IMG/VR virus record: IMGVR_UViG_3300037312_001491
Span: 1-64,000 of that record
Origin: a virus
Taxonomy: Duplodnaviria > Caudoviricetes
Reading direction: 5' to 3' (one strand)
DNA length: 64,000 bases
This document shows positions 1 through 64,000 of this stretch, one piece after another. A program made the position numbers and the translations under genes. Below the pieces are notes generated by a model. It worked only from the letters and a program-made list of their open reading frames with translations. It made no database searches and had not been told where the DNA came from. Within the stretch, counting starts at the first letter, position 1. Each line of letters opens with the position of its first letter.

Positions 1-873
1 CGCTGCCAGACCCTGTTCGGTTGGTACGACCCGCGCACGGCCGCGAACGAGTGCATCCAGCCCGACCGCTACACCCCCGAGGTCGTGGCGTACATGCGCG
101 AGGAGGAGTACGGCGCGCGCATGTTCGAGGCGCAGTGCCAGCAGAACCCGAGCGCCGCGGACGGCGACATCTTCAAGGCCATCTGGTGGCGCTACTTCCG
201 CCTGAGCACGCAGAGCGAGCGCGACCCCATGCAGCGCGGGACCGAGTACAACCACGACCCTGCGCTCGTGGTGGACGTCGACCGCCGCACCGGCGAGCTG
301 GACGTCGACACGGTCTGCGTCACGGTCGACGCCACCGGCGGCTCGAAGGCGGACGACGCCTCGCACGTCGGTCTGCTCATCTGCGCCACCAAGGGCCAGA
401 AGATTCGGCTCGTGCTCGACGACCTCGGCCAAGGCCCGCGCTCGTTCCCCGAGATGAAGACCGACCTCGACGTCGCCATCCCGCGCGCGAGCAACCTGAC
501 CGGCAAGCTCCACGTCCACGTGCTGATCGAGAAGAAGGCGCTCGGCCCCGCGCTGTCCTCGGAGATCGAGCAGCGCATCAGGAGCGAGGTCTACACCAAC
601 AGCTCCGGCGAGCCTATCGCCGTGACCATCGAGGACTACGAGCCGGCGAACACGCAGGCCAGCAAGGTCGCCCGCGCGCAGGCGATGGAAGTCCCCATGG
701 CGCTCGGGGAGATCTACATCCCCGAGGACGCGCCGTGGCTCCAGGCGTTCCTCGCCGAGTTCCAGCGCTTCCCGAAGAAGCCGAACGACAAGGTCGACGC
801 GCTCGCGCAGTTCGTCGACAAGTACCGCCAGCGCGTCAGCTGGGTGACCGTGATGCAGGCGGTCGGGCGCTAG
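1..873 (+). CDS. terL: Terminase large subunit, C-terminal part (5' truncated by window)
   Basis: Open frame from base 1: GWYDPRT...FEAQCQQNP...GDIFK, then VDATGG...SHVG, VLIEKKALG and FLAEFQRFPKKPNDKVDALAQ, resembling the RNase H-like terminase nuclease domain. Confidence 0.85.
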   Translation, partial: RCQTLFGWYDPRTAANECIQPDRYTPEVVAYMREEEYGARMFEAQCQQNPSAADGDIFKAIWWRYFRLSTQSERDPMQRGTEYNHDPALVVDVDRRTGELDVDTVCVTVDATGGSKADDASHVGLLICATKGQKIRLVLDDLGQGPRSFPEMKTDLDVAIPRASNLTGKLHVHVLIEKKALGPALSSEIEQRIRSEVYTNSSGEPIAVTIEDYEPANTQASKVARAQAMEVPMALGEIYIPEDAPWLQAFLAEFQRFPKKPNDKVDALAQFVDKYRQRVSWVTVMQAVGR

Positions 874-1250
874 CGGAAGAAGTCGCCGCAGCCGTTCTGC
901 CGGTCGAGGCGCTCGCGCTCGGCCTCGGCCGCGAGGTCCGCCTGGAGGTCGAAGGGCTCGACCTCGTACCAGTGAGCCGGGTCGATGCTGCCGGCCGCCT
1001 TGACCTTCGCCGCGAACGCCTTGGCGCGACCCTCGGCCTGCCAGTCGACCTGCGAGAAGCCGTCGACCTCGTCGACGACGTAGCCCTTCACCTTGTAGCT
1101 CACGTGGCGGTAGACCTTGCCGTCCGCGCCGTCCGCGCCGACCCCGAAGTCGCACACGAGCAGGGTGCCGTCCTCGCTGTGCTTGGGGGCGTACAGGTGA
1201 CCCTCGGTCACGTACGCGTCGGTGATTGCGATGCGCTGCGTCTTGTTCAT
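870..1250 (-). CDS. Hypothetical protein
   Basis: ATG after GGAGG RBS, GC3-biased codons, promoter-like TTGGCA-N16-TATGAT upstream. Confidence 0.6.
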   Translation of the reverse strand: MNKTQRIAITDAYVTEGHLYAPKHSEDGTLLVCDFGVGADGADGKVYRHVSYKVKGYVVDEVDGFSQVDWQAEGRAKAFAAKVKAAGSIDPAHWYEVEPFDLQADLAAEAERERLDRQNGCGDFFR

Positions 1251-1348
1251 GTTGTCCTCCACGTCTCCCATCATAAGCAGGGGGCGGAGGTTGCCAAGGA
1301 CGCGTCAAGTCCTATTCGCACAGGACGTGTCAGGTCGGATGCGCTGCG

Positions 1349-1696
1349 TTAGCAGCCCTCGTACGTCGGCTCGCAGGTGAGCGTGCAGGCCCACGCGGCA
1401 GGCGCGCCTGGCTTGGGGTCGGTCGGCTTCTCCTGGAGGCACAGCCCGCGCTCGGGCCCGGTCGCCTCCGTGGCGTAGCATCCGGCCTGCCACAGGGCGC
1501 CCCAGTCGTGCGCGGCCGCGTCGCCGGGGATGACCTTGTCGTCCGGGCTCGGGGCGACGCACACGTGGTGCTGCACGTCATCGATGTCGCCGTCGCAGAG
1601 CGCGTGCGTGTAGCAGACCCACATCACGTGGTCGGGCTTGGTGTTGAGGTCGAGGGTGCACGCCCCCAAGCACGCCAGCAGAAATAGTAGCTTCAT
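1349..1696 (-). CDS. Cys-rich putative lipoprotein
   Basis: MKLLFLLACLGAC signal/lipobox followed by several Cys residues. Confidence 0.6.
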   Translation of the reverse strand: MKLLFLLACLGACTLDLNTKPDHVMWVCYTHALCDGDIDDVQHHVCVAPSPDDKVIPGDAAAHDWGALWQAGCYATEATGPERGLCLQEKPTDPKPGAPAAWACTLTCEPTYEGC

Positions 1697-1736
1697 GCAC
1701 TCGAACCTACGCACCGGCGCTCGCCGGCGCAAGGAC

Positions 1737-1973
1737 TCAGTGCGTGACGACCCGGGCGGCCGGCATCGCGCGCGCCGTGTCCTCGGCCACGTACTTCTGC
1801 CACCTACGCATCCAGGGGCAGTCGCGATGGCACGAGTCCGGGACGTCACAGGCCACGCGCCAGTGGCCGCCGGCTCCCCAGACGGAGCCGACGTACTCAC
1901 GCCTGTGTGGGGTTAGGGCGAGCGCGATGACGCGCCAGACCCGGCGCATCACTCGATGGATGTGCTCGCTCAT
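1737..1973 (-). CDS. Hypothetical protein
   Basis: ATG overlaps the stop of the upstream kinase gene; operon-like packing. Confidence 0.4.
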   Translation of the reverse strand: MSEHIHRVMRRVWRVIALALTPHRREYVGSVWGAGGHWRVACDVPDSCHRDCPWMRRWQKYVAEDTARAMPAARVVTH

Positions 1974-2563
1974 AGACGACGCTCCCTCGGGTGCCAGCTC
2001 GCCCGCGCAGGGTCGAACCCCCAGCGGTCGCCTTTGCAGTCCTCGTGCTGGCCACCGTGGCCGCGCTGGACGACGCACGCGTTGGCGCTGCCGCACGCTT
2101 GGCCGGTGCCTGGCGTAGCACGCGCCCAGTAGACCTCGTGCTTCCACCAGGGCGGCAACTGCCGCGCCGCGAGCGACGCCGCCATCCGCTTGACGGCCGC
2201 CTCGGGCACGCCGTGGGTGTTGCGCGCGGCCGCGACGGCCGGGTCGCACTCGACCGTGACGACGAGCAGCTCGTGGCCGTAGGCTAGGGCGAGCGCCGCG
2301 TACGGCGCGATCTCGGCGACCGTGGTGTTGGTGTTGTCGACCACGAGGTCGGGGTCGCCCGGGCCACCGATGGCCGCGTAGCCGGCGAACTTGCGCAGGC
2401 ACGCCCCGTGCGCCTCGGGGAGCTGGGTCGGGTCGAACCGGTAGACGCCGTCGTCGTCGGTGAAGTGGTGGTCGGCCGAGCACACGATGGCGCCGGCGTG
2501 ATGCTCGCGAACGAGCGTCGACTTGCCGGAGCCCGGCACGCCGCTGTAGATGTAGACCTTCAT
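1970..2563 (-). CDS. P-loop kinase, AAA_33 / polynucleotide-kinase-like (N4BP2-type)
   Basis: SGVPGSGKST Walker A, CSADHHF, YRFDPTQLPEAH, VVDNTNT, RNTHGVP motifs. Confidence 0.8.
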   Translation of the reverse strand: MKVYIYSGVPGSGKSTLVREHHAGAIVCSADHHFTDDDGVYRFDPTQLPEAHGACLRKFAGYAAIGGPGDPDLVVDNTNTTVAEIAPYAALALAYGHELLVVTVECDPAVAAARNTHGVPEAAVKRMAASLAARQLPPWWKHEVYWARATPGTGQACGSANACVVQRGHGGQHEDCKGDRWGFDPARASWHPRERRL

Positions 2564-2916
2564 TTCGACCTCACGGTGGTGCCCGCGGAGGCGGGCGTCA
2601 AGGACTGGCGATGCTTGGTGTAGGTGAACTCATCGGCCGCCTCCTCCAGCTTGGCGAAGGCGAGGTTGATGTGGTCGGCGCTGGCGTGGCTGAGCAACCG
2701 CGCGGCCGCGTAGTTGAGGGCCGCCTCCTTGAGGGCGGTGCGGGCCTCGAACATCGCGTGTGAGCCCGGGGACGGCAGCCCGTCGACGTGGCGACTCTGA
2801 GGTTCATCGTCCGCGCCCCCAGGTGGCGAGTCGGAGACCATGCGGATGCCCTTGCACGTCGTGCACGGGCGCAGGTCGGTGTCGGCCCCTTTGCAGTCGG
2901 GGCAGACCTTGAGCAT
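2560..2916 (-). CDS. Hypothetical protein with CxxC pairs
   Basis: CPDC...CTTC; tight packing with neighbours. Confidence 0.45.
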   Translation of the reverse strand: MLKVCPDCKGADTDLRPCTTCKGIRMVSDSPPGGADDEPQSRHVDGLPSPGSHAMFEARTALKEAALNYAAARLLSHASADHINLAFAKLEEAADEFTYTKHRQSLTPASAGTTVRSK

Positions 2917-2924
2917 GCCGCGGC

Positions 2925-3119
2925 TCACCGGCGGCACTCCTCGTACCCGTCGAACCACGGGCCGTGGGTGCGCGTGTAGCGCTTGGCCTTCGCCGACGTC
3001 GCCGTCTTCGAGCTGGTCTCCGGGTCCTTGCAGTGCGCCTGCGCCTCTTCCAGCGTCAGGCCAGTCTTGATGGTCCGCTTCGGGTGACCATCGTAGAAGT
3101 ATCGAACGACTTTGTACAT
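2925..3119 (-). CDS. Small conserved phage protein
   Basis: YKVVRYF...TGLTLEEAQAHCKDPETSS...GPWFDGYEE; RBS AAGGAGG. Confidence 0.7.
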   Translation of the reverse strand: MYKVVRYFYDGHPKRTIKTGLTLEEAQAHCKDPETSSKTATSAKAKRYTRTHGPWFDGYEECRR

Positions 3120-3173
3120 GCTGCCCTCCTTTCGCTTCTACAGACGTCGCTCGGCGTTGAATCTGACAGACGA

Positions 3174-3563
3174 TTAGCCCAGCCGCGCGGCGTCGTGGCC
3201 CTCGGCCAGCGCCTCCTGCGCCCGCTCGACGACCTGGCAGGTCTCGCAGCGCTTACAGATCGCATCCGGTGCGACCGGGTTGGCGCAGACGAACTGGCCG
3301 TCGCGGACCGAGATGCAGACGCCCTTGCGGATGCGGCTGCGGATCTGAAGCGCGAGCTTGCGGGTCGCGAGCAGGTCCTCGGCCGCCGCCGCGACGTCGA
3401 CGCCGTAGCCCGTGTGGATGTCCTCGTCCGTGTACGAGCTGCCAGGCATCGGCACGCAGGTCGCCGAGAAACGCGCGGTCGAGGGGTCGTAGTCGAACTC
3501 GACCTTGTACTCCAGGACGCAGAACGTCTGGACGATGTCGGTCGTGGTGCGAGTGTTGCTCAT
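3174..3563 (-). CDS. Hypothetical protein
   Basis: AAGGAG RBS, GC3 codon bias, downstream of promoter at 3711-3743. Confidence 0.55.
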   Translation of the reverse strand: MSNTRTTTDIVQTFCVLEYKVEFDYDPSTARFSATCVPMPGSSYTDEDIHTGYGVDVAAAAEDLLATRKLALQIRSRIRKGVCISVRDGQFVCANPVAPDAICKRCETCQVVERAQEALAEGHDAARLG

Positions 3564-3710
3564 GGCTGGTGTGCTCCTTGGGGGATGCGGAAGGGACGAG
3601 GCAAACTGGTCTACGGGTGATTGTTTCACAAGGTCCACGCCGCCCTTCGCGGGCGTACCTCTAGTGGCGCTTCCCACCCATCACAGCCCCTCGTCCCTCC
3701 CACGCCTGAC

Positions 3711-3743
3711 AACCTGTGCACGCAGGGGGTTCTCGTCAAGGGC
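3711..3743 (-). promoter_or_regulatory. Repeated leftward promoter with palindromic box (copy 1)
   Basis: Minus strand GCCCTTGACG-N17-CAGGTT containing CCCTGCGTGCACAGG. Confidence 0.7.
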
Positions 3744-3789
3744 AAATCGAATGGGAGGATCGGCCCACCGCCTGCATGTCCTACCCCTC

Positions 3790-4011
3790 ATGACATCGAC
3801 GACGTACGCGGAGATGGCTGTCACGGCCCTGAGCAAGGAGTTCGAGCGCATCGGCGAGGAGCTGCTGCCGTTGGCGGAGCGTGTCGTGAAGGGGGCATAC
3901 GCGACCGACGAAGGGCAGATTGCGGATGCGAGACGCCTGTGCGAGCTGGCGCAGGCCGTGTACGCAACCGTCCGAACTCGGGCGCTCATGGAGTGGCGGG
4001 CCCGGCACTAG
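3790..4011 (+). CDS. Hypothetical protein
   Basis: ORF with GC3 bias, divergent from the promoter copy at 3711. Confidence 0.45.
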   Translation: MTSTTYAEMAVTALSKEFERIGEELLPLAERVVKGAYATDEGQIADARRLCELAQAVYATVRTRALMEWRARH

Positions 4012-4336
4012 CTCAGCGGATCGTCCCCGGTCAGGAACTGCCCGAGCGCGTGGTCGGCGGCGAGGAACTCGGCCTGGGCCTCGCGGTACGCCTTGATGAG
4101 CGTGTCAGCCTCGGCATCAACGATATCGTCCTCGCCGCGATGGGGATGCGCCTCGGCGAAGCTCTGCATCGTTCATGACGGACGGTCCTTCCGCCCGATG
4201 CTGACGGGCTTGGTGATGGCGCCGAACACGCCGGCGAGGCCCTCCAGGGTGCCGACGATGCGCCCGCGGCGGTAGCCGAGCCCGGCGCCGAGCGCGAACG
4301 TGCCGAGCGCGATGGCTGCGGCGTAGTACCAGGGGA

Positions 4337-4603
4337 TCACGGTGCAAGCTCCACTTCTCCGGCCTCGACGGCGCGGCGCCACTCCTCGCCGCGAGCGGCG
4401 ACGGTGGTGTGTAGGGTATTGGACATGCGGTGGCCGTGCAGCGACGCCGACACCCACCAGTCGCGGCCCTTGCGCGAGCGCCAGACCGTGTAGACGATCT
4501 CGGCCCCGTGCTGGTTGGGGACGACCTTGCGGGCAACGACCTGCGCCGTGTGCGGCTTCTTGGGCTGCGGCGCGAGCAGCTCGAACGTGGGGAGCGTCAG
4601 CAT
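4337..4603 (-). CDS. Hypothetical protein
   Basis: ORF packed in leftward operon. Confidence 0.5.
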   Translation of the reverse strand: MLTLPTFELLAPQPKKPHTAQVVARKVVPNQHGAEIVYTVWRSRKGRDWWVSASLHGHRMSNTLHTTVAARGEEWRRAVEAGEVELAP

Positions 4604-4606
4604 GGG

Positions 4607-4927
4607 CTACCTCAGGTAGCAGCAACCGTGCTCGTTCACACGGCCGACGTAGTCGGTGTAGATGTTGCCGCGCTTGCCGTTCTTCACGGGCGCCTTCCAG
4701 GTGCCCTTGTAGATGTCGCCGGTCGTCTTGTCGACGAAGGAGTGGACCGAGAGGCCGTCGTGGAGCCCGTCCTTCTTGGCGACGCGGACATAGCGCGGGC
4801 CGTCCGTGTGCACGATGGTGGGCTTGGCGTGGGTGAAGCCGTTGCGCGTCCAGTACGCGTCGATGAGCCCCGTGATGTGGGCCTCGTAGCGGGCGAGCGC
4901 GGCGTCGAAGGTGACGGTCTCGTTCAT
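4607..4927 (-). CDS. Conserved phage protein (SVHSFVDKTTGDIYK...WKAP family)
   Basis: Recognisable motif RYVRV...SVHSFVDKTTGDIYKGTWKAPVK..RGNI; GGAG RBS; promoter immediately upstream. Confidence 0.7.
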   Translation of the reverse strand: MNETVTFDAALARYEAHITGLIDAYWTRNGFTHAKPTIVHTDGPRYVRVAKKDGLHDGLSVHSFVDKTTGDIYKGTWKAPVKNGKRGNIYTDYVGRVNEHGCCYLR

Positions 4928-4933
4928 GGCTCC

Positions 4934-4966
4934 AACCTGTGTACGCAGGGCGGCATCGTCAAGGGC
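4934..4966 (-). promoter_or_regulatory. Repeated leftward promoter with palindromic box (copy 2)
   Basis: Minus strand GCCCTTGACG-N17-CAGGTT containing CCCTGCGTACACAGG. Confidence 0.7.
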
Positions 4967-5531
4967 TATTCGTACAGCTGTCGGCCCAGGCCCAGTCGGC
5001 CTCGGTGAGGGTAGTCGAACCGTCTACATAGGTGGCCATAACCCCCTTCTGCCCCGGGGGTAGGTGCCGGGCGCAGTGGAAGATCGCGTGCCCGGCCTCG
5101 TGCGCCGACACGGCCACGGTGAGCAGTGGGGACATCCCCTCGGCGAGCTGGATGTCGCCACCGCCCTCCAGGCCGACGACGTCGCCGGGCAGCTCGGACT
5201 TGGGTACGAGCGTGACGTCGATGTCGCAGTCGTGGCCCCACACGGACACACCCTCCCACACGTAGTTCTGGGTGGCGGTCGGGATGCCCTCCTGGAAGTG
5301 GAGCTTGATGTTGGGCTCGGTCGCGCAGCCGGCCAGGACAAGCGCCAGGAGCGCCGCTACGAGGATGCCTGGCAGGACGCACAGCGCGCACGAGTGCCAG
5401 GGCTCCGGTGGCTTGCCGCGCTGCTGGACGCGCCTGGTGGCACCGCAGCGCAGACAGCAGTCGTAGAACTGGCCAGCGCTGATCCGGTCCTCCGGGTGCG
5501 GGCAGGGGTTGTGGAACTCGGGGGTCTTCAC
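4959..5531 (-). CDS. Metzincin/matrixin-like zinc metallopeptidase, putative lipoprotein
   Basis: Hydrophobic stretch with LAGC lipobox; HEAGHAIFHCARH zinc motif followed by GVM Met-turn. Confidence 0.6.
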   Translation of the reverse strand: MKTPEFHNPCPHPEDRISAGQFYDCCLRCGATRRVQQRGKPPEPWHSCALCVLPGILVAALLALVLAGCATEPNIKLHFQEGIPTATQNYVWEGVSVWGHDCDIDVTLVPKSELPGDVVGLEGGGDIQLAEGMSPLLTVAVSAHEAGHAIFHCARHLPPGQKGVMATYVDGSTTLTEADWAWADSCTNSP

Positions 5532-5691
5532 GTGGGCGGCCCTTTCTCGACGATGTCACGCGCCGCCAAGCGACCGAATACGGCGCCGAGCGCTTCCAGG
5601 GTCGCGACGCCGTAGCCGCGACGGTAACCGAGTCCGAAGCCGACCGCGAGGCCGGCGAACACCCCGACGACTGCGGCGATGAGGACGGTGA

Positions 5692-6021
5692 TCATGGTGC
5701 TTGCTCGTTTCCGAGGCAGACCTCGCACCACTCGTCGGGGTGGGAGAGGGCAGCCTCCGCGTTCTCGCGGGTGAGGTGACAGACGATGTGGCCGTGGTTC
5801 TCGCACACGGTGGACCAGCGCCCGCCATCCGTATCGAGGTTGGCCTCGTCGCCGTCGTACAGGGTGACGGTCGTGTTGGTCGCGTGGCACCGGCGGCTCA
5901 GCACCGCCCCCGCGTTGTCGCGGAGGATCTGCTTAGGGTCGGTGATGGCGCCGTGCTCGTTCGTGTCGCACGGCAGGCGCGGGCTGTTGCCGCGGGCGTG
6001 GCCCGCGCACAGGCAGCCCAT
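5692..6021 (-). CDS. Hypothetical Cys/His-rich protein
   Basis: WSTVCENHG...HPDEWCEVC; packed in operon. Confidence 0.5.
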   Translation of the reverse strand: MGCLCAGHARGNSPRLPCDTNEHGAITDPKQILRDNAGAVLSRRCHATNTTVTLYDGDEANLDTDGGRWSTVCENHGHIVCHLTRENAEAALSHPDEWCEVCLGNEQAP

Positions 6022-6256
6022 GGACTTCGCGCACGGGGGCGTCACGGGCGCACCTCCTCCGGCAGCTCGCCGCACGACAGGGACAGGCAGGGCTCCCCCT
6101 CGGCGATCTCGGGCGGCACCTCGCAGGCGAGCAGGAACCCGAGCGCCAGGTCGTACCAGTCGCGCTCGTCGTTGGGGTCGATGTCCTCGGCGCGGTGGTA
6201 GACCTCGGCGAGGAACCGCGAGGACGCAACCTGGAGCTTGGCGAGTTCGATGTCGC

Positions 6257-6586
6257 TCATCGGTTCGGCGCCTCCGGCTGGGGGTCGAGCTTGCGGAACT
6301 CGGTAGGGCGGCCGTTGACGACGAGCCAGCGGTACCAGGCGCCGTCGCGGAACTCCAGCGTCGTGTGCCGCTGGGTGTCGGGACGGAGGTACTGGTCGTA
6401 CAGCGCGTCGAGCAGATAGCCGAGCCGGCGCGAGGATTCCTGCGTTTTGCCGGCGCCCTCGATGGCGCACAGCTCGTCGTAGAGCGCGTCGGCTTCGTCG
6501 AACGTCAGCATCGGCAATTTGCCGACCGCTTTCGCTGCGCGGACGCGGTAGCGGCAGAGCGCGGACTCGTGGAATGGTTTGCTCAT
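6257..6586 (-). CDS. Hypothetical protein
   Basis: GAAGGG RBS, GC3 bias. Confidence 0.5.
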   Translation of the reverse strand: MSKPFHESALCRYRVRAAKAVGKLPMLTFDEADALYDELCAIEGAGKTQESSRRLGYLLDALYDQYLRPDTQRHTTLEFRDGAWYRWLVVNGRPTEFRKLDPQPEAPNR

Positions 6587-6752
6587 GGGTCCCTTCTGCG
6601 TCGGGCTGTACTGGAGACGCGAGCGTGGTCTGCGCCTCGATCGTGTTTCGCATCCCAATGCCGTCCGCCCGACCAAGGGTCGTCCGGTCACATTCAGCTA
6701 CTCCGCGTCGAGGACACCACTCGCGCCCCCAGTGCAACCCGCCACGTCAAGC

Positions 6753-6783
6753 AACCTATGCACATCGAGGGCTGTCGTCAAGG
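6753..6783 (-). promoter_or_regulatory. Leftward promoter, variant of the repeated motif
   Basis: Minus strand CCTTGACG-N17-TAGGTT. Confidence 0.55.
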
Positions 6784-6793
6784 TCTAATCGAA

Positions 6794-7024
6794 CTATCTG
6801 CGCCGGCTGCCAAGCAGCGCCTCGGCTTCGCGATCCTCGGCGTCGTGGCGCTCGATGACGGCGATGGCCGGGCACGGCTCGTCGGTTTTGGTCCGACCGT
6901 GCCCGTGCAGGTTGCGGTAGACCTTGAGCGGGAACTCACACGCGCACGCGGCGTAGATCTCCTGCGTGCGGCGGAGCTTCTTCTCGCGGCAGCGGCGCGC
7001 GAGGTCGTGCATGTCGGCGGCCAT
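6794..7024 (-). CDS. Hypothetical protein
   Basis: GGAGG RBS, TGATG overlap with upstream gene. Confidence 0.5.
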   Translation of the reverse strand: MAADMHDLARRCREKKLRRTQEIYAACACEFPLKVYRNLHGHGRTKTDEPCPAIAVIERHDAEDREAEALLGSRRR

Positions 7025-7509
7025 CAGTCACCTCCGCGCCCGTAGGCGGTCGCCCCGAGCGTTTCGCGGTCGAGGTAGTAGCGGATGTTTTTCGCGGCGA
7101 ACTCCGCGGCGAGCGTGCGCTCCACGAAGGACTCGATGAAGTGGGTCCGCGTGTAGCGCTGCTCCCACTCACGGCCGCGGCATTCGTTGTCGTCCCATGC
7201 CTTCCACCACACGCCGAGCCGGTCGTGCCGCCAGCTGTCGAACTCCTTCGGTAGCCAGAGCGCGTTGTCCTGCTCGGTGATGCGGACGTAGTGGTGCGTG
7301 CCGCCAATCCACTTCGTGACGGTGACGCGCACGCGGCGGACGAATCGCGGCACGTCGAACATCCGCACGTGGGGCTCGGTGACGGGGAGCATGGAGAGGT
7401 TGCCACCGAAGCGGCTCGCGCTCCAGCCCGTCAGGCCACGGTGGCCGTGTTCCAGCCCGTACGCCTCGGGGTCGGCGGCCATCGCCTTGAGCAGCTGTTC
7501 GCGGGTCAT
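7024..7509 (-). CDS. Hypothetical protein
   Basis: ORF with GC3 bias, operon packing. Confidence 0.5.
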   Translation of the reverse strand: MTREQLLKAMAADPEAYGLEHGHRGLTGWSASRFGGNLSMLPVTEPHVRMFDVPRFVRRVRVTVTKWIGGTHHYVRITEQDNALWLPKEFDSWRHDRLGVWWKAWDDNECRGREWEQRYTRTHFIESFVERTLAAEFAAKNIRYYLDRETLGATAYGRGGD

Positions 7510-7854
7510 CGCTGGGGCCTGGCCAACGCCAGCACGGCACCCATGAACAGGGCGACCGGACCCCACGCCGTGGCGACGACCGCGTCGGCGAGCAGGTCTT
7601 CCTCCATGCCCTGGGGATGGAATCGGAGCACGGCCAGGAAGATGGCCGCGAGCATGAAGTACGCGGTGACGAAGTCCATCACGCGGACCTCCGCTGAGCT
7701 TCGTACTTTTTGACCCGCTCGTGGGCCGCGTGGACGACGCGACCCCAGGCAGCAGTCTCATCATCGTCGAGGCGTGCGAACTCTTGCGCGCCCACGAAGT
7801 CGACCTCGTCGGCGACCTTGAGGATGGCCTTGGCCTCAGCCACGGATAGAGCGA

Positions 7855-8112
7855 TCACGGCACCCTCCCCGTCGCCGGACTGCCGACGGTGCCAGCGGCC
7901 TCGCGTGCGAGCCGGCGCTTTTCGCGCTGCTCGGCAGGGTCGGTGTGGGTCAGGTGGAACGCGTGACAGACCGTGCACTCGTAGACGCGGATCTTCACGC
8001 CGCCGCGCGAGAGCTGCTTCGCGCGGTTCTTGGCAAGGGTCTTGTCGAGGAACTTGCGCTTGTCGGCGCACGACTCCTCGTCGCGTTTGCGGATCTGTTC
8101 GGCGGGCGTCAT
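7855..8112 (-). CDS. Hypothetical protein with YECTVCHAFHLT zinc-ribbon-like motif
   Basis: GAAGGGAG RBS; CxxC/H motif. Confidence 0.5.
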   Translation of the reverse strand: MTPAEQIRKRDEESCADKRKFLDKTLAKNRAKQLSRGGVKIRVYECTVCHAFHLTHTDPAEQREKRRLAREAAGTVGSPATGRVP

Positions 8113-8329
8113 CGGTCTCCCTTCGTCGAAGGGGCGAGCTGCGGCAGGTCGCCATCCCGCACCATGATCCCGGCTCCCGGCCCTCGCGGTGCCGTGTCCG
8201 TTTAGCCCAGGCGAAGGGCCGTGCGCAGCTCGCACCCTCGACGAAAAGTCCCCGCACGTGGCAGCCGGCGCCGGTCCGGGATCCCATGACCGACTCCTAG
8301 GACAGCCGTCGCGTGCGGGGAAAGCAAAG

Positions 8330-8758
8330 CTAGTTGGCGCTGCTGGGGTCTTCGAGGCGCTGGGCCTCGCGGTCGAGCGCGCCCGAGATCAGCTCGCGGA
8401 TGTCGACGAACTTGGCGATGGTCTCCATTGTCCATCGCACGCCGAGCATGCGCTCGTGGCAGTCCTTGCGGAGCTGCTCGTCGAGCGGGCCCTTGCGGCC
8501 GCGCACGCACGCGAGCTGGACGTCGCGAATGACTTCCATCGGGGTGACCCCCGTCTTGTTGTCGGCGTAGCCGACGGTGATGAGCGTCCCCCAGACGGCC
8601 AGGGCCAGCTCGCGGTCCGCAATGTGGGCGTGGTCGCAGGCGGCGATGGTGACGCACGTCTCCGTGACGGCGCCGCGCCAGTCCGCGCTCTCCCACAGCG
8701 CGAGCGCCTGCTCGCGCGAGAATCCGAATCCTGGGCCAGGGTCTTTGTGTTCGATCAT
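8330..8758 (-). CDS. Hypothetical protein
   Basis: GGAGG RBS, GC3 bias. Confidence 0.55.
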   Translation of the reverse strand: MIEHKDPGPGFGFSREQALALWESADWRGAVTETCVTIAACDHAHIADRELALAVWGTLITVGYADNKTGVTPMEVIRDVQLACVRGRKGPLDEQLRKDCHERMLGVRWTMETIAKFVDIRELISGALDREAQRLEDPSSAN

Positions 8759-9089
8759 GTTGAAGTTCCTCCCTGCGGACCAGGTTGCGCATCCGCGGGG
8801 GGCGCGTCAAGGGGAATTGCGAGGTCCTCGGCGTGGGTCGCCGGCACCGCGTCGCGCGGGTCGATATCACCCTCGAAGAACATCGCATTGCCCCGGCACT
8901 TCGGACACACGACCGTTATCACGGTTTTGCCGATGCGACCGCCGCGGTACCTCCAGCCTCGTGATGCACCGGCGCGGAGCGCCGCGACCTTCGGCGAGAA
9001 CTGCTTGGGGCAGCGGTCCTCGTCGATCTCGACCTTCATGCGGTCGCCGCAGTCACATAGCAGCCGGAACATCAGGAGGAAGGCCACGG

Positions 9090-9488
9090 TCAGTTCCCCG
9101 CGTCGCTGGCCGACGGTGGCGCCTGGAGAGCGGCCGAGGCTTCCGCGAGGTCGCGCGGCGCGTCCGTCCACCAGGTGATCGAGCACGTGGGCGCGCCGCC
9201 GGGGCCGATGAGCGACACGGCGTAGATGGCGGTCAGCGGGATGACGCAGTGGTACTGCGTGTCCGTGAGCGTCACGAACGTCATCGTGGCCGACAATTCC
9301 TCCTCGGTGACCGCGAGATCGGTGATGTCGACTACGGGTGGGCGGCCCACGATGAGCCGGAGGTCCGGTCGCGCCCGCAGGTGCTCGGGGACCAGGCAGC
9401 GCCTCGCATCGCACACGAACATGATCGCCCCCTGCGCGAGCAGGTGGTCGAGCAGCACGTGCTTGCTGTTGCGAGTGGACTCGCTCAT
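9090..9488 (-). CDS. sspB: SspB-like (ClpXP specificity factor) protein, myxobacterial type
   Basis: LLAQG..FVCDARRCLVPEHLR.RPDLRLIVG...DLAVTEEELSATMTF...CVIPLTAIYAV follows the SspB pattern (V+P..L, L.V....SATLSF, C.IPW.AI.A). Confidence 0.6.
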   Translation of the reverse strand: MSESTRNSKHVLLDHLLAQGAIMFVCDARRCLVPEHLRARPDLRLIVGRPPVVDITDLAVTEEELSATMTFVTLTDTQYHCVIPLTAIYAVSLIGPGGAPTCSITWWTDAPRDLAEASAALQAPPSASDAGN

Positions 9489-10102
9489 CCCTCGGCCTTG
9501 TCGGGCTTGTCGGCGTCGCCCGCCTTCTCGGCCGCCGCGGCCTTCGGCTTCTTCGTCTTCTTCGCGCGCAGCTCGGCGACCTCGTCGGAGAGCTTCTTCA
9601 CCTGCTCCTGGAGCGTCTTGCGCTCGGCGAGGAGCTGGTTCAGGCGCTCGTCGCCACCGCCGGCAGCGTCAAGCTGTTCCTGCATCGTGCGCAGGTCGTT
9701 GAGCGCCTCCGTAAGGAGGTTGAGCGCGAACGCGACAGGGTCGGCGTCGGTCTTCTCGTCCGCTAGGCCGAGCGCGCGGATGCCGACCGCGAGGTTGACG
9801 AGCGCGTCCGCGCCGCCATCTGGCAGCGCCACGACGGGCGGGATGCCCGCGGCGGCGACCTCTGCCTCGGACGCGAGCGGCGCCGGGAACTCGTCGACCA
9901 GCTCCACGTCCGCGGCCGTGGCGGTCACGAAGAGACCGTCCGAGCGCAGGATGAGGAACACGAACTCCTTGCCCGACATCTCGGTAGCGACGACGGCGCC
10001 CTCGCAGTCGACGGCCGGCTGGCCGGTCTGCTCGTTGAGGTGGCGCCAGCGGACGCGCGGGCCGGTGAGCACGAGACCCATCGAGATGGTGCCGGCGTTC
10101 AC
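9485..10102 (-). CDS. Hypothetical protein with C-terminal coiled coil and Lys/Ala tail
   Basis: Heptad-like segment LNDLRTMQEQL...LQEQVKKLSDEVAEL. Confidence 0.55.
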   Translation of the reverse strand: MNAGTISMGLVLTGPRVRWRHLNEQTGQPAVDCEGAVVATEMSGKEFVFLILRSDGLFVTATAADVELVDEFPAPLASEAEVAAAGIPPVVALPDGGADALVNLAVGIRALGLADEKTDADPVAFALNLLTEALNDLRTMQEQLDAAGGGDERLNQLLAERKTLQEQVKKLSDEVAELRAKKTKKPKAAAAEKAGDADKPDKAEG

Positions 10103-10368
10103 GAGAGCACCGCCTTGGCGGCGATGATGCGCGCGGCGACGGAGGTGTTCTCGTCGTCGCGGAGCGCGAGTGTGCTAAGGGTGGCCTTGATGTCTTTGAT
10201 CATGTCGAACATCTCCTCGTGCCTGGACTTCCAGCGGTTGGCGTAGCCGAGCAGGGTGACGGCGGCGTCGACCCGGTCGACGGTTGGGAGCTTCTCGTTC
10301 CCGATGGTCGCAAGGAGGAACTCCACGACGGGAAGGTCGGGGTCGGGCTTCGCGGGTTCGTTGTCCAT
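10099..10368 (-). CDS. Hypothetical protein
   Basis: ORF with GC3 bias, overlapping next gene. Confidence 0.5.
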   Translation of the reverse strand: MDNEPAKPDPDLPVVEFLLATIGNEKLPTVDRVDAAVTLLGYANRWKSRHEEMFDMIKDIKATLSTLALRDDENTSVAARIIAAKAVLS

Positions 10369-10388
10369 GTCCCGTAGACGCCTTGGGC

Positions 10389-10417
10389 TTGCGTCGAATT
10401 CCGCCTGGTGCTACGAA
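10389..10417 (+). promoter_or_regulatory. Promoter of tRNA-Leu cluster (leaderless leader ORF follows)
   Basis: TTGCGT-N17-TACGAA then ACAGTC-ATG. Confidence 0.55.
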
Positions 10418-10423
10418 ACAGTC

Positions 10424-10489
10424 ATGCACCGGTTCCGCCACATCGTCGCCCTGCGGCTACTTGTCGCGGCGCAGTTGCGCGCGAACTGA
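10424..10489 (+). CDS. Putative Leu-sensing leader peptide MHRFRHIVALRLLVAAQLRAN
   Basis: Four Leu residues with four different codons (CTG, CTA, CTT, TTG); stop is 7 nt before first tRNA-Leu. Confidence 0.6.
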   Translation: MHRFRHIVALRLLVAAQLRAN

Positions 10490-10496
10490 TCCTCTC

Positions 10497-10571
10497 GCCG
10501 GCGTAGCCCAGGCAGGTAGAGGCAACGGTCCCAAACACCGCCCAGCGCGGGTTCGAGTCCCGCCGCCGGCA
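10497..10571 (+). tRNA. trnL: tRNA-Leu(CAA), short variable loop
   Basis: GCCGGCG/CGCCGGC acceptor, loop CC-CAA-AC, GTTCGAGTC T-loop. Confidence 0.8.
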
Positions 10572-10572
10572 C

Positions 10573-10645
10573 GTCGCGGTAGCCCAATGGCAGAGGCAGC
10601 AGGTTGAGAGCCTGTCCAGTGCGGGTTCGAGTCCCGCCCACGGCA
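10573..10645 (+). tRNA. trnL: tRNA-Leu(GAG), short variable loop
   Basis: Anticodon stem GCAGG/CCTGT, loop TT-GAG-AG, T-arm GCGGG-TTCGAGT-CCCGC. Confidence 0.85.
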
Positions 10646-10649
10646 CGAC

Positions 10650-10723
10650 GCCATCGTAGCGCAATTGGTAGAGGCGCCAGACTCAGGATCTGGTTAGTGC
10701 GGGTTCGAGTCCCGCCGATGGCA
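10650..10723 (+). tRNA. trnL: tRNA-Leu(CAG), short variable loop
   Basis: GCCATCG/CGATGGC acceptor, CCAGA-CTCAGGA-TCTGG. Confidence 0.9.
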
Positions 10724-11117
10724 CGACTAGCCGGGGATGCCCCGGCACTCCCAGCACCACCCGCACCGGTGCTCCGGGCAGCAGTGCAGCTCGCGTCGCG
10801 GGTCGACGACGTTGCAGCGCAGCTCGCGCCGCGCCTCGACGCTCGCGCGGTAGGAGGCGCGTTCGTCGTAGCGAGCGGCCGCCTCGCGGACGATCTGCCC
10901 GATGGTCGGCGGCACGTACTCGATCCACTCGGGCGAGGCGATGGCCGGCTCCGTCTGCTTGTAGAGGGAGCACCAGGTGTAGCCACCGGTGTTGATGCGG
11001 CGGACGTGGGGCTGTGCGTACGGACGGTGAGCGGCCCGGACCAGGCCACAGGCGTCGCAACCGCGTCGCGGGTCGGTGGCCGGCGCGTTGTGCGGGTTCG
11101 TGACCGCGTAATCGTGG

Positions 11118-11453
11118 TCAGGTGCCACGGAGCCCTCCGCCAGTCTCGCTGTTGCACCCTGCGCACGCGGGGCGGATGTTGCCGCGGACGTAGCGCCCGC
11201 CCTTGCAGCCGGGCACGATGCGGTCGACGGTGACGGTCTGCTCGGTGAGCAGTGTCCCGCAGCGGTAGCAGCGGCAGACCGGCACGCCGCCACCGAGAAA
11301 GACGGTGCTGTTGACGTTCGGGTCAACACAGAGGTCGACGTTCGCGCGCCACGCCGTGACCAGCCAGCGCCGCCGCGCCGCGCGGTCGCGCGAATTGCCG
11401 CGGGCGTTGCTGTTGCTCGTGCCACGCGTAGCGGGTTGCGACTGGCCGGTCAT
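11118..11453 (-). CDS. HNH endonuclease-family protein
   Basis: CYRCG...VTVDRIVPGCKGGRYVRGNIRPACAGCNS. Confidence 0.75.
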   Translation of the reverse strand: MTGQSQPATRGTSNSNARGNSRDRAARRRWLVTAWRANVDLCVDPNVNSTVFLGGGVPVCRCYRCGTLLTEQTVTVDRIVPGCKGGRYVRGNIRPACAGCNSETGGGLRGT

Positions 11454-11818
11454 CGGAAGATGCAGGTGGTCGGTTCGACCACGGCCCAGTCGTTGGAGGT
11501 GGCGTCGAGGACGATGGGGAACAGCAGCTCCAGGAGCAGGACGTCCCCGATGACGTAGCGGGTCTGGACGGTCGCGTGCACGTAGCATGTGCCGATGACG
11601 CTGTCGCCAACGCGCGCCGTGATGGCGTGGTCGTGACGCCCCTCGACGTAGAGGCGGTGGTGGTCGGCGCGGCCGACCGGAACGTCGTCAACGGTGAACT
11701 CCGCCGACATAGGCACTGGCACGGTGATGGGCACGTCGGTGGCGTCGTTGAACATGCGGCCGCAGGCCGGCAGAGCACCGGCAGCGATGAGGACGAGAGC
11801 GAGCAGGGCGGTCTTCAC
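11450..11818 (-). CDS. Putative lipoprotein (PEGA-like beta fold possible)
   Basis: GTG start, KTALLALVLIAAGALPAC lipobox, AEFTVDDVPVG. Confidence 0.55.
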   Translation of the reverse strand: MKTALLALVLIAAGALPACGRMFNDATDVPITVPVPMSAEFTVDDVPVGRADHHRLYVEGRHDHAITARVGDSVIGTCYVHATVQTRYVIGDVLLLELLFPIVLDATSNDWAVVEPTTCIFR

Positions 11819-12021
11819 GGGAACTCCTTCATGAACTTTTCGACGCGGTCCATTGCGGCCGCGGTCTTGTGTTTCCACTCGAAAGCGAGACGCGAGTCGG
11901 TGATGCGCGCCAGGTCGCCGGCCAGCGTCGCCGGGAAGGCCGCGAGCGACCACCCGGCCAGGGTCTTGAGGAGCTTGTCGCGCCGCTCGTGGAACTCGGC
12001 GTGCGGGTCGGACAGACCCAT
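11815..12021 (-). CDS. Hypothetical protein
   Basis: ORF packed in operon. Confidence 0.4.
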   Translation of the reverse strand: MGLSDPHAEFHERRDKLLKTLAGWSLAAFPATLAGDLARITDSRLAFEWKHKTAAAMDRVEKFMKEFP

Positions 12022-12044
12022 CTCGGAGGCGTAGTGACCCACGG

Positions 12045-12977
12045 CTAGTCGTCTCCGTAGGGGTCCCAGCCGACGACCGCGGCGTCCGCGGCCTGCTCGG
12101 CGTAGTGCGTCTCTTCGACCTTCGCGTTGAGGCGTGACTTCCACTCCTGCTGAGCGACCGCCCACTGCAACGGGGTGAGCGCCAGGTCGCCGACCTTGAT
12201 GTTGAGCACCGCACCGCGGTGGCCGCTGCCCTCCTCGCGGAGGTGCTCGTGCTGCATGGCGCGTTCGTAGCGCTCGAAGCACTGCGCGCGCGTGAGACCG
12301 TCGATGAGGTCGGGCTTGGGCGCCTTGTAGCCGCACGACACCGGCGCGGTCAGCGGCGCCTTGACGTCGGCCTCCGGGTAGTCGGTGAACAGCGCGTCGA
12401 GGAACAGCCAGCAGTAGCCGGTGCCGAACGGGCCGTCGGTCGGGCCCTGGGTGAGCGAGTCCTTCGCGGTCGCCGGGTGGACCTCGTTGATGAACGCCTG
12501 GAGTGGGATCCAGCGCGCACGCGAGCGGCACACGCCGCGCGGCACAGTCAGCGAGTCGACGACGCACGCGATGTGGCCCTCGTACTCGGTCACGTGCAGG
12601 ACCTTGACCGGGCAGATGTCGTCGAGGCGGACCCAGGTCAGCGGGCCGTTCTCTTCACCTATCCCCTTGGGTAGATCTTCGCCGGTGTCGCCGTCGAGGA
12701 AGGAGTACGGGCGGACCAAGAGGTTGTCGCTGCGCCCACTGAACAGGAACGAGTGCTCGACGTTGGCGGACACGTCCTTGGTGTTGACGATCGCGAACAG
12801 CCGGCCGTCGCGTTCGCGGCGGCCGATACACTTGACGGGAATCATGGTGGTCTCCTGGGGTGGGAGGAAGCAGCGGCAGTTCGGGGTGGGTGGCAGCATG
12901 GCGCGTAGCTCGCGGCGCCACTCCCTGCGAGCGGCGATCCAGTCGGCCGGGGACATCAGGTCCCCTTGAGCCACCAC
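12045..12977 (-). CDS. Hypothetical protein with a motif repeated at N- and C-terminus
   Basis: GDLMSPADWIAARREWRRELRA vs GDLALTPLQWAVAQQEWKSRLNA. Confidence 0.6.
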   Translation of the reverse strand: MVAQGDLMSPADWIAARREWRRELRAMLPPTPNCRCFLPPQETTMIPVKCIGRRERDGRLFAIVNTKDVSANVEHSFLFSGRSDNLLVRPYSFLDGDTGEDLPKGIGEENGPLTWVRLDDICPVKVLHVTEYEGHIACVVDSLTVPRGVCRSRARWIPLQAFINEVHPATAKDSLTQGPTDGPFGTGYCWLFLDALFTDYPEADVKAPLTAPVSCGYKAPKPDLIDGLTRAQCFERYERAMQHEHLREEGSGHRGAVLNIKVGDLALTPLQWAVAQQEWKSRLNAKVEETHYAEQAADAAVVGWDPYGDD

Positions 12978-13612
12978 GGCGTGACGCGCACAAACCTCGT
13001 CACGGTGTGCGCATCGTCGCCGCTGGTGACAAGACCAATTAGGTCACCGCCCATGTCGTAGACGGGCGAGCCGGAGTCCCCCTTGTACGTGGGGGCGTCG
13101 ACATACGGGCCGTGGAGGTCGCCGCAGGCGCGACCGCGCCGGGTCAGCACGCACGCTCGGTCGCCGATGCGGGCGAGCCTGGGCGGCGCCACACCGAGGC
13201 CGAAGCGATCGGCGTCGCCGATCAGCTCCAGGCGGGCGAGGTCGGTACCGTCGCCGAACATCTGCGCGTCGATGGTGACCTCGACCAGCCACTGCTTGCC
13301 GTTGGGCAGCGTGATGACGGCGGTCGGGATGTCCGGGCAGCGCACGGCGTGCGCGACCGTGAGCACGTGGCGCTCCGAGACAACCACGCCCGTGGCGACG
13401 CGGTGAGGGTACCACTCGATGTCTGAATCGAACTGGTGCGGGTCATCCGGCTCGCCGGTCTTGAACGGGGCCTCGGTCACGCAGTCGACGTCGACGCGGA
13501 CGATGGTGCCGTCCTGCGCGCCCGCCGCGCGCGGCGCGGGGTCCACGTGATGGAGGGGGAACAGGGAGCAGCCAGCCAGGCAGAGCAGGAGGAGGTGCAG
13601 CTTGCGGAGCAT
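12956..13612 (-). CDS. Trypsin-like serine protease, lipoprotein signal
   Basis: LLLLCLAGC lipobox; catalytic triad motifs VLTVAHAV, DLARL, GDSGSPV. Confidence 0.85.
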   Translation of the reverse strand: MLRKLHLLLLCLAGCSLFPLHHVDPAPRAAGAQDGTIVRVDVDCVTEAPFKTGEPDDPHQFDSDIEWYPHRVATGVVVSERHVLTVAHAVRCPDIPTAVITLPNGKQWLVEVTIDAQMFGDGTDLARLELIGDADRFGLGVAPPRLARIGDRACVLTRRGRACGDLHGPYVDAPTYKGDSGSPVYDMGGDLIGLVTSGDDAHTVTRFVRVTPWWLKGT

Positions 13613-13650
13613 GCCCAAGGGACGCCGCGTGGCGGCAATTTTGTTCCGCG

Positions 13651-13686
13651 AAAAAAGAAAAAACCCCGCCAAATCGGCGGGGTCTT
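13651..13686 (-). terminator. Rho-independent terminator of the rsr-yrl unit
   Basis: Minus strand AGACCCCGCC-GATTT-GGCGGGGTTTTTTCTTTTTT. Confidence 0.85.
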
Positions 13687-13695
13687 TAGAGAATA

Positions 13696-13827
13696 GACGG
13701 ATGAAAATTGAGCCAGGACTTTTGTACTTGCGCTCTATCCGCTGAGCTACGAGGCCCTTGCGATCCCCGGAGGGAGTTGAACCCTCGACCTCAAGTTCCG
13801 ATGGTGATCCTGATTCGACGACCCGCC
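13696..13827 (-). ncRNA. yrlA: YrlA-like Y RNA with tRNA-like domain
   Basis: Terminal stem GGCGGGT/ATCCGTC; T-arm GAGGG-TTCAACT-CCCTC precedes a GCAA-capped acceptor-like stem and D-arm TAGCTCAGCGGATAGAGC, the permuted order described for YrlA; adjacent to Ro gene. Confidence 0.8.
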
Positions 13828-13832
13828 AAAAA

Positions 13833-13915
13833 GTTGGTGGACAAAATGTGGCCTGGGGTGCCCTTTCGGGCGGTCATTTAGCAAATGGTAACCCAGAATC
13901 CGTCCGGCCCACCGT
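13833..13915 (-). ncRNA. yrlB: YrlB-like Y RNA
   Basis: 5' GGTGGGCCGG pairs with 3' TTGTCCACC leaving a bulged C, like the Ro-binding helix (GGUCCGA/UUGAC); lies directly after the Ro stop codon. Confidence 0.65.
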
Positions 13916-13944
13916 GTACAGATACTACGCGCCAGGCGGGCGCG

Positions 13945-15597
13945 CTATTCCTCGTCCTCGTTCTTTTCGACCGGCGCCGCCTCACCACGGACGAAATCCG
14001 AGATGATCGCAGGGAGTGCGGCGTCGAAGCCGACGACGTCCATCATGCCGGAGTCGCCGGGGTCGGCGATGGTTTGCGCGGTCGCGACCATGCCAACGAC
14101 AACCGAGCGCGCGTCGACGCCCGAACGCCGGCGGTAGTCCTGGAGCGCGATGTGCGGATGGCGCGCGCCGCGGAAGGTCTCGTTGTCCGTGTAGACGACG
14201 AAGCCGGCCGGCTTGGCGCCCGTCTGGATGGCCCACTCGAACGGCAGCGAGCAGTCCGTCGCGCCGTACGGGATGCGGCCCATGACGTGGCACGCCTCGG
14301 CGAGGCGCATCGACTTGTTGATCGGCACCTCGACGAAGTGGTGCGAGAACCCCATCAGGTGGTAGTTCGGCTCCGCGTGCGCCGTGACGAGCGCCATCGC
14401 CGCCGCGGCCTCGCGGCAGCTGAGCAGGCCGTTCGCGGTGCTGTGCGAGGTCATCGAGCCCGACACGTCGAGCGCGAGCAGCATCGGCTTGCCGACCGGC
14501 ACGACGTTGCCGAACGAGCCGTAGAACGCGGCATCGAGCGCGTCGTTGACGACCTGCACTGGCGTCCAGGACAGCTCGCCCTTGAGGCCGTGGCCGCGCC
14601 CGTACATCTTCGCCGCGATGAGCACGGCCATCGGGTGGACGCGCGAGCGGCGCAACGCCTCGCCATCGGCGAGACGGGCAGCGACGTACATCGACGCGTC
14701 CGACAGCGGCGCGATGAGGCCGACCGCGGTCATCTTGGCGAGGTTGCGGATCAGTGCGGTCGGCGGCATGCCGTACTTGCCGGCGCGCAGCAGCGCGTCC
14801 CACACCTCGACGTTGTTGAGGTGCTGCGTCGGGATGGCCTCGCGCGGCAGACCGTAGTCGCGGATGAGTGAGATGAGGCGCTTGACGTCGCACGTCTTGG
14901 CCTCCTCGAACGCCTGAATCGTCGCCGGCAGGACGAGCCCGTCGGCGTAGCTCGTGCGCGCCCACCGGTAGATCGCGCCGTGGTCGGGCGTCGCCGGATG
15001 CGGGTGCGCGAGCTTGATGAGATCGCGCGCGGCCCAGCCGTCGCGCTGCTGGTACTTCACCAGCTGGTACGCGAGGTCGGAGGCCGACTTCTCGTTGAAC
15101 CACTTCGCGACCGCGCGGCGCATGCCGCGGCCCCAGCCGTGTCCCATCGACTCGACGAACGCGACGAAGTGGTAGAGGTGCGTGCCGGTGCGGCAGACCT
15201 TGGGCAGCGCCTCGTAGGCGAGCTGGCGCGTGTTCTCGTGGTGGTGCCGCGCCTCGGGGTCCTCGACGCCGACGTTGGCGGCGATGGCGAGCGCGAAGAT
15301 GGCGGGGTTGTTCTTGGGCGCGCGGCCCGACTCCGAAATCTCGACGATGCGGCGGACCAGGCGCGCGCCGTCCGCGAGCGCGAGGCGCAACACGACGAGC
15401 GCGTTCTCGCGCGAGAGCTTGCGCTCGTCGACGTAGAACGTGCCGCCCTCGCTGCCGAGGATCAGGAAGCGGTCCAGGCGGGACCAGTCGTCGACGACGA
15501 AGCTGAATCCTCCTGCGTGGTTGGGTGCCTGGCTGGGGTGCGCCTGCTCGGTCTGCGGGACGGGTCCCAGGGCGTTCTTCAAGTGCTCGATCGACAT
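13945..15597 (-). CDS. rsr: Ro60/Rsr RNA-binding protein (TROVE + vWA)
   Basis: NHAGGFSF.VDDWSRLDRFLILGSEGGTFY, GRAPK, VCRTGTHLYHF, GWGRGMRRAV, LVKYQQRDGW, ALDVSGSM, VYTDNET. Confidence 0.95.
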   Translation of the reverse strand: MSIEHLKNALGPVPQTEQAHPSQAPNHAGGFSFVVDDWSRLDRFLILGSEGGTFYVDERKLSRENALVVLRLALADGARLVRRIVEISESGRAPKNNPAIFALAIAANVGVEDPEARHHHENTRQLAYEALPKVCRTGTHLYHFVAFVESMGHGWGRGMRRAVAKWFNEKSASDLAYQLVKYQQRDGWAARDLIKLAHPHPATPDHGAIYRWARTSYADGLVLPATIQAFEEAKTCDVKRLISLIRDYGLPREAIPTQHLNNVEVWDALLRAGKYGMPPTALIRNLAKMTAVGLIAPLSDASMYVAARLADGEALRRSRVHPMAVLIAAKMYGRGHGLKGELSWTPVQVVNDALDAAFYGSFGNVVPVGKPMLLALDVSGSMTSHSTANGLLSCREAAAAMALVTAHAEPNYHLMGFSHHFVEVPINKSMRLAEACHVMGRIPYGATDCSLPFEWAIQTGAKPAGFVVYTDNETFRGARHPHIALQDYRRRSGVDARSVVVGMVATAQTIADPGDSGMMDVVGFDAALPAIISDFVRGEAAPVEKNEDEE

Positions 15598-15786
15598 TCG
15601 GCCCTCCTCGCGAGTCTGTGATTGTCCAGGAGACGCGCGGTGCGCGCGAAAAATTCCGCGTGATTGTGTCGCCTCCGCCCGGCCGGAACCGCCAGGAATA
15701 CGTAAATTTACTAATTGACGATGTCCTTTCAGCCATGTAGCTATGGGCCACGCGCTTGCAGTGCGTTAACCTCGAAGGAGAGAGTC

Positions 15787-16392
15787 ATGGTGAACATCAA
15801 CGCGAATACGAGTTTGGAAGGTGTCGAGGCTACCATCACCACGCTCCAGGAGCAGATCGACGAGTTGAAGTCTCGTCTCCGCCTGGCGCGTGGAACGGAC
15901 GACCTCACCAAAGCCGCGGCCGATGCCGCACGCAACGCAGCCGCGGTCACGCCGCTGCCTCGGCCGCTGACGCTGGAGGAACAGATCGAGGCGCACCTGC
16001 GCCGACAGATCATGACCACCACGCAGCTCTCCAAGGCGCTCGGCGTGCCGACGGACCAGGTGCTCACCTCCATCAAGAGGATGCGCTCGAAGGTCCACAA
16101 CCTCGGCACGACCGACTGCGCGCGCTGGTCCTGGCGCATCGGCAGCGACGCCTCGCCGGCCGAGCTGCGCGCGCTGGTCGAGCGCCTCATCTCGTTCATG
16201 CCGCTGGAGTTTCGCGAGATCGTCACGGCCACCGGCGCTCGCGACGGCCTGGTGCAGGGTCACCTGGTGGAGCTGCGGAAGGTGAAGAACGTCGTCGACC
16301 TCGGCGCCGGTTCGTCGTCGAAGGCGCGGTGGTTCCTCATGCCCGAGAACGCTCGGGACGCCAGGCTGCCTCGTCGCGGCAAGACGGAATAG
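15787..16392 (+). CDS. Putative DNA-binding protein: N-terminal coiled coil plus two winged-helix-like repeats
   Basis: MTTTQLSKALGVPTDQVLTSIKRM...W and LEFREIVTATGARDGLVQGHLVEL...W; GAAGGAG RBS; TTGACG promoter at ~15715. Confidence 0.6.
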   Translation: MVNINANTSLEGVEATITTLQEQIDELKSRLRLARGTDDLTKAAADAARNAAAVTPLPRPLTLEEQIEAHLRRQIMTTTQLSKALGVPTDQVLTSIKRMRSKVHNLGTTDCARWSWRIGSDASPAELRALVERLISFMPLEFREIVTATGARDGLVQGHLVELRKVKNVVDLGAGSSSKARWFLMPENARDARLPRRGKTE

Positions 16393-16393
16393 C

Positions 16394-16422
16394 TTGACGA
16401 CCTCGCGCGTAGAAGGTATCAA
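16394..16422 (+). promoter_or_regulatory. Promoter of main tRNA array (leaderless leader ORF follows)
   Basis: TTGACG-N17-TATCAA then CCAGTC-ATG. Confidence 0.65.
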
Positions 16423-16428
16423 CCAGTC

Positions 16429-16557
16429 ATGATGACCAGGGCATCCACCGAAACGTTCGCGAAGCGCGCCAGCGCTGCGACGGTGTGGTGCGTCCGCGGT
16501 CACGAGTACCAGGGCACCATCAACCCGTCGGATGACGCGGAGGCCCTCGATAGCTGA
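16429..16557 (+). CDS. Putative attenuator leader peptide MMTRASTETFAKRASAATVWCVRGHEYQGTINPSDDAEALDS
   Basis: 42 codons, all 20 amino acids, 31 distinct codons; its 3' end forms one strand of an antiterminator. Confidence 0.7.
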   Translation: MMTRASTETFAKRASAATVWCVRGHEYQGTINPSDDAEALDS

Positions 16558-16582
16558 CCAGGCGTAATAGCCGAAAGCCGTC

Positions 16583-16620
16583 GAGGGCGCCCCGGGAAAC
16601 CGCGGCGCCCTTTTCGTTTT
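16583..16620 (+). terminator. Intrinsic terminator (attenuator) upstream of tRNA array
   Basis: GAGGGCGCC-C-CGG-GAAA-CCG-C-GGCGCCC followed by TTTTCGTTTT. Confidence 0.85.
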
Positions 16621-16621
16621 C

Positions 16622-16709
16622 GGGAGCGCAGACCGGCGTGGCTCCGGGCCTGGCCGTAACCCAGGCTGCCTTCGGGCACAGGATGGTTCGATTCCGTCCG
16701 CTCCCACCA
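16622..16709 (+). tRNA. trnY: tRNA-Tyr(GTA), long variable arm
   Basis: GGGAGCG/CGCTCCC, CCTGG-CCGTAAC-CCAGG, CCA end. Confidence 0.8.
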
Positions 16710-16787
16710 CCCCCCTCTCACCCAGGGGACTGACAACTGAATAGCTGACGACGACGAGGTCGGGCCCGCGTGGGCTCGGCCATTCAC

Positions 16788-16861
16788 TCGGGGATCGTTC
16801 AATGGTAGGACGTCGGTTTCTGGAACCGGCTATCCAGGTTCGAGTCCTGGCCCCCGATCCA
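16788..16861 (+). tRNA. trnQ: tRNA-Gln(CTG)
   Basis: Loop TT-CTG-GA, T-arm CCAGG-TTCGAGT-CCTGG, CCA. Confidence 0.9.
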
Positions 16862-16862
16862 T

Positions 16863-16935
16863 GTCCCTCGCGTATGGCTGGTGCGTACGCCTGGTTGAAG
16901 CCCAGGAGGCTGAGGTTCGATTCCTCGGGGGGACA
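16863..16935 (+). tRNA. trnF: tRNA-Phe(GAA)
   Basis: CCTGG-TTGAAGC-CCAGG. Confidence 0.85.
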
Positions 16936-16940
16936 CGAGA

Positions 16941-17009
16941 GGGGAGGCGTGGGTCCGAATCCCACCGTCCGGCCTGGTGCCGGGCGAAGTGCTGCGGTGG
17001 CACGCCCCC
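16941..17009 (+). ncRNA. Circularly permuted tRNA-like element 1
   Basis: Closing stem, T-arm GTGGG-TCCGAAT-CCCAC, closed acceptor-like stem CGTCCGGC/GCCGGGCG, AA, D-like arm GTGC-TGCGGTG-GCAC. Confidence 0.6.
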
Positions 17010-17015
17010 GTTTTT

Positions 17016-17090
17016 GGGCCGCTAGCTCCAATGCAGAGCAACGGGTTCTTACCCCGCTGGTTCTGGGTTCAAGTCCCAGGCGACCCACCA
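17016..17090 (+). tRNA. trnK: tRNA-Lys(CTT)
   Basis: Loop TT-CTT-AC, CCA. Confidence 0.85.
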
Positions 17091-17100
17091 CGCGTTCGTC

Positions 17101-17175
17101 GAGTCCGCAGCTCTCAGGTAGAGCACGCGCCTTTTAAGCGAGGAGGTGCAGGTTCGACTCCTGCCGGACTCACCA
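17101..17175 (+). tRNA. trnK: tRNA-Lys(TTT)
   Basis: GAGTCCG/CGGACTC, loop CT-TTT-AA, CCA. Confidence 0.9.
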
Positions 17176-17282
17176 TAAGCCGACAGCGGCACCTGGTTGC
17201 CGGGCGCGCGATGACGATCGGCGCGCGAACGATGAAGCGCGGACCCAAGTCCGTCAGCCGAGTTGAACCAGGAGATCTTTCT

Positions 17283-17355
17283 GCGGCTGTGCCCAGGGTG
17301 GGCAGCGAGAGTGCCACTCTTGCCTCGGTGGGTTCGATCCCCATCGGCCGCTCCA
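17283..17355 (+). tRNA. trnG: tRNA-Gly(GCC)
   Basis: CGAGA-GTGCCAC-TCTTG, U73, CCA; short D-loop. Confidence 0.75.
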
Positions 17356-17356
17356 T

Positions 17357-17432
17357 TGTAGCCGAGGGTTCGATTCCCTCCCAAGGGAGCTGCGCAAGCA
17401 GCGCGACCGGGGCGTTAGGGTACGGGGCTACA
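17357..17432 (+). ncRNA. Circularly permuted tRNA-like element 2
   Basis: TGTAGCC/GGCTACA closing stem, T-arm GAGGG-TTCGATT-CCCTC, GCAA-capped stem GCTGC/GCAGC, D-like arm CGT-TAGGGT-ACG. Confidence 0.55.
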
Positions 17433-17436
17433 GCTT

Positions 17437-17511
17437 GCGGGTGTCGCGCTCAAGGTGAGCCAGCGGTCTTCCACACCGCCCAGGCGGGTCCGATTCCCGT
17501 CGCCCGCTCCA
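17437..17511 (+). tRNA. trnG: tRNA-Gly(TCC)
   Basis: GCGGT-CTTCCAC-ACCGC, U73, CCA. Confidence 0.85.
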
Positions 17512-17512
17512 C

Positions 17513-17586
17513 GCCGATGTAGCTCCGAGGTGGAGCAGTGGTCCCGTAAACCACCGGGCTGGGTTCGACTCCCAGCGTCGGCTCCA
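17513..17586 (+). tRNA. trnT: tRNA-Thr(CGT)
   Basis: GTGGT-CCCGTAA-ACCAC, CCA. Confidence 0.85.
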
Positions 17587-17588
17587 GT

Positions 17589-17661
17589 GCCCTCCAGGCG
17601 TCCGTGGGAACGCGCCGCACTTGTAATGCGGATGTGGCCGGTTCGACTCCGGCGAAGGGCT
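17589..17661 (+). tRNA. trnT: tRNA-Thr(TGT)
   Basis: CCGCA-CTTGTAA-TGCGG. Confidence 0.85.
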
Positions 17662-17666
17662 CCGAT

Positions 17667-17743
17667 GTATCCCTCGTATCTCTGGTGAGTACGGCGGCCT
17701 GTTAAGCCGAGAGAGCTGGGTTCGATTCCCAGGGGATACGCCA
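17667..17743 (+). tRNA. trnN: tRNA-Asn(GTT)
   Basis: GTATCCC/GGGATAC, loop CT-GTT-AA, G73, CCA. Confidence 0.85.
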
Positions 17744-17745
17744 AC

Positions 17746-17820
17746 GGCCCATGAGTCAGCTGGTGTGGACGGCAGCCTCTCAAGCTGTCGAGCCGGGATC
17801 GTAACCCGGATGGGTCACCA
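17746..17820 (+). tRNA. trnE: tRNA-Glu(CTC)
   Basis: GCAGC-CTCTCAA-GCTGT; atypical T-loop ATCGTAA; CCA. Confidence 0.85.
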
Positions 17821-17827
17821 AATTTTT

Positions 17828-17904
17828 GCCTCCGCAGCTCGACTGGATCGAGCACACGGCTACGGACCGTGGGGTTGCAGGTTCGACTCCTGCCGGAGGC
17901 GCCA
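17828..17904 (+). tRNA. trnR: tRNA-Arg(ACG)
   Basis: CACGG-CTACGGA-CCGTG, CCA. Confidence 0.9.
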
Positions 17905-17905
17905 T

Positions 17906-17980
17906 GGGATGCAGCGCGCGGGCCGCGCCGCCGGTCTCCAAAGCCGTGCAGAGAGGGTTCGATTCCCTCGCATCTCGCCA
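17906..17980 (+). tRNA. trnW: tRNA-Trp(CCA)
   Basis: Loop CT-CCA-AA, G73, CCA. Confidence 0.8.
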
Positions 17981-17981
17981 T

Positions 17982-18054
17982 CGCAGCGACCCAGGGCGCC
18001 GGAGCGGCCCATAACCGCCACCGCGTAGGGGTTCGAGTCCCCCCGCTGCGACCA
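17982..18054 (+). tRNA. tRNA(CAT), elongator Met or Ile2
   Basis: CGCAGCG/CGCTGCG, GCGG-CCCATAA-CCGC, CCA. Confidence 0.7.
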
Positions 18055-18055
18055 C

Positions 18056-18136
18056 GCGGGCTTGAGGTGGCGCCGCCGACGAGGTCTAGAACGACTCGGT
18101 GGGCGTTCGCCGGTGCGAATCCGGCGACCCGCTCCA
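18056..18136 (+). tRNA. Atypical tRNA-like gene, anticodon ambiguous (hairpin contains TCTAGAA)
   Basis: Acceptor GCGGGCT/GACCCGC plus TCCA and T-arm GCCGG-TGCGAAT-CCGGC present; D arm unclear, irregular extended anticodon arm. Confidence 0.5.
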
Positions 18137-18142
18137 ATTCAC

Positions 18143-18217
18143 AGAGGGATAGCCTACTGGGCAGGCGCTTGTTTCGGGAACAAGATCAGGCGGGTTCGAT
18201 TCCCGTTCCCTCTACCA
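18143..18217 (+). tRNA. trnP: tRNA-Pro(CGG)
   Basis: AGAGGGA/TCCCTCT, CTTGT-TTCGGGA-ACAAG, CCA. Confidence 0.85.
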
Positions 18218-18218
18218 C

Positions 18219-18294
18219 GCGGGGCAGCTCACCTGGCGGTGGGATCACTCCTACAAAATGACCGCGCAGAGTCCGATTCTCTGGCCCCGCACCA
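18219..18294 (+). tRNA. trnV: tRNA-Val(TAC)
   Basis: GCGGGGC/GCCCCGC, loop CC-TAC-AA, CCA. Confidence 0.8.
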
Positions 18295-18381
18295 TCCATG
18301 AACGCAGGCCCGCACAACTCCCCCGGACGCACGAGCGTCGCGAAAGTGGAGGCCATGCCGGGAAGGGCGCTGTGTTCACAT

Positions 18382-18455
18382 CCGTTGCTAGCTCAAAGCA
18401 GAGCGTCCGCTCGATAAGCGGAGGGTTGCAGGTGCGAGTCCTGCGCGACGGACCA
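18382..18455 (+). tRNA. trnI: tRNA-Ile(GAT)
   Basis: TCCGC-TCGATAA-GCGGA, CCA. Confidence 0.85.
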
Positions 18456-18536
18456 TGCGGGGAAGCGGAGCAGGTGCATGCCGCGGGGGGCTCATAACCC
18501 CCATTAGCCGGGTTCGAGTCCCGTGTCCCGCTACCA
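18456..18536 (+). tRNA. trnM: tRNA-fMet(CAT), initiator-like
   Basis: GGGGG-CTCATAA-CCCCC (consecutive G-C pairs), unpaired first acceptor position, ACCA end. Confidence 0.75.
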
Positions 18537-18600
18537 ACGCGAGCGACCCGCGCCCAGGTCGTGGCTAGCGCTCGCGCCGAGCGCCGACAACAGACGTCAT

Positions 18601-18676
18601 GGTGCCTATAGCTGTAGTGGTCGCACGGCGGATTGTGTCTCCGCAAGGGCGGGTTCGATTCCCGCTAGGTACCCCA
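18601..18676 (+). tRNA. trnH: tRNA-His(GTG)
   Basis: G-1:C73 pair, GCGGA-TTGTGTC-TCCGC, CCA. Confidence 0.85.
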
Positions 18677-18703
18677 CACACGTGCTAATCCAGGAGGAGA
18701 GTC

Positions 18704-19255
18704 ATGCAGGCCGAGAGCTTCGCGACGAACGAGCAGACCCTAGTCCTCGACCCTGGCATGCGCCCGGTCGAGGTCGTGCACTGGACGCGCGCCGTCGCGC
18801 TCTGGTTCCAGGACAAGGCGGAGGTCATCGCCGAGTACGATGGCTTCGCGCGCTCGTCCTCGCTGGTGATCAAGATCCCGGCTGTGGTTCGCCTCCTGCA
18901 TGCGTTCAAGCGCGACCGGAAGCCGGTCAAGTTCTCGCGCGTGAACATTTACGCCCGCGACGGCTACCGCTGCCAGTATTGCGGCGGCAAGTTCACGATG
19001 GGTGAGCTGACCTACGACCACGTTGTCCCCCGCTCGCGTGGGGGAAAGACGAGCTGGGAGAACATCGTGTCCGCGTGTCACGCATGCAACCGCCGCAAGG
19101 CGTGCCGCACGCCGGAGCAGGCGGGAATGAAGCTCCGCAAGGTGCCCGTGCAGCCGCAGGCCGTGCCGGTGCTCGTGATCCCGCTGTCGAGGAAGACCGT
19201 CCCCGACGCGTGGCGCGACTACCTGTACTGGACCGGCGAACTGGACCGGGACTGA
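18704..19255 (+). CDS. HNH endonuclease (tRNA-array associated type)
   Basis: FSRVNIYARDGYRCQYCG...TYDHVVPRSRGGKTSWENIVSACHACNRRK. Confidence 0.95.
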   Translation: MQAESFATNEQTLVLDPGMRPVEVVHWTRAVALWFQDKAEVIAEYDGFARSSSLVIKIPAVVRLLHAFKRDRKPVKFSRVNIYARDGYRCQYCGGKFTMGELTYDHVVPRSRGGKTSWENIVSACHACNRRKACRTPEQAGMKLRKVPVQPQAVPVLVIPLSRKTVPDAWRDYLYWTGELDRD

Positions 19256-19362
19256 TCGAAAAGCCGTAGCGCGTCCGCAAAGCGCGTGAAGGCACGGCGC
19301 ACGAGGGGCAACCCGACCGCAGAAGCGGAGCCGCAACGGCCCTCCAGTGGGCCTCGTGTTTT

Positions 19363-19436
19363 GGTCCTGATTTCACCGGGTGGTGATGCGCCGCTGTCTA
19401 CGGCGTCGAGGAGGGGTTCGAGTCCCCCCAGGACCG
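19363..19436 (+). tRNA. trnD: tRNA-Asp(GTC)
   Basis: GGTCCTG/CAGGACC, CGCCG-CTGTCTA-CGGCG, G73. Confidence 0.85.
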
Positions 19437-19441
19437 CGAAT

Positions 19442-19513
19442 GGGCGCGTAGCTCAACGGGTGAGCGCTCCGCTGGCTGCGGAGAGGTTGCGGGTTCGAGT
19501 CCCGCCGTGTCCA
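19442..19513 (+). tRNA. trnA: tRNA-Ala(GGC)
   Basis: G3:U70 pair, CTCCG-CTGGCTG-CGGAG. Confidence 0.9.
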
Positions 19514-19519
19514 CGAAAC

Positions 19520-19594
19520 GGGGCCGTCATTCTAACGGGAAGATTCCTGGTCCGCACCCAGGCGATGTCGGTTCGATTCCGACCGGTTCCACCA
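19520..19594 (+). tRNA. trnA: tRNA-Ala(CGC)
   Basis: G3:U70 pair, CCTGG-TCCGCAC-CCAGG, CCA. Confidence 0.85.
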
Positions 19595-19595
19595 C

Positions 19596-19670
19596 GCCGA
19601 TGCAGCTCCTCTGGCGGAGCACTCGCCCGGTACGCGAGAGGGTCGGGTTCGAGTCCCGACGTCGGCTCCA
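19596..19670 (+). tRNA. trnT: tRNA-Thr(GGT)
   Basis: CTCGC-CCGGTAC-GCGAG, CCA. Confidence 0.85.
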
Positions 19671-19677
19671 GTTTCGA

Positions 19678-19752
19678 TCGGGGTTCGTCTAATCGGTAGG
19701 ACGGCGGACTTTGGATCCGCCTATGAGGGTCCGAGTCCCTCGCCCCGAACCA
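19678..19752 (+). tRNA. trnQ: tRNA-Gln(TTG)
   Basis: GCGGA-CTTTGGA-TCCGC, CCA. Confidence 0.9.
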
Positions 19753-19753
19753 C

Positions 19754-19826
19754 GCGCCGGTGGTCGAATGGAAAGGCACGGAGCTGCAACCTCCGCACAT
19801 CGCGAGTTCGATTCTCGCCCGGCGCT
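19754..19826 (+). tRNA. trnC: tRNA-Cys(GCA)
   Basis: CGGAG-CTGCAAC-CTCCG, U73. Confidence 0.9.
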
Positions 19827-20227
19827 CAAAGTAGTCCGTGATCAAATTCCCAATGGTGGTTCGGACACAAGAAGCGAATGTTCGAGCGCGCGTTCACCTC
19901 GACGAGTGGTGTGCTGTCGGGGAACGTGCTCAGCGCGACAACGTGACAGACCTCGACGTGCTTTGAGTAACCGCAGACCTCACATGATGCGCGCAGTCGC
20001 TCTGTGCGGTGCGTGGTGCGCGCTCGTTCTCGCACGTACGCGTGAAGCCAGGACGGATGACGGCCACGAAGGGACAAGAGGCGTCGCACGTCTCCGATTG
20101 TGATCACCCGGATGCTGTCGAGGCGGCGCTCTCGGCAATCAGAGCAGAACTCGGAACGATACTTGTTCTTCGCGATCTGCCAGGTCGCGCCACAGTTCTT
20201 GCAGCTTCGGATATGGGGCTGCCGCAT
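19826..20227 (-). CDS. HNH endonuclease-family protein, antisense inside tRNA array
   Basis: CKNC..FCSDC N-terminus; CEVCGYSKHVEVCHV...SNIRFLCPNHHWEFDH. Confidence 0.8.
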   Translation of the reverse strand: MRQPHIRSCKNCGATWQIAKNKYRSEFCSDCRERRLDSIRVITIGDVRRLLSLRGRHPSWLHAYVRERARTTHRTERLRASCEVCGYSKHVEVCHVVALSTFPDSTPLVEVNARSNIRFLCPNHHWEFDHGLL

Positions 20228-20267
20228 CTCGAAAGTCTTACGCCGCGAGATGCACCCGAACTTCCTT

Positions 20268-20344
20268 GTTCCCGTCGCCTCGCAGGATGAGGTACCGCAC
20301 TCCTAATGCGGATAGTGCAGGTTCGAGTCCTGCCGGGGACACCA
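20268..20344 (+). tRNA. trnR: tRNA-Arg(CCT)
   Basis: CCGCA-CTCCTAA-TGCGG, CCA. Confidence 0.9.
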
Positions 20345-20345
20345 C

Positions 20346-20417
20346 GGTTCCGTGACAGGATGTCGACCCGACGATCCGAACGTCGGCGGCCGGGTTCGAG
20401 TCCCGGCGGAATCACCA
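20346..20417 (+). tRNA. trnR: tRNA-Arg(CCG), 6-bp anticodon stem and small D arm
   Basis: GGTTCCG/CGGAATC, CCGACG-ATCCGAA-CGTCGG, CCA. Confidence 0.7.
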
Positions 20418-20419
20418 AC

Positions 20420-20497
20420 GGCCGCGCGGCAAACTGCTGGTGTGGTAGCCGGCTTTTCACCCCGGTGCTTCGGGTTCGATTCCCGCCGCGGTCACCA
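20420..20497 (+). tRNA. trnE: tRNA-Glu(TTC)
   Basis: Loop TT-TTC-AC, GGCCGCG/CGCGGTC, CCA. Confidence 0.75.
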
Positions 20498-20510
20498 TCG
20501 TCGTCAGCTT

Positions 20511-20598
20511 GGCGTCGGAGAGGGCAACAGGTGCCCTACCGGTCTCGAAAACCGGGTGCCCCGAAAGGGGCCGGGTTCAACCCCTAACGGCGCCGCCA
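20511..20598 (+). tRNA. trnS: tRNA-Ser(CGA), long variable arm
   Basis: CCGGT-CTCGAAA-ACCGG, GCCCC-GAAA-GGGGC arm, G73, CCA. Confidence 0.8.
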
Positions 20599-20599
20599 T

Positions 20600-20683
20600 G
20601 GAAGGACAGCCGGTGCAGGTGCCCGGAGCCGTTTGCTAAACGGATGTGCCCGCAAGGGTCGGGTTCGAGTCCCCGTTCTTCCG
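20600..20683 (+). tRNA. trnS: tRNA-Ser(GCT), long variable arm
   Basis: GGAAGGA/TTCTTCC, loop TT-GCT-AA, GCCC-GCAA-GGGT arm, G73. Confidence 0.8.
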
Positions 20684-21916
20684 CTACTTCTTCGGTGGGT
20701 GGTCCGTCGTCGCCGGCAGCGCCGCCCAGCGTGACAACGCGATCTCTTCGGGCGTGACGGCGCCGGCAGCCATCGCCAGTGCGTCGGCGCGCGCGAGGTC
20801 GAGGCGCGCCTGCGCCAGCTCGCCGGCCTTCGCGCTCGTCTCCCATGTGCCGCCAAGGGGGCGGTCCCACTCGGGTAGTGGGATCGCGATGCAGTAGAAG
20901 TGGCCGCGCACCGGCACGTTGATCAGCAGGCGCGTCCCGCCGAAGTGCACGCGCACATCGATGGCGGCCTCGCTCGCGGTGTCCTTGTCGAACTGCTCGC
21001 CCACGAGCTTGTGCGCCAGCTCCATCGCCAGCCGGTCGTAGTCGATGGACGGCGCGCGGCTCGCGACGGCGCGTTCGACGCAGCGGCCGATGCGGCGCAG
21101 CTTCTCCTGCGGCGTCTCGACGAACACGTCGACGGCGATGCCGGCGGGCCGGCAGGGCTCGATGGCTGCACGCACGCGGCGCTCCCAGCGCCAGTCGACG
21201 TTGTCGTCACCCTCGGTGATGACGATGCGGACGTCGCCGGGCTGCGGCTCCTTGACCTCGACCTCGCGCACACCGGGGACCATCTTCGCCATCACGGCGA
21301 GCTGGGTGCGCGTGCAGTTGCGGTAGAACAGCGCCAGGTCTTCGTGGTCGTTGTGGTAGCCGTTCGGTGTCTTGCCGAGCAGGATGAACTCGGGGATGCC
21401 GTAGATGCCGGCAATCTTCCGGGTGAAGTCGTTCATCAACTCAGGAAGCCCCGCGAGAGGCGACGAGCCCCAGAGGCCGAGCCGGTCCAGAAGCTGCGGT
21501 ACCGTCGGTCCGTGGTCGACCGTGAGCAACGCGGCGTCGCGCGCGCTCGCGTGGACGTTGATGGCGATCTTCACCTCGGCGTCCGGCGGCACGTCGTGGT
21601 CACAGTCGACCCGCAGGACCGTCTTGCCCTCGGCGTCGATGAACAGCATGTGACGGACGGCGGCCGACTCGGCGGCCCGGAACTTGACGACGTCCACGAT
21701 GCCGTCCCAGGGCACACGCCGCGCGTCGCGGCCGTCTCGCGTGCGCAGGACGATGGCGACCACGCGCCGGCGGAGCTGGCACGGGCGGCACGCGCAGTTC
21801 ACGACGTGACCGGGCTCACCCCGGTGACGCGGGGGGACCGCGCCGTCGCAGCCGAGCGCGCACTGGACGTACGCGCCGATGACGGGGATGCCGGGGTGGC
21901 CGCAGGGGGCGTTCAC
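20684..21916 (-). CDS. Chimeric protein containing a portal-like segment and a baseplate-J-like segment
   Basis: PLAGLPELMNDFTRKIAGIYGIPEFILLGKTPNG aligns with this phage's portal; MVPGVREVEV...PCRPAGIAVDV resembles baseplate J C-terminus. Confidence 0.6.
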   Translation of the reverse strand: MNAPCGHPGIPVIGAYVQCALGCDGAVPPRHRGEPGHVVNCACRPCQLRRRVVAIVLRTRDGRDARRVPWDGIVDVVKFRAAESAAVRHMLFIDAEGKTVLRVDCDHDVPPDAEVKIAINVHASARDAALLTVDHGPTVPQLLDRLGLWGSSPLAGLPELMNDFTRKIAGIYGIPEFILLGKTPNGYHNDHEDLALFYRNCTRTQLAVMAKMVPGVREVEVKEPQPGDVRIVITEGDDNVDWRWERRVRAAIEPCRPAGIAVDVFVETPQEKLRRIGRCVERAVASRAPSIDYDRLAMELAHKLVGEQFDKDTASEAAIDVRVHFGGTRLLINVPVRGHFYCIAIPLPEWDRPLGGTWETSAKAGELAQARLDLARADALAMAAGAVTPEEIALSRWAALPATTDHPPKK

Positions 21917-22232
21917 GCGGAGGTGACGCGCCGAGCGGCCGCGGGAATTCCTGCCAGAGCAGTTGCTCCATCAGGGCCCGCGCGCGCTTGCTCGGGGCCT
22001 TCGTCAGGAAGCCGCGCGCGACCCCATTCTCGTACGGGGGCGGCTTGCGGAACTGTGCGGCGGTCGGGTCGAGCACGTGCGGCGCGATGCCGTCGGACCC
22101 GCTGTCGAGCACGAGGTACCAGTGGACGTCGCCCTCGTGTCGGACGGTGTGCGGCGTGTAGCCGGCGGCCTTGCCACCGAGCAGGTGGTAGAGCGCCTCG
22201 CAGGTGACGTAGCAGTTGCCGCGGCGCCTCAT
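21816..22232 (-). CDS. Conserved phage protein (GNCYVTCEALYHLLGG...GFLTKAPSKRA)
   Basis: Recognisable motif set CYV.CEALYH, HWYL, LDPTAAQF, GFLT.PSKRA. Confidence 0.6.
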   Translation of the reverse strand: MRRRGNCYVTCEALYHLLGGKAAGYTPHTVRHEGDVHWYLVLDSGSDGIAPHVLDPTAAQFRKPPPYENGVARGFLTKAPSKRARALMEQLLWQEFPRPLGASPPRERPLRPPRHPRHRRVRPVRARLRRRGPPASPG

Positions 22233-22538
22233 CGGTCGCGGCTCCGGTCGCGCGGGAACGGGAAGACGTGCCCGGTCTCGGTGTCGTACTGGTATGAGCA
22301 GCAGCGCATACAGTCGCGCACGGTAAGCCACGTGCCGGTGCCGTGCCACGCGCCCCACCGGTGGCCGAAGAGTCGGCAGATCAGGCGCCTCACCGGGGCC
22401 TCGCGGGAAGTCGGCGGGCCTCCGGGTCGGCCGCGCGCACGCGCGCCCAGAGCGACTGGGTCAGCGGGTGATCGGGGCCGAGGTCGGCGACGGCGACGTG
22501 GTACTCCCACCACGCTCGCTTCTTCTCGGTCGGGTTGG

Positions 22539-22991
22539 TCATGGCTTGGGTCCTCCTTTCTTCTCGACGACGTGCGGACGCACAAGATCCGGATCGGTCA
22601 GCCAGCAGCCCTCGCGGTCGAGGTGCACGCGCGCCGCTCGGCGCACCGGCAGAGGCATCTGGGTGTTCGTGCAGAACACCGACATCTCGCGCGGGTTGTA
22701 CTTTGCGCGCGAGGCGCCGCGTTCGGCGAACCACTCGGACGTGGCCGGCTCCAGGTACCCGCGAACCCACGCGTGGACGTTCTTGCGGCCGGTCATGAGC
22801 ACGCGCTGACGCCCGGCCTCGCGCACGACGAACGTCGCCTCGCGGAGCTTGACGAATTCGGCGTGGGCGACGACCTTTCCATCCTGGCGGACGGAGTACA
22901 CGACCTTGCCGCGCGCCACGGATTTGCCGACGTTGCGGTAGACCTCGACCGGGCGGGTCGGGTCAACGGTGCGGTTACGAAATGGTGTCAT
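22539..22991 (-). CDS. Conserved phage protein (VYRN...GRQRVL..GRKNVHAWVRG...YNP family)
   Basis: Motif widespread in phage hypotheticals; function unknown to me. Confidence 0.7.
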   Translation of the reverse strand: MTPFRNRTVDPTRPVEVYRNVGKSVARGKVVYSVRQDGKVVAHAEFVKLREATFVVREAGRQRVLMTGRKNVHAWVRGYLEPATSEWFAERGASRAKYNPREMSVFCTNTQMPLPVRRAARVHLDREGCWLTDPDLVRPHVVEKKGGPKP

Positions 22992-23668
22992 GGCCTGTAG
23001 GTCCCATCTACGGCCGCTTCGGCCGTGGCGCGCGTCCAGCCCAGAGATCGGATAATCGGCACACGCGCGCTGCTACCGCATGACCGTTCGGTCTCGCCAC
23101 GGTCTACGCGCACGAAATGCCAACGGTTGCATAGATGGCATCGCGGACGAGGGTCGTAGCCAATCGCGGCGCGAAACGGCGGCGTGTCGACCACGAGCAC
23201 GTCACAACACGCGGCCTTGACGGCGCCGAGGTCGATGTCGCGCGCCACAGCCTCGTCGATGAGCTGCACGAGCGAGAACTTGTGGACGAGGCGCCACGGG
23301 TTGGTCTCCAGGCCGCCGAGCGTGTTGGCGACGTTGAGAGCGCCGAGCACTGGACTGCACCGCAGCTCGATGGCGTGGACGAGGTCCTCGTCTGACACGG
23401 GCCTGGTACGGGCGGGATCGGTGAGAGTCATCATTCGTAGTACGCCTCCACGGTGACTGTTCCGCCGCGGACCTTCTCGGCTCCGCCGCGGGTCTTGTAG
23501 ACACGGGCGGACCGCCGGGTGCCGGGGCCAACGTAGTCCTCGTGCTCGAACTGCCCGTTGGTGCAGTAGATGTACTTCGCGTTGTTCGTGGAGCGAGCGA
23601 TGTAGCCTTTGAGAATCATGGTGTCCTCCTGCCTCTACCGTGGCCACGCAGGGGACCCTCGTCAAGGG

Positions 23669-24031
23669 CTAATCAGACTTACGCTTCGCCTTCTTTTGCG
23701 CCGCGTCGTAGCGGGCCAGGGCGTCCGCGACGGCCTGCCGGCTGACGTTGTACTTGCGGGCGATGTCGGCGGGGGACTTGCCTCCGGCGCGGAGCCTGGC
23801 GTACGTCGCGCCGCGCAGCTTGCCGACGTCGGCCTTGGGGTGTCCGCGCCGGCGTCCGTGCGGGGCGGCGTCGACGTCGTCCGCGCTGAGCATCATGCGC
23901 GTGCGCGCGCCCTCGCCCTCGTAGGCGACGACGAACAGCTCGCCGCGCTTGATCATGCCCCACACGGTCGTCTTGGCGACGCCGAGCTTCTTGGCCGCGG
24001 TCGCGACGTCGATAGTCTTGGTGGCCGGCAT
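23669..24031 (-). CDS. HTH DNA-binding protein (excisionase/MerR-like N-terminal HTH plus second HTH)
   Basis: IDVATAAKKLGVAKTTVWGMIKRGEL; KSPADIARKYNVSRQAV. Confidence 0.75.
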   Translation of the reverse strand: MPATKTIDVATAAKKLGVAKTTVWGMIKRGELFVVAYEGEGARTRMMLSADDVDAAPHGRRRGHPKADVGKLRGATYARLRAGGKSPADIARKYNVSRQAVADALARYDAAQKKAKRKSD

Positions 24032-24297
24032 CAGTCGACCCTCCAGCCCTCGGCTTCGAGCGCAGCGATGTCCGCGATGGGCGCGTCCTTGAGCTTGGTA
24101 GCGACGTCGGATGGGCAGCAGACGTTGGCGTCAGCGACGAAGAATAGACCGTCGGCGCAGTCAACGAGCACGCCGAGCCTCGGGAAGTGACCAGGCTCGA
24201 CGTCGCGCGAGTTCTTGATGGGAAGCATCGGCCAGCGCGGCCAGTCGGACGTATTCTGGACGCACCAGGCGAGAGATGGGATGGTCGGGCGGTTCAT
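24031..24297 (-). CDS. Hypothetical protein
   Basis: WPRWPMLPIK...GWRVD; GGAG RBS. Confidence 0.55.
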   Translation of the reverse strand: MNRPTIPSLAWCVQNTSDWPRWPMLPIKNSRDVEPGHFPRLGVLVDCADGLFFVADANVCCPSDVATKLKDAPIADIAALEAEGWRVD

Positions 24298-24746
24298 GGG
24301 GTCTCCTTGAACAGGTCGGTGTAGTACGCGACGTCCTCGTCGGTGACGCTGGCGATGCCGCCCTCCTCGTCGACGCGGGCGATGAAGAAGTCACCGCGGA
24401 TGCGCCACTCCCCGGGCTCGCCTGGGCGCGCGAGGCGGCCGCCGTCCTCGTCGAACGCGTCAGCGTAGATGACGGTGAAGCCCTCGGGCGGCTCGGGCAC
24501 CGGCGGCGCAGCGATGATGCGGTTCATCGGCAAGCCGAGCAGGAGCCCCTCCTCGTTGCACCAGAGGTCGGTGCCGCGGCCGTCGAAGCCGCCGACGCAC
24601 TCGACCAGGCCGCCGACGATCTTCTGCATTGCGGCGAGGTGGCCGTCGCGGTCGGGGTCGACCGGCAGCTCCTCGACGGTCGGGGGCTGGGCGATGCCGG
24701 TCTCCTTGTCGACGCGGCAGACGATGACGCGGACGGGCTCGCTCAC
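24294..24746 (-). CDS. DUF3846-like protein
   Basis: LAAMQKIVGGLVECV...DLWCNEEGLLLGLPMNR...IRGDFFI. Confidence 0.75.
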   Translation of the reverse strand: MSEPVRVIVCRVDKETGIAQPPTVEELPVDPDRDGHLAAMQKIVGGLVECVGGFDGRGTDLWCNEEGLLLGLPMNRIIAAPPVPEPPEGFTVIYADAFDEDGGRLARPGEPGEWRIRGDFFIARVDEEGGIASVTDEDVAYYTDLFKETP

Positions 24747-25065
24747 TGGGCACCTCGCAGTTCGAGTTCCTTGCGGAGCGCCTCGGGCCGCGGCACGGGG
24801 CCGTGCACGATGGTCGCGCGGTCGATGCCGGCGGTCACGTCGAGCACGAGCCAGTTGCGCTGCTGCCCCCAGCGGCCGCCGGGGTTGCCGTCCTTGTCGG
24901 ACGGCCAGATGGTGTAGATGCGCTTCGCCGGCGTGATGGTGTATGGCTCGCCGCGGTCAACGTCGGCGATGGCCTTGGCGTCGACGCTGCGTGCCGCCTC
25001 GACGACCTCGGCCCGTGAGAAGCGGCGGAGGCGCCCGGCGGCGTCGTTGCGTTTGAGTTGCGGTT

Positions 25066-25887
25066 TCACGATGCCTCCGAAGGTAGCTCCGCCGCGGGCG
25101 CTTCGCAAGGGGTAATCGTAGTGGTCGGCCCCTCGGGCACGGCGCCGGCCTCGGGACCGAGCCAGCGGCGCACGACCTCGGTGCACGCCTTGTGGTACTC
25201 GAACCGGTCCCCGGTGCAGACGGGCCGCTCGCCGGTGACTTCCTCGACAGCATCGGCGAAGCACGCACGCCAGGCGGGGCCGTGGCCGCGGTCGTCGGCG
25301 GTCGCGACGTGGGCGATCTCGTGGAGGATGGTCGCGAGGGCGTCGGCGTAGTCGGTGCCGGCCGTGACGACGAAGCGGCGCTGGCGGTACCACGCGTGGC
25401 CAGTCGACCACGTCTGGCGCTTGTACTTCGTCGTGACCTCTTCGTAGTACACGTCGCCGAGCACCTGGCCGGGCTTGGGCTTCTCCTCGACGCGCTGGAG
25501 CGTCTTGCGCACGCGCTGCCCGGCGAGCCGGATCTGGAACTGCACCGGACGTAGCCGGATGCCGCGGTCGGTGAACCACGAGCTGTTCAGGCCGTCCTTG
25601 AACGCGTCGAGCTTGAGCCACTCGCGGCACTTCGCTTCGAGCCGACCGCGCTCGGTCTGCTCGTGCGCCGTCGCCTTCGCGGCCGCGCGGTCCTTCGCCT
25701 TGATCTCGGCGGCTTTGCGCTCGGCCTCGCGGCGCTCGCGTTCGGCAGCCGCGCTCGGGCACACGCGTTCGACGAGCTTGCCGGTCTTGCCTGAGCACGT
25801 CAGGCAATAGCGGAGCGCGTTGTCGCGTCGCATGCGCGCGGGCGCGCGCTTGCCGTCATCGCACAGGGGACAGCGCCAGATCTTCAC
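25066..25887 (-). CDS. SprT-like zinc metalloprotease-domain protein with N-terminal zinc finger
   Basis: GTG start after GGAGG-like RBS; CPLC..CLTC; TILHEIAH...HGPAWRACF. Confidence 0.7.
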   Translation of the reverse strand: MKIWRCPLCDDGKRAPARMRRDNALRYCLTCSGKTGKLVERVCPSAAAERERREAERKAAEIKAKDRAAAKATAHEQTERGRLEAKCREWLKLDAFKDGLNSSWFTDRGIRLRPVQFQIRLAGQRVRKTLQRVEEKPKPGQVLGDVYYEEVTTKYKRQTWSTGHAWYRQRRFVVTAGTDYADALATILHEIAHVATADDRGHGPAWRACFADAVEEVTGERPVCTGDRFEYHKACTEVVRRWLGPEAGAVPEGPTTTITPCEAPAAELPSEAS

Positions 25888-26189
25888 TCCGCCCTCGCCT
25901 TCTCCGCCGCGACGCGAGCCTTCGCGGCGATGCGTTCGAGTACCGGGACGTCGTTGGCCTCGCCGAACTTCTGTGCGACCGCGATGAGGGACTCGGCCTC
26001 CTCGGCGAGGCGGCTTGCGAGGTACGCGAACCACTCGGCATCCGTCTCGCAGTAGCGCGGGCGGATGCTGCCACGGCGGAGCGCGCCGGTGGACGCGATG
26101 GCGTAGAGCATGCTGCTCTGGCCGCCGTGCCACTGCTCGGCGACGGTCAGTTCGTCGGCGTCAAACTCGATAACGTATGGGTCGGTCAT
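25884..26189 (-). CDS. Hypothetical protein
   Basis: AAGGAGG RBS; WHGGQSSMLYAIASTG. Confidence 0.55.
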   Translation of the reverse strand: MTDPYVIEFDADELTVAEQWHGGQSSMLYAIASTGALRRGSIRPRYCETDAEWFAYLASRLAEEAESLIAVAQKFGEANDVPVLERIAAKARVAAEKARAE

Positions 26190-27097
26190 TGTCAGGCCCT
26201 CCTTGAGATGCGCGGATAGGCGAGCGCGTAGACGCGATCGTGTTCGGCGACCCCGCCGCGCCGCCACGCGAGCACGAGACACTCGATCTTGGACAGATTC
26301 AGACGCCCCCACGACTTGTCCATCGCATTCTCGCGACGACAGTCGCGAACGCAGGCGCGGATGTTGCCGATGAGCTGGTTGAACTGGTGAACCGGATGCC
26401 CGTACAGCTGCCAGTTCTCGAACGCCTTTTTGTGGTCGACGGGCGGGCGGCGCGCCTGGAGGTCGAGCACGTCGGCTTCGAGCAGCCCGGCGCGGACGGC
26501 GAGCGATAGGTGCTCGCGACCGGATTCGGTGATGAGATTGGGGTTTGGATTCATCGCTCCTCCACGACTGTTACGACGCGCGGGCAGTGCCCGCTCTGAC
26601 AGAGCTTGCGATAGACGGTGTCGAGTTTCGTCGTACAGGACAAGAACAGCTGCGCCCCCGCCAGGCTCCACGCCGTCAGCACGCGGCCGCCCTTGCCGTG
26701 CCGAACGAAGTATCGGTCGCCTACCTTGATGGCGAGGCAGCGGTCGTTTGTCAAGTCCATCATGTAGCCTCTTTGAGCCTCTTGAGGACAATCTCACGCC
26801 AGCCGTGGAGGATCTCGTCGCGGACGTCGGAGTCAACGCCGTCGAACAGGCTGCGGCAGTCGGTGTCGCGCTCGATGTCGCCGACGATGTCAGTGGCGAC
26901 GCGCGCGACCTTGCCGGCGACGAGTGCGTGGCGCACGTCCCATTCCGGGTCGAGCGTTGCGATGAGCGCCGAGACGTCGGCCCACAGGGCCTTCGCCGCG
27001 GTCGTCATCTCGCCGTGCTCGCACGCCGCGCGCAGCCGCGCCATCGAGCGCCGCGCCTCGTAGAATGCTTCCTGTTGTTCGTGGCTCATCTTCATGG

Positions 27098-27421
27098 TCA
27101 GCCCGCCTCCGGGGGCACGGGGATCGCTTCGCCGTCCTTGATGCCGAGCGCCTTGCGCCACGCGCGGACGGTGCGGCGGACGGCGGACACCTCGGTCTTG
27201 TCCTGGTCGGGCGCCCACGCGGTCGGGCACGACTCCAGGTAGTAGAGCGCGCCGAGCGCGTGCTTGCGATCGATCTCGGTCACGACCTTGTAGTGCGCGA
27301 CGCCGCGGTTGTCAGTGCGGACGTAGATGCGGTCGAGGTGATCGATGGCGCCCTGGTGGGCATCCATGCCGGCGGCGACGCACGCGAGGCCGCCGAGGCG
27401 GAGACGGATGGGGGTGCTCAC
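27098..27421 (-). CDS. Hypothetical protein
   Basis: Overlaps upstream stop, GC3 bias. Confidence 0.5.
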   Translation of the reverse strand: MSTPIRLRLGGLACVAAGMDAHQGAIDHLDRIYVRTDNRGVAHYKVVTEIDRKHALGALYYLESCPTAWAPDQDKTEVSAVRRTVRAWRKALGIKDGEAIPVPPEAG

Positions 27422-29055
27422 GACGCCACCGCCTCACCAGCCGCCTCGGCCTTCGCCGCGTCCTTGAGCAGGTCGCGCTCCAGCTCCTCCCAGATCAGCT
27501 CGAACCGCTTGACCGTGCCGAGGCCGTCGTCGATGAGGCCGTCCAGCTCCTCGGTGGCCTTGGCGATCTTCGCCTTGACCTCCTTGACCATCGTCTCGCC
27601 GAGCAGGTGGCCGAACGCGAGCGCCTTCGCGCCGTGGTCCTTGAAGCGGCGGAGGTACGTGATGGCCGCCTTCTCGCCGACCTTGCCGCCGACGCACTTG
27701 CTGCCGTCCTTCGCCAGCTCACGGAGTGTGTCGTCGACCTCGGACGCGAGGCCCTTCGCGATGCCGCGGGCGAGCTGCTCGCTCGTCGCGATCGGGGTGG
27801 GCGGGTCCATCCAGTCGGTGCCCCACGCCGGCGCGAACGCCGCGATGATTTTCTCGGCCGCGCCGCGGGTCGCCACGGGGACGTACCAGCATCCGCCATA
27901 CTTCACGCCACCGAGGTGGTCGCGGAGCACGCCGCCGAGCCAGGTCGTGACGTGACCGGCCTGGAGGACCTCGCGGCTGGTCAGGTCCGCGAACACCGCG
28001 GCAACCTTGGTCGCGATTTCGTCCGAGCCCGCGAACGTCAGCGTGCCCTCGTTCAGGGTGACGACCGTGACGATCGAGCCGGCACTCTCACCGGCATCTG
28101 TGCCGGCCGTGCTCGGGTCCGCAATGCGCCAGCGGGCGTCGTACGCCGCGCCGGCATCCTTGTGGGTCTTCTTCTCGCGAGTCGCGACAAACTTGAACTC
28201 GCGCGCCACCGCGTTGACCGCGTGGTTGGCCTGGGTCTCGGCGGACTTCGCCTTGGGTAGCCACGCGTCCGGGATCTCGGCGGTCGCCGCCAGCTCACGG
28301 ATCTTCGCGAGGGTGAGCGACTTCTCGCCGTTCCAGTGGGTGAGGATGCCGTTGCCCTCGGCGACGGCGCCAGCGACCACGTTGCCGTGCGTCAGCCGCA
28401 CGCGGCTGGTGTCGTCATCGGCAATGATCTTGAGGCCATCGGGGGTGCCGTTCGCCTGGCGGGCCTTCGCCGCCTTGATCGCCGCGGAGTGCGCCTTGAT
28501 GGCTGCGACGGCCGCATCGGTGTCGCCATCGTGGAGCTGCACGCCCGCGCCGACCGGCAGGGCCGAGCCGACGATGAGGTTGACGGGAAGCTGGTTGACC
28601 GCCTCGCGGGTGTAACCGTAGCTGCTCACCAGGATGTTCTTGTACTGCTCGGCCGTCTCGGCCTTCACACCGTTCGCGAGCGCCTGGACGTAGCCCTCGG
28701 CGCTGTTGAACCCGACGTAGCGCCGGGCGCCCTCGTTCAGGCTGCCACTCGACACCGCGCCAGCGTTGGCCGCGGAGTCCGCGAGCACGCCAGCGAAGTC
28801 CTGCGCCGGCTGGGCCGAGGTCGGGACGACCGCGCGGTCCTCGTAGCAGGCGCGGCAGACGCCCTCGTCGTTGACGGCGCCCTCGGCGCCGCAGTCGATG
28901 CACTTGGGGTGCTTGACGTCGTCGCACAGGTCGAGCTGCGGGGCGGTGTCGTACGGGACCGGCGCGACTGCGGCCTTGGCCGCCGGGCGGTCCAGGTCGA
29001 GTTCGAGCAGGTCAGCGAAACCGGGTTCAGAAGTGGTGTCGGTGGTGTCAGCCAT
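27418..29055 (-). CDS. Large hypothetical protein (C-terminal half possibly DUF6744-like)
   Basis: Long ORF, strong GC3 bias, GGAGG RBS, GGVKYGGCWYVP motif. Confidence 0.7.
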   Translation of the reverse strand: MADTTDTTSEPGFADLLELDLDRPAAKAAVAPVPYDTAPQLDLCDDVKHPKCIDCGAEGAVNDEGVCRACYEDRAVVPTSAQPAQDFAGVLADSAANAGAVSSGSLNEGARRYVGFNSAEGYVQALANGVKAETAEQYKNILVSSYGYTREAVNQLPVNLIVGSALPVGAGVQLHDGDTDAAVAAIKAHSAAIKAAKARQANGTPDGLKIIADDDTSRVRLTHGNVVAGAVAEGNGILTHWNGEKSLTLAKIRELAATAEIPDAWLPKAKSAETQANHAVNAVAREFKFVATREKKTHKDAGAAYDARWRIADPSTAGTDAGESAGSIVTVVTLNEGTLTFAGSDEIATKVAAVFADLTSREVLQAGHVTTWLGGVLRDHLGGVKYGGCWYVPVATRGAAEKIIAAFAPAWGTDWMDPPTPIATSEQLARGIAKGLASEVDDTLRELAKDGSKCVGGKVGEKAAITYLRRFKDHGAKALAFGHLLGETMVKEVKAKIAKATEELDGLIDDGLGTVKRFELIWEELERDLLKDAAKAEAAGEAVAS

Positions 29056-29076
29056 TTGCGTGCCCTCCATGCCTTC

Positions 29077-29106
29077 AACCTGCGTACGCAGGGGATTTCG
29101 TCAAGG
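29077..29106 (-). promoter_or_regulatory. Repeated leftward promoter with perfect palindrome (copy 3)
   Basis: Minus strand CCTTGACG-N16-CAGGTT containing CCTGCGTACGCAGG. Confidence 0.7.
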
Positions 29107-29111
29107 TGTAA

Positions 29112-29438
29112 TCAGAGCATCTCGATGGCAGCGTACCGGGCCGCCTGCTCACGCCCGAGGAGGTCCTCGGCCCGGCCCTCGATGACCTGGCGGACGGCCT
29201 TGATGGCCGCGTCGCCCTGCTTCGTGCCGGCGACGGCGTAGCCCAGCCAGTCCTCCGCGGTGACGCTGGAGTGGTCCTCGCCGGGGCACATGGTGTACAT
29301 CTCGACCTTGCCGGAGGTCGGCAGGTCCTCGCGCCAGAAGCGGCGGAGGCGGTGCGGGATGCCCATGATGACGGTGTCGACGACCGTCATGGTCGCCTTG
29401 CAGCCGTACTGGGCCGAGAGATCGATGTGCTTGTTCAT
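29112..29438 (-). CDS. Hypothetical protein
   Basis: GGAG RBS directly after promoter copy 4. Confidence 0.55.
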   Translation of the reverse strand: MNKHIDLSAQYGCKATMTVVDTVIMGIPHRLRRFWREDLPTSGKVEMYTMCPGEDHSSVTAEDWLGYAVAGTKQGDAAIKAVRQVIEGRAEDLLGREQAARYAAIEML

Positions 29439-29445
29439 GGACTCC

Positions 29446-29478
29446 AACCTACGCACGCAGGGGGGTCGTGTCAAGGGC
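29446..29478 (-). promoter_or_regulatory. Repeated leftward promoter with palindromic box (copy 4)
   Basis: Minus strand GCCCTTGACA-N17-TAGGTT containing CCCTGCGTGCGTAGG. Confidence 0.7.
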
Positions 29479-29515
29479 TATTACAACTAGCTGATTCCCT
29501 TAGTGCAAATAGCCC

Positions 29516-29544
29516 TTGACGAGGAACCCTAGCATCCTTATGAT
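29516..29544 (+). promoter_or_regulatory. Rightward sigma70-type promoter, divergent from copy 4
   Basis: TTGACG-N17-TATGAT. Confidence 0.75.
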
Positions 29545-29551
29545 GTTGGGC

Positions 29552-29743
29552 ATGAGGAACTGGATCGTCGAGGTCAAGGACAACGCGGGCCGCTGGTACC
29601 AGACCGGCGCCAGCCGCTACACGCAGGAGGACGCGCGCGAGTACGCGCGCTACTGCCGCCTGCGGATGGTCGGCCGGGTCACGGGTGCCATCCCGGGCTA
29701 CGGGGTCGCCGAAGACGTCCGGGCAAAGGAGGTCACATGCTGA
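29552..29743 (+). CDS. Hypothetical protein (leaderless start)
   Basis: ATG 7 nt after the -10 box. Confidence 0.5.
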   Translation: MRNWIVEVKDNAGRWYQTGASRYTQEDAREYARYCRLRMVGRVTGAIPGYGVAEDVRAKEVTC

Positions 29744-29840
29744 TTCACGGAATTTTCGCCATGGGTTGCGTATTCTTTTCCGGCGTCGCGGCGCTCGTGG
29801 TGGCCGGCTGGGGGACCTTCCGTTCCCCGAAGGAGGATGC

Positions 29841-30107
29841 ATGAACAAGACGATGAAGGAACTCGCCAGGGAGGCGCTCGCCGTCCAGGACGCGTGCAAC
29901 CTCTCGGGCGTCGCGCACGGGTTCGCCCGCGCGCTCGGCGAGCTGCGCACGCTGCTGCCGAACGCCGGCACGGACGCCATCAACCGCCACCCCGTGGCCC
30001 TGCTGTGGGCCGACAAGATCGCGCACCTGACTGGCACGCAGGACCTCGGCAACAGCGAGGTGATGAAGGCGTACAGCTGGGCGCACGACGAGGTGAAGAA
30101 GTGCTGA
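29841..30107 (+). CDS. Small conserved phage protein
   Basis: ALAVQDACNLSGVAHGF...AINRHPVALLWADKIAHL; AAGGAGG RBS. Confidence 0.65.
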   Translation: MNKTMKELAREALAVQDACNLSGVAHGFARALGELRTLLPNAGTDAINRHPVALLWADKIAHLTGTQDLGNSEVMKAYSWAHDEVKKC

Positions 30108-30352
30108 CCGGCGAGAACATCACGGATCGGCAGATCCGCGAGCTGCGGATGGCGGCTGTCAGGGCCGACGACTGGCAACTCGTCAGCACCTGCACGGCGG
30201 CGCTCAAGGTCATGTCGAAGTCGGACCAGCGGTGGCTGCTGGAGCCGTACCGCACGCCGGCGCTCAAGGTCGACGCGCTCGCCAAGGAGGCGCGTGCCAA
30301 GTGCGCTGACGTCTACAACGGGCTCGCCAAAGCCGTCGCGGGGGTCAAGTGA
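30101..30352 (+). CDS. Hypothetical protein
   Basis: GTG start after GAGGTG; ITDRQIRELR...AKCADVYN. Confidence 0.5.
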   Translation: MLTGENITDRQIRELRMAAVRADDWQLVSTCTAALKVMSKSDQRWLLEPYRTPALKVDALAKEARAKCADVYNGLAKAVAGVK

Positions 30353-30683
30353 GACCCGCGCTCCACCCCGTCACCTCGCCGAACTCGCCGGGCTCCGGCG
30401 GGCTGTGGCGCTCGCGCTTCGAGCGTGACGCGCGCCGCGTTGGCGAGGAGCACCCCGCGTCGCAGGCAGCGCTCGGGCGCTGGCATGGGCACACCCAGGC
30501 CGTCGTCCCGGCGTTCAACGCGACCGGGCCGGCTGCGGTTGCGTGGTTCCGCGTCACCGGTGCTCGCGCTGGGTACATGAACCGCCACGAGCGTCGCGCT
30601 CGCCGCCGGCTGGCACAATCCAAAAAGAACTTGACAGATCTCGACCAGGGAATCACCCTGGCTGCGTAGGAAGGAACCCACCC

Positions 30684-31154
30684 ATGACCAAGACCCAGAC
30701 CACGCGCGTCGCTGACGCGTCCCCCGCCCCGAAGGGCGGCGTGACCATCTTCTCTGCGAAGGACGCGGCCGCGGCCGCGCGTCCGTTCATGCGGCTCGAC
30801 GAGCAGGAGACTCTCGTCGTGCTGCACCTCGACGTGCACAACAAGGTGATCGGGGATCCGCGCATCGCGGCCATCGGCACCATGACGAGCGTCGAGTGTC
30901 ACCCACGCGACGTGTTCCGTGCCGCCATCGCGACCAACGCGGCCGCTGTCGTCGTGCTCCACAACCACCCGGTCGGCGACCCGACGCCGAGCGACGCGGA
31001 CATCGGCGTCACCCAGCGGCTCCTCGCCGCGGGCATCGCGCTCGGTATTCCGGTCCTCGACCATGTAGTCGTGACGGCCGACAACCACGTGTCGATCCGC
31101 GAGCAGGGCGGTGGCGGTGTGGCCTACGAGCGCGTGCCGGAGGTGACGCTGTGA
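30684..31154 (+). CDS. radC: RadC-like JAB domain protein
   Basis: EQETLVVLHLD...HPRDVFRAAI...VVLHNHPVGDPTPSDAD...LDHVVV. Confidence 0.92.
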   Translation: MTKTQTTRVADASPAPKGGVTIFSAKDAAAAARPFMRLDEQETLVVLHLDVHNKVIGDPRIAAIGTMTSVECHPRDVFRAAIATNAAAVVVLHNHPVGDPTPSDADIGVTQRLLAAGIALGIPVLDHVVVTADNHVSIREQGGGGVAYERVPEVTL

Positions 31155-33316
31155 AGCCCAACCAGGAAGTTCAGACCGTCGCCACGAGCGCGACAGCGTC
31201 GGCGTCGTTCGGCATCTCGCGCGCGGACGAGGCCCACATCATGGGCATCCTGCGCAGCACCCTCTACTCCGACAAGATCCTCGCGGTCCTGCGCGAGTAC
31301 GGCGCGAACGCGTGGGACGCCCACCGCTCCGTCGGCCGCGGCGATGTCCCCATCGAGGTGACGTTGCCGACGTACGACGCGCCCGTCCTGCGCATCCGCG
31401 ACCGCGGCCCCGGCCTGTCGCGCAACGAGGTGTTCACCGTCTACACCCAGTACGGCGCGAGTAGCAAGCGCGACGACGACAACGCGGTCGGCATGCTCGG
31501 TATCGGCTCCAAGTCGGGCTTCTCGTACGCGAGCAGCTTCACGATCACGAGCTGGCACGCCGGCACCAAAGCGATCTACGTCGCGGCGCTCGACCCGAGC
31601 AACCGCGGCCTCATCAACCTCATCCACGAGCAGTGCCTGTGCTGCGAACGCCCCGTCGGCACGAAGAAGGACGAGGCCGACGAGACGGTCTACTGCGAGT
31701 GCACCGCGCGGCTCGCGCCCGAGACCGGCATCGAGATCCAGATCGTCGTGAAGCCGGCCGACGTCGACAAGTTCGAGGAGCGCGCCGAGCGGCTGTACGT
31801 CCACTTCGAGCCGCGTCCGACCATCAACATCCAGCTCCCTCCGCCCCCCGAGGGCGGGCTCACGAACGAGCATGGAACCATCCGTCCAGGTGGCCACGGT
31901 GACTGGGTTGCGGTGATGGGCTGCGTGCCGTACCGCATCCGCCTGGGCGAGCTGGACCTGTGCGCCGAGCACCAGTGCCTGCACAACCTGTCCGGCATCA
32001 TCCGGTTCGGCATCGGCGACGTGCAGATCGCCGCCTCGCGCGAGGACCTCGACTACACCGACGCGACGCGCGCCGCCATCACGGCGAAGTTCACGGAGCT
32101 GGTCGACGCGTTCGTCACGCAGTCGGTCGCCGAGCTGGAGGCGATGAGCCTGTGGGACCGGCGCCTCCGCGCGCAGGTGCTCAGCAACCTTGGTATCACC
32201 CTGCCGGCCGAGTACGGCGAAATCGCCAAGGGCTGGGTGAAGTTGTTCGAGCCGAGCGACGACGGCGTGCCGTTCCGCATGTGGCACGTCAGCGAGCAGA
32301 CCAGCCAGATCCAGGTCGAACCGGACACGCGCATCTACATCGACGACACCGGCAAGCTCCTCAAGGGCTACGCCCGCTCGATGGAGCGGCACTACTACGT
32401 GGTGCGCGCCAAGACGCGCGGCATGTCGTACGACGACCTCAAGGCCGTCGTCGACGAGCACATCAACGCGTGCCTCGTCACCGGCATCCCCATCCATCGG
32501 CTCTCCGAGCTGCACTGGGACTCGACCGCCAGCTCGCGTGGCGGCCGCTCGTGGGGTGCCGACAAGAGCAAGCACAAGGCGTCGATGTTCGTCCTCGACC
32601 CCGAGGCGCAGTTCAAGCACCCGTTCTCCAACGCGTGGTCGACGGTGACGCGTGTCCCCGAGGACACCGACGTGTTCGTCATCCTGGAGAACTTCAAACC
32701 CAACGGGGTCGACTCGTTCTTCCTGGAGTACCGCGACGACCGCGTGCTCGCCGAGGCGTTCGGCGTCGAGATGCCGCAGGTCTACGGGTACAAGTCGACG
32801 ACGAAGAAGACCGTCCGCCCGTCTGACTGCAAGGGGCTCACGTACGACGCGTGGCGCAAGCAGTTCATCAAGGACCTCGGCACGCCCGAGCGCCTCGCCG
32901 AGATCTCCGAGATGTGGTGGGGGCACGTGCTCCGCTACACGGCCGACAGGTACGACCGCAAGTTTCTGCGCGAGCAGCTCGGCCGCGACCACGCCGTCGT
33001 CCGCCTCGTCTCTCGGTGCGCACACGCCGACAGCATGAAGAACCGGGACGCGCTGCTCGCGCTCGCGACTCGGCTTGGCATCGCGAAGGACACGTCGGCC
33101 GCGCACGCGGCACTCGAAGAGATCCTCAACCGCTACCCGCTGCTCCGGTGCAGCGACTACGGCGTCCGGTCGCTGTGGTTGAACTACACCCGGAACCACC
33201 GCAACGAGTGGTGCAAGTACGTACGCCTCGTTGACGAAAGCCTAAATCGTACCCAGACTGTCGACACCAAGAAAGGAACCGCCACCGATGCAGCCGATTC
33301 CGTACAGCCTGTCTAA
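31151..33316 (+). CDS. rIIA: rIIA-like protein (GHKL ATPase N-terminus)
   Basis: LYSDKILAVLREYGANAWDAH, IRDRGPGLS, YGASSKR...GMLGIGSKSGFSY. Confidence 0.9.
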   Translation: MKPNQEVQTVATSATASASFGISRADEAHIMGILRSTLYSDKILAVLREYGANAWDAHRSVGRGDVPIEVTLPTYDAPVLRIRDRGPGLSRNEVFTVYTQYGASSKRDDDNAVGMLGIGSKSGFSYASSFTITSWHAGTKAIYVAALDPSNRGLINLIHEQCLCCERPVGTKKDEADETVYCECTARLAPETGIEIQIVVKPADVDKFEERAERLYVHFEPRPTINIQLPPPPEGGLTNEHGTIRPGGHGDWVAVMGCVPYRIRLGELDLCAEHQCLHNLSGIIRFGIGDVQIAASREDLDYTDATRAAITAKFTELVDAFVTQSVAELEAMSLWDRRLRAQVLSNLGITLPAEYGEIAKGWVKLFEPSDDGVPFRMWHVSEQTSQIQVEPDTRIYIDDTGKLLKGYARSMERHYYVVRAKTRGMSYDDLKAVVDEHINACLVTGIPIHRLSELHWDSTASSRGGRSWGADKSKHKASMFVLDPEAQFKHPFSNAWSTVTRVPEDTDVFVILENFKPNGVDSFFLEYRDDRVLAEAFGVEMPQVYGYKSTTKKTVRPSDCKGLTYDAWRKQFIKDLGTPERLAEISEMWWGHVLRYTADRYDRKFLREQLGRDHAVVRLVSRCAHADSMKNRDALLALATRLGIAKDTSAAHAALEEILNRYPLLRCSDYGVRSLWLNYTRNHRNEWCKYVRLVDESLNRTQTVDTKKGTATDAADSVQPV

Positions 33317-34586
33317 CGACGTCCTGACCGTCACGGTCGAGGGCTCACCCAAGTTCGTCCGCAAGGGTGCCTCCGAGTTCGAGGCCCTGCGCGCCGCGCT
33401 CATCGCCGAGGACTGGGACACCGCGCACTCCTTGCTCAAGCCGGGAGGGGGCGTCGCGCACTACCTCGCGGCCCACAACACCGTCGCCGGTATCGCGCAG
33501 TTCCAGCTGCGCGACGGCCAGCTCTACTTCAACGACGAGCGGGTCCACCCCAACGTCGCTTCGCGCATCGACCGCATGGCGGCCTCTGGCGAGGACCCGA
33601 CGCCGGTGATCCGCTTCTACGAGCGTCTCCAGCAGAACCCGAGCAAGCGGTCCGTCGACCAGCTGTTCGACTTCCTCCAGCACCTCGGCCTGCCGTTCGA
33701 GGCGGACGGCACGTTCCTCGCGTACAAGGGCGTCAACGACGACCTGTCCGACAAGTACACCGGCCGCATCTTCAACACGCCGGGTGCGGTCATCAAGATC
33801 AACCGCAACCTCGTGTCGGACGACCCGCGCACGCCCTGCCACGAGGGACTCCACGTCGGCGCCCACGCGTACGCGAGCACGTTCGCCTCGACCACCATCG
33901 CGGTGCGCGTCGACCCCAAGAACGTCGTCTGCGTGCCGTACGACTCTAGCAGCCAGAAGATGCGCGTCTGCGAGTACGAGGTCATCGGCCTCCACTCGGG
34001 TGAGCTGATGCCGAACAACACGATCCCGGCCGCGGACGTGCCGGCGAAGTCCACCGCAGCGAACCTCGCGCCGTGCGCGAATTGCGGTATCCAGACGCAC
34101 GCGGTGGAGAACTTCTGCCACGGCTGCAAGCAGGTCGTGTGCAACGACTGCGACCAGGACCACGACCGCGCGATGGGCCCGCACGAGCTGAGCGACCACC
34201 TGACCCTCGACTCGCCGGCGGCCGACAGCCGCAAGGGCGAGATCGACCCGGAGTACGAGAACGTCGCGGAGACGGTCGACGCCGTCACCGTCGCGAACGA
34301 GCCGGCGGTCGAGGCGTTCACCGGCGAGCAGCTCGACCAGGCCGTCACCGAGCACGCGCACGAGGCCGAACAGGCCAAGAAGTTTCGTCAGTTCAAGAAG
34401 TTGACGACGCGCCAGCTCCTGGAGCAGACGCTGACCGACCTCCGCGAGTACGCCCTCAAGCTCAAGATCGTCGGCTCGGGGCACATCAAGGGCGGCAAGA
34501 CGGCCCTGGTGCCCCACATCGTCAAGGCACGCAGCCTGGCGAACCGCAAGCGCCTCAAGGTGCGCGGCAAGAAGGCCCGGAAGTAG
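33288..34586 (+). CDS. rIIB: rIIB-like protein with zinc-finger and C-terminal extension
   Basis: NPSKRSVDQLFDFL...DGTFLAYKGV...RNLVSDDPRTPCHEGLHVG...VDPKNVVCVPYD...KMRVCEYEV. Confidence 0.9.
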   Translation: MQPIPYSLSNDVLTVTVEGSPKFVRKGASEFEALRAALIAEDWDTAHSLLKPGGGVAHYLAAHNTVAGIAQFQLRDGQLYFNDERVHPNVASRIDRMAASGEDPTPVIRFYERLQQNPSKRSVDQLFDFLQHLGLPFEADGTFLAYKGVNDDLSDKYTGRIFNTPGAVIKINRNLVSDDPRTPCHEGLHVGAHAYASTFASTTIAVRVDPKNVVCVPYDSSSQKMRVCEYEVIGLHSGELMPNNTIPAADVPAKSTAANLAPCANCGIQTHAVENFCHGCKQVVCNDCDQDHDRAMGPHELSDHLTLDSPAADSRKGEIDPEYENVAETVDAVTVANEPAVEAFTGEQLDQAVTEHAHEAEQAKKFRQFKKLTTRQLLEQTLTDLREYALKLKIVGSGHIKGGKTALVPHIVKARSLANRKRLKVRGKKARK

Positions 34587-34598
34587 TCTGAAAATCCC

Positions 34599-34627
34599 TT
34601 GACGTCCGTCAGCCCAGGCCCTACAAC
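34599..34627 (+). promoter_or_regulatory. Sigma70-type promoter
   Basis: TTGACG-N17-TACAAC. Confidence 0.5.
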
Positions 34628-34959
34628 GTGGAACATGAGCACCGACAAAACGACCGAGACGACTCCCCAGGAGCCGGCCCAGGCCGCCCCGGCGCCCAAG
34701 CAGTGGGGCCGGTTCCACGCCTGGCTGGATGCGCTGCACGCGCACGCCGCGAAAAAGGCGGAACAACGGCCGGGTCCCGACACGTCTTCCGAGGCGTGAA
34801 CGACTTCGACGACGAGGAGCCCACCACGGAGGTGGTGGACATACCGATGGCCGAGCTGGTCACCCAGCCGGTCCCCGCCAGGACCTACACCCGCGAGCGC
34901 CGTGAGACTCGGCGCTACGGTTCGCCCGGGCGGATGGTCCTCTCCGTCGGCGGTGGCTC

Positions 34960-35304
34960 GTGACCGCCGAGATGCAGGTCGCCAACGCGGTAGCGACCGC
35001 CAGGCTCCGCGCGGCGGCCGAACTGATCGCGCTCGGGTGTCCGGCCGACATGATCTGCTGGTACACCCCGCGCACGCAGGGGGGTAACTGCGGGCTATTG
35101 GTCGGCGGGTTCCTCGTCTGGGAAGCCCACGTCGAGTGGGACCGGTCAGGCGAGGTCCCGGTCGCGACCATCGCGACCTGGTGGTGCGGTGGCACTTGGG
35201 CCGAGACCGGCACCGCGCGCGACTGGCTGCCGGACGCCGAGGTCCAGGCGCACTGGGCCAAGAACGGGGACCCACGAGTTCCCTGGATGGGCCCGAACCT
35301 GTGA
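34960..35304 (+). CDS. Hypothetical Trp-rich protein
   Basis: GTG overlapping upstream stop; operon packing. Confidence 0.45.
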   Translation: MTAEMQVANAVATARLRAAAELIALGCPADMICWYTPRTQGGNCGLLVGGFLVWEAHVEWDRSGEVPVATIATWWCGGTWAETGTARDWLPDAEVQAHWAKNGDPRVPWMGPNL

Positions 35305-35564
35305 CCCACGCCGAGCTGTCCGCCGCGGTCGAGGCCGCCGTCGATGCCGTCGACTTCACCCCGCCCGTGTCCGCCGCGTACTGCCAGGCGGTGTATGACG
35401 AGCTGGGTCGCCGCGTGCCTGGTGCCATCCGCGACGTTTGCCATAGGTATCGCGAGGTTTACGTCGAGGTCCGCGTCGGGCAGGTCGTCGTTCGCCTGGT
35501 TCTGCCCTGCTCCTGACCTGGTACGCAGGTTGCAGAGGGACCCGTAGGCTGGCACAGTGGGTGC

Positions 35565-38309
35565 ATGGCCGACGAGAAGTCCGGGCGCACGAAGCGAGGC
35601 ACGTTTGCACCTGGCACCTCCGGCAACCCCAGCGGCAGGGCGAAGCCCCGAACCGACGCCGCGCCGGTTACCAGGCTGGACGGCTGGCAGAACTTCTTCT
35701 CCGGCCATGGTGTCTACGGCCGCGACAAGCGCCAGGGGACGAGCTTCAAGGCCGCCACCCTGACGTTCGACCAGCTCGCCGAGCTGTGGCGCGGCGACGA
35801 CCTCGCGGCACGCGCCGTCGAGACGCTGCCGAAAGAGTCTCTCCGCGAGGGTTACGATCTGTCGATCCCCGAGGCGGCGCTGGGTGGCGAGGACGAGGCC
35901 GAGCGCATCGCCGAGATCGTCGACGCCCTGTCGACACTGGGGGCGGACGAGACGATCCGTACCGGCCTCTGCTACGAGCGTGGCCTAGGTGGTGGCGCCG
36001 TCCTCATCGGCGCGAACGACGGCCAGGACGACCTGACCAAGCCGCTGCGCCTCGAATCCATCCGTTCGCTCGACTGGCTGACCCCGCTCGAACCGCGCGA
36101 GATCATGCCGGTGTACGGCTACGCCGACCCGCGCGCCCCGAAGTACGGCCAGCCCGAGATCTACCGCATCACGAGCCGCACCATCCTGCCACCGCAGGAT
36201 GGCAAGTACGGCAACCAGGTGATGGACATCCACGAGTCGCGGCTCCTGGTGTTCCCCGGCATCCGCGTCAGCCGCTACCAGTACATGGCCTCCCAGGGCG
36301 GTTGGGGTGACTCGGTGCTCATCCGCATGTGGCGCGTGCTCCGCGACTTCAACCTCGCGTGGGGCTCCGCCGGCGCGCTCGTCACCGAGTTCGCCTCGGC
36401 GACGTACAAGATGAAGGACCTGTGGACGGCGCTGTCGACGAAGGGCGGCGCGCAGGCGTTCGCCGAACGCCTCCAGGCGATGGACCTGGCACGGTCGACC
36501 ATCAACGCGACTGTCATCGACGGCGACGACGACTTCAAGCGCGAGCAGACGCCGATCTCCGGCCTGCCCGACCTCATGGACAAGTTCTCGACGCGCCTCG
36601 CGGCGGCCGCGGACATGCCGCTCACGCTCCTGTTCGGCACGAGCCCGGCGGGCCTCAACGCCACCGGCGAGTCTGACATTCGCTTCTTCTACGACCGCGT
36701 CGCCGCGTTCCAGCGCGACAAGGTGCTGCCGCAGCTCAAGACGCTGATCCGGATTCTGTTCCGCACACTCGGCTCAAAGGTGGAGCCCGAGAAGTGGGAC
36801 GTCGAGTTCCGTCCACTGTGGCAGGAGAGCGCCAAGGACAAGGCCGCCGCGATGCTCACGCAGGCGCAGGCCGACCACATCTGGGTCACCGACGGCATGC
36901 TGTCGGCCGAGGAGGTGGCGGACGCACACTGGGGCACCGGCAAGTGGGTCCCCGACCTCCGCGTCGACTTCGAGGCGCGCGAGCGCCAGGAGGCTGCGGC
37001 CGCCGCGCCGGTCACGCAAGCTGACTTCGCGGCGATGGGTCGCGGCCCCAACGGCCAGCCGCTCCAGCCAATGCCGGGCCAGCGCCAACTCCAGCCGGGC
37101 CCCGCGCAGTTCGGTCGCCCGCAGCCGCAGCCTGGCTTCGGACAGCCGGTGCAGCGCCAGCTCCAGCCCGGCCCGGCGATGCCAGGTCAGAAGCCGGTCC
37201 CTGGCCAGCAGTCACCCGGTCAGGCGCCAGGCGCGGCCGCCGCTCAGGGTGCCGCCCCCGGCGCAGCTCCGGGCGCGAAGGCGTCGAAGCTCGGCGCCAG
37301 CGGCTACCGCTACGCACCGGACGTCACCCAGCGTGGCCAGGGGGCCGACGACGACATCGACCGCAAGCCGCGCTCGATGGTGCTGTCGAACGACGCCGAC
37401 GACCGTCCGCAGCTCAGCGTGGTGCGCGAGGACGTGATCGAGCATGCGTCCGACGGATGGCACGTCTACTCCGAGACCGAGCCGCGCAAGCATCTCGGCG
37501 GCCCGTACCAGACGAAGGAAGGCGCGATTGAACGACTGCGCCAGGTCGAGGGCCACGCCCGTGACGACAGCTTCAACCCGGACCAGCCACGCGCCGAGAA
37601 TGGCGAGTGGGGCGAGGGCGGCGCCGGTGGCGCGCACCCGAGCGCACCGACGTCCGGCGAGCACGCCGCAGCGCAGGGCACCTCGTTCGAGCAGGCCGTC
37701 CACGCGGTCTCAGCCGGCGAGAAGCACGGCATGACCGCCGAGCACTTCAAGGCGCTCGTCGAGAGGAAGAAGGCGGAGTCCGACGCGCACAAGAACGCGG
37801 TCCAGGCGTTCGCCGCCAAGCTCACGCCGATCGAGACGCAGGTCTCCAATGGCTACGGCGTGTTCGGAGAGGTCGTCAACGGTGCACTCCGCGCCGGTCG
37901 CCCGCCCAGCTCGGCCGACGAGAAGGCCGCGATCGGTGCGCTCGATAGTGCCATCAGGAAGTCGAAGGCGCCGGCCGACATGATCGTGTACCGCGGCATC
38001 CACAGTGACCGGGACCCGATGGCCAAGCTCAAGCCCGGTGTCGTCATCCGCGACAAGGGTTACGTGTCGACGACAGGTTCCCGAGACATTGCGGCCGAGT
38101 TCGCGCACCGGGAACACACCGGCAAGCTCGATCCGTCGTCCACGAGCGTCATCGTGAGGATCAAGGTTCCCAAGGGCCACCCAGCCGCGCCGATTCCGTC
38201 GACGTACCGGTTCGAGCACGAGTACCTCCTGCCTCGCGGCAGCAAGTTCAAGATCACCTCGGTCGCGAAAGAGGGCGGGGACACCGTCGTCGAAGCGGAG
38301 GCCCTGTGA
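35565..38309 (+). CDS. Portal protein (DUF1073 type) fused to Q/P/G linker, small domain and C-terminal VIP2-like ADP-ribosyltransferase
   Basis: DGWQNFFSG, ARAVETLPKESLREG, YGQPEIY, IHESRLLVFPG, GWGDSVL, GLNATGESDIRFFYD; C-terminus YRG...GYVSTT...EHEYLLPRGSKFKI (R-S-E triad). Confidence 0.9.
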   Translation: MADEKSGRTKRGTFAPGTSGNPSGRAKPRTDAAPVTRLDGWQNFFSGHGVYGRDKRQGTSFKAATLTFDQLAELWRGDDLAARAVETLPKESLREGYDLSIPEAALGGEDEAERIAEIVDALSTLGADETIRTGLCYERGLGGGAVLIGANDGQDDLTKPLRLESIRSLDWLTPLEPREIMPVYGYADPRAPKYGQPEIYRITSRTILPPQDGKYGNQVMDIHESRLLVFPGIRVSRYQYMASQGGWGDSVLIRMWRVLRDFNLAWGSAGALVTEFASATYKMKDLWTALSTKGGAQAFAERLQAMDLARSTINATVIDGDDDFKREQTPISGLPDLMDKFSTRLAAAADMPLTLLFGTSPAGLNATGESDIRFFYDRVAAFQRDKVLPQLKTLIRILFRTLGSKVEPEKWDVEFRPLWQESAKDKAAAMLTQAQADHIWVTDGMLSAEEVADAHWGTGKWVPDLRVDFEARERQEAAAAAPVTQADFAAMGRGPNGQPLQPMPGQRQLQPGPAQFGRPQPQPGFGQPVQRQLQPGPAMPGQKPVPGQQSPGQAPGAAAAQGAAPGAAPGAKASKLGASGYRYAPDVTQRGQGADDDIDRKPRSMVLSNDADDRPQLSVVREDVIEHASDGWHVYSETEPRKHLGGPYQTKEGAIERLRQVEGHARDDSFNPDQPRAENGEWGEGGAGGAHPSAPTSGEHAAAQGTSFEQAVHAVSAGEKHGMTAEHFKALVERKKAESDAHKNAVQAFAAKLTPIETQVSNGYGVFGEVVNGALRAGRPPSSADEKAAIGALDSAIRKSKAPADMIVYRGIHSDRDPMAKLKPGVVIRDKGYVSTTGSRDIAAEFAHREHTGKLDPSSTSVIVRIKVPKGHPAAPIPSTYRFEHEYLLPRGSKFKITSVAKEGGDTVVEAEAL

Positions 38310-40300
38310 GCAATAAGCGTTTCACCTGGACCGACGGCGACTTCGAGGTCGTCGAGTCGGGCGACCGCACCGACGACTTCAACCCCGACGAGCCTCGCGC
38401 GGCGGATGGGAAATGGGGCGAGGGCGGCGCCGGCGCCGCACAGAAGACTCCGGCCGCCGGCAAGGCCGGTCCGAAGGGTGAGGCTAAGGAGGCCGCGGAG
38501 TCCAAGGACAAGCCGAAGGCCGAAGACAAGCCGGCCGCGGAGGTGAAGGCGACCACCGCGCACACCGGCGCGTCGTTCGAGGACTGGCACAAGGTCAACC
38601 CGAACGGCAACGGTGAGGTGTTCTCGGACGCGCGCAAGGCGCTCGCGACCGAGACCGTCGGCCAGAACGCGTGGTTCAACTTCTCGAAGGCGAACGAGGG
38701 CAAGCCGGTCAGCCAGCGCAGCTTCGCCGATCAGAAGGCGTTCCTGCTCGACCCCAAGCTGTACCAGCCGCTCATCGACCGTGCGACGAAGCACGACGCC
38801 GCGGACGACGAGGACACGGACCTCTACTTCACGTGCCCGTGCCACCGCCGAGCGGCGGCCGCCCGCGCTGACTACGATGAGAGCGAGCCGCGCGACGAGA
38901 ACGGCAAGTGGAGTGGTGGCGGTGGCGGCAGCGCGGCCGCCCCCCACGCACACGGGGGCGAGCACGGCGCACCGCACGGCGGCGCCAAGGAGCTGGCTGA
39001 GAAGGCGAACGCCGGCGGCGGCTTCACCTACGACCCGCACCACGGCAAGTACCCGACGGAAGGCTACGCGGTCTCGATCCACCCGGGCCACGAAGAGGTC
39101 ATCCGCTCGAAGGAGCTTTCGCCGGAGGCCGTGAAGGGTTACCTTGACCGGCACGGAGACTACATCCAGAAGCACCCCGGTGCTCACGTCGGCGGTTGGT
39201 ATGACGCCGAGGCGGGCAAATGGTACCTGGACGTCAGCCACATCACGCACGACCCACACGAGGCGGAATCCCTCGCGAAGCAGCACAACCAGGAAGCGTA
39301 CTACGACCTCGGCAAGCACGAGACCGTCTACGTCAAGTCTGGAAAGGAACGACGACTCGATGAGCGACAAGCCCAAGACACCGCCCGCCGGCGCACGAAA
39401 GATCTTCTTCGACCCCGCCAAGATGTCCCCCGAGGAGATCGCGGAGGCGATGAAGAAGCACGAGGAGCAGGAGCACGCGCGCCGGGGAATCCCCCGGAAG
39501 CCCGAGTAGACTACTCCCCCGACGAGCCGCGCGCGGCCGATGGGAAGTGGGGCGATGGCGGTGGCGGTGGCCGCGCGGCCGCGTCGTCGCACGTCGAGCA
39601 CGCCAAGACCTCGTCGGTCCGCTCGCGCGAGCACGCCGGGAAGGCCGAGACGGAGGCCGACCGCGCGAAGGCGTCGAAGGGCAAGGCGCAGGCCAAGCAC
39701 GTCGAGGCGGCGCACGACCACGCCCGCGAGGCCGAGCGTCACGCCCGCGAGGCGAGCGCCGCGGCTGACCGCGCGAAGGAGGCCGGCGGCGAGGACTCGC
39801 CGTCCGCCAAGGAGGCGTCCAAGCACGCCGTCGAGGCGACCTCCAACGCGAAGGCAGCCCGCACGCAGGCGTCCGGTGCACAGAAGGCCGCGTCGTCTGG
39901 CGGGCAGGCCGGTGCCGCGCGCGCCGCCGCCGACAAGGCGACGAAGGTGGCGGAGAATCTCCACGCCGCCGCGGTTGAGCACCCGACGAAGGCCGGGCCG
40001 ACCGCCGAGGAGGCGGACAAACACGCCAAGGCCGCACGCGACCACGCCCGCGCAGCCGCCGGCGCAAAGACGCCCGAGGACGCCGCACAGCACACGGCGA
40101 AAGCACACGAGCACGCCGCCGCGGCGGAAGAGGCGGCCGCCAAGCTGACCCGCGAGGCCGCGAAGCACGCGCAGCATGAAGGCCACGGCAAGCACGCCGA
40201 ACACGGCGGCCATGGCAAGCACGAGCGCGCCGAGCACAACCACAAGCACGTCGCCGAGAGTTGGCAGGCCCTGCTCAAGATGCTCATGGGTGCCGGATGA
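38306..40300 (+). CDS. Modular (polyvalent) virion-associated protein with three DxxPDEPRxxxGKW motifs and His/Ala-rich tail
   Basis: GTG overlapping portal stop; repeated motif; GGFTYD...GGWYD...YLDVS...NQEAYYDL domain. Confidence 0.7.
   Translation: MSNKRFTWTDGDFEVVESGDRTDDFNPDEPRAADGKWGEGGAGAAQKTPAAGKAGPKGEAKEAAESKDKPKAEDKPAAEVKATTAHTGASFEDWHKVNPNGNGEVFSDARKALATETVGQNAWFNFSKANEGKPVSQRSFADQKAFLLDPKLYQPLIDRATKHDAADDEDTDLYFTCPCHRRAAAARADYDESEPRDENGKWSGGGGGSAAAPHAHGGEHGAPHGGAKELAEKANAGGGFTYDPHHGKYPTEGYAVSIHPGHEEVIRSKELSPEAVKGYLDRHGDYIQKHPGAHVGGWYDAEAGKWYLDVSHITHDPHEAESLAKQHNQEAYYDLGKHETVYVKSGKERRLDERQAQDTARRRTKDLLRPRQDVPRGDRGGDEEARGAGARAPGNPPEARVDYSPDEPRAADGKWGDGGGGGRAAASSHVEHAKTSSVRSREHAGKAETEADRAKASKGKAQAKHVEAAHDHAREAERHAREASAAADRAKEAGGEDSPSAKEASKHAVEATSNAKAARTQASGAQKAASSGGQAGAARAAADKATKVAENLHAAAVEHPTKAGPTAEEADKHAKAARDHARAAAGAKTPEDAAQHTAKAHEHAAAAEEAAAKLTREAAKHAQHEGHGKHAEHGGHGKHERAEHNHKHVAESWQALLKMLMGAG
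39360..39509 (+). CDS. Small protein overprinted in +1 frame inside the 38306-40300 ORF
   Basis: AAGGA RBS, ATG, phage-typical GC3 codons: MSDKPKTPPAGARKIFFDPAKMSPEEIAEAMKKHEEQEHARRGIPRKPE. Confidence 0.6.
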   Translation: MSDKPKTPPAGARKIFFDPAKMSPEEIAEAMKKHEEQEHARRGIPRKPE

Positions 40301-41664
40301 GCTGCTGTCGCCTCGACCGCGGGGCGCTGCCGAAGCCGAAGCGGCCGCGTACCCTGCCCATCCAGGTCCCGCCGACAGCGATCGAGGCCCAGTACGCCAA
40401 GGCGCTCGTCCGGTACGTCATCGGCGCGATGCGCTGGGCGTACGCGCCGCTGCTGCGCGAGGCCCCCAAGCTCGTCAAGGCGCGCGCGGCCGCGCGGCAC
40501 GACTCCGCCGACGAGTGCACTACGACGATGTTCGCCGGGCTACCGATCGTAATCGAGAACCCGGCCGGCTCGTTCCGGTACTGGGTCGACACGACCGGGC
40601 GCGCCGGCACGACGGTGATGCGGTACCCGTACGGCTACGTCCGCGGCGTGCGTGGCGCCGACGGTGACGAGGTCGACGTGTTTATCGGTCCAGACGAAGC
40701 GGCGCAGTGGGTGTACATCGTGCACCAGCGGTTCGCGCCGAAGTTCGTCGACTTCGACGAGGACAAGGTGATGCTCGGGTTCCCGAGCGCCGACGCCGCG
40801 CGCGCGGCGTACCTCGCGCACTACGACGACCCCCGCTACTTCGGGGGGATGACCCAGGTCCAGCGCGAGGCGTTCGAGCGCGCGGTCGCGGCCGCTCGCG
40901 GCGGCAAGATCACCCACGTCGACTCGCTGACGGCCGTCGCTCGCTACGACTCCCCGGAGTCGCGTCGGGTGCAGAAGCTCATCCGCGAGGCCGCACGCCG
41001 GCTCCGGCTCAAGCTCAACAAGCGCGAGATCGCGCGGCTGGCGAAAAAGTTCGCCGAGCAGACGAGCACGTACCAGCGCGTGCAGCTCCACCGCCAGGTC
41101 CACGCGGCCCTGGGCATCGCGGCGCCGCTCGCCGCCGAGTACACGCAGAGTCGCATCGCCGACTTCGTTCGCGAGAACGTCGCGCTCATCTCGCGGATTC
41201 CACAGGAGCACCACGGCGAAATCGAGACGATGGTCCACCGTGCGGTCACCAGCGGCCAGCTCACCGACGATCTCGCCGACGACCTGGAGGACGAGTTCGC
41301 GCTCTCCGAACGCCACGCGCGTTTCATCGCTCGTGATCAGATCGGCAAGCTCCAGGCCGACCTCAACCACGCGCGCCAGCGTGACCTCGGCGTCAAAAAG
41401 TTTGTGTGGCGGACGATGCGCGACGAGCGCGTCCGCGGCACGCCCGGCGGCCTGTACCCCAACGCGCAGCCCAGCCACTTCGACCTCGATGGCCAGGAGT
41501 TCTCCTACGACGACCCTCCGCAGCCACCTGGTGCCCAGGGGCCGCTTCTACCCGGGGATGACTACAACTGCCGCTGCTACGCCGAACCAGTTTTTGATGA
41601 GCTGGTGGAGGACCTGCGCGTGGCCGAAGTCGATCCGGACGAAGCGTCGATGGAAGCGGAATAG
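40297..41664 (+). CDS. MuF-like minor head protein with inserted inorganic-pyrophosphatase-like domain
   Basis: C-terminal ARFIARDQIGKL...FVWRTMRDERVR...H..LDGQEFSY...PGDDYNCRC; insert IVIENPAGS.R...YGYVRGVRGADGDEVDVFIG...FDEDKVMLGF. Confidence 0.9.
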   Translation: MSCCRLDRGALPKPKRPRTLPIQVPPTAIEAQYAKALVRYVIGAMRWAYAPLLREAPKLVKARAAARHDSADECTTTMFAGLPIVIENPAGSFRYWVDTTGRAGTTVMRYPYGYVRGVRGADGDEVDVFIGPDEAAQWVYIVHQRFAPKFVDFDEDKVMLGFPSADAARAAYLAHYDDPRYFGGMTQVQREAFERAVAAARGGKITHVDSLTAVARYDSPESRRVQKLIREAARRLRLKLNKREIARLAKKFAEQTSTYQRVQLHRQVHAALGIAAPLAAEYTQSRIADFVRENVALISRIPQEHHGEIETMVHRAVTSGQLTDDLADDLEDEFALSERHARFIARDQIGKLQADLNHARQRDLGVKKFVWRTMRDERVRGTPGGLYPNAQPSHFDLDGQEFSYDDPPQPPGAQGPLLPGDDYNCRCYAEPVFDELVEDLRVAEVDPDEASMEAE

Positions 41665-41966
41665 CTCCAGAACTTACGCGAGCATGGCGCGATCCGGAGG
41701 GGGTGCCATCCTGACAGGATGAAGTCGCCCCGCCAGTTCACCCCGGTCCGTCCACGCACCGGTGGGCTCACCCATGCGACGACCCTGGACGCCCCCAGGA
41801 AGACCGCCTGCAACCGCCCCTGCGACGGCTGGGTGGTAGTGTCCGGCCGGCTCCAGGGACGTCGGGTGGTGTCACCGGTGCTGACCTGCGAAGACTGCAA
41901 GGATGCCATCCTCGGCATCGGCGCCGAGGCCGGCGTGCACGCGGCATGCGGAAAGAGGAGGCGCTC

Positions 41967-42227
41967 GTGACCGCCGAGGCGTTCCTCCTGGGCATCGTCG
42001 TATTCGTCGCGGCCGCGCTGTACGACGCCATCTTCGCGGCGTACGTGCGGTTCGCCGCAGGCGGCCAGGCAACGAAGGCGGCGCTGACCTCCGTCATGAC
42101 CTACGTCGTAGGCGCCGTGGGACTTTTGGCGCTCGTCAAAGTGTCGATCTGGTACAGCCTCCCTGAGGCCGCCGGGCTGTACACCGGCACGCTCGCTGGG
42201 GTATGGGCCGGAAGGGACAAGGATTGA
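41967..42227 (+). CDS. Small membrane protein
   Basis: Three hydrophobic segments; GTG after GGAGG. Confidence 0.55.
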   Translation: MTAEAFLLGIVVFVAAALYDAIFAAYVRFAAGGQATKAALTSVMTYVVGAVGLLALVKVSIWYSLPEAAGLYTGTLAGVWAGRDKD

Positions 42228-42437
42228 TGCTGCTCGGACTGCTCCTCGCTGCCGTCGTTGGATTCGAGGTCGCCAGGACTGGACCAGCATTCGAGGAGCG
42301 GCGACGCGCAAGACTGGAACGGCAGCTCGCCCCGGCAAAAGTCATGTACTTACCGAGCGCTGTAGGGCGCGGGCTCGGCCAAGCCGGCGGCCGGTGCACG
42401 TCTCCCACATGCGCCATCTGCCACGGCCGTTCCTGAA

Positions 42438-42454
42438 CTGGCACGATTCTTGCG
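42438..42454 (+). promoter_or_regulatory. Sigma54-type (-24/-12) promoter before head protease gene
   Basis: CTGGCACGATTCTTGCG matches TGGCACG-N4-TTGC. Confidence 0.7.
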
Positions 42455-42487
42455 CTGAGCCCATCCCCCTGTCATCATGGGGGAGTA

Positions 42488-44215
42488 ATGGCGACCCATC
42501 GCCGGCTCGACCTCGGAGAACTGCGGCCCATGACCCGCCGCGGGGACGGGACCGTCCGCGTCCAGGCGCACCTCACGCGCTGTGGCGTGTTTCCATACCT
42601 CCAGCCCGACGGCACCATTCGCCGCGAGCTGCGCCCCCGCGACGAGGTGATGGATCCGGAGTCCCTGGCGTCGTTCGCCGGCGTGCCTGTCACCAACGAC
42701 CACCCGCCCGAGATGGTCGACTCGAAGAACGCCCGCAAGTACGCGGTCGGCTCGCTCCAGGGGACGCCGATTCCCGACGACGACCACGTCCGCGGCGATC
42801 TCTCCGTCTACGACGGCGAGACCATCGGCCAGATGGACAGCGGCTCGCGGCGCCAGGTTAGCCTGGGCTACACCTGTGACCTCGAAGAGACGCCAGGCGT
42901 CGATCCGGTCTACGGCCCCTACGATGCCATCCAGCGGAACATCCGCGGCAACCACGTCGCCCTGGTGACGACGGCCCGCGCCGGTGGCACGGCACGCGTC
43001 CGCCTCGACGCTGCGGAGCAGCTTGATGGCACGGTTCTTGCGCTCTGCACGAACTGTGCCAAGATGCATTTCATGGCGACCAACGCCGCGCACGCCGACG
43101 CAAGCGAGACCGACAAGCCGCAGGGTGGCAAGCCCGAGGCTGGTGACCCGGACACGGGTGACGAGGCTTCGCGCAACGCCGCCGGCGCGAACGACGCGCA
43201 GGCCGGCGATAAGGCCAAGAAGCCGCCGGCGACCGCCGACGACACCGACACGAAGGTCGAGCGCGACAGCGCCGACGACGACGAGGAAGACGACACCCCC
43301 ACCGATGGCGGCGATGACGACGACACCTCGGACGACGACGACGATGAAGGCGACGACTCGGACGACGACACCGACGCCGGTGACGACGACGAGGAAGACC
43401 GCGACGATGACGGCGAGCAGCTGTCGGACGAGGACCGCCACAAGATGGCGACCAGCTCGTTCGCGGTGCCAGACCGAGAAGGTCTGCCCATCCACGACCC
43501 CGATCACACGCGGGCCGCGATGGCGCGCTTCAACCAGTACAAGTTCAAGTCGCCCGAAGAGAAGCACGCAGCGTTCAACCGGATCACCCGGCGCGCGTCG
43601 CACTTCGGCATCGACAGCAAGGGTTTCGAGGAGGCGCATCGCGACCGCCTCGACCGCGAGGACGACGAGATGAAGAAGATCGCCCAGCTCCAGACTAAGC
43701 TCGACGCGGCCGAGAAGAAGCTCGCAACGGCCGAAGGCCAGGTCGCCAGCCTCACCAAGGACCTCGAAGCCGCGAAGAAGACGACCGAGTCGGCCCGCAA
43801 GGACGCCGCCGATCGCTTCGACGCGATGGTCGCCGAGCGCGTCGCGCTCCTGACCGAGGCCGCCGCGACTGGCGCGAAGGTCGACGCGAAGATGTCGTCG
43901 ATCGAGATCAAGCGCACCGTCGTCAAGCACGTCGACGGCGAGGACATCCCGGCCGAGAAGCCGGAGCCGTACGTCGACGCGTACTACGAGGGCGCTCTCA
44001 AGCGCGCTCGCAGGGACGCCGAGGACACGAAGAAGGGCGCAGACGCCCTCGCCGCCGCGCGCGCCACCGCCGCGGGTGCGACGCAGCCGGTCCCGCAGCC
44101 GGTCCCGCACAACGACGCCGACGACACCGATGAGCAGGCGGCCTACGCCCGCGCGAACGCCCGCAACGCCGAGGCGTGGACCCACTCGTGGGGCCGCACT
44201 CAGGAGAACAAGTAA
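42488..44215 (+). CDS. DUF2213 prohead protease/scaffold with acidic linker and inserted DUF6582-like domain
   Basis: AHLTRCGVFPY, SFAGVPVTNDHP, RQVSLGYTCD, QRNIRGNHVALVTTARAG; SSFAVPDREGLPIHDPDHTRAAMARF insert; C-terminal coiled coil. Confidence 0.9.
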   Translation: MATHRRLDLGELRPMTRRGDGTVRVQAHLTRCGVFPYLQPDGTIRRELRPRDEVMDPESLASFAGVPVTNDHPPEMVDSKNARKYAVGSLQGTPIPDDDHVRGDLSVYDGETIGQMDSGSRRQVSLGYTCDLEETPGVDPVYGPYDAIQRNIRGNHVALVTTARAGGTARVRLDAAEQLDGTVLALCTNCAKMHFMATNAAHADASETDKPQGGKPEAGDPDTGDEASRNAAGANDAQAGDKAKKPPATADDTDTKVERDSADDDEEDDTPTDGGDDDDTSDDDDDEGDDSDDDTDAGDDDEEDRDDDGEQLSDEDRHKMATSSFAVPDREGLPIHDPDHTRAAMARFNQYKFKSPEEKHAAFNRITRRASHFGIDSKGFEEAHRDRLDREDDEMKKIAQLQTKLDAAEKKLATAEGQVASLTKDLEAAKKTTESARKDAADRFDAMVAERVALLTEAAATGAKVDAKMSSIEIKRTVVKHVDGEDIPAEKPEPYVDAYYEGALKRARRDAEDTKKGADALAAARATAAGATQPVPQPVPHNDADDTDEQAAYARANARNAEAWTHSWGRTQENK

Positions 44216-44216
44216 C

Positions 44217-44744
44217 ATGCCCGTCCAGACCTCCGTCTCCGTCGCCCCCGCCATCGCCTTCGCCGGCCAGCTCGCCGACGACGCCGAGAACGATGCGATC
44301 ACGCTCCTGAACGCCGAGGCGTCGGCCTCGATGCCGTTCGGCTCGATCGTCGCGTTCAAGACCGCAGCGCCCGTCAGCGAGAAGGACGCGATCCTGCCCG
44401 CCGCTTCAACCGCGAAGATCGCCGGCATCATCATCCACCGTCACAACTACGCCAAGGCGTTCCCGATGAACGGCGTGACGGTCGGTGAGCTGGATGACAC
44501 CGGCCTCCTGGTCGGCATCCCGTTCAGCTGCCTCCGCAGCGGTCGCATCTTCGTCATCTGCGAGGACGGCTGCAACCCGGGCGACCCGCTGTTCGTTCGC
44601 TACGCCGGCGGCACGCTCGGCGCGGCGCGCTCGACGGACGCCGGCAGCTCGACGTGCACCGACCTCACGAACCGCGGCACCTGGCTCTCGAAGGCCAGCG
44701 CCGGCGGCATCGCGAAGCTCGAAGTCGACTTCCGCAACAAGTAA
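44217..44744 (+). CDS. Head decoration/cement protein
   Basis: Position between protease and capsid; AFAGQLAD, MPFGSIV, GRIFVICED, IAKLEV. Confidence 0.75.
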   Translation: MPVQTSVSVAPAIAFAGQLADDAENDAITLLNAEASASMPFGSIVAFKTAAPVSEKDAILPAASTAKIAGIIIHRHNYAKAFPMNGVTVGELDDTGLLVGIPFSCLRSGRIFVICEDGCNPGDPLFVRYAGGTLGAARSTDAGSSTCTDLTNRGTWLSKASAGGIAKLEVDFRNK

Positions 44745-44770
44745 CCCCCTCCTGAGGAGCTGAGCACGCC

Positions 44771-45169
44771 ATGAGCGTCACACGCCGTGAGAACAAGACC
44801 CTCCAGGAGAGGGATCGGGTCGAGGCGACCATCGTCGCCGCGGTCGCCGCCACCTCCAGCATCGCGCTGGGCACGATGGACCGCGACTACGTCGTCGACT
44901 CGTTCGAGGTCGAAGCCCCCGGCGGCTACACCGCCGATGACGCCAACCGGTACACCATCACGCTCCAAGCGGGCGCGACGGTGCTGGCGACGCTCGACCT
45001 CACCACCGCAACCGGCAGCCTCGTGGACCTCGTGTTCAAGGCCGCCACGCTCGCCGCGACGCACTACGGCTCGGCCGGGGACACCCTCAAGGCCGTCCTC
45101 ACCAAGAACGGCACGGCCGCCAACATCCCCGCCGGTACTCGCCTCGTGGCGAAGTGCCACCTGCTCTAA
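44771..45169 (+). CDS. Putative second head decoration protein
   Basis: Beta-rich ORF between cement and capsid, GAGGAG RBS. Confidence 0.55.
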   Translation: MSVTRRENKTLQERDRVEATIVAAVAATSSIALGTMDRDYVVDSFEVEAPGGYTADDANRYTITLQAGATVLATLDLTTATGSLVDLVFKAATLAATHYGSAGDTLKAVLTKNGTAANIPAGTRLVAKCHLL

Positions 45170-45183
45170 GAGAGGCCACGATC

Positions 45184-46260
45184 ATGTCCTTCAACGTCAC
45201 CGCCCGTTTCTCCCAGGAGCGTCTCGACAAGATGCTCGCCCAGTCGCGTGGGTATGACCCCCGCGCGCCGCGTGCTGCCCGCATCGACAGCCTGAGTGAC
45301 AACCAGCGCCACCTGCTCGAAGGCATCTTCCACCGTGACGCCTCGGAGAGCATCTGGTTCGCGCGCCAGCTGGAGTACATCCGCCCCGGCCTGCTCGACG
45401 TCCTCTACCCGGCGCTCAACGGCCGGTCGCTCGTGCCGATCGAGTCGTCGATGGGTCCGGGTGCGTCGATGTGGACCTACCGCTCGTTCGACAAGGTCGG
45501 TAGCGCCGCCCTCGTCGACGACTACGCGATGGACCCGCCGCGCGCCGACGTGAAGGGCCGCGAGGACACGCAGGTCATCAAGCCGTACGGCGTCATGTAC
45601 GGCTACAACTTCCAGGAGCTTCGCGCCGGCATGATGGCGCAGCTGCCCCTGGACACGCGCAAGGCGATGGCCGCGCGCTACGCCATGGAGAGGAAGATCG
45701 ACGAGATCATCTTCTACGGCGACACGGCCGGCGGCCTCAAGGGCCTCCTGAACCAGGCGAACACGACCACGTTCAACGTGGCGAACGGCGCCAAGGGCAC
45801 CACGTTCTGGAAGGACAAGAGCCCGGACGAGATCGTGCGTGACATGCACGACTTCGTGAACAACGTCGTGTCGACGAGCCTGGGCGTGTACCAGCCGACG
45901 ACCCTGGTGCTGCCGCTCCGCGCGCATCAGATCGCGTCGACGACCCGCATGGGCGACGGCTCGAACGAGACGGTCCTCTCGTTCTTCCAGAAGACGAACC
46001 CGTACATCCAGGAGGTCATCGCCTCCTACCGCCTCAACTACTCGCAGCGCGCGAACTGGGGTGGCTCGTCGGGTCGCATGATGTGCTACGAGAAGTCGCC
46101 GGACCGGCTGGTCATGATCCTGCCGGTCGAGTTCGAGCAGCTCCCCCCGCAGCAGGAAGGCTACGAGTACAAGACGCTCTGCCACATGCGCACGGGCGGC
46201 GTCGTCTCGCTGCACCCGCAGGCGATCTCGTACGGCGACGGCATCACCAACAGCGACTAA
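45184..46260 (+). CDS. Major capsid protein (DUF2184 / encapsulin-like HK97 fold)
   Basis: WFARQLEYI, YNFQELRA, IIFYGDTAGGLKGLLN, PTTLVLP, RTGGVVSLHPQAISY.DGI. Confidence 0.92.
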   Translation: MSFNVTARFSQERLDKMLAQSRGYDPRAPRAARIDSLSDNQRHLLEGIFHRDASESIWFARQLEYIRPGLLDVLYPALNGRSLVPIESSMGPGASMWTYRSFDKVGSAALVDDYAMDPPRADVKGREDTQVIKPYGVMYGYNFQELRAGMMAQLPLDTRKAMAARYAMERKIDEIIFYGDTAGGLKGLLNQANTTTFNVANGAKGTTFWKDKSPDEIVRDMHDFVNNVVSTSLGVYQPTTLVLPLRAHQIASTTRMGDGSNETVLSFFQKTNPYIQEVIASYRLNYSQRANWGGSSGRMMCYEKSPDRLVMILPVEFEQLPPQQEGYEYKTLCHMRTGGVVSLHPQAISYGDGITNSD

Positions 46261-46297
46261 CGTCGCGTAGGGGCGCCTTCCAGGGACATCCCCCGTG

Positions 46298-46336
46298 GCC
46301 CCGCCACCTCCAGGTGCGCGGGGCCTTTCGCTTTTC
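46298..46336 (+). terminator. Probable terminator after capsid gene
   Basis: GGCCCCG-C-CACCT-CC-AGGTG-CG-CGGGGCC then TTTCGCTTTT. Confidence 0.55.
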
Positions 46337-46348
46337 TAGGAGCCAATC

Positions 46349-46654
46349 GTGTCCGACCTCATCCCCATGACCGCACTCGCCGACGAAGTCGCCGCAGGCG
46401 CCGGCTCCCTCCAGTTCGCCACCCTGGCGATGGACATCACCGGCTCGCGCGGGCAGCACCTGTACCGTTACTGCGCCAACGTCGCCACCTGGATTGCCCA
46501 AGGGGCCAACCCGACGGCCACCGCCGGTGCCGGTTCGATGTACGTGCCGGCAGGATCGCCGGTCCTCCTCGACGGCTTCGACGGCGCAAAGCTCGCGGTC
46601 ATCGAAGACGGCTCGGCTGGTAAGGCCAACCTGGTGCCCGTTCTGAGGGTCTAG
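46349..46654 (+). CDS. Hypothetical virion protein
   Basis: GTG after AGGAG; structural-module position. Confidence 0.6.
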   Translation: MSDLIPMTALADEVAAGAGSLQFATLAMDITGSRGQHLYRYCANVATWIAQGANPTATAGAGSMYVPAGSPVLLDGFDGAKLAVIEDGSAGKANLVPVLRV

Positions 46655-46656
46655 CC

Positions 46657-47052
46657 GTGGCCGCCATCACCTGGACCGACGTCACCAACGTGGCGCCCGA
46701 GCTGTCGACCATCGCGTCGACGGTGCAGACCGCACTGCTCCTGTTGGTCAACGACTACCTCGATCCGGACACGTGGGGTGGCGAGGACTCGCAGAAGCTC
46801 CTCAGCGGCCGCGCCTACCTCGCTGCGCACCTCGCGACGCTCGGCAAGCGCAAGGGCGTCAACGGCCAGCTCACCGCGGAGGCCGGAGGCGGACTCAGCC
46901 GTTCGTACGGGATGCTGACCAACCCGACGATGTACTCGATGACGACGTACGGCGAAATCTTCGCGATGCTCGCCAAGACGACCGTGGCGCGTGTCGGGTT
47001 CTCGCTCGCCGCTGGCGCGCAGGTCCCGAGCGACCCTGGCTGGGACGGCTAA
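46657..47052 (+). CDS. Head-tail adaptor (DUF4054-like)
   Basis: RAYLAAHLATL...LSRSY...YSMTTYGEIF. Confidence 0.8.
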   Translation: MAAITWTDVTNVAPELSTIASTVQTALLLLVNDYLDPDTWGGEDSQKLLSGRAYLAAHLATLGKRKGVNGQLTAEAGGGLSRSYGMLTNPTMYSMTTYGEIFAMLAKTTVARVGFSLAAGAQVPSDPGWDG

Positions 47053-47538
47053 GTGGCGCGCCAGGGCAAAGTCGACACCGCGGCCTGGGTCAAGCTCCGC
47101 GAGCGCCTGGGCCAGGTGAAGCACGCCGGTCGCGTCAAGATCGGTGTGCTCGCGTCCGCCGGCCCTGTGCCTGGCGAGTCGTTCACGATGGCCGAGCTGG
47201 CCGCCGTGCATGAGTTCGGCTCGCCCGCCGCGCACATCCCCGAGCGCTCGTTCCTCCGCCGCACGTTCGACCTGCGCCGCCGCGACATCCACAAGCTCGT
47301 CGAGAACGTCACCGAGCACTTCGTCGAGGGGACGTACGACATCGACAAGGCCCTGGGCATCCTCGGCGAGTGGATGGTCGCGGCTGTCCGCAACACCATC
47401 GTGTCACGCCAGGTCGTGCCGCGCCTCGAAGAGTCCGAGGCTGGGCGGCGCACCATCGCACGCAAGAAGTCGACGCTCACCCTCGTCGATACCGGGCGCC
47501 TCCTGTCCTCCATCGCCTGGGAGAAGGAAAACAAGTGA
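47053..47538 (+). CDS. Neck / tail-completion protein
   Basis: AELAAVHEFGSPAAHIPERSFLR...RKKSTLTLVDTGRLLSSI. Confidence 0.8.
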   Translation: MARQGKVDTAAWVKLRERLGQVKHAGRVKIGVLASAGPVPGESFTMAELAAVHEFGSPAAHIPERSFLRRTFDLRRRDIHKLVENVTEHFVEGTYDIDKALGILGEWMVAAVRNTIVSRQVVPRLEESEAGRRTIARKKSTLTLVDTGRLLSSIAWEKENK

Positions 47539-47894
47539 GCCTCCTCGACTCCCTCGCGGACTTCGTCACCGGGACGTACACGGTCACGCGCACTGTCACC
47601 GGCGGCTACGACGTGCACGGCAAGAATGTCGCCGGCAGCACGAGCACGCTGTCCGTCGACGCGTCGCTCCAGCCGCTGACCGGCCGCGACCTGATGGCGC
47701 TCCCCGAAGGTCAACGATCCCAGGAGACGCAGTGGTTCTACGCGGCCGTCCAGATGCACGGTCGCGAGCCCGGCTTCGAGCCCGACAAGGTCACCATCGA
47801 CGGTGAGCCGTGGGTCATCACTTCCGTCGAGAAGTGGGTCGACGGCGACGACGTCTGGTACCGCTGCAAGGTCTCGCGGAGGGCTGCACCGTGA
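47535..47894 (+). CDS. Head closure protein
   Basis: ASLQPLTGRDLMALPEGQR, DKVTIDGEPWVI. Confidence 0.75.
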   Translation: MSLLDSLADFVTGTYTVTRTVTGGYDVHGKNVAGSTSTLSVDASLQPLTGRDLMALPEGQRSQETQWFYAAVQMHGREPGFEPDKVTIDGEPWVITSVEKWVDGDDVWYRCKVSRRAAP

Positions 47895-48715
47895 GCGGCC
47901 CAGGCATCGCATGGACGACGGTCGAGGATGCTCTCCACGACTGGATCACGTACGCCACCGGCCTCGCGAACGACCACGTCATCTGGTCCGGGCAGAACGC
48001 CGACCGGCCTTCGACGCCGTTTGTCGAGATGACGCTTGGCGTGGTCCAGCGCGTCGGCCTGGACGGCGTGCAGTTCGTCGACGCGCCGCTCGTGCTCGCG
48101 CCACTCGTGGCGACGCCGACGGTCGCGACGAGCACGTTCCTCTCCGTCGCCCACGGCCGCAACACCGGTGACGGTCCGGTCCGCCCGACCGCGGACGGCT
48201 ACGGTCTGCTCGCCGACACCAACTACTGGTTCATCGTCATCGACGCCGACCACTTCCAGCTGGCGACGTCGTTCCAGCTCGCGATGGCGCTGACGGCGCT
48301 CGCGCTCTCCGCGGGATCGGGCAACGTGACGTTCGCCTCCACCGCGGACACCGTGGCCGCCGGCGCCGAGATGACTGCGAAGTCTTTCGGCATGCGGAGG
48401 GTGCGCGTCACGTTCCAGGCGTTCGCCACCGACGCCTTCGGGAACAACGCCGCCGGGCCGCTGCTCGACTCGGTGGTCACCGCTCTGCCGCGCCGCGCCA
48501 GCACCCTGCGTGCGGCGGGGGTTTGCGTGCTGGACTGCAACGCCGTCACCACGAGCGGCGGGGTCATTGATTCCAGCATCTTCGAGCCACGGGCGGTCCT
48601 GGAGATCGTCCTGTCGCTCGCCAGTGAAGTCGACGAACCGACCACGCGGATCGAACGCGCCCTGGTCACCCCCACCGTCGATGGGGTCGTCAAGCCGACC
48701 ACCACGGTGGCCTGA
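47891..48715 (+). CDS. Tail terminator/neck protein with inserted domain
   Basis: VIWSGQNADRPSTPFV; insert AHGRNTGD...YWFIVIDADHFQLATS. Confidence 0.7.
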   Translation: MSGPGIAWTTVEDALHDWITYATGLANDHVIWSGQNADRPSTPFVEMTLGVVQRVGLDGVQFVDAPLVLAPLVATPTVATSTFLSVAHGRNTGDGPVRPTADGYGLLADTNYWFIVIDADHFQLATSFQLAMALTALALSAGSGNVTFASTADTVAAGAEMTAKSFGMRRVRVTFQAFATDAFGNNAAGPLLDSVVTALPRRASTLRAAGVCVLDCNAVTTSGGVIDSSIFEPRAVLEIVLSLASEVDEPTTRIERALVTPTVDGVVKPTTTVA

Positions 48716-48731
48716 TGCAAAAACTGTGCCA
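48716..48731 (-). promoter_or_regulatory. Sigma54-type box in antisense orientation before sheath gene
   Basis: Reverse complement TGGCACAGTTTTTGCA, identical to 54979-54994. Confidence 0.6.
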
Positions 48732-48748
48732 TAACAGCTAGGAGTCCC

Positions 48749-50098
48749 ATGGCCACGCTGACCGACTACGTCCAGATCACGATTACCCGGGACACGGTGG
48801 GCATCACCGCGCCTGGCTATGGCACCCCGCTGGTCCTGGGGTACTCGGCCACCTGGGCTGATCGCATTCGCTTCTACGAGGACCTGCCGTCGATGGTAAC
48901 GGACGGGTTCGCCACCGACTCGCCCGAGTACCTGGCGGTCCAGGCGATGCTCTCGCAGAACCCCAGGCCAGTCCAGGTCGCGGTCGGCAAGGGCCTCCTC
49001 AAGCCGACGCAGGTCTACGTGGTCGGCGTGAACTCGGTCGCGAACACGACGAACTACGTCGTGACCGTGGCAGGCCACGGCGTGACCACCACGACGCTGA
49101 CGTACACGTCGGACAGCTCGGCCACCAACGACGAGATCGTCGCCGGTCTGGTGACGGCGCTCAACGGTGTCGTTGGCAAGAACTACACGGCGGTGGCAAC
49201 CGGTTCGGCAGGCTCACAGGTCGTGACCATCACCGCCTCCTCGGCAGGTGAGTGGTTCTCGATCGCCATCGACGACCCGGCGTTCCTGTCGAACAAGCAG
49301 ACCCAGGCGGACCCCGGCATCGCCACCGACCTCGCGGCCATCCTCAACGCGAACCCAGGCTTCTACGGCGTCTACACGACGTTCAACAGCCAGGCGATCG
49401 TCGCGGCGACGGCGGCGTGGGTCGAAGCGAACACGCGCATCTACGTACCGGACGTCCCCGAGACGCTCGCGGTCACGACGACCGGAGGCTCCGGCGGTTC
49501 GGCGGACACGCTCGACGCGCTCCACACGTCGAACTACGCGCGCACGCTCGGCGCCTACCACCCCAGCCCGGTGAACATGCTCGGCGCGGCGTGGCTCGGC
49601 AAGATGCTTCCGCTCGACCCCGGCTCGGCGACGTGGAAGTTCAAGACGCTCGGCGGCGTTGCGTTCACCAAGTACACGACGACTCAGCGCAACAACCTGC
49701 TGAGCCGCCAGGCGAATGGCTACGAGAACGTCGCCGGTCTGTCGGTGACCTTCGAGGGCACCTCGGCTGACGGTGAGTACCTCGACGCCATCGTCGGCGA
49801 CGACTGGGTCACGACGGACATGCAGGTCCGCATCCTGACCGTGATGGCGGCCGCGAACAAGACGGAGTTCGAGGACACCGGCATCGCGCGCGTCGAGGCG
49901 GCTGTCCGCGCGACGCTCAAGGAAGCTGTGCGCCGCAAGATCTACGCGGCGAGCCCGCGCCCGCAGGTCACCGTCCCACTGGCCGCGAACGTCTCGACGG
50001 CTGACAAGTCCACCCGGACCCTGCCCGACATCAAGTGGACCGCGACCCGTAGCGGCGCGATCCACAAGACGAAGGTCCAGGGGACCGTGTCCCTCTAG
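48749..50098 (+). CDS. Tail sheath protein (DUF3383-like)
   Basis: SPEYLAVQAMLSQNPRP, PGSATWKFKTLGGV, NGYEN, GEYLDAIVGDDWV, DTGIARVE. Confidence 0.9.
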   Translation: MATLTDYVQITITRDTVGITAPGYGTPLVLGYSATWADRIRFYEDLPSMVTDGFATDSPEYLAVQAMLSQNPRPVQVAVGKGLLKPTQVYVVGVNSVANTTNYVVTVAGHGVTTTTLTYTSDSSATNDEIVAGLVTALNGVVGKNYTAVATGSAGSQVVTITASSAGEWFSIAIDDPAFLSNKQTQADPGIATDLAAILNANPGFYGVYTTFNSQAIVAATAAWVEANTRIYVPDVPETLAVTTTGGSGGSADTLDALHTSNYARTLGAYHPSPVNMLGAAWLGKMLPLDPGSATWKFKTLGGVAFTKYTTTQRNNLLSRQANGYENVAGLSVTFEGTSADGEYLDAIVGDDWVTTDMQVRILTVMAAANKTEFEDTGIARVEAAVRATLKEAVRRKIYAASPRPQVTVPLAANVSTADKSTRTLPDIKWTATRSGAIHKTKVQGTVSL

Positions 50099-50113
50099 TG
50101 AGGTAGCCCCGCC

Positions 50114-50554
50114 ATGGCCGTCAACCAGTACGACCCGCTCGCCATTCTCGCCAACTTCGGCGAGGTGCAGTTCATTCAGCTCGCGGAGGGCACCTTCCTG
50201 GAGGCCCAGCGCGACGAGGACTCCTTCACGAAGAAGGTCGGCGCCACCGGCGACGTGGTCCGCATCAAGAACCGCAACCGCTCGGGAACCGTCAAGGTGA
50301 CGTTCCTCCAGACGTCGCCGACGAACGCCCAGCTGTCGTCGTACCACAAGAAGGGCGAGCTGATTCCGCTCACGACCGCCGACGTCCAGCCGCTCCAGGT
50401 CAAGGACCTGCTCGGCAACGTCCTCATCCACGCGACGAACGCCTGGATCAAGAAGGTCACCAACGTCACCTACGGCAAGGACCTCCAGGGCCGCGAGTGG
50501 ACGTTCGACTGCGAAGTCCTCGACTTCGACTACGCGGGCGACGACCTGGAGTAA
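50114..50554 (+). CDS. Tail tube protein (DUF3277-like)
   Basis: YDPL, VGATGD, SGTVKVTFLQTSPTN, AWIKK...REWTF. Confidence 0.85.
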   Translation: MAVNQYDPLAILANFGEVQFIQLAEGTFLEAQRDEDSFTKKVGATGDVVRIKNRNRSGTVKVTFLQTSPTNAQLSSYHKKGELIPLTTADVQPLQVKDLLGNVLIHATNAWIKKVTNVTYGKDLQGREWTFDCEVLDFDYAGDDLE

Positions 50555-50557
50555 TCC

Positions 50558-51010
50558 ATGCAACGTACAGAAGATCGCACCTTCACCGACGAGCAGGGCT
50601 CGCTGGACGTCAAGACGACCCAGCTCCCTGCCATGCGCGCGTTCCGCCTTCTCAACCGCCTGGCGAAGCTCGTCGGCGGCTCGCTCGGCGCGCTGCGGGG
50701 CGTCGGCTTCAAGGCCGACGTCAAGCACCTGGCGCCCATCCTGGCCGAGCTGTTCGACCGGCTCGACCCGGAGGAGACCGACGCGCTCGCGCTCCAAATC
50801 CTCGGCGGCACACTCGTGGTCGCGAACGGCAAGGCCGTCTCGCTCCACAATGCCGACGCCATCGACGGCGTGTTCGGCGGCCGCCTGATGACGATGCTCA
50901 AGGTGCTGGCCTTCGCGCTGGAGGTCAACTACAAGGATTTTTTTCACGAGCTGCTCAAGGTCGCGGGCGACGTCAAGCCGCCGGCGATCCCGGAGCCACC
51001 GAGCCCCTAG
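50558..51010 (+). CDS. Tail assembly chaperone
   Basis: Between tube and tape measure; ends LEVNYKDFF. Confidence 0.8.
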   Translation: MQRTEDRTFTDEQGSLDVKTTQLPAMRAFRLLNRLAKLVGGSLGALRGVGFKADVKHLAPILAELFDRLDPEETDALALQILGGTLVVANGKAVSLHNADAIDGVFGGRLMTMLKVLAFALEVNYKDFFHELLKVAGDVKPPAIPEPPSP

Positions 51011-51192
51011 ACCTCCCCGAGGAGGTCGCCGAGGCGTTCCCCTGCTACCGCCTATGGCTGGCACAGCGGACGACCTTGACCGAGCTGGAGCACCTCTCAA
51101 TCGACGACGTCGACCTGGCGTTCAAGGCGCTGGAGGAGTGGGAGGACGCCGAGCGGCGACTCCACCGGCGCCTCAACCCTCCTAGGAGCTGA
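50935..51192 (+). other. -1 programmed frameshift site and extension of tail assembly chaperone (G/GT type)
   Basis: GGATTTTTTT slippery run at 50935-50944; -1 frame is open to TGA at 51192 and encodes RLWLAQRTTLTELEHLSIDDV. Confidence 0.8.
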
Positions 51193-51195
51193 GCC

Positions 51196-52785
51196 ATGGA
51201 CGTCGCAGAACTCGTCGCATACCTCGGCCTCGCCATTGACGAGGAGGCGTGGAACCGTGGCCAGGAGCTGATCGAGAAGGCGCGCCACGGTGTCGAGGGC
51301 CTGAGCGAGGCGTCGAAGAAGCACCACAAGGAGGCCGACGAGGAGAAGTCGAAGTTCGGCGAGCTGAATGAGGTCCTGGAGAAGGGCCTCGAAACGCTGA
51401 TCGGCTACGAGGGCGTCAAGTCGTTTGGTGAACTACTCGAACACACGTCGAGGATGGTGTTCGAGGCCGGCAAGATGGCCCAGCGCATCGGCATGAGCGT
51501 CGAGTCCCTCCAAGCTCTCCAGTACGCCGCATCGCAGTCGGACGTCGCCGTCGACTCTCTCCAGTACGGCCTCCAGCGCCTCGCCTTCAACCTGTCGCTG
51601 ACTGGCGAGCGCGGAAAGTTCGCCGACGAGGCTCTGCGCAAGATCGGGATGACTCAGGCCGGCGTGCAGGCGCAGCTCAAGAGCGGCCACGGCCTTGACG
51701 ATGTCCTCGGCGAGATGGCCGACAAGTTCAAAAGCATGCCCGATGGTGCCGAAAAGGCGGCCATTGCGATGCAGCTGTTCGGTCGCACCGCCGGCCCTGA
51801 GATGATCCCCCTGCTCGACAAAGGGCGCGAGGGCCTGGCGCAACTCAAGGAGGAGGCGGAGGACCTCGGCGCGACGATGGGCGAGGAGGACGTCGAGCAG
51901 GTCAACGAGCTGGAAAAGGCGCAGAAGCGCCTGCATGCGCGTTGGGAGGGCCTCAAATTCCAGCTCATCACCGCGGTCATTCCGGCGATTCACGCGCTGG
52001 TCGACGCGTTCGCGTTCGCGTCGAAGGTCATTAGCCACAACACGCCGGTCATGATCGGCATTTTGGCGGCGCTGTCGGCCGCCATGCTCGCAACCGCGGC
52101 ATCGGCGGCGATGGCCTGGTACGCGATTGTGGCTCCGTTTCTCGCCGTCATTGCGCCAATCGCGGTAGCCGTCGCCGTCATCGCTACCGCGGTCACGTAC
52201 CTTGTCGAGGCGGTCGAGGGCAAGCTCACCAAGTTCGGGCAGGTGCTCGTCGCGGTGGGTCTGCTCATCATGTACGTATTCGCGCCGTGGATGGCCGTCG
52301 TCACCGCCATCGTCGCGCTCGGCACGCTGCTGTACCGTCACTGGGATGAGGTCGCCGACAAGTTCTCCGAGATCTGGAACAAGCTGACCGGCGGCATGGA
52401 GGGTGTGCGCGACCTGTTCGACGAGTACGGCCCCGAGATCGCGGCAGCGCTCACCATCGCGTTCGGACCCATCGGTGCCGCGGTCGCTGGCATCGCCTGG
52501 ATCATCACGCACTGGGACCAGGTCAAGGACGCGGTCGGCGCATTCGTCGGCGGCATCGACGGTGGTGCAGTCGGCCTCATGGATCGCATGCAGAACCCGT
52601 CGCGTGCCGGCGATGCGAACGCCATCGGCAAGCCTGCCGACAATGGCACCAACAACAACGTCGAGGTGCACAACAACGTCACCATCAACACCGGAGCGAG
52701 CAAGGACGACGTGAAGCAGGTGGTCAAGGAGCACTTCGACAACACGATGGTTCACACGATGAACGCCGTGAAGAAGGGAGGCTAG
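51196..52785 (+). CDS. Tape measure protein (short, 529 aa)
   Basis: ELVAYLGLAID start, LQALQYAA, AMQLFGR, hydrophobic Ala-rich C-terminal half. Confidence 0.85.
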   Translation: MDVAELVAYLGLAIDEEAWNRGQELIEKARHGVEGLSEASKKHHKEADEEKSKFGELNEVLEKGLETLIGYEGVKSFGELLEHTSRMVFEAGKMAQRIGMSVESLQALQYAASQSDVAVDSLQYGLQRLAFNLSLTGERGKFADEALRKIGMTQAGVQAQLKSGHGLDDVLGEMADKFKSMPDGAEKAAIAMQLFGRTAGPEMIPLLDKGREGLAQLKEEAEDLGATMGEEDVEQVNELEKAQKRLHARWEGLKFQLITAVIPAIHALVDAFAFASKVISHNTPVMIGILAALSAAMLATAASAAMAWYAIVAPFLAVIAPIAVAVAVIATAVTYLVEAVEGKLTKFGQVLVAVGLLIMYVFAPWMAVVTAIVALGTLLYRHWDEVADKFSEIWNKLTGGMEGVRDLFDEYGPEIAAALTIAFGPIGAAVAGIAWIITHWDQVKDAVGAFVGGIDGGAVGLMDRMQNPSRAGDANAIGKPADNGTNNNVEVHNNVTINTGASKDDVKQVVKEHFDNTMVHTMNAVKKGG

Positions 52786-52789
52786 CACC

Positions 52790-53611
52790 GTGTCCGACCA
52801 GCCCATCATCAACGACTACAAGCTCGCGACCTGCATGATCGACGGGTTTCCGATTGACGCGACCGTCTCAGAGAATCACGAACACGAAGCCGAGGTCACG
52901 GAGTTCCCCGTCGAGAAGGGGGCGGACACGACCGACAACCGCCGGCGCAAAAACCTCCGCGTGACGATGGAAGGCATCGTCAGCGACACGCCGCTCGGAG
53001 CCATCGCGCGGCACCAGACCCGTCAGTCGGGTATCCCGTCGGACACCGCGTACGCCAAGCTCATCGCGCTCGACGGCAGCGACGAGACGGTCACCATCGT
53101 CTCGTCCAAGGGCGTCTTCAAGAACATGCTCATGACCTCGCTGGAATTCCCGGCCGAGGGCGCGGAACCACACCAGCTCCACTTCCGCGCGCAGTTCAAG
53201 CAGGTCAACTTCGTCACGAACAACCGCACGACGATTCGCGTAGCGACACCGGCCGGCGTACGCGGCCCGCTCGTCACCGGCGCGACCCTGGCGAAGCTGG
53301 GGAACATGCGCATCCTCGTGTTCACGCTCAAGGCGAAGGACCCACGGCGTCCGAGCTATCCGCTCATCCTTGTCGAGAAAAACGGCGACCGCCACTACGA
53401 GACCTTCCCTGGCGTGTTCGGTACGCCGAAGCCCGACGGCGCCGTAGAGTCCGATGGCTACCACCCGTTCGACGCATTCGGCGCGACGCTCGACGGTCAC
53501 ACCGGGCAGTGGAACTACAAGGGCAAGCCGGTGACGGCGCGTCCGAACGCCTCCAAGACCGACACCAGCAACGGGTGGCACGAGTTCACCGCGGGCATGA
53601 CGAACTTCTAG
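52790..53611 (+). CDS. Baseplate/Dit-like tail initiator
   Basis: IDATVSENHEHEAEVTEFPVEKGA...VTMEGIVSD. Confidence 0.8.
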   Translation: MSDQPIINDYKLATCMIDGFPIDATVSENHEHEAEVTEFPVEKGADTTDNRRRKNLRVTMEGIVSDTPLGAIARHQTRQSGIPSDTAYAKLIALDGSDETVTIVSSKGVFKNMLMTSLEFPAEGAEPHQLHFRAQFKQVNFVTNNRTTIRVATPAGVRGPLVTGATLAKLGNMRILVFTLKAKDPRRPSYPLILVEKNGDRHYETFPGVFGTPKPDGAVESDGYHPFDAFGATLDGHTGQWNYKGKPVTARPNASKTDTSNGWHEFTAGMTNF

Positions 53612-53621
53612 GAGGACGACG

Positions 53622-53969
53622 ATGGCGGTACACCTCATCCCACTCCTTCCGTCGCAGCCCGACTACCTATTCTCCGTCGTGCTGGAGACGACGCCGTACG
53701 GCATGCACGTGTGCTGGAACGACCGCGATGCGGCCTGGTACTTCGACGTGCTCGATGCCGGCGGCACCATCATCCAGGCCGGCATCAAGATTGTGCTCGG
53801 TGCCTACCTCGGCCGCGCAATGCGTGTGTCGCCGTTCACCGACGGCGTGTTCATCGCGGTCGATACTTCGCGTGCCGGTCTCGACGCGACGTTCAACGAC
53901 CTCGGCACGCGCGTCCTCCTCTACTACGTGCCAGCACTCGACCTGCTCGCCGGCATGATGATCGCATGA
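53622..53969 (+). CDS. Baseplate protein
   Basis: WNDRDAAWYFDV...GIKIVLG...DLGTRVLLYY. Confidence 0.8.
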   Translation: MAVHLIPLLPSQPDYLFSVVLETTPYGMHVCWNDRDAAWYFDVLDAGGTIIQAGIKIVLGAYLGRAMRVSPFTDGVFIAVDTSRAGLDATFNDLGTRVLLYYVPALDLLAGMMIA

Positions 53970-54976
53970 GCACGCGCCTCTATAAGCGCGGCTGCAAGGT
54001 CACGCTCATCACGCCGAAGCGGCTGCCCAACGCGTTCTTCGACCGCGAGCCGGGCTCACAGAACGCGATCGAGATCACTGACATGCGCGTGCGGTTCGAG
54101 ATTGAACGGCACGTCAAGAGTGACCCGAACCACTGCGAGGTCATCATCACGAACCTCGCGGAGCGCACGCGCAGCCTCTGCGAGAAAAAGCCGCTCCAGG
54201 TGTGGATCGACGCTGGCTACGACGGTGTGCTCTACCAGCTGTTCACCGGCGACCTGCGCCTGGGCTACTCGAAGCTGGAGAAGCCAGAGTGGCACACGCA
54301 CATGAAGCTCGGCGACGGCGACCGCGCGCTGCGCCTGGCGCGCGTGAACCGCTCGTATTCCAGCGGCACGCCGATCCTGACGGCGGTGCGAGACACCGCG
54401 GCCTCGATGGGGCTGACGATCAACCCGGCGGAGGCGTCGAGGCTCGCCTCGCTCCAGATCCAATTCCTGGCCCCCAAGGCAGTTCAGGGGTCATCGCGCG
54501 ATGAGCTGACGCGTCTGCTGTCGCCGTACGGGATTACCTGGTCCATCCAGAACGGCCGGCTCCAGCTCCTCCGCGACACCGACGCGCTCCAGGGCCAGAC
54601 GGTACTGGTTAGCCAGGACACCGGTCTCATCGGCTCGCCATCGTTCACCACGCCGACGCAGGGGAGCAGCCTCAACGGCAAGCCATCCCAAATCCGATTC
54701 AAGATGCTGCTCTACCCCCTGCTTACGCCGGGGCAGCTGGTCGAGGTGCATTCGCGCGACGTCGCCGGTCGCACCTTCCGGGTCGAACGCTTGACACATC
54801 GCGGAGATACGCATGGCGATGAGTGGTTCACCGAGGTCGAAGCGTCGCCGGCGCAGCCCAGCACCGGTACCAAGCCGTCCGTCGTATCTCCGATTGCGCC
54901 AGATCACCCGTTCACGGACCATGTGAAGGAGTTCGGCCAGCAGCTCACTAAGAAGTTTTCCGGAAAGAAGACCTAA
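53966..54976 (+). CDS. Baseplate hub protein
   Basis: IITNLAE, IDAGY...LFTGD, WSIQNGRLQ, VSQDTGLIGSP, GDTHGDEWFT. Confidence 0.85.
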   Translation: MSTRLYKRGCKVTLITPKRLPNAFFDREPGSQNAIEITDMRVRFEIERHVKSDPNHCEVIITNLAERTRSLCEKKPLQVWIDAGYDGVLYQLFTGDLRLGYSKLEKPEWHTHMKLGDGDRALRLARVNRSYSSGTPILTAVRDTAASMGLTINPAEASRLASLQIQFLAPKAVQGSSRDELTRLLSPYGITWSIQNGRLQLLRDTDALQGQTVLVSQDTGLIGSPSFTTPTQGSSLNGKPSQIRFKMLLYPLLTPGQLVEVHSRDVAGRTFRVERLTHRGDTHGDEWFTEVEASPAQPSTGTKPSVVSPIAPDHPFTDHVKEFGQQLTKKFSGKKT

Positions 54977-54977
54977 G

Positions 54978-54994
54978 CTGGCACAGTTTTTGCA
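54978..54994 (+). promoter_or_regulatory. Sigma54-type promoter before spike gene
   Basis: CTGGCACAGTTTTTGCA. Confidence 0.7.
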
Positions 54995-55013
54995 TTAGGC
55001 TAGACTGGGCGGT

Positions 55014-55724
55014 ATGGGCTCGGAGCCGCAGCCGCTACAGACGCCGTCCCTGCCCCAGGTCCTGGCGGCAGCCCTGGACGCCGCCCTGGAGGACGTACAC
55101 ACGTGCTCCTGGGGGTCGGTTCTGTCATACGACGCCGCCTCCCAGACCTGCTCGGTGCAGATCATCCAGCGGCGGCCGTACACGGACGAGGACGGCGCGC
55201 GCCAGACCGAGCGCCCGGCGCCGCTGCTCGAAGTCCCGGTCCTGTTCATGGGCGCCGGCGCGTACTCGATCACGTGGCCACTCATCCCTGGCGATGTCGT
55301 GCTCCTGCTGTTCATGGAGCGCGCGATGGACGCGTGGCACGCGAGCGGCCAGACCGACGTCGACGCCGGCGACGACCGCAGGCACTCGCTGTCGGACGCC
55401 ATCGCGGTCCCCGGCCTGCGCAGCCGCAAGAACAAGATCGACACGCCGCCGTCGGACGCGATGGTCCTCACCGGGCCCAAGATCCAACTCGGCAGCAAGA
55501 ATGCCTCGAACGGCGTGCTCACCACGAGCGACGGGACCGCGTTCATCGAGGCACTCGCGTACGCGATTGCACAGAGCGCCGCAGTTCCGGCGCAGGCCCC
55601 CGGAACGGCAGCTCTGACGAATCTCTACAACGCCCTGACCAGCGGTGCTTCTCCACCGACGTCTCCTCCGACACCCGGGGGCGCGTGGCCGACCGGATCA
55701 TCGAAGGTGAAGGCAGACGACTAA
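55014..55724 (+). CDS. Baseplate spike protein (Gp138-like N-terminal domain)
   Basis: LEVPVLFMGAG...PGDVVLLLFMERAMDAW...RRHSLSDAIAVPG. Confidence 0.85.
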   Translation: MGSEPQPLQTPSLPQVLAAALDAALEDVHTCSWGSVLSYDAASQTCSVQIIQRRPYTDEDGARQTERPAPLLEVPVLFMGAGAYSITWPLIPGDVVLLLFMERAMDAWHASGQTDVDAGDDRRHSLSDAIAVPGLRSRKNKIDTPPSDAMVLTGPKIQLGSKNASNGVLTTSDGTAFIEALAYAIAQSAAVPAQAPGTAALTNLYNALTSGASPPTSPPTPGGAWPTGSSKVKADD

Positions 55725-56131
55725 TGGCGCTGCTCTCGACCGACCCCATTGACCTCCTGCTCGACTCCAGCGGGGACCTCGTCATCCAGGACGGGGACCT
55801 GGTGTTCTCGTCGGGCGCGGCCGGCGTCGCCCAGGCCATCCGCCAGGTCGTGCTCCTGGTGCGCGGCGAGTGGTTCCTCGACCTCGACGCTGGCCTCCCC
55901 TACTTTGAACGCGACGGCGTGCCGGCGTCGGACGCCATCATGGGCCAGCAGTTCAACCAGGTCCATACGGAGTCGGTGTTCCGCGAGGCCATCGAGACCG
56001 CGCCTGGCGTCGGCGAAATCGTCTCGGTCAGCGCCACATACGACAACAGCACGCGCCAGCTGACGGTCGCGTGGGTCGTGGTCGCGACGTTCGGCGACAC
56101 CATCTCGGACTCGCTGTCCCGGGGGATTTAG
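55724..56131 (+). CDS. Baseplate wedge subunit (gp25-like position)
   Basis: DLLLD..GDL, GEWFLDLDAGLPY, AIETAPGV. Confidence 0.8.
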   Translation: MALLSTDPIDLLLDSSGDLVIQDGDLVFSSGAAGVAQAIRQVVLLVRGEWFLDLDAGLPYFERDGVPASDAIMGQQFNQVHTESVFREAIETAPGVGEIVSVSATYDNSTRQLTVAWVVVATFGDTISDSLSRGI

Positions 56132-56132
56132 C

Positions 56133-57488
56133 GTGGCGACCACCTACGGGCTCACCGACCTCGGTCTCGTCATCAAGACGCTGACCATCATCCGCGCCGA
56201 CCTCGAAGCGGCGATGCGCGCGGCCTTCGGCGCATCGCTCAAGCTCGGCGATACGACACTGCTTGGCCAGATCTGCGGCATCATGGCGGAGCGGTACGCG
56301 GAGCTATGGGCACTCCTCGCGGCGGTCTATGCGTCGCAGGACCCGAACGCGGCGACCGGCCTGTCACTCGACAACGTCTCGGCGATCACCGGCACGACCC
56401 GTCCACCGGCGTCGTACTCGACCGTCACACTGACCGGCACCGGCACCCCGAGCACGGTGGTCCCGGCGTCGACGCAGGTCGAGACGGCGAGCACGGCCAT
56501 CAAGTTCACGACGACCGCGGACGAGACGCTGGTCGCTGTGTCGGCGTGGGCGGCCAACCACACGTACGTCATCGGCGACCGCGTGACGAACGGCGGCAAC
56601 GTCTACCAGTGCACCATCGCCGGCGTCAGCGCCAGCTCGGGTGGGCCGAGCGGCACCGGCACGGCCATCGTCGACAACTTCGCAACATGGGCGTACGTCG
56701 GTGCGGGCACCGCGGCTGCGGACATTGCCGCACGCGCCGTCGACACCGGTGACATCGCGGCGGCCGCCGGTGACCTCACGGTCATCGACACACCCGTCGC
56801 CGGCCTGTCGAACATCACGAACCTGCTCGATGCCGCGCGCGGCCGCGACGTCGCCACGGACGAGGAGCTGCGCCTGCTCCGCGAGGCCGAGCTGTCTGGT
56901 GATGGCGTCAGCACCGAGGACGCCATCGAGGCGGCCGTCCTCCAGATCGCCAACGTCGTCGCGTGCACGGTCTACGTCAACGACACCGACACGACGAATG
57001 TGGACGGCATGCCGCCTCACTCCGTCGAGGTCGTCGTCCTCGGCGGCGCCGATCAGGACATCGCCAACACGCTGTTCGCCGAGGTCGCCGCCGGCATCGC
57101 GACGCACTCGTCCAGCTCGAACTCGGCCACGGTCGTCGACAGTCAGGGCGTCTCGCACACCATCTACTTCACGCGGCCGGCGCAGATCCTCGTCTACGTC
57201 GACCTGACACTGACCTACGACGCCGAGCTGTACCCGTCGGACGGCGACGCGGAGATCCAGGCCGCCATCACGGCGTTCGGCGCGAAGTTCCCGTCCGGCA
57301 AGAACGTGACGTCGTCCGGCGTCGGTGCACAGGCGTTCTCGGTGCCCGGTGTGCTCGACGTCACCCCGGTCTACATCGGCACGTCCCCGAGTCCGGGCTC
57401 CAGCGCGACCATCGCCGTGTCCACGCGGCAGCTCGCCGTGTTCGACACCAGCCGCATCAACATCCACTCCAGCGCGGCCACCCCATGA
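56133..57488 (+). CDS. Baseplate J-like protein with inserted carbohydrate-binding-like module
   Basis: AVYASQDP..ATGLSLD, GRDVATDEELR, GMPPHSVEVVVLGG; insert WAANHTYVIGDRVTNGGNVYQC. Confidence 0.9.
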   Translation: MATTYGLTDLGLVIKTLTIIRADLEAAMRAAFGASLKLGDTTLLGQICGIMAERYAELWALLAAVYASQDPNAATGLSLDNVSAITGTTRPPASYSTVTLTGTGTPSTVVPASTQVETASTAIKFTTTADETLVAVSAWAANHTYVIGDRVTNGGNVYQCTIAGVSASSGGPSGTGTAIVDNFATWAYVGAGTAAADIAARAVDTGDIAAAAGDLTVIDTPVAGLSNITNLLDAARGRDVATDEELRLLREAELSGDGVSTEDAIEAAVLQIANVVACTVYVNDTDTTNVDGMPPHSVEVVVLGGADQDIANTLFAEVAAGIATHSSSSNSATVVDSQGVSHTIYFTRPAQILVYVDLTLTYDAELYPSDGDAEIQAAITAFGAKFPSGKNVTSSGVGAQAFSVPGVLDVTPVYIGTSPSPGSSATIAVSTRQLAVFDTSRINIHSSAATP

Positions 57489-60400
57489 ACACTCGATACC
57501 TCCGATACCTCCTGGCCGCCCTCTTCCTGACGGCGTGGTGCTCGAACGCCGGCTGCGGCACGGGCGACAACGCCACCGCCGACGCAGGGGGCGCTGGCAA
57601 CTTCGACCACCCGTCGACTGGCTTCGGGGGACCCATCGCCCCCCAGGGTGGCACCATCACCGGCATCACCGGCACGAGTGGTGTTACCGGCAACTGCGCC
57701 GCCGGCCCGTGCACACTCAGCGCCGACACGACGTTCGTCCAGAAGCGTGTCACCGGCACGTGCGCGAGCGGTCTCGCCATCGGTACCGTGAACGCGGACG
57801 GCACGGTGAGCTGCAACACCGCCGGCATCTCTGGCACGGGCACGACCGGTGACCTCACGGCGTGGGCAACGTCGACGTCGCTCGGCAACTATGCTGGCTC
57901 GTCGCCGGCGCCGTGCACCGTCGGCAACGTGACCACCGGTGTCTCGATCGGCGCGAATGGTGTACTCGCGAACACCTGCACGGCGATCGGCACGCAGGGC
58001 GGTACGACCGGCACGGGCACCGCGAACACGCTCGCCATGTTCACCGGCCCGACGGCGATCGGCAACGGCCCGCTCGTCTACAACGGCACGGACACAATTA
58101 CTGGCCCGCGCGTCTACGCGGTCTCGTCGTCGTCGTCCAACCCGGTCTTCCAGGCCACGCAGAGCGGGGCGACCCCGAGCAACTGGTGGATGGGCAGCGT
58201 GATTGGCACGACAACGTGGTTCCTTGGGAACGACAACGCCGCGACGACCGCAATGACCGCGACCTACGCGGGCGACGTGACGCTGCCGCACAACGTGACG
58301 CTCGGGTCGTCGTCGGGCAACCTCCACACGTTCTTTGGCACGACGCAGACAACCGACGGCGCCGGATACCTTAGGCACACCTCGGCGTCGGGCATCAACT
58401 ACATCGAGAGCGGCACGACCCAGTCGAGCGGTAGCACCGCGCCGCTGCTGTTCACCGATATGCTGGCCGCGCACACGTGGGGGGAGTTCGACGCGAGCGG
58501 CAACTTCCTCGCGTTCAACAACGCGACGATCACCAAAAAGGTCAGCACGTCCAACGACTCGTCCGGCGGCGGTTATCAGATCGATGGCATCGATACGCTC
58601 TATCGGCATGGCGCGGATGGCCACCTCTACCTCGTCAATCCGTACAGCGTTGGCGGTTCGGGTGCATACAACGTGGTGATCAAGCCGTCGTCGACCGGCG
58701 GCGCAGACGTGCTCAGCACGAACGGTGGAACGTTCACGCTCGACGCAAGCGCCAACGCGACATTGACCGGCGCACTCGTTACGGGTCTCAACGTCGATGT
58801 CGGCGGGACGAACTGGCACACAATCCTCAACTGGAACGGCTCGACAAACGAGGACAGCTATCTTCGAGCAGGCAAGACAGCCGGTGCTGTTTACGTCGGT
58901 GACGTGAACACGGGCGGCGTCTACCTCGGTGGCGGTGCCAACTACTCGGATGCGACCGGCGGCCTGTACGCCGGCACGGCCGGCGACTTCGCCGACGAGC
59001 TTCAGGTCTCGAAGGTTCGTAAGAACGCCGCGCCGAATTCGGATGCCGTCGGTGACAACTCGGGCGCCAGCTGCACGGGCGCTCCGAGCTGGACGGTGTG
59101 CAATTACACCGATACGCTTACGTATGCGACAGCCACGACGACATCGCCTCGTGGCCTGTCCGAGACCGTCGGCAAACTCACCGCGAGTGGGACGGCGGGC
59201 AGTGATTATCGCTTCTACGCGAAGTCCGCTAGTCACGGCGTCTCCGATGTTCGGTCGCAGACGTGGACGTTCTCGGTCTGGATGAAGCTCGTCAGCGGCG
59301 GCCCAGCAACGCTGGCCGTCCAACTCGCGCGCAACAACTTCGCGAACGATGTCACCGCCGCCTCCTGCTCCGTCGGCAGTTCAGCGTGGACGCGGTGCTC
59401 GGTCGTCGCCACGTTCAGCGCGACCAGCTACACCGACAACAGTGAGATCGACGCAAGCATCTTCGATGTCACCACTTCGACAGGTGCCGTCTACATCTAC
59501 GGTTCGCAGATCGAACAGCACAACGGCCCGACGCCGTACCAGCGCAACGACGCGACGCTCGACACCACGGTGTCGTCGGGCACGCTTTCGATGCACGCGC
59601 CGATGGCTCGGTTCGGGCAGTACGAGCAGGATCCCGACGTCTACGTTCGCTACTTCGACGATACCAGCGGCGCCTACTACGGCCTTCTGTCAAGGGCGCC
59701 AGCGAGCGGAGGCACCGTCTGTGTGGATGGCGGCACCTGCACGCCTGCATCGGCCAGCGAGGCGATCACCGGACGCACGCTCGGTGGGGGCGCCATTGCA
59801 ATCCACGGCGATGCGACCGCGGGTGGCACGGCCGGGCAGTTCGACGGCGGCGTGAACGTGACGGGAACGCTGACCGTCCCCACCGTCACCGGATCTTCGA
59901 CGCTGGATATCAGTGCATTCGACCAGCTCACGATCTCCACGAGCGACAGCCATGCAGTCGGTATGACACTCGAAGAGTCAGGCTTCGGCTCCCTCGACAT
60001 CAAGGCGACCGGCATCGGCAACGCGGTCAATATCTCCAGCGCGTCGGGCCCTGTGACCATTAGCGGCCAGCTCGTGTTCGGTGTGTTCTCGCCAGCGTCG
60101 ATCAGCGGCATGCAGAACAACTGGGCGCCGAGCGGCATCGCAAGCGCCATCATCGTCCGCATCGCGACGAGCACGGTCGCCGACATCACGGGCATCTCCA
60201 CATGCACGGTCGATGGCCGCTACCTGATCCTGCGCAACGTCTCCTCGAACGTGGTGCGGCTGTGGGACCACGACAGTCGGAGTTCGGCGGCGAACGAGTT
60301 CGCGCTCAACAACGATATCGTGTCGCTGCCGCCCGGCGAGGCGATGGCGATCACCTGCTCGACGAATGACAGCAAGTGGCATCAGACCGCGCTCTCCTAC

Positions 60401-61189
60401 TCGCCGACAGAGAACAAGTACAAGTCGCAGCACCTGGAGATGAACGAGGAGTTTATCGGCGGTTTTAATAACCCGACGAACGGTATGTTCTTTGACGGGT
60501 GGTTCAGCGCTGCGTTTTCTGGAGCCTCGGCAACAGTTGGGACAATCAGCGCAACGACCGCCGTGGCTGGGCGACCCGGAGTCTGGACGGTATTTAGTGG
60601 CACAGCCTCTACCGGGTTCTCCTATATCTACACGAGCCGCAGTACATTCAATCTCGCCGACGAGACAGGATGGATTGCCTCTACAGTCGAAGTGCCGCAA
60701 CTTAGCAACGGCACCGATGATTTCGTGCTGGTCGATGGCTGGTACGACAACACGAACGCGGCGCCGACGGATGCGATTTACTTCCTGTACGACGGACAAA
60801 ATCATTTGGCTGGTGGTGCAAATCCAAGCAAGCTGGACAAGTGGGAGGCATGTGTGGCCAAGAGCGGTTCGCGGCTGTGCTATCTGCTTGATGGGACGAC
60901 TGCCTGCGACGGTGGATTCACGTCAGTGAACGTTCCGGTTTCAACTACAAGCTACGAACGGTTCATTGTCGTGTACTCGCCGAACGAGGCAGATTTCTAT
61001 GTCGACCAGGGCAGTGGCAGGACAAAGGTATGCCAGATCACGACGGCAGCCGACCTACCGATCGGGGGCGTAGGCAACGCGACGGGCGCCGCGTTTGGAA
61101 TCCTGAAGGCTACGGGGACAACCGCAGTGCAGGCATTCATCGATCAGATGAACGTCGCGATCGACCTCAACGCCGCAAGGAGCCCGTGA
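57485..61189 (+). CDS. Large fibre/adhesin-like protein (1234 aa) with signal-peptide-like N-terminus
   Basis: MNTRYLRYLLAALFLTAWCSNAGC; G/T/S-rich beta repeats; carbohydrate-binding-like block TFSVWMK..WTRCSV..GSQIEQ. Confidence 0.75.
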   Translation: MNTRYLRYLLAALFLTAWCSNAGCGTGDNATADAGGAGNFDHPSTGFGGPIAPQGGTITGITGTSGVTGNCAAGPCTLSADTTFVQKRVTGTCASGLAIGTVNADGTVSCNTAGISGTGTTGDLTAWATSTSLGNYAGSSPAPCTVGNVTTGVSIGANGVLANTCTAIGTQGGTTGTGTANTLAMFTGPTAIGNGPLVYNGTDTITGPRVYAVSSSSSNPVFQATQSGATPSNWWMGSVIGTTTWFLGNDNAATTAMTATYAGDVTLPHNVTLGSSSGNLHTFFGTTQTTDGAGYLRHTSASGINYIESGTTQSSGSTAPLLFTDMLAAHTWGEFDASGNFLAFNNATITKKVSTSNDSSGGGYQIDGIDTLYRHGADGHLYLVNPYSVGGSGAYNVVIKPSSTGGADVLSTNGGTFTLDASANATLTGALVTGLNVDVGGTNWHTILNWNGSTNEDSYLRAGKTAGAVYVGDVNTGGVYLGGGANYSDATGGLYAGTAGDFADELQVSKVRKNAAPNSDAVGDNSGASCTGAPSWTVCNYTDTLTYATATTTSPRGLSETVGKLTASGTAGSDYRFYAKSASHGVSDVRSQTWTFSVWMKLVSGGPATLAVQLARNNFANDVTAASCSVGSSAWTRCSVVATFSATSYTDNSEIDASIFDVTTSTGAVYIYGSQIEQHNGPTPYQRNDATLDTTVSSGTLSMHAPMARFGQYEQDPDVYVRYFDDTSGAYYGLLSRAPASGGTVCVDGGTCTPASASEAITGRTLGGGAIAIHGDATAGGTAGQFDGGVNVTGTLTVPTVTGSSTLDISAFDQLTISTSDSHAVGMTLEESGFGSLDIKATGIGNAVNISSASGPVTISGQLVFGVFSPASISGMQNNWAPSGIASAIIVRIATSTVADITGISTCTVDGRYLILRNVSSNVVRLWDHDSRSSAANEFALNNDIVSLPPGEAMAITCSTNDSKWHQTALSYSPTENKYKSQHLEMNEEFIGGFNNPTNGMFFDGWFSAAFSGASATVGTISATTAVAGRPGVWTVFSGTASTGFSYIYTSRSTFNLADETGWIASTVEVPQLSNGTDDFVLVDGWYDNTNAAPTDAIYFLYDGQNHLAGGANPSKLDKWEACVAKSGSRLCYLLDGTTACDGGFTSVNVPVSTTSYERFIVVYSPNEADFYVDQGSGRTKVCQITTAADLPIGGVGNATGAAFGILKATGTTAVQAFIDQMNVAIDLNAARSP

Positions 61190-61431
61190 TGTCCATCGCA
61201 GTCACCAAGGTCACGCGCAACAGCGACGGCAAGCAGGGCCGCGCGTTCCAGATCTCGATCGACTTCGCAACGGCGGATGCGACCAGCCTGCTCGTCGCAA
61301 TACTGTTCCAGCATCAGGTCGCATTCACGTTCGGCGACTGGATCGTCCTCTACCTCGACGCGGAGGGCACCGCGCAGTGCGACCTCGGCACGCAGGCGAT
61401 GCTCCTGACGCGGTGGACGGTGACGCCGTGA
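61189..61431 (+). CDS. Hypothetical protein
   Basis: TGATG overlap, AAGGAG RBS. Confidence 0.5.
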   Translation: MSIAVTKVTRNSDGKQGRAFQISIDFATADATSLLVAILFQHQVAFTFGDWIVLYLDAEGTAQCDLGTQAMLLTRWTVTP

Positions 61432-62177
61432 TTGCCGCTGGCGAAACCGATCCGACCGCGGCGGAAGTCCCGTTCTTCCTGCCGCTGACGGCCGACACCT
61501 TCACGGGCCCCGGCCTGACCGGGCATACGTTCGTTCTGGGTGAGGTGCAGATCAAGCTCCCCGGCGCAGGCTGGGTGAACGCCGACCTCTCCGCCATCAA
61601 GGAGAAGGGCTACGGCCGCTACGTCGTCCAGCTCGACTCCGCGCAGACGACGACGCCTGGCGTGGTCTACATCCGCGCCAACGTCTCGGGCGCACAGCCG
61701 TACTCAGGCGTCGAGGAAATCGGCACCGCCGGCGGCGACATCATCGAGAACGACGCGACTGCGCGTATCCCGTTCTACCTGGCCAGCCGAACCAATCCGG
61801 TTAACACCCCCATCACCGGCTGGGGCTTCTCGGCTGGCGAGGTCCGCGTCTGCCTGCCAGGCGGCACGTATGCCGACGCCGTCGTTGCGAACATCGCCGA
61901 GGTCGGATTCGGTGCGTACGAGCTGATCCTCACGACAGCCCAGACCGCGCACCGCGGCAAGATCTTCATCTACGTCCTCACGGCGACAGCACAGCGCTAC
62001 GAGGCGGCTGCGACCATCCTGTCACCGGCGGTGGGCATCGGTGGCACGGTCGGCGGCGGCACCGGGACCATCCCGAGCACGGCGGTCACGAGCCCGCTCT
62101 CGACCAACGCGGCCGGCTACGTCGACCACGTCGCGGCGGCGCTCAATCGTCTGCCGATGCAGTACAGGAGCAGCTAG
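61428..62177 (+). CDS. Virion-associated protein with tandem internal duplication
   Basis: VPFFL...GEVQIKLPG...EKGYGRY..L..AQT repeated as IPFYL...GEVRVCLPG...EVGFGAY..L..AQT. Confidence 0.65.
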   Translation: MIAAGETDPTAAEVPFFLPLTADTFTGPGLTGHTFVLGEVQIKLPGAGWVNADLSAIKEKGYGRYVVQLDSAQTTTPGVVYIRANVSGAQPYSGVEEIGTAGGDIIENDATARIPFYLASRTNPVNTPITGWGFSAGEVRVCLPGGTYADAVVANIAEVGFGAYELILTTAQTAHRGKIFIYVLTATAQRYEAAATILSPAVGIGGTVGGGTGTIPSTAVTSPLSTNAAGYVDHVAAALNRLPMQYRSS

Positions 62178-62180
62178 CTC

Positions 62181-62687
62181 ATGGCACAGACCAAAGTCGA
62201 GAAGCTCGTCGCCGCGCTTGCCGCCTCGGCGCAGGACATCGAGAACTGCCTCCAGCAGCTGCTGCTCAATCGCGCCGTCTCCACGGCGACTGGCGTGCAG
62301 CTCGACCTGCTCGGCCGCGTCGTCGGCCAGCTGCGGCTCGGTCTCGTCGACGACGACTACCGCCGGTACATCCGCGCGCGCATCGCGACGAACCGGTCCG
62401 GCGGCGTCACCGAGGACCTGGTCACCGTCATGTCGCTCGTCGTGAACGACGTGACCGCGCAGTACAACGTGGAGCGCAACGGCACCGCGACGGTAGTCGC
62501 GCGCATCGACGGCATCGCGGTCACCGACTCGCTCGGAGCCATCGTGTTCTCGTTCCTCAAGTCGGCAAAGTCCGGCGGCGTCCGCCTGGTCGTTCAGTGG
62601 TCCGAGTCGGTGCCTTCGAGCACGTTCCGTCTCGACGCCGGCCCTGGCCTGGACGTAGGCCACCTCGCCAGCGAGCTGTCGACCTGA
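62181..62687 (+). CDS. Baseplate wedge protein (DUF2612-like)
   Basis: ATGVQLDLLGRVVGQ...DDDYRRYIRARIATNRSGG. Confidence 0.8.
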   Translation: MAQTKVEKLVAALAASAQDIENCLQQLLLNRAVSTATGVQLDLLGRVVGQLRLGLVDDDYRRYIRARIATNRSGGVTEDLVTVMSLVVNDVTAQYNVERNGTATVVARIDGIAVTDSLGAIVFSFLKSAKSGGVRLVVQWSESVPSSTFRLDAGPGLDVGHLASELST

Positions 62688-62739
62688 GAGTCAACCTGAG
62701 GCTGGTGCGGTCCACCCGCCGTGCTAGTCTGCAAGAAGC

Positions 62740-63243
62740 ATGCCAGCCCCGACGTCATTCAACGACTGGGATACGAACGGGACGCACACCACGCCCGTCC
62801 TGTCCGGCCATACGACCGACGGGTTCGTCAACAACGAGATCCCCGGGTCGGCCGAGCTGAATCAGTGGATGATGCTCACGGGACAGTGGACCCGTTATCT
62901 GAACAGTCTCGTGGATTTCCGGTGGTACCGCATTCCGCCGACCGCGCAGTCTGCCTCCGACCGAAACGCGGTGTCCATCGGGTTCCTTCCCGCCGGCGCG
63001 ATCGTGCGTAGCATCGGGTTGAAGATCTCGGACGCGACCCTGACCACGTCGACGATCAACCTCGCGACAGAGCTGACGGTGATTGCCTCGTTCAGTGTGA
63101 CTCCGACCGCCACCGGCACTGAGTACCTGTTCGATCTCACTTCGGACTTCACGATCGATTCCAGGGGCTTCACCCTGCTCTGGGACCCATCTGCCGGTGG
63201 TAGCCCGGTATTCAGCTGGTTCACCATCCAAGCCCACGTCTAG
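62740..63243 (+). CDS. Short tail-fibre base protein
   Basis: DGFVNNEIPGSAELNQWMMLTGQWTRYL, typical baseplate-attachment N-terminus. Confidence 0.65.
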   Translation: MPAPTSFNDWDTNGTHTTPVLSGHTTDGFVNNEIPGSAELNQWMMLTGQWTRYLNSLVDFRWYRIPPTAQSASDRNAVSIGFLPAGAIVRSIGLKISDATLTTSTINLATELTVIASFSVTPTATGTEYLFDLTSDFTIDSRGFTLLWDPSAGGSPVFSWFTIQAHV

Positions 63244-63247
63244 CGCC

Positions 63248-63421
63248 ATGGACTCCGAGAAGAAGAAGAAGCCCAGCATCAAGCAGGACCTGTCGCGCCT
63301 CAAGCGCCTGGCCCGCATCTCGGTCGCCGTGGGGACGCTGCTGGCCATCGCCTGCCACTTCTTGCCGACCCACTACCGCGCGGTGTGCAACGCCGTCGCC
63401 ACTCTCTGCACAGGGGGCTGA
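63248..63421 (+). CDS. Small membrane protein
   Basis: Basic N-terminus, one hydrophobic helix. Confidence 0.5.
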   Translation: MDSEKKKKPSIKQDLSRLKRLARISVAVGTLLAIACHFLPTHYRAVCNAVATLCTGG

Positions 63422-63422
63422 T

Positions 63423-63971
63423 ATGTCACCGACCCGCATCCTGCTCGCGCCCATCGTCGCCTTCGCCTCTGGGCTTCTGGCCTTCACCGGCGTCGCCCAC
63501 GCGGCCACCGCCGTCGAGCCGACGAACGGCACCCTCCTCGACCTCCTCAAGCCCGTCCTCGCCGCGTTCGGGCACGGCCAGAAACTCTACGCCGGATGTC
63601 TGGCGCTCGTGCTGCTCGTTGCCCTCGTGCGCCGGCAGTTCGACAAGGACGCCTGGGTCCACACCGACCTCGGCGCGGCTGCGCTGACTCTCGCCGGCTC
63701 GTTCGGAGCAACCCTGGCGGTCTCCCTGGCCGGCGGCGCCGGCGTCACCTGGACGATGGTGTGGCACGCCATTTCGATCGCGTTCGGCGCGGCGGGCGGC
63801 TACACGATGGTCAAGCATCTGCTTGTCGTCCCGTACCTGACCCACCTGGCGGACAAAGGCCCGGCGTGGCTGCACTCCCCGGCCAAGCTGGTGCTGTGGA
63901 TCTTCCAGGCGGCCGTCCCCGACGCGCCCCAGGCGACCGGGAATACCCAGGCACCGCCGAGCGCTCAATAG
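63423..63971 (+). CDS. Holin-like multi-pass membrane protein
   Basis: Four to five hydrophobic segments, located after tail genes. Confidence 0.55.
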   Translation: MSPTRILLAPIVAFASGLLAFTGVAHAATAVEPTNGTLLDLLKPVLAAFGHGQKLYAGCLALVLLVALVRRQFDKDAWVHTDLGAAALTLAGSFGATLAVSLAGGAGVTWTMVWHAISIAFGAAGGYTMVKHLLVVPYLTHLADKGPAWLHSPAKLVLWIFQAAVPDAPQATGNTQAPPSAQ

Positions 63972-64000
63972 CTGCGTACCCCAACGGGGCCGCGCGCCCG

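What the first reader, a model, noticed from the sequence alone, without database searches (positions are those of the whole stretch)
16941..17009. Circularly permuted tRNA mimic opened at the anticodon (element 1)
Seen: order is anticodon-like stem strand, T-arm (TCCGAAT loop), 8-bp acceptor-like stem closed by a CTGGT loop, AA linker, D-like arm with GG, then the closing strand. This is a tRNA with its ends at the anticodon loop and no CCA end, placed between tRNA-Phe and tRNA-Lys. It matches the YrlA tRNA-like domain topology but lacks a Ro-binding helix. Inference: an elbow-shaped decoy or an anticodon-nicked tRNA mimic for nucleases, RtcR-like sensors or RNase P/Z. tRNA scanners would likely miss it.
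Basis: partly seen in the sequence, partly recalled or inferred. Interest (0 to 1): 0.75.

Follow-up and report, generated by a model that had tools for sequence, protein, structure and literature searches.

The report
Sealed, permuted tRNA mimic in phage
Between two tRNA genes of an uncultured soil phage lies a roughly 70-base RNA gene shaped like a tRNA with its parts in rotated order, its acceptor end sealed and no anticodon; it is a stripped-down, divergent relative of the known YrlA "Y RNA" tRNA mimics, and its function has not been tested.

Summary
Window 16941-17009 reads, in order: closing strand, 4-nt linker, T-like arm, 8-bp hairpin sealed by CTGGT, AA, D-like arm with GG, closing strand. 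All 21 pairs are standard.

Three tests support it. A descriptor for this order hits only this site in the window. Rotating the sequence and adding an anticodon loop makes ARAGORN call a tRNA. A covariance model built only from other phages' YrlA-type modules scores it 33.8 bits (E 5e-8), against 61 bits for the phage's own YrlA.

tRNA-Phe ends 5 nt upstream and tRNA-Lys starts 6 nt downstream, so there is no room for a Ro-binding handle. The phage encodes Ro60 1.3 kb away.

Relatives give mixed evidence. One near-identical phage (metagenome contigs, partial view) and one unrelated phage keep the fold with compensatory changes. The only fully syntenic relative has a degenerate version without a D arm.

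Most likely it is a real small RNA released by tRNA processing that acts as a tRNA mimic. Function and expression are untested.

This scan has noted permuted tRNA-like modules in phage tRNA arrays many times on other DNA. The handle-less, sequence-divergent form is the only new point here.

The parts
16861..16936 (+). tRNA-Phe(GAA), upstream neighbour. By my reading the acceptor 3' strand ends at 16934 and the discriminator is A16935; no CCA is encoded.
   Evidence: ARAGORN; sequence
16936..16940 (+). 5-nt spacer CGAGA. GAG (16937-39) can extend the closing stem by pairing with UUU (17011-13) across an A-G mismatch.
16941..16944 (+). Closing stem, 5' strand GGGG (equivalent to the 3' strand of a tRNA anticodon stem)
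16945..16948 (+). 4-nt linker AGGC in the position of the variable loop. It is the same 4 nt in L231 and L209, and AGGA in the X6 relative.
16949..16965 (+). T-like arm GTGGG-TCCGAAT-CCCAC. The loop has C where tRNAs have U55. The arm contains GGTCCGA.
16966..16986 (+). Sealed acceptor-like hairpin: 8 bp (CGTCCGGC/GCCGGGCG, one G-U pair) closed by CTGGT. Pairing probability in the ensemble is 0.97-1.0.
16987..16988 (+). AA linker in the position of tRNA nucleotides 8-9
16989..17003 (+). D-like arm GTGC-TGCGGTG-GCAC with GG in the loop
17004..17009 (+). G (position-26 equivalent) followed by the closing strand CCCCC
17010..17015 (+). GTTTTT tail, directly before tRNA-Lys. A U-run is kept in the syntenic relatives L089 (TTCTTTT) and X6.
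17016..17090 (+). tRNA-Lys(CTT), downstream neighbour. RNase P cleavage at its 5' end would create the 3' end of the element.
   Evidence: ARAGORN, Rfam; the cleavage is inferred
13945..15597 (-). Context: phage Ro60/Rsr gene (TROVE plus Ro60 vWA domains), 1.34 kb from the element on the opposite strand
   Evidence: Pfam
13709..13814 (-). Context: the phage's YrlA-like RNA downstream of rsr. Its tRNA-like module (13726-13795) scores 61 bits with R1.

Best explanation
The element is a genuine small structured RNA gene. It is a stand-alone, handle-less version of the YrlA-type tRNA-like module: a circularly permuted tRNA body with T arm, sealed 8-bp acceptor-like stem and D arm, closed by a short stem where the anticodon stem would be.

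It is transcribed as part of the polycistronic tRNA array. It is released as a piece of about 80 nt by the enzymes that mature its neighbours: 3' processing of tRNA-Phe and RNase P cleavage at the 5' end of tRNA-Lys. Its two ends then pair with each other (inferred).

With no anticodon and no CCA it cannot decode. It still presents the tRNA elbow and the acceptor/T minihelix. It therefore most likely works by occupying proteins that recognise tRNA shape, either as an accessory partner of the phage's Ro60/YrlA RNA-surveillance module or as a decoy for tRNA-directed host factors.

Shown: the fold pattern, its statistical support, its placement, and partial conservation with compensatory changes. 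Inferred: transcription, excision, the L-shape, and any binding partner.
For: - Arm order, spacers and pairing are exactly those of the YrlA tRNA-like domain (structure line).
- R1, built without this sequence from 20 modules of other phages, scores it 33.8 bits (E 5e-8), full length, with one non-standard pair. The only better non-junction hit in the whole 88-kb genome is the phage's own YrlA.
- The rotated sequence is called a tRNA by ARAGORN. Five other spacers of the same array are not.
- All 21 pairs are standard pairs, which does not look like a decaying sequence.
- A relative whose flanking tRNAs are 90-99% identical where its contigs align (run X6) carries, in the same slot, a sequence less than 80% alike. 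Its visible 30-nt ends read CCGG, AGGA, GCGGG-TTCGAGT-CCCGC, GG ... CC, TG, GGCG-TAATGGGAAG-CGCC, G, CCGG. That is the same architecture with compensatory changes in the closing, T and D stems.
- L231 6286-6358, from an unrelated phage, matches the 5' 33 nt at 30 of 33 positions. It has a different but paired D stem (GTCT/GGAC), scores 47 bits, and passes the rotation test.
- The alternative rod pairing that RNAfold prefers in the window (GGCGTG with CACGCC) is not possible in L231 or X6, whereas the four helices are.
- Bare modules flanked by tRNAs at 3-5 nt exist elsewhere (L214 8433-8518 and 8524-8597), so this is a recurring design.
- Ro60 and YrlA are encoded 1.3-3 kb away.
- The slot has kept tRNA-like length (79, 84, at least 70 nt) in relatives whose Ro60 is only 56% identical.
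Against: - There are no expression data.
- In L089, the only fully readable syntenic relative, the slot keeps the closing stem, a 5-bp hairpin and a 7-bp GNRA hairpin. It has no D arm, no GG, and the loop AGCGAAG in place of a T loop. It fails both the rotation test and R1.
- The nearly invariant D and T sequences of YrlA are not kept here (alignment).
- The T loop has C at position 55, and the D loop lacks A14 and A21.
- RNAfold's minimum free energy structure is a rod about 7-8 kcal/mol more stable than the tRNA-like junction, and fold z-scores are weak.
- The X6 evidence rests on 60 visible letters from two contig ends.
- L231 may be a paralogue and not an orthologue.
- The phage has no RtcB and no CCA-adding enzyme that would tie the element to tRNA repair.
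Confidence: 0.5

Rival explanations
1. Evolutionary relic without a function of its own. It could be the junction of two former tandem paralogous tRNAs, or a truncated YrlA copy, caught before decay. Its tRNA likeness would then be history, not function.
For: - Junctions of tandem tRNAs score as well as this element with R1: 37 and 35 bits at the tRNA-Leu triplet. Chen et al. 2014 warn of exactly this false-positive class.
- The L089 homologue looks like a decayed version.
- The second tRNA-sized slot (17356-17436) also has a T-like hairpin but fails the tests.
- The sequence deviates from tRNA and YrlA consensus at positions 55, 14 and 21.
Against: - No mismatch occurs in any of 21 pairs.
- The acceptor-like strands are perfectly complementary and sealed by only 5 nt, unlike real junctions, which show several mismatches there (alignments).
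- Compensatory changes occur in X6 and L231.
- The slot persists in a compact array, where most spacers are 0-10 nt, across deep divergence.
Confidence: 0.25
2. A structured spacer acting in cis on the array transcript, with tRNA likeness incidental. It could be a partial intrinsic terminator or attenuator, or a nuclease-blocking or processing structure. The working part would be a GC-rich closing stem followed by a U-run just before tRNA-Lys.
For: - A closing stem followed directly by a U-run is the one feature shared by the window (GTTTTT), X6 and L089 (TTCTTTT).
- L089 keeps the stem, two hairpins and the U-run although its tRNA features are gone.
- The array is already preceded by a terminator-like hairpin at 16565-16611.
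Against: - The terminator scan does not call it.
- Only 5 U follow a branched structure with a 4-bp closing stem, which is a poor terminator design.
- L231 has the module without a U-run.
- In the window and X6 the U-run can instead pair with the purine-rich 5' flank.
- A terminator here would cut off about 25 downstream tRNA genes.
Confidence: 0.15
3. A bona fide third Y RNA of this phage that binds its Ro60 directly despite lacking the long handle. Binding would use GGUCCGA in the T arm, GGCGAAG at the acceptor/D junction, or the 8-bp end stem with an A-G mismatch plus the 3' U tail. This is a special case of the best explanation.
For: - GGTCCGA at 16952 is the heptamer that Chen et al. 2014 cite as contacted by Xenopus Ro60, and GGCGAAG at 16983 fits their GNCGAAN0-1G motif.
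- rsr is 1.34 kb away.
- Of the 58 R1 matches in rsr loci, most of the best-scoring ones lie within 1 kb of rsr.
Against: - GGTCCGA is one base away from the commonest T-arm sequence and occurs 9 times in the window. It is not kept in X6, L231 or L089.
- The GNCGAA motif occurs in 6.6% of random 70-nt windows and is not enriched upstream of phage modules (6 of 58).
- The element lies on the opposite strand from rsr, unlike reported YrlAs.
- A module of this kind occurs in a complete phage genome without a TROVE hit (L209).
Confidence: 0.12
4. A permuted gene for a working tRNA, matured through circularisation as in the red alga Cyanidioschyzon merolae.
For: The 3' half precedes the 5' half, and the rotated sequence is tRNA-like.
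Against: - No anticodon-loop nucleotides are available. Joining the ends would give a loop of 10-11 nt.
- No CCA or processing motif lies in the 5-nt CTGGT loop.
- The phage has no RtcB ligase.
Confidence: 0.02

Closest known systems
YrlA (Rfam RF02553), tRNA-like Y RNAs bound by bacterial and mycobacteriophage Ro60/Rsr (Chen et al. 2014, PMC4201824)
   Same: The order and spacing are identical: short stem, about 4 nt, T arm, sealed acceptor-like stem, 2 nt, D arm, stem. It lies within 4 kb of a Ro60 gene, and it is found in a phage. A model of phage YrlA-type modules recognises it.
   Different: It has no long basal helix or Ro-binding module, because tRNA genes abut it at 5 and 6 nt. The nearly invariant D and T sequences are not kept. 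It is on the opposite strand from rsr. It has no Rfam hit even at E 10. Its R1 score is half that of the phage's own YrlA.
Mycobacterium smegmatis YrlA, cut by RNase P in its sealed 7-bp acceptor stem and given CCA in vivo (Chen et al. 2014)
   Same: It has a long (8-bp) fully paired acceptor-like stem stacked on a 5-bp T stem. This is the feature those authors name as the determinant of RNase P cleavage.
   Different: Cleavage is untested here. The stem is 8 bp, not 7 (a G-1:C73-type extra pair), and the loop holds no CCA.
Circularly permuted tRNA genes of Cyanidioschyzon merolae and some archaea (own knowledge; reviewed in PMC3400036 and PMC4238349, found and not read in depth)
   Same: The 3' half is encoded before the 5' half, with the acceptor ends joined by a short intervening sequence.
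   Different: Those genes yield functional tRNAs with an anticodon loop via a circular intermediate. This element has no anticodon loop and no sign of such maturation.
Junctions of tandem tRNA genes, a known false-positive class for YrlA models (Chen et al. 2014)
   Same: They score alike with R1.
   Different: This element overlaps no tRNA gene. There is no room for the missing halves. Its acceptor strands are perfectly complementary and sealed by 5 nt.
Stable non-tRNA RNAs in the phage T4 tRNA cluster (species 1 and 2 RNAs; own knowledge, not checked here)
   Same: They are small stable RNAs of unknown function, co-transcribed with phage tRNAs and released by tRNA-processing enzymes.
   Different: No sequence or fold comparison was made here, and they are not known to be permuted tRNA bodies.

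Membership tests
YrlA (RF02553) | tRNA-like domain with order T arm, sealed acceptor-like stem, 2 nt, D arm, enclosed by a stem | tested here: met
   (model structure line) compared; R1 full-length match at 33.8 bits
YrlA (RF02553) | Reaches the Rfam gathering score (69 bits) | tested here: not met
   No YrlA match overlaps 16937-17015 even at E<=10. The phage's own YrlA reaches only 30.4 bits.
YrlA (RF02553) | Long basal helix or Ro60-binding module 5' and 3' of the tRNA-like domain | tested here: not met
   tRNA-Phe ends 5 nt upstream and tRNA-Lys starts 6 nt downstream. At most an 8-bp end stem with one mismatch can form.
YrlA (RF02553) | GNCGAAN0-1G motif near the 5' end (Chen et al. 2014) | tested here: inconclusive
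   There is no motif near the 5' end. One GGCGAAG lies at 16983, at the acceptor/D junction. The motif has a 6.6% background rate and is not enriched in phage loci.
YrlA (RF02553) | Nearly invariant D-arm and T-arm sequences (GUAGCUCA..GGUAGAGC; GGUUCRAnUCC) | tested here: not met
   In the alignment the D arm reads AAGUGCUGCGGUGGCAC and the T loop reads UCCGAAU.
YrlA (RF02553) | Encoded within 4 kb of Ro60 on the same strand | tested here: not met
   The distance is 1.34 kb (met), but the element is on + and rsr is on -.
YrlA (RF02553) | Bound by Ro60/Rsr; carries tRNA modifications | not testable with these tools
   Needs pull-down and modification mapping.
tRNA (RF00005) | Cloverleaf in the order acceptor, D, anticodon, T, with a 7-nt anticodon loop and a free acceptor end | tested here: not met
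   No call by ARAGORN or Rfam. It is called a tRNA only after rotation plus an inserted loop.
Permuted tRNA genes (C. merolae type) | Both halves together hold a complete tRNA, including the anticodon loop, that can be rejoined | tested here: not met
   The ends would give a 10-11-nt loop with no canonical anticodon loop. No RtcB is present.
Intrinsic terminator | Simple GC-rich hairpin directly followed by a run of T | tested here: inconclusive
   The scan does not call it. A branched structure followed by GTTTTT is present, and the U-run is kept in L089 and X6.

The most novel reading that the evidence does not exclude
Phage tRNA arrays carry a class of minimal, handle-less, anticodon-less, acceptor-sealed tRNA mimics that do not depend on a Ro-binding helix. 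They would be excised at no extra cost by tRNA-processing enzymes.

They would turn over quickly between otherwise near-identical phages: the slot differs by more than 20% in X6 while the flanking tRNAs are 90-99% identical. They would serve as decoys or sponges for host tRNA-directed defence nucleases or other tRNA-shape readers.

A further possibility is that RNase P opens the sealed loop, as in M. smegmatis YrlA. This would give a two-piece, anticodon-less tRNA body whose G-1:C73 pair mimics tRNA-His identity.
Probability: 0.15. Interest if true: 0.75.

Novelty: new variant of a known kind. Interest (0 to 1): 0.4.

Why it matters
If the RNA is made and stable, the tRNA-like module of Y RNAs can exist and be selected on its own, without the Ro-binding handle. 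That would separate the still unexplained role of tRNA mimicry in YrlA from Ro tethering and give a minimal object to test.

It would also add a non-decoding component to the large tRNA arrays of phages. Those arrays are currently read only as codon supply or as replacements for tRNAs cut by host defences.

If it is only a relic, it remains a useful warning: compact phage tRNA arrays hold tRNA-sized slots of tRNA-derived sequence that scanners miss.

Tried and rejected
The closest Ro60 relatives (P0001 at 99%; P0003-P0012 at 55-59% on contigs of 34-108 kb) could therefore not be fetched, except the one also held in IMG/VR (L089).
Of these only L148 is partly syntenic, and its spacers are unrelated.
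- Flanking proteins 15715-16392 and 20684-21916 have no relatives in viral contigs.
- Searches of GenBank phages found nothing useful: no near matches, and only generic tRNA and HNH hits in distant mode.
- The DNA pattern from the tRNA-Phe anticodon arm found other, non-syntenic arrays. The pattern from the tRNA-Phe 3' end found one unrelated AT-rich phage.
- The genome contigs pattern from the element's 5' half hit only ordinary tRNA genes, mostly tRNA-Leu.
- No RNA holder is listed for this phage.
- X4 and X5 contigs are identical to the window across the element, so they add nothing.
- Neither half of the element resembles any particular tRNA of the array.
- L219 514-585 looks like a tRNA junction with an encoded ACCA and was not counted as a bare module.
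- L202 3806-3872 has a poorly paired acceptor stem and was not counted.
- Chance was considered and rejected, given.
- Coding sequence was considered and rejected. The ORFs over the site lack the strong GC3 signal of real genes in this genome.
- A minus-strand tRNA was considered and rejected.

Full report
**Setting.** The window is the first 64 kb of a complete (by CheckV's estimate) 88,095-bp IMG/VR virus record with 67.6% G+C. It has no close relative among GenBank phages. A compact plus-strand tRNA array runs from 16622 to 20684. ARAGORN genes there at default settings, and at relaxed settings calls six more plus-strand tRNAs in spacers that default settings left empty. An HNH endonuclease gene lies inside the array. 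About 1 kb before the array, on the minus strand, lies a Ro60/Rsr gene (13945-15597; TROVE 1e-44, Ro60 vWA 2e-56). It is followed by a YrlA-like RNA at 13709-13814 (RF02553, 30.4 bits, below the gathering score).

**The observation.** In order it holds GGGG, AGGC, GTGGG-TCCGAAT-CCCAC, CGTCCGGC-CTGGT-GCCGGGCG, AA, GTGC-TGCGGTG-GCAC, G, and CCCCC, followed by GTTTTT. All 21 pairs are standard; one is G-U. No tool for known RNAs sees it.

**Is it more than chance?**
- A descriptor for the arm order (T arm, sealed stem of 6-9 bp, 1-3 nt, D arm with GG, closing stem) hits only this site in the window. It hits 0.017 times per shuffled window, and 2.7% of shuffles when the T arm is kept. I wrote the descriptor after seeing the element, so I looked for independent tests.
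- On 93 phage loci that encode Ro60, the same descriptor finds 22 sites. All but three lie within 1 kb upstream of rsr on its strand, where YrlA is expected.
- I aligned 20 such modules from other phages, checked the structure (94% of cells paired), and built model R1.
- With filters off, R1 gives 61.1 bits for the phage's own YrlA module. It gives 37 and 35 bits for two junctions of the tandem tRNA-Leu genes, 33.8 bits (E 5e-8, full length) for the element, lower scores for other tRNA junctions, and at most 12 bits for anything outside tRNA genes. In the whole genome these are the only two hits that are not tRNA junctions.
- Rotating the element (5' half placed after 3' half) and inserting any 7-nt loop makes ARAGORN call a tRNA with an 8-bp acceptor stem at default threshold.
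- A systematic rotate-and-scan gives calls for the element, for the phage's YrlA, and for modules from L231, L209 and L214. It gives none for five other spacers of this array or for the two L089 spacers.

The observation therefore stands.

**Thermodynamics is not decisive.** RNAfold prefers a rod (-41.7 kcal/mol) in which GGCGUG pairs with CACGCC. The tRNA-like junction scores about -34 kcal/mol, and z-scores are -1.3 and -2.5. Two real tRNAs of the array (the two tRNA-Lys) are also not folded into cloverleaves by the same program. The rod pairing cannot form in the relatives described below.

**Relatives.** Three comparisons are available.

1. *L089.* This 107.9-kb IMG/VR phage has Ro60 56% identical and shares the array order Gln(CTG), Phe, slot, Lys(CTT), Lys(TTT)..., Gly(GCC), slot, Gly(TCC), Thr, Thr, Asn, Glu.
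   - Its 84-nt Phe-Lys slot aligns poorly with the window, while the flanking tRNAs account for most of the invariant columns (the three-part alignment averages 80% column identity).
   - It keeps a 6-bp closing stem, a 5-bp hairpin with loop AGCGAAG, a 7-bp hairpin with a GUGA loop, and a U-run. Several changes are compensatory.
   - It has 21 unpaired nucleotides without GG where the D arm should be. It fails R1 and the rotation test.
2. *Run X6.* Logan contigs of a groundwater metagenome carry the flanking tRNAs at 90-99% identity where they align, but break off at 16938 and resume at 17010.
   - The loose ends are 53 and 70 nt long, with 30 nt of each shown. They read AAG CCGG AGGA GCGGG-TTCGAGT-CCCGC GG... 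and ...CC TG (TG) GGCG-TAATGGGAAG-CGCC G CCGG T.
   - This is the same architecture with a canonical T loop and a GGG D loop. The closing stem (GGGG/CCCC to CCGG/CCGG), the T stem (U-A to C-G) and the D stem (GUGC/GCAC to GGCG/CGCC) all show compensatory differences.
   - The middle of that variant is not visible.
3. *L231.* A degenerate pattern search of IMG/VR found L231 6286-6358 in an unrelated phage fragment with lower G+C in the stretch read.
   - It reads GGGGG AGGC GTGGG-TTCGAGT-CCCAC, a 5-bp hairpin, TG, GTCT-AATGGCA-GGAC, A, CCCCC.
   - It matches the element's first 33 nt at 30 positions. It scores 47 bits with R1 and 20 bits with RF02553, and it passes the rotation test.
   - No TROVE gene lies in the 38 kb held, which is 57% complete.

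In summary, two relatives keep the fold with compensatory changes and one has lost half of it.

**Is the design found elsewhere?** R1 finds many stand-alone modules inside phage tRNA arrays.
- Two in L214 sit in tandem between tRNA-Asp and tRNA-Pro with spacers of 3, 5 and 3 nt. RNAfold folds one of them into the four-way junction unaided. Bare modules therefore recur.
- L209 8610-8681 is a clean module. It has the same AGGC linker, and GCCA directly follows the acceptor 3' strand. It lies in a complete 118-kb phage genome with no TROVE hit. A divergent Ro-like protein is not excluded there.
- Most of the best-scoring R1 matches in rsr loci lie within 1 kb upstream of rsr on its strand, as published for YrlA (Chen et al. 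2014).
- This scan's notebook holds hundreds of earlier notes of permuted tRNA-like modules in phage arrays. In most of those shown to me the module is mounted on a basal 'handle'. Those notes are leads and I did not test them.

**Membership.** The element has the YrlA topology. It fails the other defining features:
- no Rfam hit;
- no room for a basal helix;
- divergent D and T sequences;
- the opposite strand from rsr.

GGTCCGA in the T arm equals the heptamer that Chen et al. cite as the Ro60 contact in Xenopus Y RNA, and GGCGAAG at 16983 fits their GNCGAAN0-1G motif. Both are weak evidence. The first is one base from the commonest T-arm sequence and is not conserved in relatives. The second has a 6.6% background rate and is not enriched near phage modules. 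I therefore file the element as working like a YrlA tRNA-like domain, but not as a member of RF02553.

**Mechanism.**
- Shown: the fold pattern, the placement, and partial conservation.
- Inferred: the array is transcribed through the element, since no promoter or terminator is called nearby. RNase P at the tRNA-Lys 5' end and 3' maturation of tRNA-Phe (which has no encoded CCA) free a piece of about 80 nt. Its ends pair as GAGAGGGG with CCCCGUUU, with one A-G mismatch. The X6 variant can form the same extended stem with the same mismatch.
- What the molecule offers: a tRNA elbow and a 13-bp acceptor/T stack, but no anticodon and no CCA.
- A testable prediction: the 8-bp sealed stem is the feature that made M. 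smegmatis YrlA an RNase P substrate, so nicking at the CTGGT loop can be tested.
- Partner: I cannot name one. The neighbouring Ro60/YrlA module is the obvious candidate system. The phage has no RtcB and no CCA-adding enzyme.

**Rivals.** I give 0.25 to a relic of a tRNA junction or a YrlA copy. I give 0.15 to a cis-acting stem plus U-run, which is the only feature shared by all three syntenic versions. Direct Ro60 binding is a sub-case of the main reading at 0.12. A permuted gene for a working tRNA gets 0.02.

**Verdict.** The element is a new variant (handle-less and sequence-divergent) of a known kind. Interest is moderate.

Noticed in passing
window 17356-17436: This is a second tRNA-sized slot, between tRNA-Gly(GCC) and tRNA-Gly(TCC). 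It holds a closing stem TGTAGCC/GGCTACA, a canonical T-like hairpin GAGGG-TTCGATT-CCCTC and a GCTGC-GCAA-GCAGC hairpin. It has no clear D arm, scores 17.8 bits with R1 and fails the rotation test. The slot is kept at 85 nt in L089 without a T loop, and is replaced by unlike sequence in run X6.
   Followed up: partly
window 17283-17355, 17980-18053, 18219-18294, 20338-20417, 20420-20497, 20511-20598: Six non-canonical tRNA genes are found only at relaxed ARAGORN thresholds: Gly GCC, a Met-like CAT, Val TAC, Arg CCG, Glu TTC and Ser CGA. Several have odd D arms or anticodon loops, and most encode CCA.
   Followed up: partly
window 17437-17511 and 18219-18294: tRNA-Gly(TCC) and tRNA-Val(TAC) have T loops TCCGATT, with C at the near-universal U55 position, like the element. 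The L089 tRNA-Gly(TCC) has the normal TTCGATT.
   Followed up: no
window 16939-17009 and 17355-17435 versus run X6: In a groundwater relative the tRNA genes are 90-99% identical where its contigs align, but both non-tRNA slots are replaced by sequence less than 80% alike. Ordinary spacers (16709-16737, 17100-17115) are also full of substitutions and deletions. It is unresolved whether the slots are swapped as cassettes or simply evolve fast.
   Followed up: partly
L214 8433-8597 (minus strand), identical in L256: Two bare permuted tRNA-like modules lie in tandem between tRNA-Asp and tRNA-Pro, with spacers of 3, 5 and 3 nt. Their D and T sequences are close to the YrlA consensus. No TROVE gene lies in the 47-kb fragment.
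   Followed up: partly
L209 8604-8686: A clean permuted module has GCCA (discriminator plus CCA) directly after the acceptor 3' strand, inside the sealing loop. It lies in a complete 118-kb phage genome without a TROVE hit. This suggests that some modules are opened into CCA-ended two-piece molecules.
   Followed up: partly
L148, L143, L138, L092: In several metagenomic phages the Ro60 gene is inserted inside the tRNA array on the same strand, with tRNA genes directly on both sides.
   Followed up: no
L231 6233-6284: Directly upstream of the L231 module lies a piece of about 52 nt with a 6-7-bp acceptor-like stem (GCTAGG/CCTAGC) and a T arm (TGCCG-TTCGATT-CGGCA), but no D arm or normal anticodon arm. 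It may be a tRNA mini-mimic.
   Followed up: no
window 16710-16787, 18295-18381, 18533-18601, 19828-20267: Further non-tRNA spacers of 69-440 nt lie in an otherwise tightly packed array. The first three give no permuted-tRNA signal. The 440-nt gap was not examined.
   Followed up: partly

Follow-up and report, generated by a model that had tools for sequence, protein, structure and literature searches.

Portal proteins of the PF06381 family (formerly DUF1073), of which those of cyanophage Pam3 (PDB 8hds) and Pseudomonas phage E217 (gp19; PDB 8fvh) have been solved, and the wedge proteins grouped as Baseplate J, T4 gp6, and Mu gp47 (PF04865; PDB 8v3w_E, 9ki1_H, 6u5b_m, and 3h2t) are among the described proteins that most resemble parts of the accessory protein studied here. 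With PF06381 portals it shares two collinear stretches, but these amount to only ca. 105 of the roughly 450 residues of the portal core, and the clip, the N-terminal wing, and the wing helix are all missing. With the wedge proteins it shares the alpha/beta domain found in its residues 200 to 267, while the remaining architecture of baseplate J (BpJ) is absent and the gene lies outside the baseplate module. As it falls short of both Pfam thresholds and fits neither genomic context, the accessory protein is neither a portal nor a baseplate J. A further relative is PHROG 12751, a family of unknown function whose 283-position profile matches portals in their C-terminal half (E 2e-33) as well as one piece of the accessory protein (E 1.1e-6, piece A below). 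These matches indicate that portal-half proteins exist in cultured phages, though PHROG 12751 has only 56 positions in common with the accessory protein and lacks its zinc domain and BpJ-type module. Finally, the 110-residue connector protein of the collar/whisker complex of phages Sf14 and Bas63 (9c39_K and 9mt4_K) is among the best fold matches of the N-terminal beta-sandwich but, unlike the accessory N-terminal domain, has no Cys/His cluster.

The accessory gene and its setting

The window analyzed here, a 64,000-nucleotide stretch that opens an IMG/VR virus record of 88,095 bp judged complete, has a G+C content of 67.6% and 28 tRNA genes detected by ARAGORN. Its genes include rIIA/rIIB, a portal, a head protease, a major capsid protein, a tail sheath, a tape measure, and baseplate J, so that the phage is contractile-tailed. 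The accessory gene (20684..21916, minus strand; 410 codons plus stop, GTG start) closes a leftward run of small genes (L5 gp82-like, HTH, and DUF3846), and a rightward tRNA array (16622..20684, plus strand; ARAGORN) runs head-on into its 3' end, with the last tRNA adjoining the stop codon. The portal gene (35565..38309, plus strand), composed of a PF06381 core fused to a C-terminal ADP-ribosyltransferase domain (Pfam E 1.4e-83 and 9.3e-17, respectively), is related to the solved Pam3 and E217 portals and precedes the protease and capsid genes. It lies ca. 14 kb away from the accessory gene, which is found outside this head-morphogenesis module, as a preliminary description made from the letters alone had already pointed out together with its opposite strand. 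In the wider family of the accessory protein, genes in the window and four other loci have small non-structural neighbors and lie on the strand opposite to the structural operon, and a tRNA array is faced or nearby in five of the six other family loci that we examined. The gene of one family member, P0021, instead lies immediately upstream of the head genes and on their strand.

In the accessory reading frame, the three codon positions have GC values of 0.73/0.48/0.92, with GC3 of at least 0.86 in each 50-codon window, while an overlapping antisense ORF of 435 codons shows the reversed pattern, as in a non-coding frame. The gene is intact in four related phages at identities of 36% to 74%, and three orthologues were found in public assemblies. 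Two of them, P0004 (L001) and P0005 (L002), are 72% and 70% identical to the window protein, while the third, L005:1857-2909, is 36% identical and, with its GTG taken as the start codon, 350 residues long. All three share the start and N-terminus of the window protein, which confirms the 410-codon reading, and whole-gene dN/dS of 0.42 to 0.51 is below 1. The accessory ORF is thus a functional, fast-evolving gene of a contractile-tailed phage.

A five-part chimera

The product is a chimera of five parts, a Cys/His knuckle with beta-sandwich, portal piece A, a BpJ-type domain, a second alpha+beta domain (C1), and portal piece B, and an AlphaFold2 (AF2) model of the whole protein has a mean pLDDT of 80.6. 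The idea that the gene encodes a mosaic of virion-protein parts holds for the two portal pieces and the BpJ-type domain.

Piece A (residues 150 to 204; 21305..21469, minus strand) is homologous to portal residues 327 to 383. The preliminary description had aligned residues 153 to 198 (21323-21460, minus strand) almost without gaps to portal residues 330 to 376 (36552-36692). These coordinates are correct, and BLASTP reproduces the alignment over residues 152 to 198 and portal residues 329 to 376 with a single gap and 17/48 identities (35%) at E 2e-7. The same piece matches the Pfam Phage_portal_3 profile at E 4.4e-6, over only positions 248 to 305 of 357 and with a score of 26.1 bits that does not reach the gathering cut-off of 33.8; its match to PHROG 146 (portal) has E 4.9e-8. 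Comparing a profile of three orthologues to one of six portals with hhalign gave a probability of 98.3% and E 1.4e-14. When 1.8 billion representative proteins were searched with phmmer, the sole matches outside the family were portals (E 2.8e-4 to 8.6e-4; five of them were verified as portals). Piece A keeps most of the positions that do not vary among six portals (G333, L337, P352, L356, G358, G363, and D371), and most of these invariant positions fall into a core motif, R-L-A-A-A..P..L-L-x-G..P-x-G, that is retained in all four orthologues.

The similarity to portals extends further than initially described, to a second piece B (residues 349 to 398; 20723..20872, minus strand) that is homologous to portal residues 410 to 457 and followed by a conserved tail of 12 residues. 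Its match to the portal of the same phage is at E 6e-4 (BLASTP), it is 46% identical to the portal P0071 (E 4e-8), and a library-wide phmmer search with this piece recovers the portals P0071 and P0075. Pieces A and B are collinear with their counterparts in the portal gene (36543-36713 and 36792-36935, plus strand), but the two are spaced by 33 residues in the portal and by ca. 150 in the accessory protein. The BpJ-type module thus occupies the site of ca. 33 portal residues that, by position, should form the wing helix. Judging from profile positions and general portal topology, piece A would span the last part of the stem helix, the tunnel-loop region, and the beginning of the wing helix, and piece B would lie in the crown region. 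The stem-helix end with the tunnel-loop region and the crown are the parts of a portal that lie nearest to the channel and where adjacent subunits touch. In the AF2 model, both pieces have low confidence (pLDDT 44 to 73 for piece A) beside confidently modeled domains.

The BpJ-type alpha/beta domain (residues 200 to 267; 21116..21319, minus strand) matches Pfam Baseplate_J (PF04865) at only E 0.019 and 14.7 bits, below the gathering threshold of 21.1, and is recognized primarily by its fold, which is modeled with pLDDT of 83 to 96 over residues 200 to 350. Among 48,161 PDB representatives compared using VIA-align, the six top structures are all BpJ homologues (from diffocin, phiCD508, Mu, Klebsiella phage KP1, the Streptomyces coelicolor contractile injection system, and pyocin R2) with Z of 8.3 to 9.8 and rmsd of 1.6 to 2.2 A over 66 to 67 residues at 17% to 27% identity. 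They are followed by generic ferredoxin-like domains at Z < 8, and T4 gp6 (3h2t) scores Z 6.7. The resemblance to baseplate J that was noted previously is therefore genuine at the level of fold, but it concerns the central alpha/beta domain and not, as had been proposed, the C-terminal domain. The best matches in BFVD are XkdT/Mu-gp47 and BpJ proteins (probability 1.0, ca. 181 aligned columns), and alignments of this length may cover both the BpJ-type domain and the adjacent C1 in the models. C1 (residues 268 to 348; 20873..21115, minus strand; pLDDT 80 to 96) otherwise has only generic fold matches at Z of ca. 7, but it accompanies the BpJ-type domain throughout the family, of which many members also have the BpJ-type sequence motif in common. 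Foldseek detects a weak similarity of residues 200 to 349 to two-domain RNA-binding proteins such as uS3 and KhpB (E ca. 4e-3), while the whole model yields only weak and poorly superposed PDB matches to uS3 and pantothenate synthetase. We can reject that the module is a copy of the baseplate J of the same phage (56133..57488, plus strand; Pfam Baseplate_J E 2.8e-13), as BLASTP finds no significant match between the two proteins and hhalign aligns the family module to residues 262 to 326 of this baseplate J at merely E 0.14.

The N-terminal domain (residues 1 to 145; 21482..21916, minus strand; pLDDT 88.9) defines the family and consists of a Cys/His cluster and a subsequent beta-sandwich. C5, C19, C23, H37, C41, C43, and C46 are invariant in an alignment of 60 members and probably form a zinc-binding knuckle, and the cluster is followed by R-R-R. 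With phmmer, 59 representative clusters match this domain at E <= 1e-10, starting from 1e-29. No Pfam or PHROG family was found to cover it across 67 scanned family members, and the accessory protein has no tblastn match in 50,697 deposited phage genomes. A scan of IMG/VR with three close orthologues found no match, and another one with the N-domain alignment returned no more than eight small proteins, which have its first Cys knuckle of 25 residues but not the domain. Modeled alone, the N-terminal domain has no fold match above Z 7.0. The Sf14/Bas63 connector scores Z 6.8 to 7.0 over 85 residues of the beta-sandwich at 19% to 20% identity, tied with PRMT beta-barrels and within the range of chance arrangements (Z < 8), and the family profile matches it at E 0.03 to 0.29.

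Many family members continue from the N-terminal domain with a BpJ-type module and a second alpha+beta domain, and these three units are the ancestral core of a wider phage protein family of ca. 60 clusters. The searched libraries contained neither a described family for this carrier domain nor any account of the chimera. With its zinc knuckle, beta-sandwich, BpJ-type module, and a conserved position beside large tRNA arrays, the carrier family represents a piece of unannotated phage biology.

Divergence and origin of the portal pieces

We compared the accessory gene and the portal gene between the window phage and its sister in L001, since the contig of orthologue P0004 also carries the portal of that phage (P0077, L011). 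Between these two phages, the whole accessory gene has dN 0.18, dS 0.40, and dN/dS 0.46, while the portal core (residues 1 to 470) has dN 0.026, dS 0.23, and dN/dS 0.12, i.e., the non-synonymous rate of the accessory gene is ca. 7-fold that of the portal core. The N-terminal domain (dN 0.11, dS 0.43, dN/dS 0.25), the BpJ-type domain (dN 0.13, dS 0.30, dN/dS 0.43), and piece B (dN 0.13, dS 0.39, dN/dS 0.35) differ from piece A (dN 0.34, dS 0.60, dN/dS 0.57) and C1 (dN 0.31, dS 0.28, dN/dS 1.1). Over all three pairs, dN/dS ranges from 0.57 to 0.98 for piece A and from 0.57 to 1.1 for C1; the N-terminal domain and piece B remain at 0.21 to 0.35 in comparisons of the window phage with its sisters, and the values of piece B (0.24 to 0.35) indicate purifying selection. 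The portal stretch that matches piece A has dN 0.008, dS 0.15, and dN/dS 0.05, so that, between the same two phages, piece A has ca. 40-fold the non-synonymous rate of this stretch.

At the protein level, the portals of the two sisters are 96% identical in their core and 98% identical in the stretch matching piece A, compared to 61% for piece A itself, which makes piece A no faithful mimic of the portal of its own phage. A decoy of this portal should stay matched to the segment that it imitates, and piece A does not. Among the close orthologues, no other part varies as much as piece A, one third of which (18 residues) is deleted in P0005. Piece A is nevertheless not free to decay, judged from its retained core motif and from its 41% identity to the distant L005 orthologue; the BpJ-type domain has 38% in this comparison, and C1, the part that diverges fastest at depth, has 18%.

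Only two of the ca. 60 family clusters have piece A, which is confined to the clade of the window phage and the L005 orthologue, and piece B is restricted to the window clade and missing from the L005 orthologue. Whether homologues keep the fragments, as the preliminary description had asked, thus has a divided answer: The motif of piece A is found in all four, but piece B is not, and most of the family has neither. When the profile of 19 family members outside the clade was aligned to portals with hhalign, only a spurious match of 15 columns was obtained; we therefore rejected the view that piece A is ancestral to the whole family. The pieces are 35% to 44% identical to portals and no closer to the portal of their own phage than to five foreign PF06381 portals, so that the original claim of a copied segment of this particular portal stands for the homology (hhalign E 1.4e-14, see above) but not for the source. 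Recent gene conversion from the portal of the same phage can be dismissed because identity to it is no higher than 35% to 44% and is not elevated in the DNA alignment either, and it is also contradicted by the sister phage, where the portal segment is nearly unchanged and the accessory pieces differ.

These patterns in the sequences mark the portal pieces as an old acquisition from the PF06381 family in one small clade. Given that the family profile has no portal likeness and the pieces are limited to this clade, they were grafted onto an existing protein with zinc domain and BpJ-type module. Piece A replaced the linker, and piece B was either added at the C-terminus or lost in the lineage of the L005 orthologue.

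Candidate roles of the accessory protein

The retained pieces are predicted to be channel-side elements of the portal that contact neighboring subunits, and we therefore propose, as a tentative reading that may well prove wrong, that the accessory protein acts by portal-subunit mimicry on some portal-binding partner. The portal pieces would dock onto a partner that normally contacts the stem-helix end, the tunnel-loop region, and the crown, and the N-terminal and BpJ-type domains would supply an oligomerization or effector role. This partner could be portal protomers, either those of the same phage or those of a competitor, or another portal-binding factor, and docking could either aid assembly or obstruct some process. 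The low AF2 confidence of both pieces would fit elements that fold only in an assembly. In favor of mimicry, piece A has been retained over the long divergence from the L005 orthologue with the portal-invariant positions mostly kept. The contrast of dN 0.34 to 0.008 is, however, unexpected for an element that has to fit a nearly invariant portal of its own phage, and the losses of 18 residues from piece A in P0005 and of piece B from the L005 orthologue also speak against it. As most family members have no portal piece, the basic function of the family does not need one. A more specific version, in which the mimic presents its two pieces on a scaffold of zinc and BpJ-type domains and slots into or caps portal rings, or engages a host factor able to recognize a short motif of the portal, seems unlikely to us. 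Its targets could be the portals of competitor phages during co-infection, and this would account for pieces that diverge beside an unchanging portal of the phage itself. Should the pieces be functional in either way, they would show how parts of the assembly machinery of a phage are naturally put to use again in a non-structural protein. Candidate partners would then be the portal, the motor that packages DNA, a competitor phage, or a host sensor.

The pieces could also be exapted filler, relics of old recombination that serve as linker or oligomerization helices in a protein whose role is simply that of its family, an explanation that we consider rather doubtful but weigh seriously. In this case, the role could be one in host takeover or a nucleic acid-related function tied to the neighboring tRNA array. 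The absence of any portal piece from most family members is readily accommodated, as are the variability of piece A among close orthologues (with dN/dS of up to 0.98 and the deletion in one of them) and the low AF2 confidence of both pieces. A link to nucleic acids would be in line with the tRNA arrays faced by or near the gene in the window and most other loci, the R-R-R after the Cys/His cluster, and the weak Foldseek similarity to uS3 and KhpB. Yet tRNA adjacency may merely be inherited gene order among related phages, and the fold is closer to that of BpJ proteins than to RNA-binding proteins. Purifying selection on piece B and the survival of the core motif of piece A in an orthologue with only 36% overall identity also argue against mere filler, and the collinearity of two pieces with the portal would be unlikely for random sequence. 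If the pieces are nevertheless only relics, they provide a clean case, amenable to dating, in which domains were shuffled in frame between structural and accessory genes.

That the protein belongs to the virion although its gene lies outside the late module, being associated with the neck or vertex and attached near the portal, appears improbable. Every recognizable part of it has virion affinities, i.e., the portal pieces, the BpJ-type domain, and the N-terminal beta-sandwich with the Sf14/Bas63 connector among its best matches, and P0021 is encoded just upstream of head genes in their orientation. Structural genes outside of the structural module are also known in other phages, e.g., Bas63 (PMC12609058). 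On the other hand, the gene is found among small non-structural genes on the strand opposite to the structural operon in the window and four other loci, and the matches of the N-terminal domain remain within chance range. Channel and crown elements of a portal are buried or face the capsid interior and are thus not obvious attachment sites. The fast evolution of the gene compared to the portal core (dN 0.18 and 0.026, respectively) also speaks against a place in the virion.

A decoy or inhibitor of host immunity, whose portal pieces would engage, blunt, or titrate a portal-recognizing host sensor, had been suggested in the preliminary description alongside an assembly modulator and seems even less probable to us than a virion component. 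Portal-sensing defenses do exist in form of Avs4 and Avs11 (bioRxiv 10.64898/2026.01.04.697583), and a fast-evolving gene outside the structural operon would fit an arms race; its place at the end of the leftward small-gene block may also point to early expression. However, Avs sensors are reported to envelop the whole target fold through broad interfaces (bioRxiv 10.64898/2026.01.04.697583), while the two pieces provide just ca. 55 and 50 of the roughly 450 portal-core residues. In addition, piece A does not track the nearly invariant portal stretch of its own phage, one orthologue lacks a third of it, and no defense or anti-defense gene was recognized as linked to the accessory gene.

The chance that we are looking at a decaying pseudogene or a chance antisense ORF of a high-GC genome, i.e., the unexpressed remnant considered in the preliminary description, is negligible: Long spurious ORFs are frequent at 68% GC and the 435-codon antisense ORF does overlap the gene, but GC3 of 0.92 in this frame compared to 0.68 in the antisense one, intact orthologues at 36% to 74% identity, dN/dS below 1, and domains modeled confidently by AF2 all refute it.

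Variable C-terminus of the portal protein

The portal gene of this phage (35565-38309, plus strand) encodes a fusion of the portal protein with a C-terminal ADP-ribosyltransferase domain (PF03496). In relatives among P0079-P0095 whose portal cores are 60-72% identical, this domain is replaced by different C-terminal domains, namely RelA_SpoT (PF04607), PI3/PI4-kinase (PF00454), Zeta toxin (PF06414) and PF18823. With such differing domains on related portal cores, the C-terminus looks like a swappable effector slot. Between the window and the sister phage of contig L001, the ADP-ribosyltransferase part is 73% identical and the portal core 96%.

In the 664-residue protein encoded downstream of the portal, the short sequence motif (D/E)-P-R-x(3)-G-K-W, with a run of glycines after it, is present in three copies (38390-38428, 38885-38923 and 39524-39562, plus strand), and a variant of this motif is found in the C-terminal linker of the portal at about residue 675. 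The motif could be a shared tag or processing signal of head-internal proteins. Immediately 5' of the portal lie rIIA- and rIIB-like genes (30896-34586, plus strand), at a position that is usually the site of the terminase; no large terminase gene was identified among the window ORFs scanned.

Genomic neighborhood of the accessory gene

In the window (array at 16622-20684, plus strand) and at five of six other loci (L001, L002, L005, L008 and L010), genes of the zinc-domain family, i.e., proteins sharing the N-terminal Cys/His domain of the accessory protein, face a large tRNA array or lie close to its end, and this proximity persists even at about 30% protein identity. Both common inheritance of the gene order and a functional connection are possible explanations. 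The array of the window harbors two HNH endonuclease genes (18704-19255, plus strand; 19826-20227, minus strand), and HNH genes adjoin the tRNA arrays of L008 and L010 too.

On its other side, the accessory gene is overlapped across its first 100 nt by the upstream ORF in a different frame (21816-22231, minus strand) with a weak YunG-like match (E 0.008). In L001 and L002, which carry accessory-gene orthologues, the end of the upstream gene instead overlaps the accessory-gene start codon by 4 nt, and the different arrangement in the window may be due to a frameshift or a different gene.

An N-terminal knuckle shared beyond the family

The first 25 residues of the zinc-domain family, with the motif A-P-C-G-H-x-G-E..I-G-x-Y-V-x-C-x-x-G-C, also stand at the start of small Cys-rich proteins that are unrelated in the rest of their sequence and are encoded on eight phage contigs of IMG/VR (L012-L019, at about 10001-10100). 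This Cys knuckle looks like a mobile zinc-knuckle mini-module.

Follow-up and report, generated by a model that had tools for sequence, protein, structure and literature searches.

A candidate cut-and-release cargo system in the head module of an uncultured phage

Pfam and PHROG scans find enzymes fused to head-assembly proteins in the head module of an uncultured 88-kb phage, 64,000 nt of which form the window. On a slight balance of the comparative sequence evidence, this module is probably a "cut-and-release" cargo system, in which a DUF2213 protease would cut after Asp within the capsid. Four kinds of protein would be built into the interior of the procapsid: a portal-ADP-ribosyltransferase (ART) fusion, a 664-aa protein of three modules, a MuF-pyrophosphatase (InPase) fusion and a protease-scaffold fusion. 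The protease would recognize [A/V]-R-x-D↓[S/A/Y/D/G], or more loosely [R/H/K]-x-D↓ (the arrow marks the proposed cut). By cutting at R-L-D174↓A it would separate from the scaffold, whose capsid-binding tail it would clip off at H-N-D543↓A; further scaffold cuts would fall at R-x-D↓A sites. At R-I-D↓S it would trim the N-terminal extension off the capsid protein, and at about eight junctions it would free the cargo modules. Most freed modules would begin with a conserved header of about 22 residues and a glycine linker, would exit the capsid along with the DNA, and would then act in the host through ADP-ribosylation, pyrophosphate or nucleotide hydrolysis and further activities. An earlier note on this DNA had proposed that the prohead protease frees cargo at R/H-x-D sites; the DUF2213 fold, the family-wide sites, a relative of the phage and header covariation now lend this comparative support, as distinct from proof by experiment. 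By megablast, the head module has no match among isolated phages.

Domain architecture of the portal and MuF proteins

The architecture described in the earlier note (portal-ART, MuF-InPase, DUF2213-DUF6582) is recovered by Pfam and PHROG at the places given there. The first of these fusions is the portal protein.

35565..38309, + strand: portal-cargo polyprotein, 914 aa (Pfam and PHROG matches; translation)
35649..35681, + strand: two candidate sites near the portal N-terminus, P-R-T-D↓A followed by T-R-L-D↓G, directly upstream of the portal core
35772..36878, + strand: Phage_portal_3 domain, residues 70-438 (Pfam E 1.4e-83)
37560..37634, + strand: R-D-D site and header (SFNPDQPRAENGEWGEGGAGGA), upstream of the ART module
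37809..38270, + strand: R-S-E ADP-ribosyltransferase domain, residues 749-902 (ADPrib_exo_Tox E 9e-17; alignment to CdtA, iota Ia and C3larvin)

Downstream of the portal core are a P/Q-rich linker, a small alpha/beta module (approximately residues 615-665), the R-D-D site, the header and the ART. The last scores 61.4 bits against PF03496 (cut-off 23.4) and aligns with CdtA, iota Ia, C3larvin and Vip2; V-Y-R, S-T-T and E-H-E are all present, and the YR and ExE motifs align to those of CdtA. By these sequence measures the domain is an R-S-E ADP-ribosyltransferase of the C3, iota, CdtA and Vip2 group with intact motifs, as had been claimed for the portal C-terminus. At the other end of the protein, the T-R-L-D↓G site is kept as R-R-I-D in the relative, and in Pa193, a related Pbunavirus, portal residues 1-93 are missing from LC-MS (PMC11456595).

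The MuF protein is also a composite, with an enzyme inserted ahead of its core.

40297..41664, + strand: MuF head protein with inserted InPase (Pfam; read in frame with 40261, with the ATG probably at 40297)
40495..40503, + strand: A-R-H-D↓S site at the border of the MuF N-terminal helix and the InPase (ARHDS spans 40489-40503)
40525..40884, + strand: InPase (PF18823) cargo domain, residues 89-208 (E 1.6e-32)
40942..40950, + strand: A-R-Y-D↓S-P-E-S site at the border of the InPase and the MuF core (ARYDS spans 40936-40950)
41218..41580, + strand: Phage_Mu_F domain, residues 320-440 (Pfam)

With 112.6 bits against PF18823 (cut-off 26.8), the inserted domain is, on its profile match, a polyvalent-type InPase, and both sites between which the earlier note had placed a pyrophosphatase-like domain are located at its flanks. 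The same InPase domain is found at the portal C-terminus in Pbunavirus; in Pa193, E217 and PB1 this portal measures 765 aa, and gp24 is their DUF2213 protein. In the relative, the place of A-R-H-D↓S is taken by E-R-F-D↓Y and a header, and A-R-Y-D↓S-P-E-S is kept as K-R-T-D↓S-P-E-S. Downstream, one small ORF within 41719-42227 had no match in the Pfam and PHROG scan.

A three-module ORF and its header peptide

Between the portal and MuF genes is an ORF that, like the header peptide, is absent from the earlier note. Its GTG start overlaps the portal stop (GTGA), and the MuF ATG in turn overlaps its own stop (ATGA).

38306..40300, + strand: 664-aa cargo ORF of three modules, each opened by R-x-D and a header (motif search)
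38366..38440, + strand: site and header 1, R-T-D↓D-FNPDEPRAADGKWGEGG
38864..38941, + strand: site and header 2, R-A-D↓Y-DESEPRDENGKWSGGGG
39503..39580, + strand: site and header 3, R-V-D↓Y-SPDEPRAADGKWGDGGG

The header peptide comprises 22 residues of the pattern [FY]-[ND]-P-D-E-P-R-x-x-x-G-K-W-G-x-GGG. Preceded by R-x-D, it occurs only four times in the six frames of the 88 kb, always in the portal or the adjacent 664-aa ORF; the header itself is widespread among viral contigs. Of the three modules of the ORF, the last is helical and rich in Ala, Lys and His. The ORF has no Pfam or PHROG match. At loose Pfam thresholds neither its three modules nor the small portal module yielded anything usable, DUF2188 and DUF4177 scoring E ~0.05-0.09. 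A search of the protein Atlas with the second module returned viral hypotheticals only.

A predicted assemblin-type protease fused to its scaffold

The protein likely to process the head module consists, in order, of a DUF2213 protease, an acidic linker, DUF6582, a coiled coil and a conserved C-terminal tail.

42488..44215, + strand: protease-scaffold fusion, 575 aa (Pfam; phrog_530, head maturation protease, E 3.6e-77)
42542..43003, + strand: DUF2213 protease domain, residues 19-172 (Pfam E 4e-40)
43001..43009, + strand: R-L-D174↓A, where autocleavage ("release") is proposed, at the border of the protease domain
43406..43615, + strand: DUF6582 module, residues 307-376 (Pfam E 5e-10)
44108..44116, + strand: H-N-D543↓A-D-D, proposed "maturation" site upstream of the conserved C-terminal tail

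The protease domain matches DUF2213 (PF09979) at 138 bits (cut-off 22), and H72, S125 and H156 are invariant in the family alignment (n=59). Foldseek searches with its AF2 model (pLDDT 90.7) gave top matches, at probability 1.00, that were all herpesvirus proteases or T4 gp21; the model superimposes on gp21 (PDB 5jbl) with a Z score of 12.1 and an rmsd of 2.7 Å over 132 residues, and on the herpes proteases with Z scores of 7-9.4. The DHPP motif is matched with gp21 NHPP (His85) and V-S-L-G with V-S-S-R-G, with a His-Ser spacing of 53 residues as against 55. In gp21, His85 and Ser140 are the catalytic residues. The model indicates that DUF2213 is most likely a serine protease of the T4-gp21/herpes-assemblin type, with His72, Ser125 and His156 as its predicted catalytic residues. 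When the DUF2213 alignment was compared with the gp21 sequence by hhalign, just five residues aligned (E 0.44), a result used as a pointer to DHPP/NHPP only; phmmer with the whole protein against PDB sequences returned nothing meaningful.

Two sites within this protein are conserved across the family. At the protease border, Asp occupies the D174 column in 59/59 sequences, and in 146/147 of a larger set, where Arg is at P3 in 98/147 and the site mostly reads R-[LM]-D↓[AGS]. It lies beyond the last modelled strand, in the low-pLDDT tail of the AF2 model. The conserved Asp could instead be structural. The second site, [RHK]-x-D↓A, lies roughly 30 residues short of the C-terminus, and its D543 column is Asp in 105/120 DUF2213 proteins, with R/H/K at P3 in 93/120. 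Both candidate sites lie in unstructured regions, and in position they resemble the R and M sites of herpesviruses.

The DUF6582 module co-occurs with DUF2213 in many homologues; since DUF2213 scaffold proteins so commonly include it, it is probably no effector. The earlier note had read it as a cargo-like insert with RDDD and RDRLDRED around it; the domain and the tripeptides are there, and the cargo role gives way to that of a probable scaffold part. The Pa193 and Pam3 papers describe the DUF2213 protein as a scaffold, with Pa193 cleavage undecidable (PMC11456595). Two other phages were considered and set aside. ICP1, whose scaffold is reported to be cut into 23 and 17 kDa pieces (PMC10945586), is not relevant to DUF2213, since its gp124 is not a DUF2213 protein; the phage carries Peptidase_S78_2 together with a portal of the Mu type and a capsid of the E type. 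For P1, whose capsid cut has been mapped (PMC9024508), no relation to DUF2213 was established.

Capsid and cement proteins

44217..44744, + strand: cement/decoration protein, start approximate (Phage_cement E 4e-23); contains no R-x-D
45184..46260, + strand: major capsid protein (PF09950; ORF 45154-46260)
45280..45288, + strand: A-R-I-D↓S, candidate propeptide cut

At its N-terminus the capsid protein is extended by about 32-35 aa relative to most members of its family. In other DUF2213 phages the capsid protein begins precisely at the A-R-I-D↓S position, which reads A-R-F-D↓G in the relative. RIDS and HRDA, both noted earlier at the capsid N-terminus, are present, the latter probably by chance or within a folded domain.

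Conservation in a relative and covariation of the header-preceding residue

Junction conservation was assessed in one close relative (L002/L124) with a capsid 75% identical. Its R-x-D junction sites persist while the cargo is swapped, to RelA/SpoT (fused to the portal), a PI3/4-kinase-like domain and one unknown domain. The closest DUF2213 homologues are 65-96% identical; a metagenome scan returned mostly short contigs at ≤60% identity and added one header-bearing locus.

The header core permits a broader comparison. Among contigs with near-identical cores, Asp is found one to two residues ahead of the aromatic residue in 13/13 that have a clear DUF2213 match or are a close relative of one. 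In complete DUF2213-negative contigs the count is 0/9; these have Lys at this place and carry Peptidase_S78 or ClpP. Within 171 DUF2213 loci, 29/31 headers are of the Asp type. The Arg at P3 is missing ahead of many headers in other DUF2213 phages, leaving the Asp as the only consistent element.

It is unlikely, though the likeliest of the alternatives, that the fusions are real polyvalent head proteins that stay uncut in the virion, with R-x-D and the header serving as linker, docking or packaging signals and the Asp inherited along with the head-module lineage. Portal and capsid families are common to the DUF2213 phages, so that the Asp-type junction may mark a clade and not a residue read by the protease, and the protease labels in the covariation are not independent; the header core is, moreover, shared by phages with quite different proteases. 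A flexible uncut chain is compatible with the invisibility of the Pa193 portal C-terminus (529-765, InPase included), and the loose motif stands out only weakly against shuffles. What argues for cleavage over this reading is that whether Asp or Lys precedes near-identical cores follows the protease family, that [RHK]-x-D↓A stands at two conserved, header-free places in the protease-scaffold protein, and that R.D enrichment is confined to head-interior proteins.

The cargo may instead be cut by something other than the prohead protease at R-x-D, such as autocatalysis at an Asp-Pro of the header, a host protease, or processing after injection; this we regard as quite improbable. Asp-Pro self-cleavage occurs in other protein families, and headers contain D-P (FNPDEP, FDPDEP), but the second header (DESEPR) is without it, and the InPase and capsid junctions are R-x-D sites with neither header nor D-P. 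Zincin-like peptidase domains or post-delivery processing have been proposed for related proteins (Iyer et al., 2017; PMC5512222), but in the five head proteins Pfam and PHROG detect no peptidase domain besides DUF2213. Such routes would also leave the protease-linked covariation unexplained.

Density of R-x-D in head-interior proteins

In six head proteins, [RH].D occurs 38 times against 27.5 +/- 4.7 expected from composition-preserving shuffles (P = 0.02), so that most copies are compositional. Five head-interior proteins, compared with the 87 other ORFs, contain 9.7 versus 3.2 R.D per 1000 aa (P = 2.5e-7) and 5.7 versus 0.95 R.D[SYADG] per 1000 aa (P = 1e-8), the narrower motif having been chosen after the data were seen. 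The same comparison gives no enrichment for R.E, K.D or D.R. A shared [AV]-R-x-D motif recurs at the borders of the protease and of the cargo modules, within the scaffold and near the N-terminus of the capsid protein. The claim that domain junctions repeatedly show [RH]-x-D thus survives in narrowed form: every tripeptide quoted was located and R.D is about three times denser than in other ORFs, with RED, RGD, HRDA and others probably due to chance or within folded domains.

That the pattern is meaningless chance in an Arg- and Asp-rich, 68% G+C proteome is very improbable and, on these counts, already largely refuted: the shuffled expectation and the abundance of R, D and A favour it, but it does not account for a 3- to 6-fold excess over the phage's other proteins restricted to this motif, R-x-D positions kept in the relative, family-wide conserved columns in DUF2213, or R-x-D plus header being confined to two adjacent genes.

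Relation to known systems

The proposed cargo system is judged, with a little more confidence than doubt, to be a variant within the polyvalent and T4-like types of cargo system already known. T4 gp21 cuts after Glu, at L/I-x-E in the capsid-targeting sequence. Gp21, together with IPI-III and Alt, is matched here in its assemblin fold, His/Ser motifs, proposed acidic P1 and head-carried ADP-ribosyltransferase, and in having one enzyme process scaffold and capsid, as proposed here. The proposed P1 is Asp rather than Glu, however, and cargo that in T4 is encoded as single small genes is here fused to portal or MuF or strung into polyproteins. The T4 leader is removed, whereas the conserved header would stay on the cargo, and the protease-scaffold fusion is unlike T4. 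That fusion is shared with herpesvirus assemblin (pUL26-type), along with the fold, the His-Ser-His catalytic order and the placement of two conserved sites at the protease border and about 30 residues from a C-terminal capsid-binding tail. The herpesvirus sites are Ala↓Ser and those proposed for the phage [RHK]-x-Asp↓Ala, and in the phage cargo release would be added.

Phage polyvalent proteins contain the same portal- and MuF-linked InPase, ART and RelA/SpoT modules, predicted to be packaged and injected, and an InPase-portal fusion is cited in BcepF1 (Iyer, Burroughs, Anand, de Souza and Aravind, 2017; PMC5512222). They join at least two unrelated effector or structural domains within a single polypeptide whose gene lies in a portal/MuF head module, as do portal plus ART and InPase plus MuF here and portal plus RelA_SpoT in the relative. 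That work proposes processing by a zincin-like metallopeptidase, as opposed to DUF2213; its text mentions no linker, spacer or DUF2213, and its mentions of prohead or protease are unrelated to cargo processing. MuF polymorphic toxins (Jamet et al., 2017; PMC5576092) similarly join a MuF head protein to a variable enzymatic module, with an N-terminal MuF, a C-terminal toxin, an immunity gene and a temperate phage; here the InPase (89-208) precedes the MuF core (320-440) and is flanked by two R-x-D sites, and the phage has rIIA/rIIB-like genes. The text of that paper has no mention of a motif, cleavage, linker or junction. In the giant phages phiKZ and SPN3US, prohead proteases are reported to process numerous ejection proteins (PMC10052503, PMC7411985), the motif being S/A/G-x-E. 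These systems are alike in having one prohead protease, many internal or ejected proteins and a short motif with an acidic P1, and differ in protease subfamily, Glu motif, genome size and the absence of a header peptide.

We found no publication on the cleavage specificity of any DUF2213 protein, which suggests that a post-Asp cutting rule has not yet been described for this family. A wider generalization is offered tentatively, as somewhat short of probable: DUF2213 proteins would be prohead proteases specific for Asp, with release and maturation sites like those of herpesviruses. Across tailed phages, a universal header preceded by a P1 residue that suits the protease (Asp for DUF2213, Lys for the S78/ClpP types) would then amount to a modular grammar, "cut here, keep this tag", allowing any enzyme to be built into the portal, into MuF or into free polyproteins for delivery with the DNA. 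If the rule holds, it would provide a simple, testable reading of which parts of head genes become free injected enzymes, and would assign function and specificity to a large family that structural papers label as scaffold and PHROG already lists as head maturation protease. It would also account for the release of effectors fused to portal and MuF, tie phage and herpesvirus capsid maturation closer through R- and M-like sites, and offer a natural route for loading chosen proteins into phage capsids. Existing material can serve for testing the prediction, since the DUF2213 family includes the much-studied Pseudomonas Pbunaviruses PB1, E217 and Pa193, whose portal bears the InPase domain seen here in MuF.

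Head genes and their cargo domains

The complete virus record (88,095 bp, CheckV rating complete) extends beyond the window, which covers its first 64 kb, has a G+C content of 68% and yielded no DNA-level match among isolated phages. The head-gene group, composed of a Phage_portal_3 portal, MuF, a DUF2213 protein, a cement protein and a PF09950 capsid protein, is widespread and is shared with Pbunaviruses, Pam3 and many other phages.

Head genes and upstream neighbors in the window
30896-34586: rIIA-like (HATPase_c_3, 806 aa) and rIIB-like (432 aa, PHROG RIIB) genes, directly upstream of the portal gene
35565-38309: portal with C-terminal ADP-ribosyltransferase (ART)
38306-40300: 664-aa ORF
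40297-41664: MuF with inorganic pyrophosphatase (InPase) insert
42488-44215: DUF2213 protein
45184-46260: capsid

The rIIA/rIIB-like genes make an unusual neighborhood for a head module. All of the domains named in the earlier note were confirmed (portal and ADPrib_exo_Tox, InPase and Phage_Mu_F, DUF2213 and DUF6582, the cement protein and the capsid), and every tripeptide it quoted is present in the window translations. The ART aligns to CdtA, iota Ia, C3larvin and Vip2 and retains the Y-R, S-T-T and E-x-E motifs. DUF6582, which had been counted among the cargo, is found in many DUF2213 proteins, and this distribution indicates that it is probably a scaffold component rather than an effector.

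The ORF of 664 aa that lies between the portal and MuF genes had been overlooked, and a search for a family match to it returned none. Its start and stop overlap those of its neighbors by 4 nt (GTGA, 38306-38309, with the portal; ATGA, 40297-40300, with MuF), which suggests translational coupling of these three cargo-bearing genes. The third module of the ORF (~40130-40297) is an Ala/Lys/His-rich helical stretch with a His-rich tail, HEGHGKHAEHGGHGKHERAEHNHKH, that could bind metal or DNA. Elsewhere, portal residues 11-31 (35595-35660) form a weak DUF5681-like basic segment (E 0.0012), also seen in a close relative (L002/L124; E 0.0098). The interval from MuF to the protease gene (41719-42227) holds small overlapping ORFs, one of which was scanned against Pfam and PHROG without a match, and the same interval of the relative holds a 162-aa ORF of hydrophobic-looking sequence; in each case this might be a gene for immunity or for a partner protein.

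The DUF2213 protein as a probable protease-scaffold

Residues H72, S125, H156 and D174 of the DUF2213 protein are invariant in an alignment of 59 family members. Its AlphaFold model is confident (pLDDT 90.7), and the top Foldseek hits consist only of herpesvirus proteases and T4 gp21. In VIA-align the herpes proteases reach Z of 7-9.4, and T4 gp21 superimposes with Z 12.1 (rmsd 2.7 A over 132 residues). The D-H-P-P and V-S-L-G-Y motifs correspond, at near-identical spacing, to N-H-P-P and V-S-S-R-G of gp21. The PHROG label for the family is head maturation protease, and structural papers on Pa193 (PMC11456595) and Pam3 name the protein a scaffold. The most fitting reading of the protein is a fusion of protease and scaffold, as in herpes pUL26.

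Two candidate self-cleavage sites (a slash marks the proposed cut, P1 the residue before it and P3 the residue two further upstream) occupy positions that mirror the release and maturation sites of herpesviruses. The last residues of the DUF2213 domain read [AV]-x-[LIV]-R-[LM]-D-[AGS] (147 distinct sequences), with the border Asp present in 146/147 and Arg at P3 in 98/147. This Asp lies past the last modeled strand, in a low-confidence tail of the model, a predicted setting that is usual for a linear motif and not for a structural element of the fold. In an alignment of 120 C-termini, a second site resides ~30 residues from the end, with the form x-D-A (Asp in 105) and Arg (63), His (18) or Lys (12) at P3; in the window it reads P-H-N-D/A-D-D. 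A conserved tail comes next and is the probable capsid-binding segment. In most DUF2213 phages the capsid protein starts exactly at the position of the window's A-R-I-D/S, which in the window and the relative is preceded by an N-terminal extension of about 32-35 residues.

Asp motifs at domain junctions

The earlier note had pointed to R/H-x-D at domain junctions. In this loose form the signal is weak, with 38 occurrences of [RH]-x-D in the six head proteins where shuffles give 27.5 +/- 4.7 (P = 0.02). When the phage's own other 87 ORFs serve as the baseline, however, head-interior proteins are enriched in R.D (9.7 vs 3.2 per 1000 residues, P = 2.5e-7) and in R.D[SYADG] (5.7 vs 0.95 per 1000, P = 1e-8), the narrower motif having been defined only after inspection of the data; R.E, K.D and D.R display no excess over those ORFs. 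The fuller form, [AV]-R-x-D/[SAYDG], occurs at about ten sites: before four copies of a header peptide, at both InPase flanks, at the DUF2213 domain end, in the scaffold region and at the capsid N-terminus.

The one close relative compared, a viral contig (L002/L124) with the same gene order and a capsid 75% identical to that of the window, carries different cargo.

Cargo-bearing genes of the relative
L124:10772-13771 (-): portal with C-terminal RelA/SpoT-like domain
L124:8101-10254 (-): next ORF, with PI3/4-kinase-like domain
L124:5818-7635 (-): MuF with a 140-aa insert unrelated to InPase

Despite the changed cargo, R-x-D is retained at the equivalent junctions, for example R-A-D/Y and R-Q-D/D before headers, E-R-F-D/Y and K-R-T-D/S-P-E-S flanking the MuF insert, R-L-D/A after the protease, R-N-D/A and R-Q-D/A in the scaffold, and R-F-D/G in the capsid. 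Since the same sites surround different domains, the cargo behaves, as judged from these sequences, like a set of cassettes that can be exchanged while the junctions stay fixed.

The header peptide and its covariation with protease family

The header, likewise overlooked, is a 22-residue peptide, [FY]-[ND]-P-D-[EQ]-P-R-x-x-x-G-[KE]-W-[GS]-x-GGG, that stands immediately after R-x-D four times: one copy precedes the ART and three lie within the 664-aa ORF. No further copy with the R-x-D prefix is present in any of the six reading frames of the 88-kb record. The back-translated core PDEPRxxxG[KRQ]W gave 111 matching stretches in viral contigs, almost all of them bearing the extended consensus [FY]-[DN]-PDEPRD-x-x-G-[KR]-W-T-x-GGG within long ORFs, and a second core, PSEPRD, behaves in the same way. 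In a tight large-phage cluster (L206, L209-L215 and about 25 other loci; contigs of 100-217 kb), a ~454-aa protein has a variant, YNPSEPRDPLGKW, at residue 51, preceded by KRRFS[FS]M and without the glycine run. The conserved A-R-D-Q-x-G-K-[LF] of the MuF core (~41330-41360, IARDQIGKL), which other DUF2213 loci have as ARDQVGKF in their MuF genes, resembles the header's P-R-D-x-x-G-K-W, a likeness that may be fortuitous or may point to where the header came from.

Among contigs that bear a header, Asp lies 1-2 residues before its aromatic residue in 13/13 with a clear match to DUF2213 or a close relative of one (two being weak matches), and in 0/9 complete contigs without DUF2213 (Fisher's exact P about 2e-6, calculated by hand with contigs treated as independent). 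Glu takes this slot in another cluster, whose DUF2213-like match is weak (~33 bits). Among 171 DUF2213 loci, 29/31 distinct headers are of the Asp type, although Arg at P3 is not universal before headers of other lineages. Lys fills the slot in 6/10 headers of the nine DUF2213-negative contigs, and these six are all the headers (K-F, K-G-F, K-S-Y, K-A-F) of the five contigs from the first scan. Three of those five contigs carry Peptidase_S78, one carries ClpP and one has neither.

DUF2213-negative complete phages of the first scan (locus, contig)
L026, G011
L046, G018
L055, G020
L076, G027
L103, G035

Header cores are near-identical in the Asp and non-Asp classes, which confines the switch to the junction. 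Because DUF2213 phages are kin, shared ancestry may account for part of the covariation. Since phages with different proteases share it, the header is probably not the recognition element of the protease; a role as an address, retention or ejection signal is more likely.

Proposed processing and the Pbunavirus context

The proposal that the prohead protease cuts at x-x-D and frees packaged cargo thus draws comparative support from the domain border, the C-terminal site and the covariation, while the cut itself is a step that we infer. Cleavage would follow Asp at P1, and the freed modules would be retained in the capsid and then ejected; we lean slightly toward accepting this mechanism as a whole. 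Head cargo that undergoes processing is a classic feature of T4 and phiKZ-like phages. Portal- and MuF-fused effectors, including InPase, ART and RelA/SpoT, are already known as polyvalent proteins (PMC5512222). Our literature search turned up no DUF2213 protein whose cleavage site had been measured, and within its scope the Asp-directed specificity, the herpes-like pair of self-sites and the junction-plus-header grammar all appear to be undescribed.

The portal of Pbunavirus Pa193 belongs to the same family as that of the window and has the same InPase domain at its C-terminus; its first 93 residues are absent from LC-MS and "may be cleaved", residues 529-765, InPase included, lack density, and residues 286-326 are the only part of the DUF2213 protein gp24 visible inside the capsid (PMC11456595). 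These data are compatible with processing, though they are not proof of it. A comparable Pbunavirus portal, gp22 of Pseudomonas phage Cisa, displays candidate sites without a header.

Pbunavirus portal compared
L268:5081-7378: Cisa gp22, 765 aa, C-terminal InPase, no header

In Cisa gp22, G-P-R-D/H-S-E is found just before the InPase, and A-M-D/S and Y-G-D/G reside near residues 70-77.
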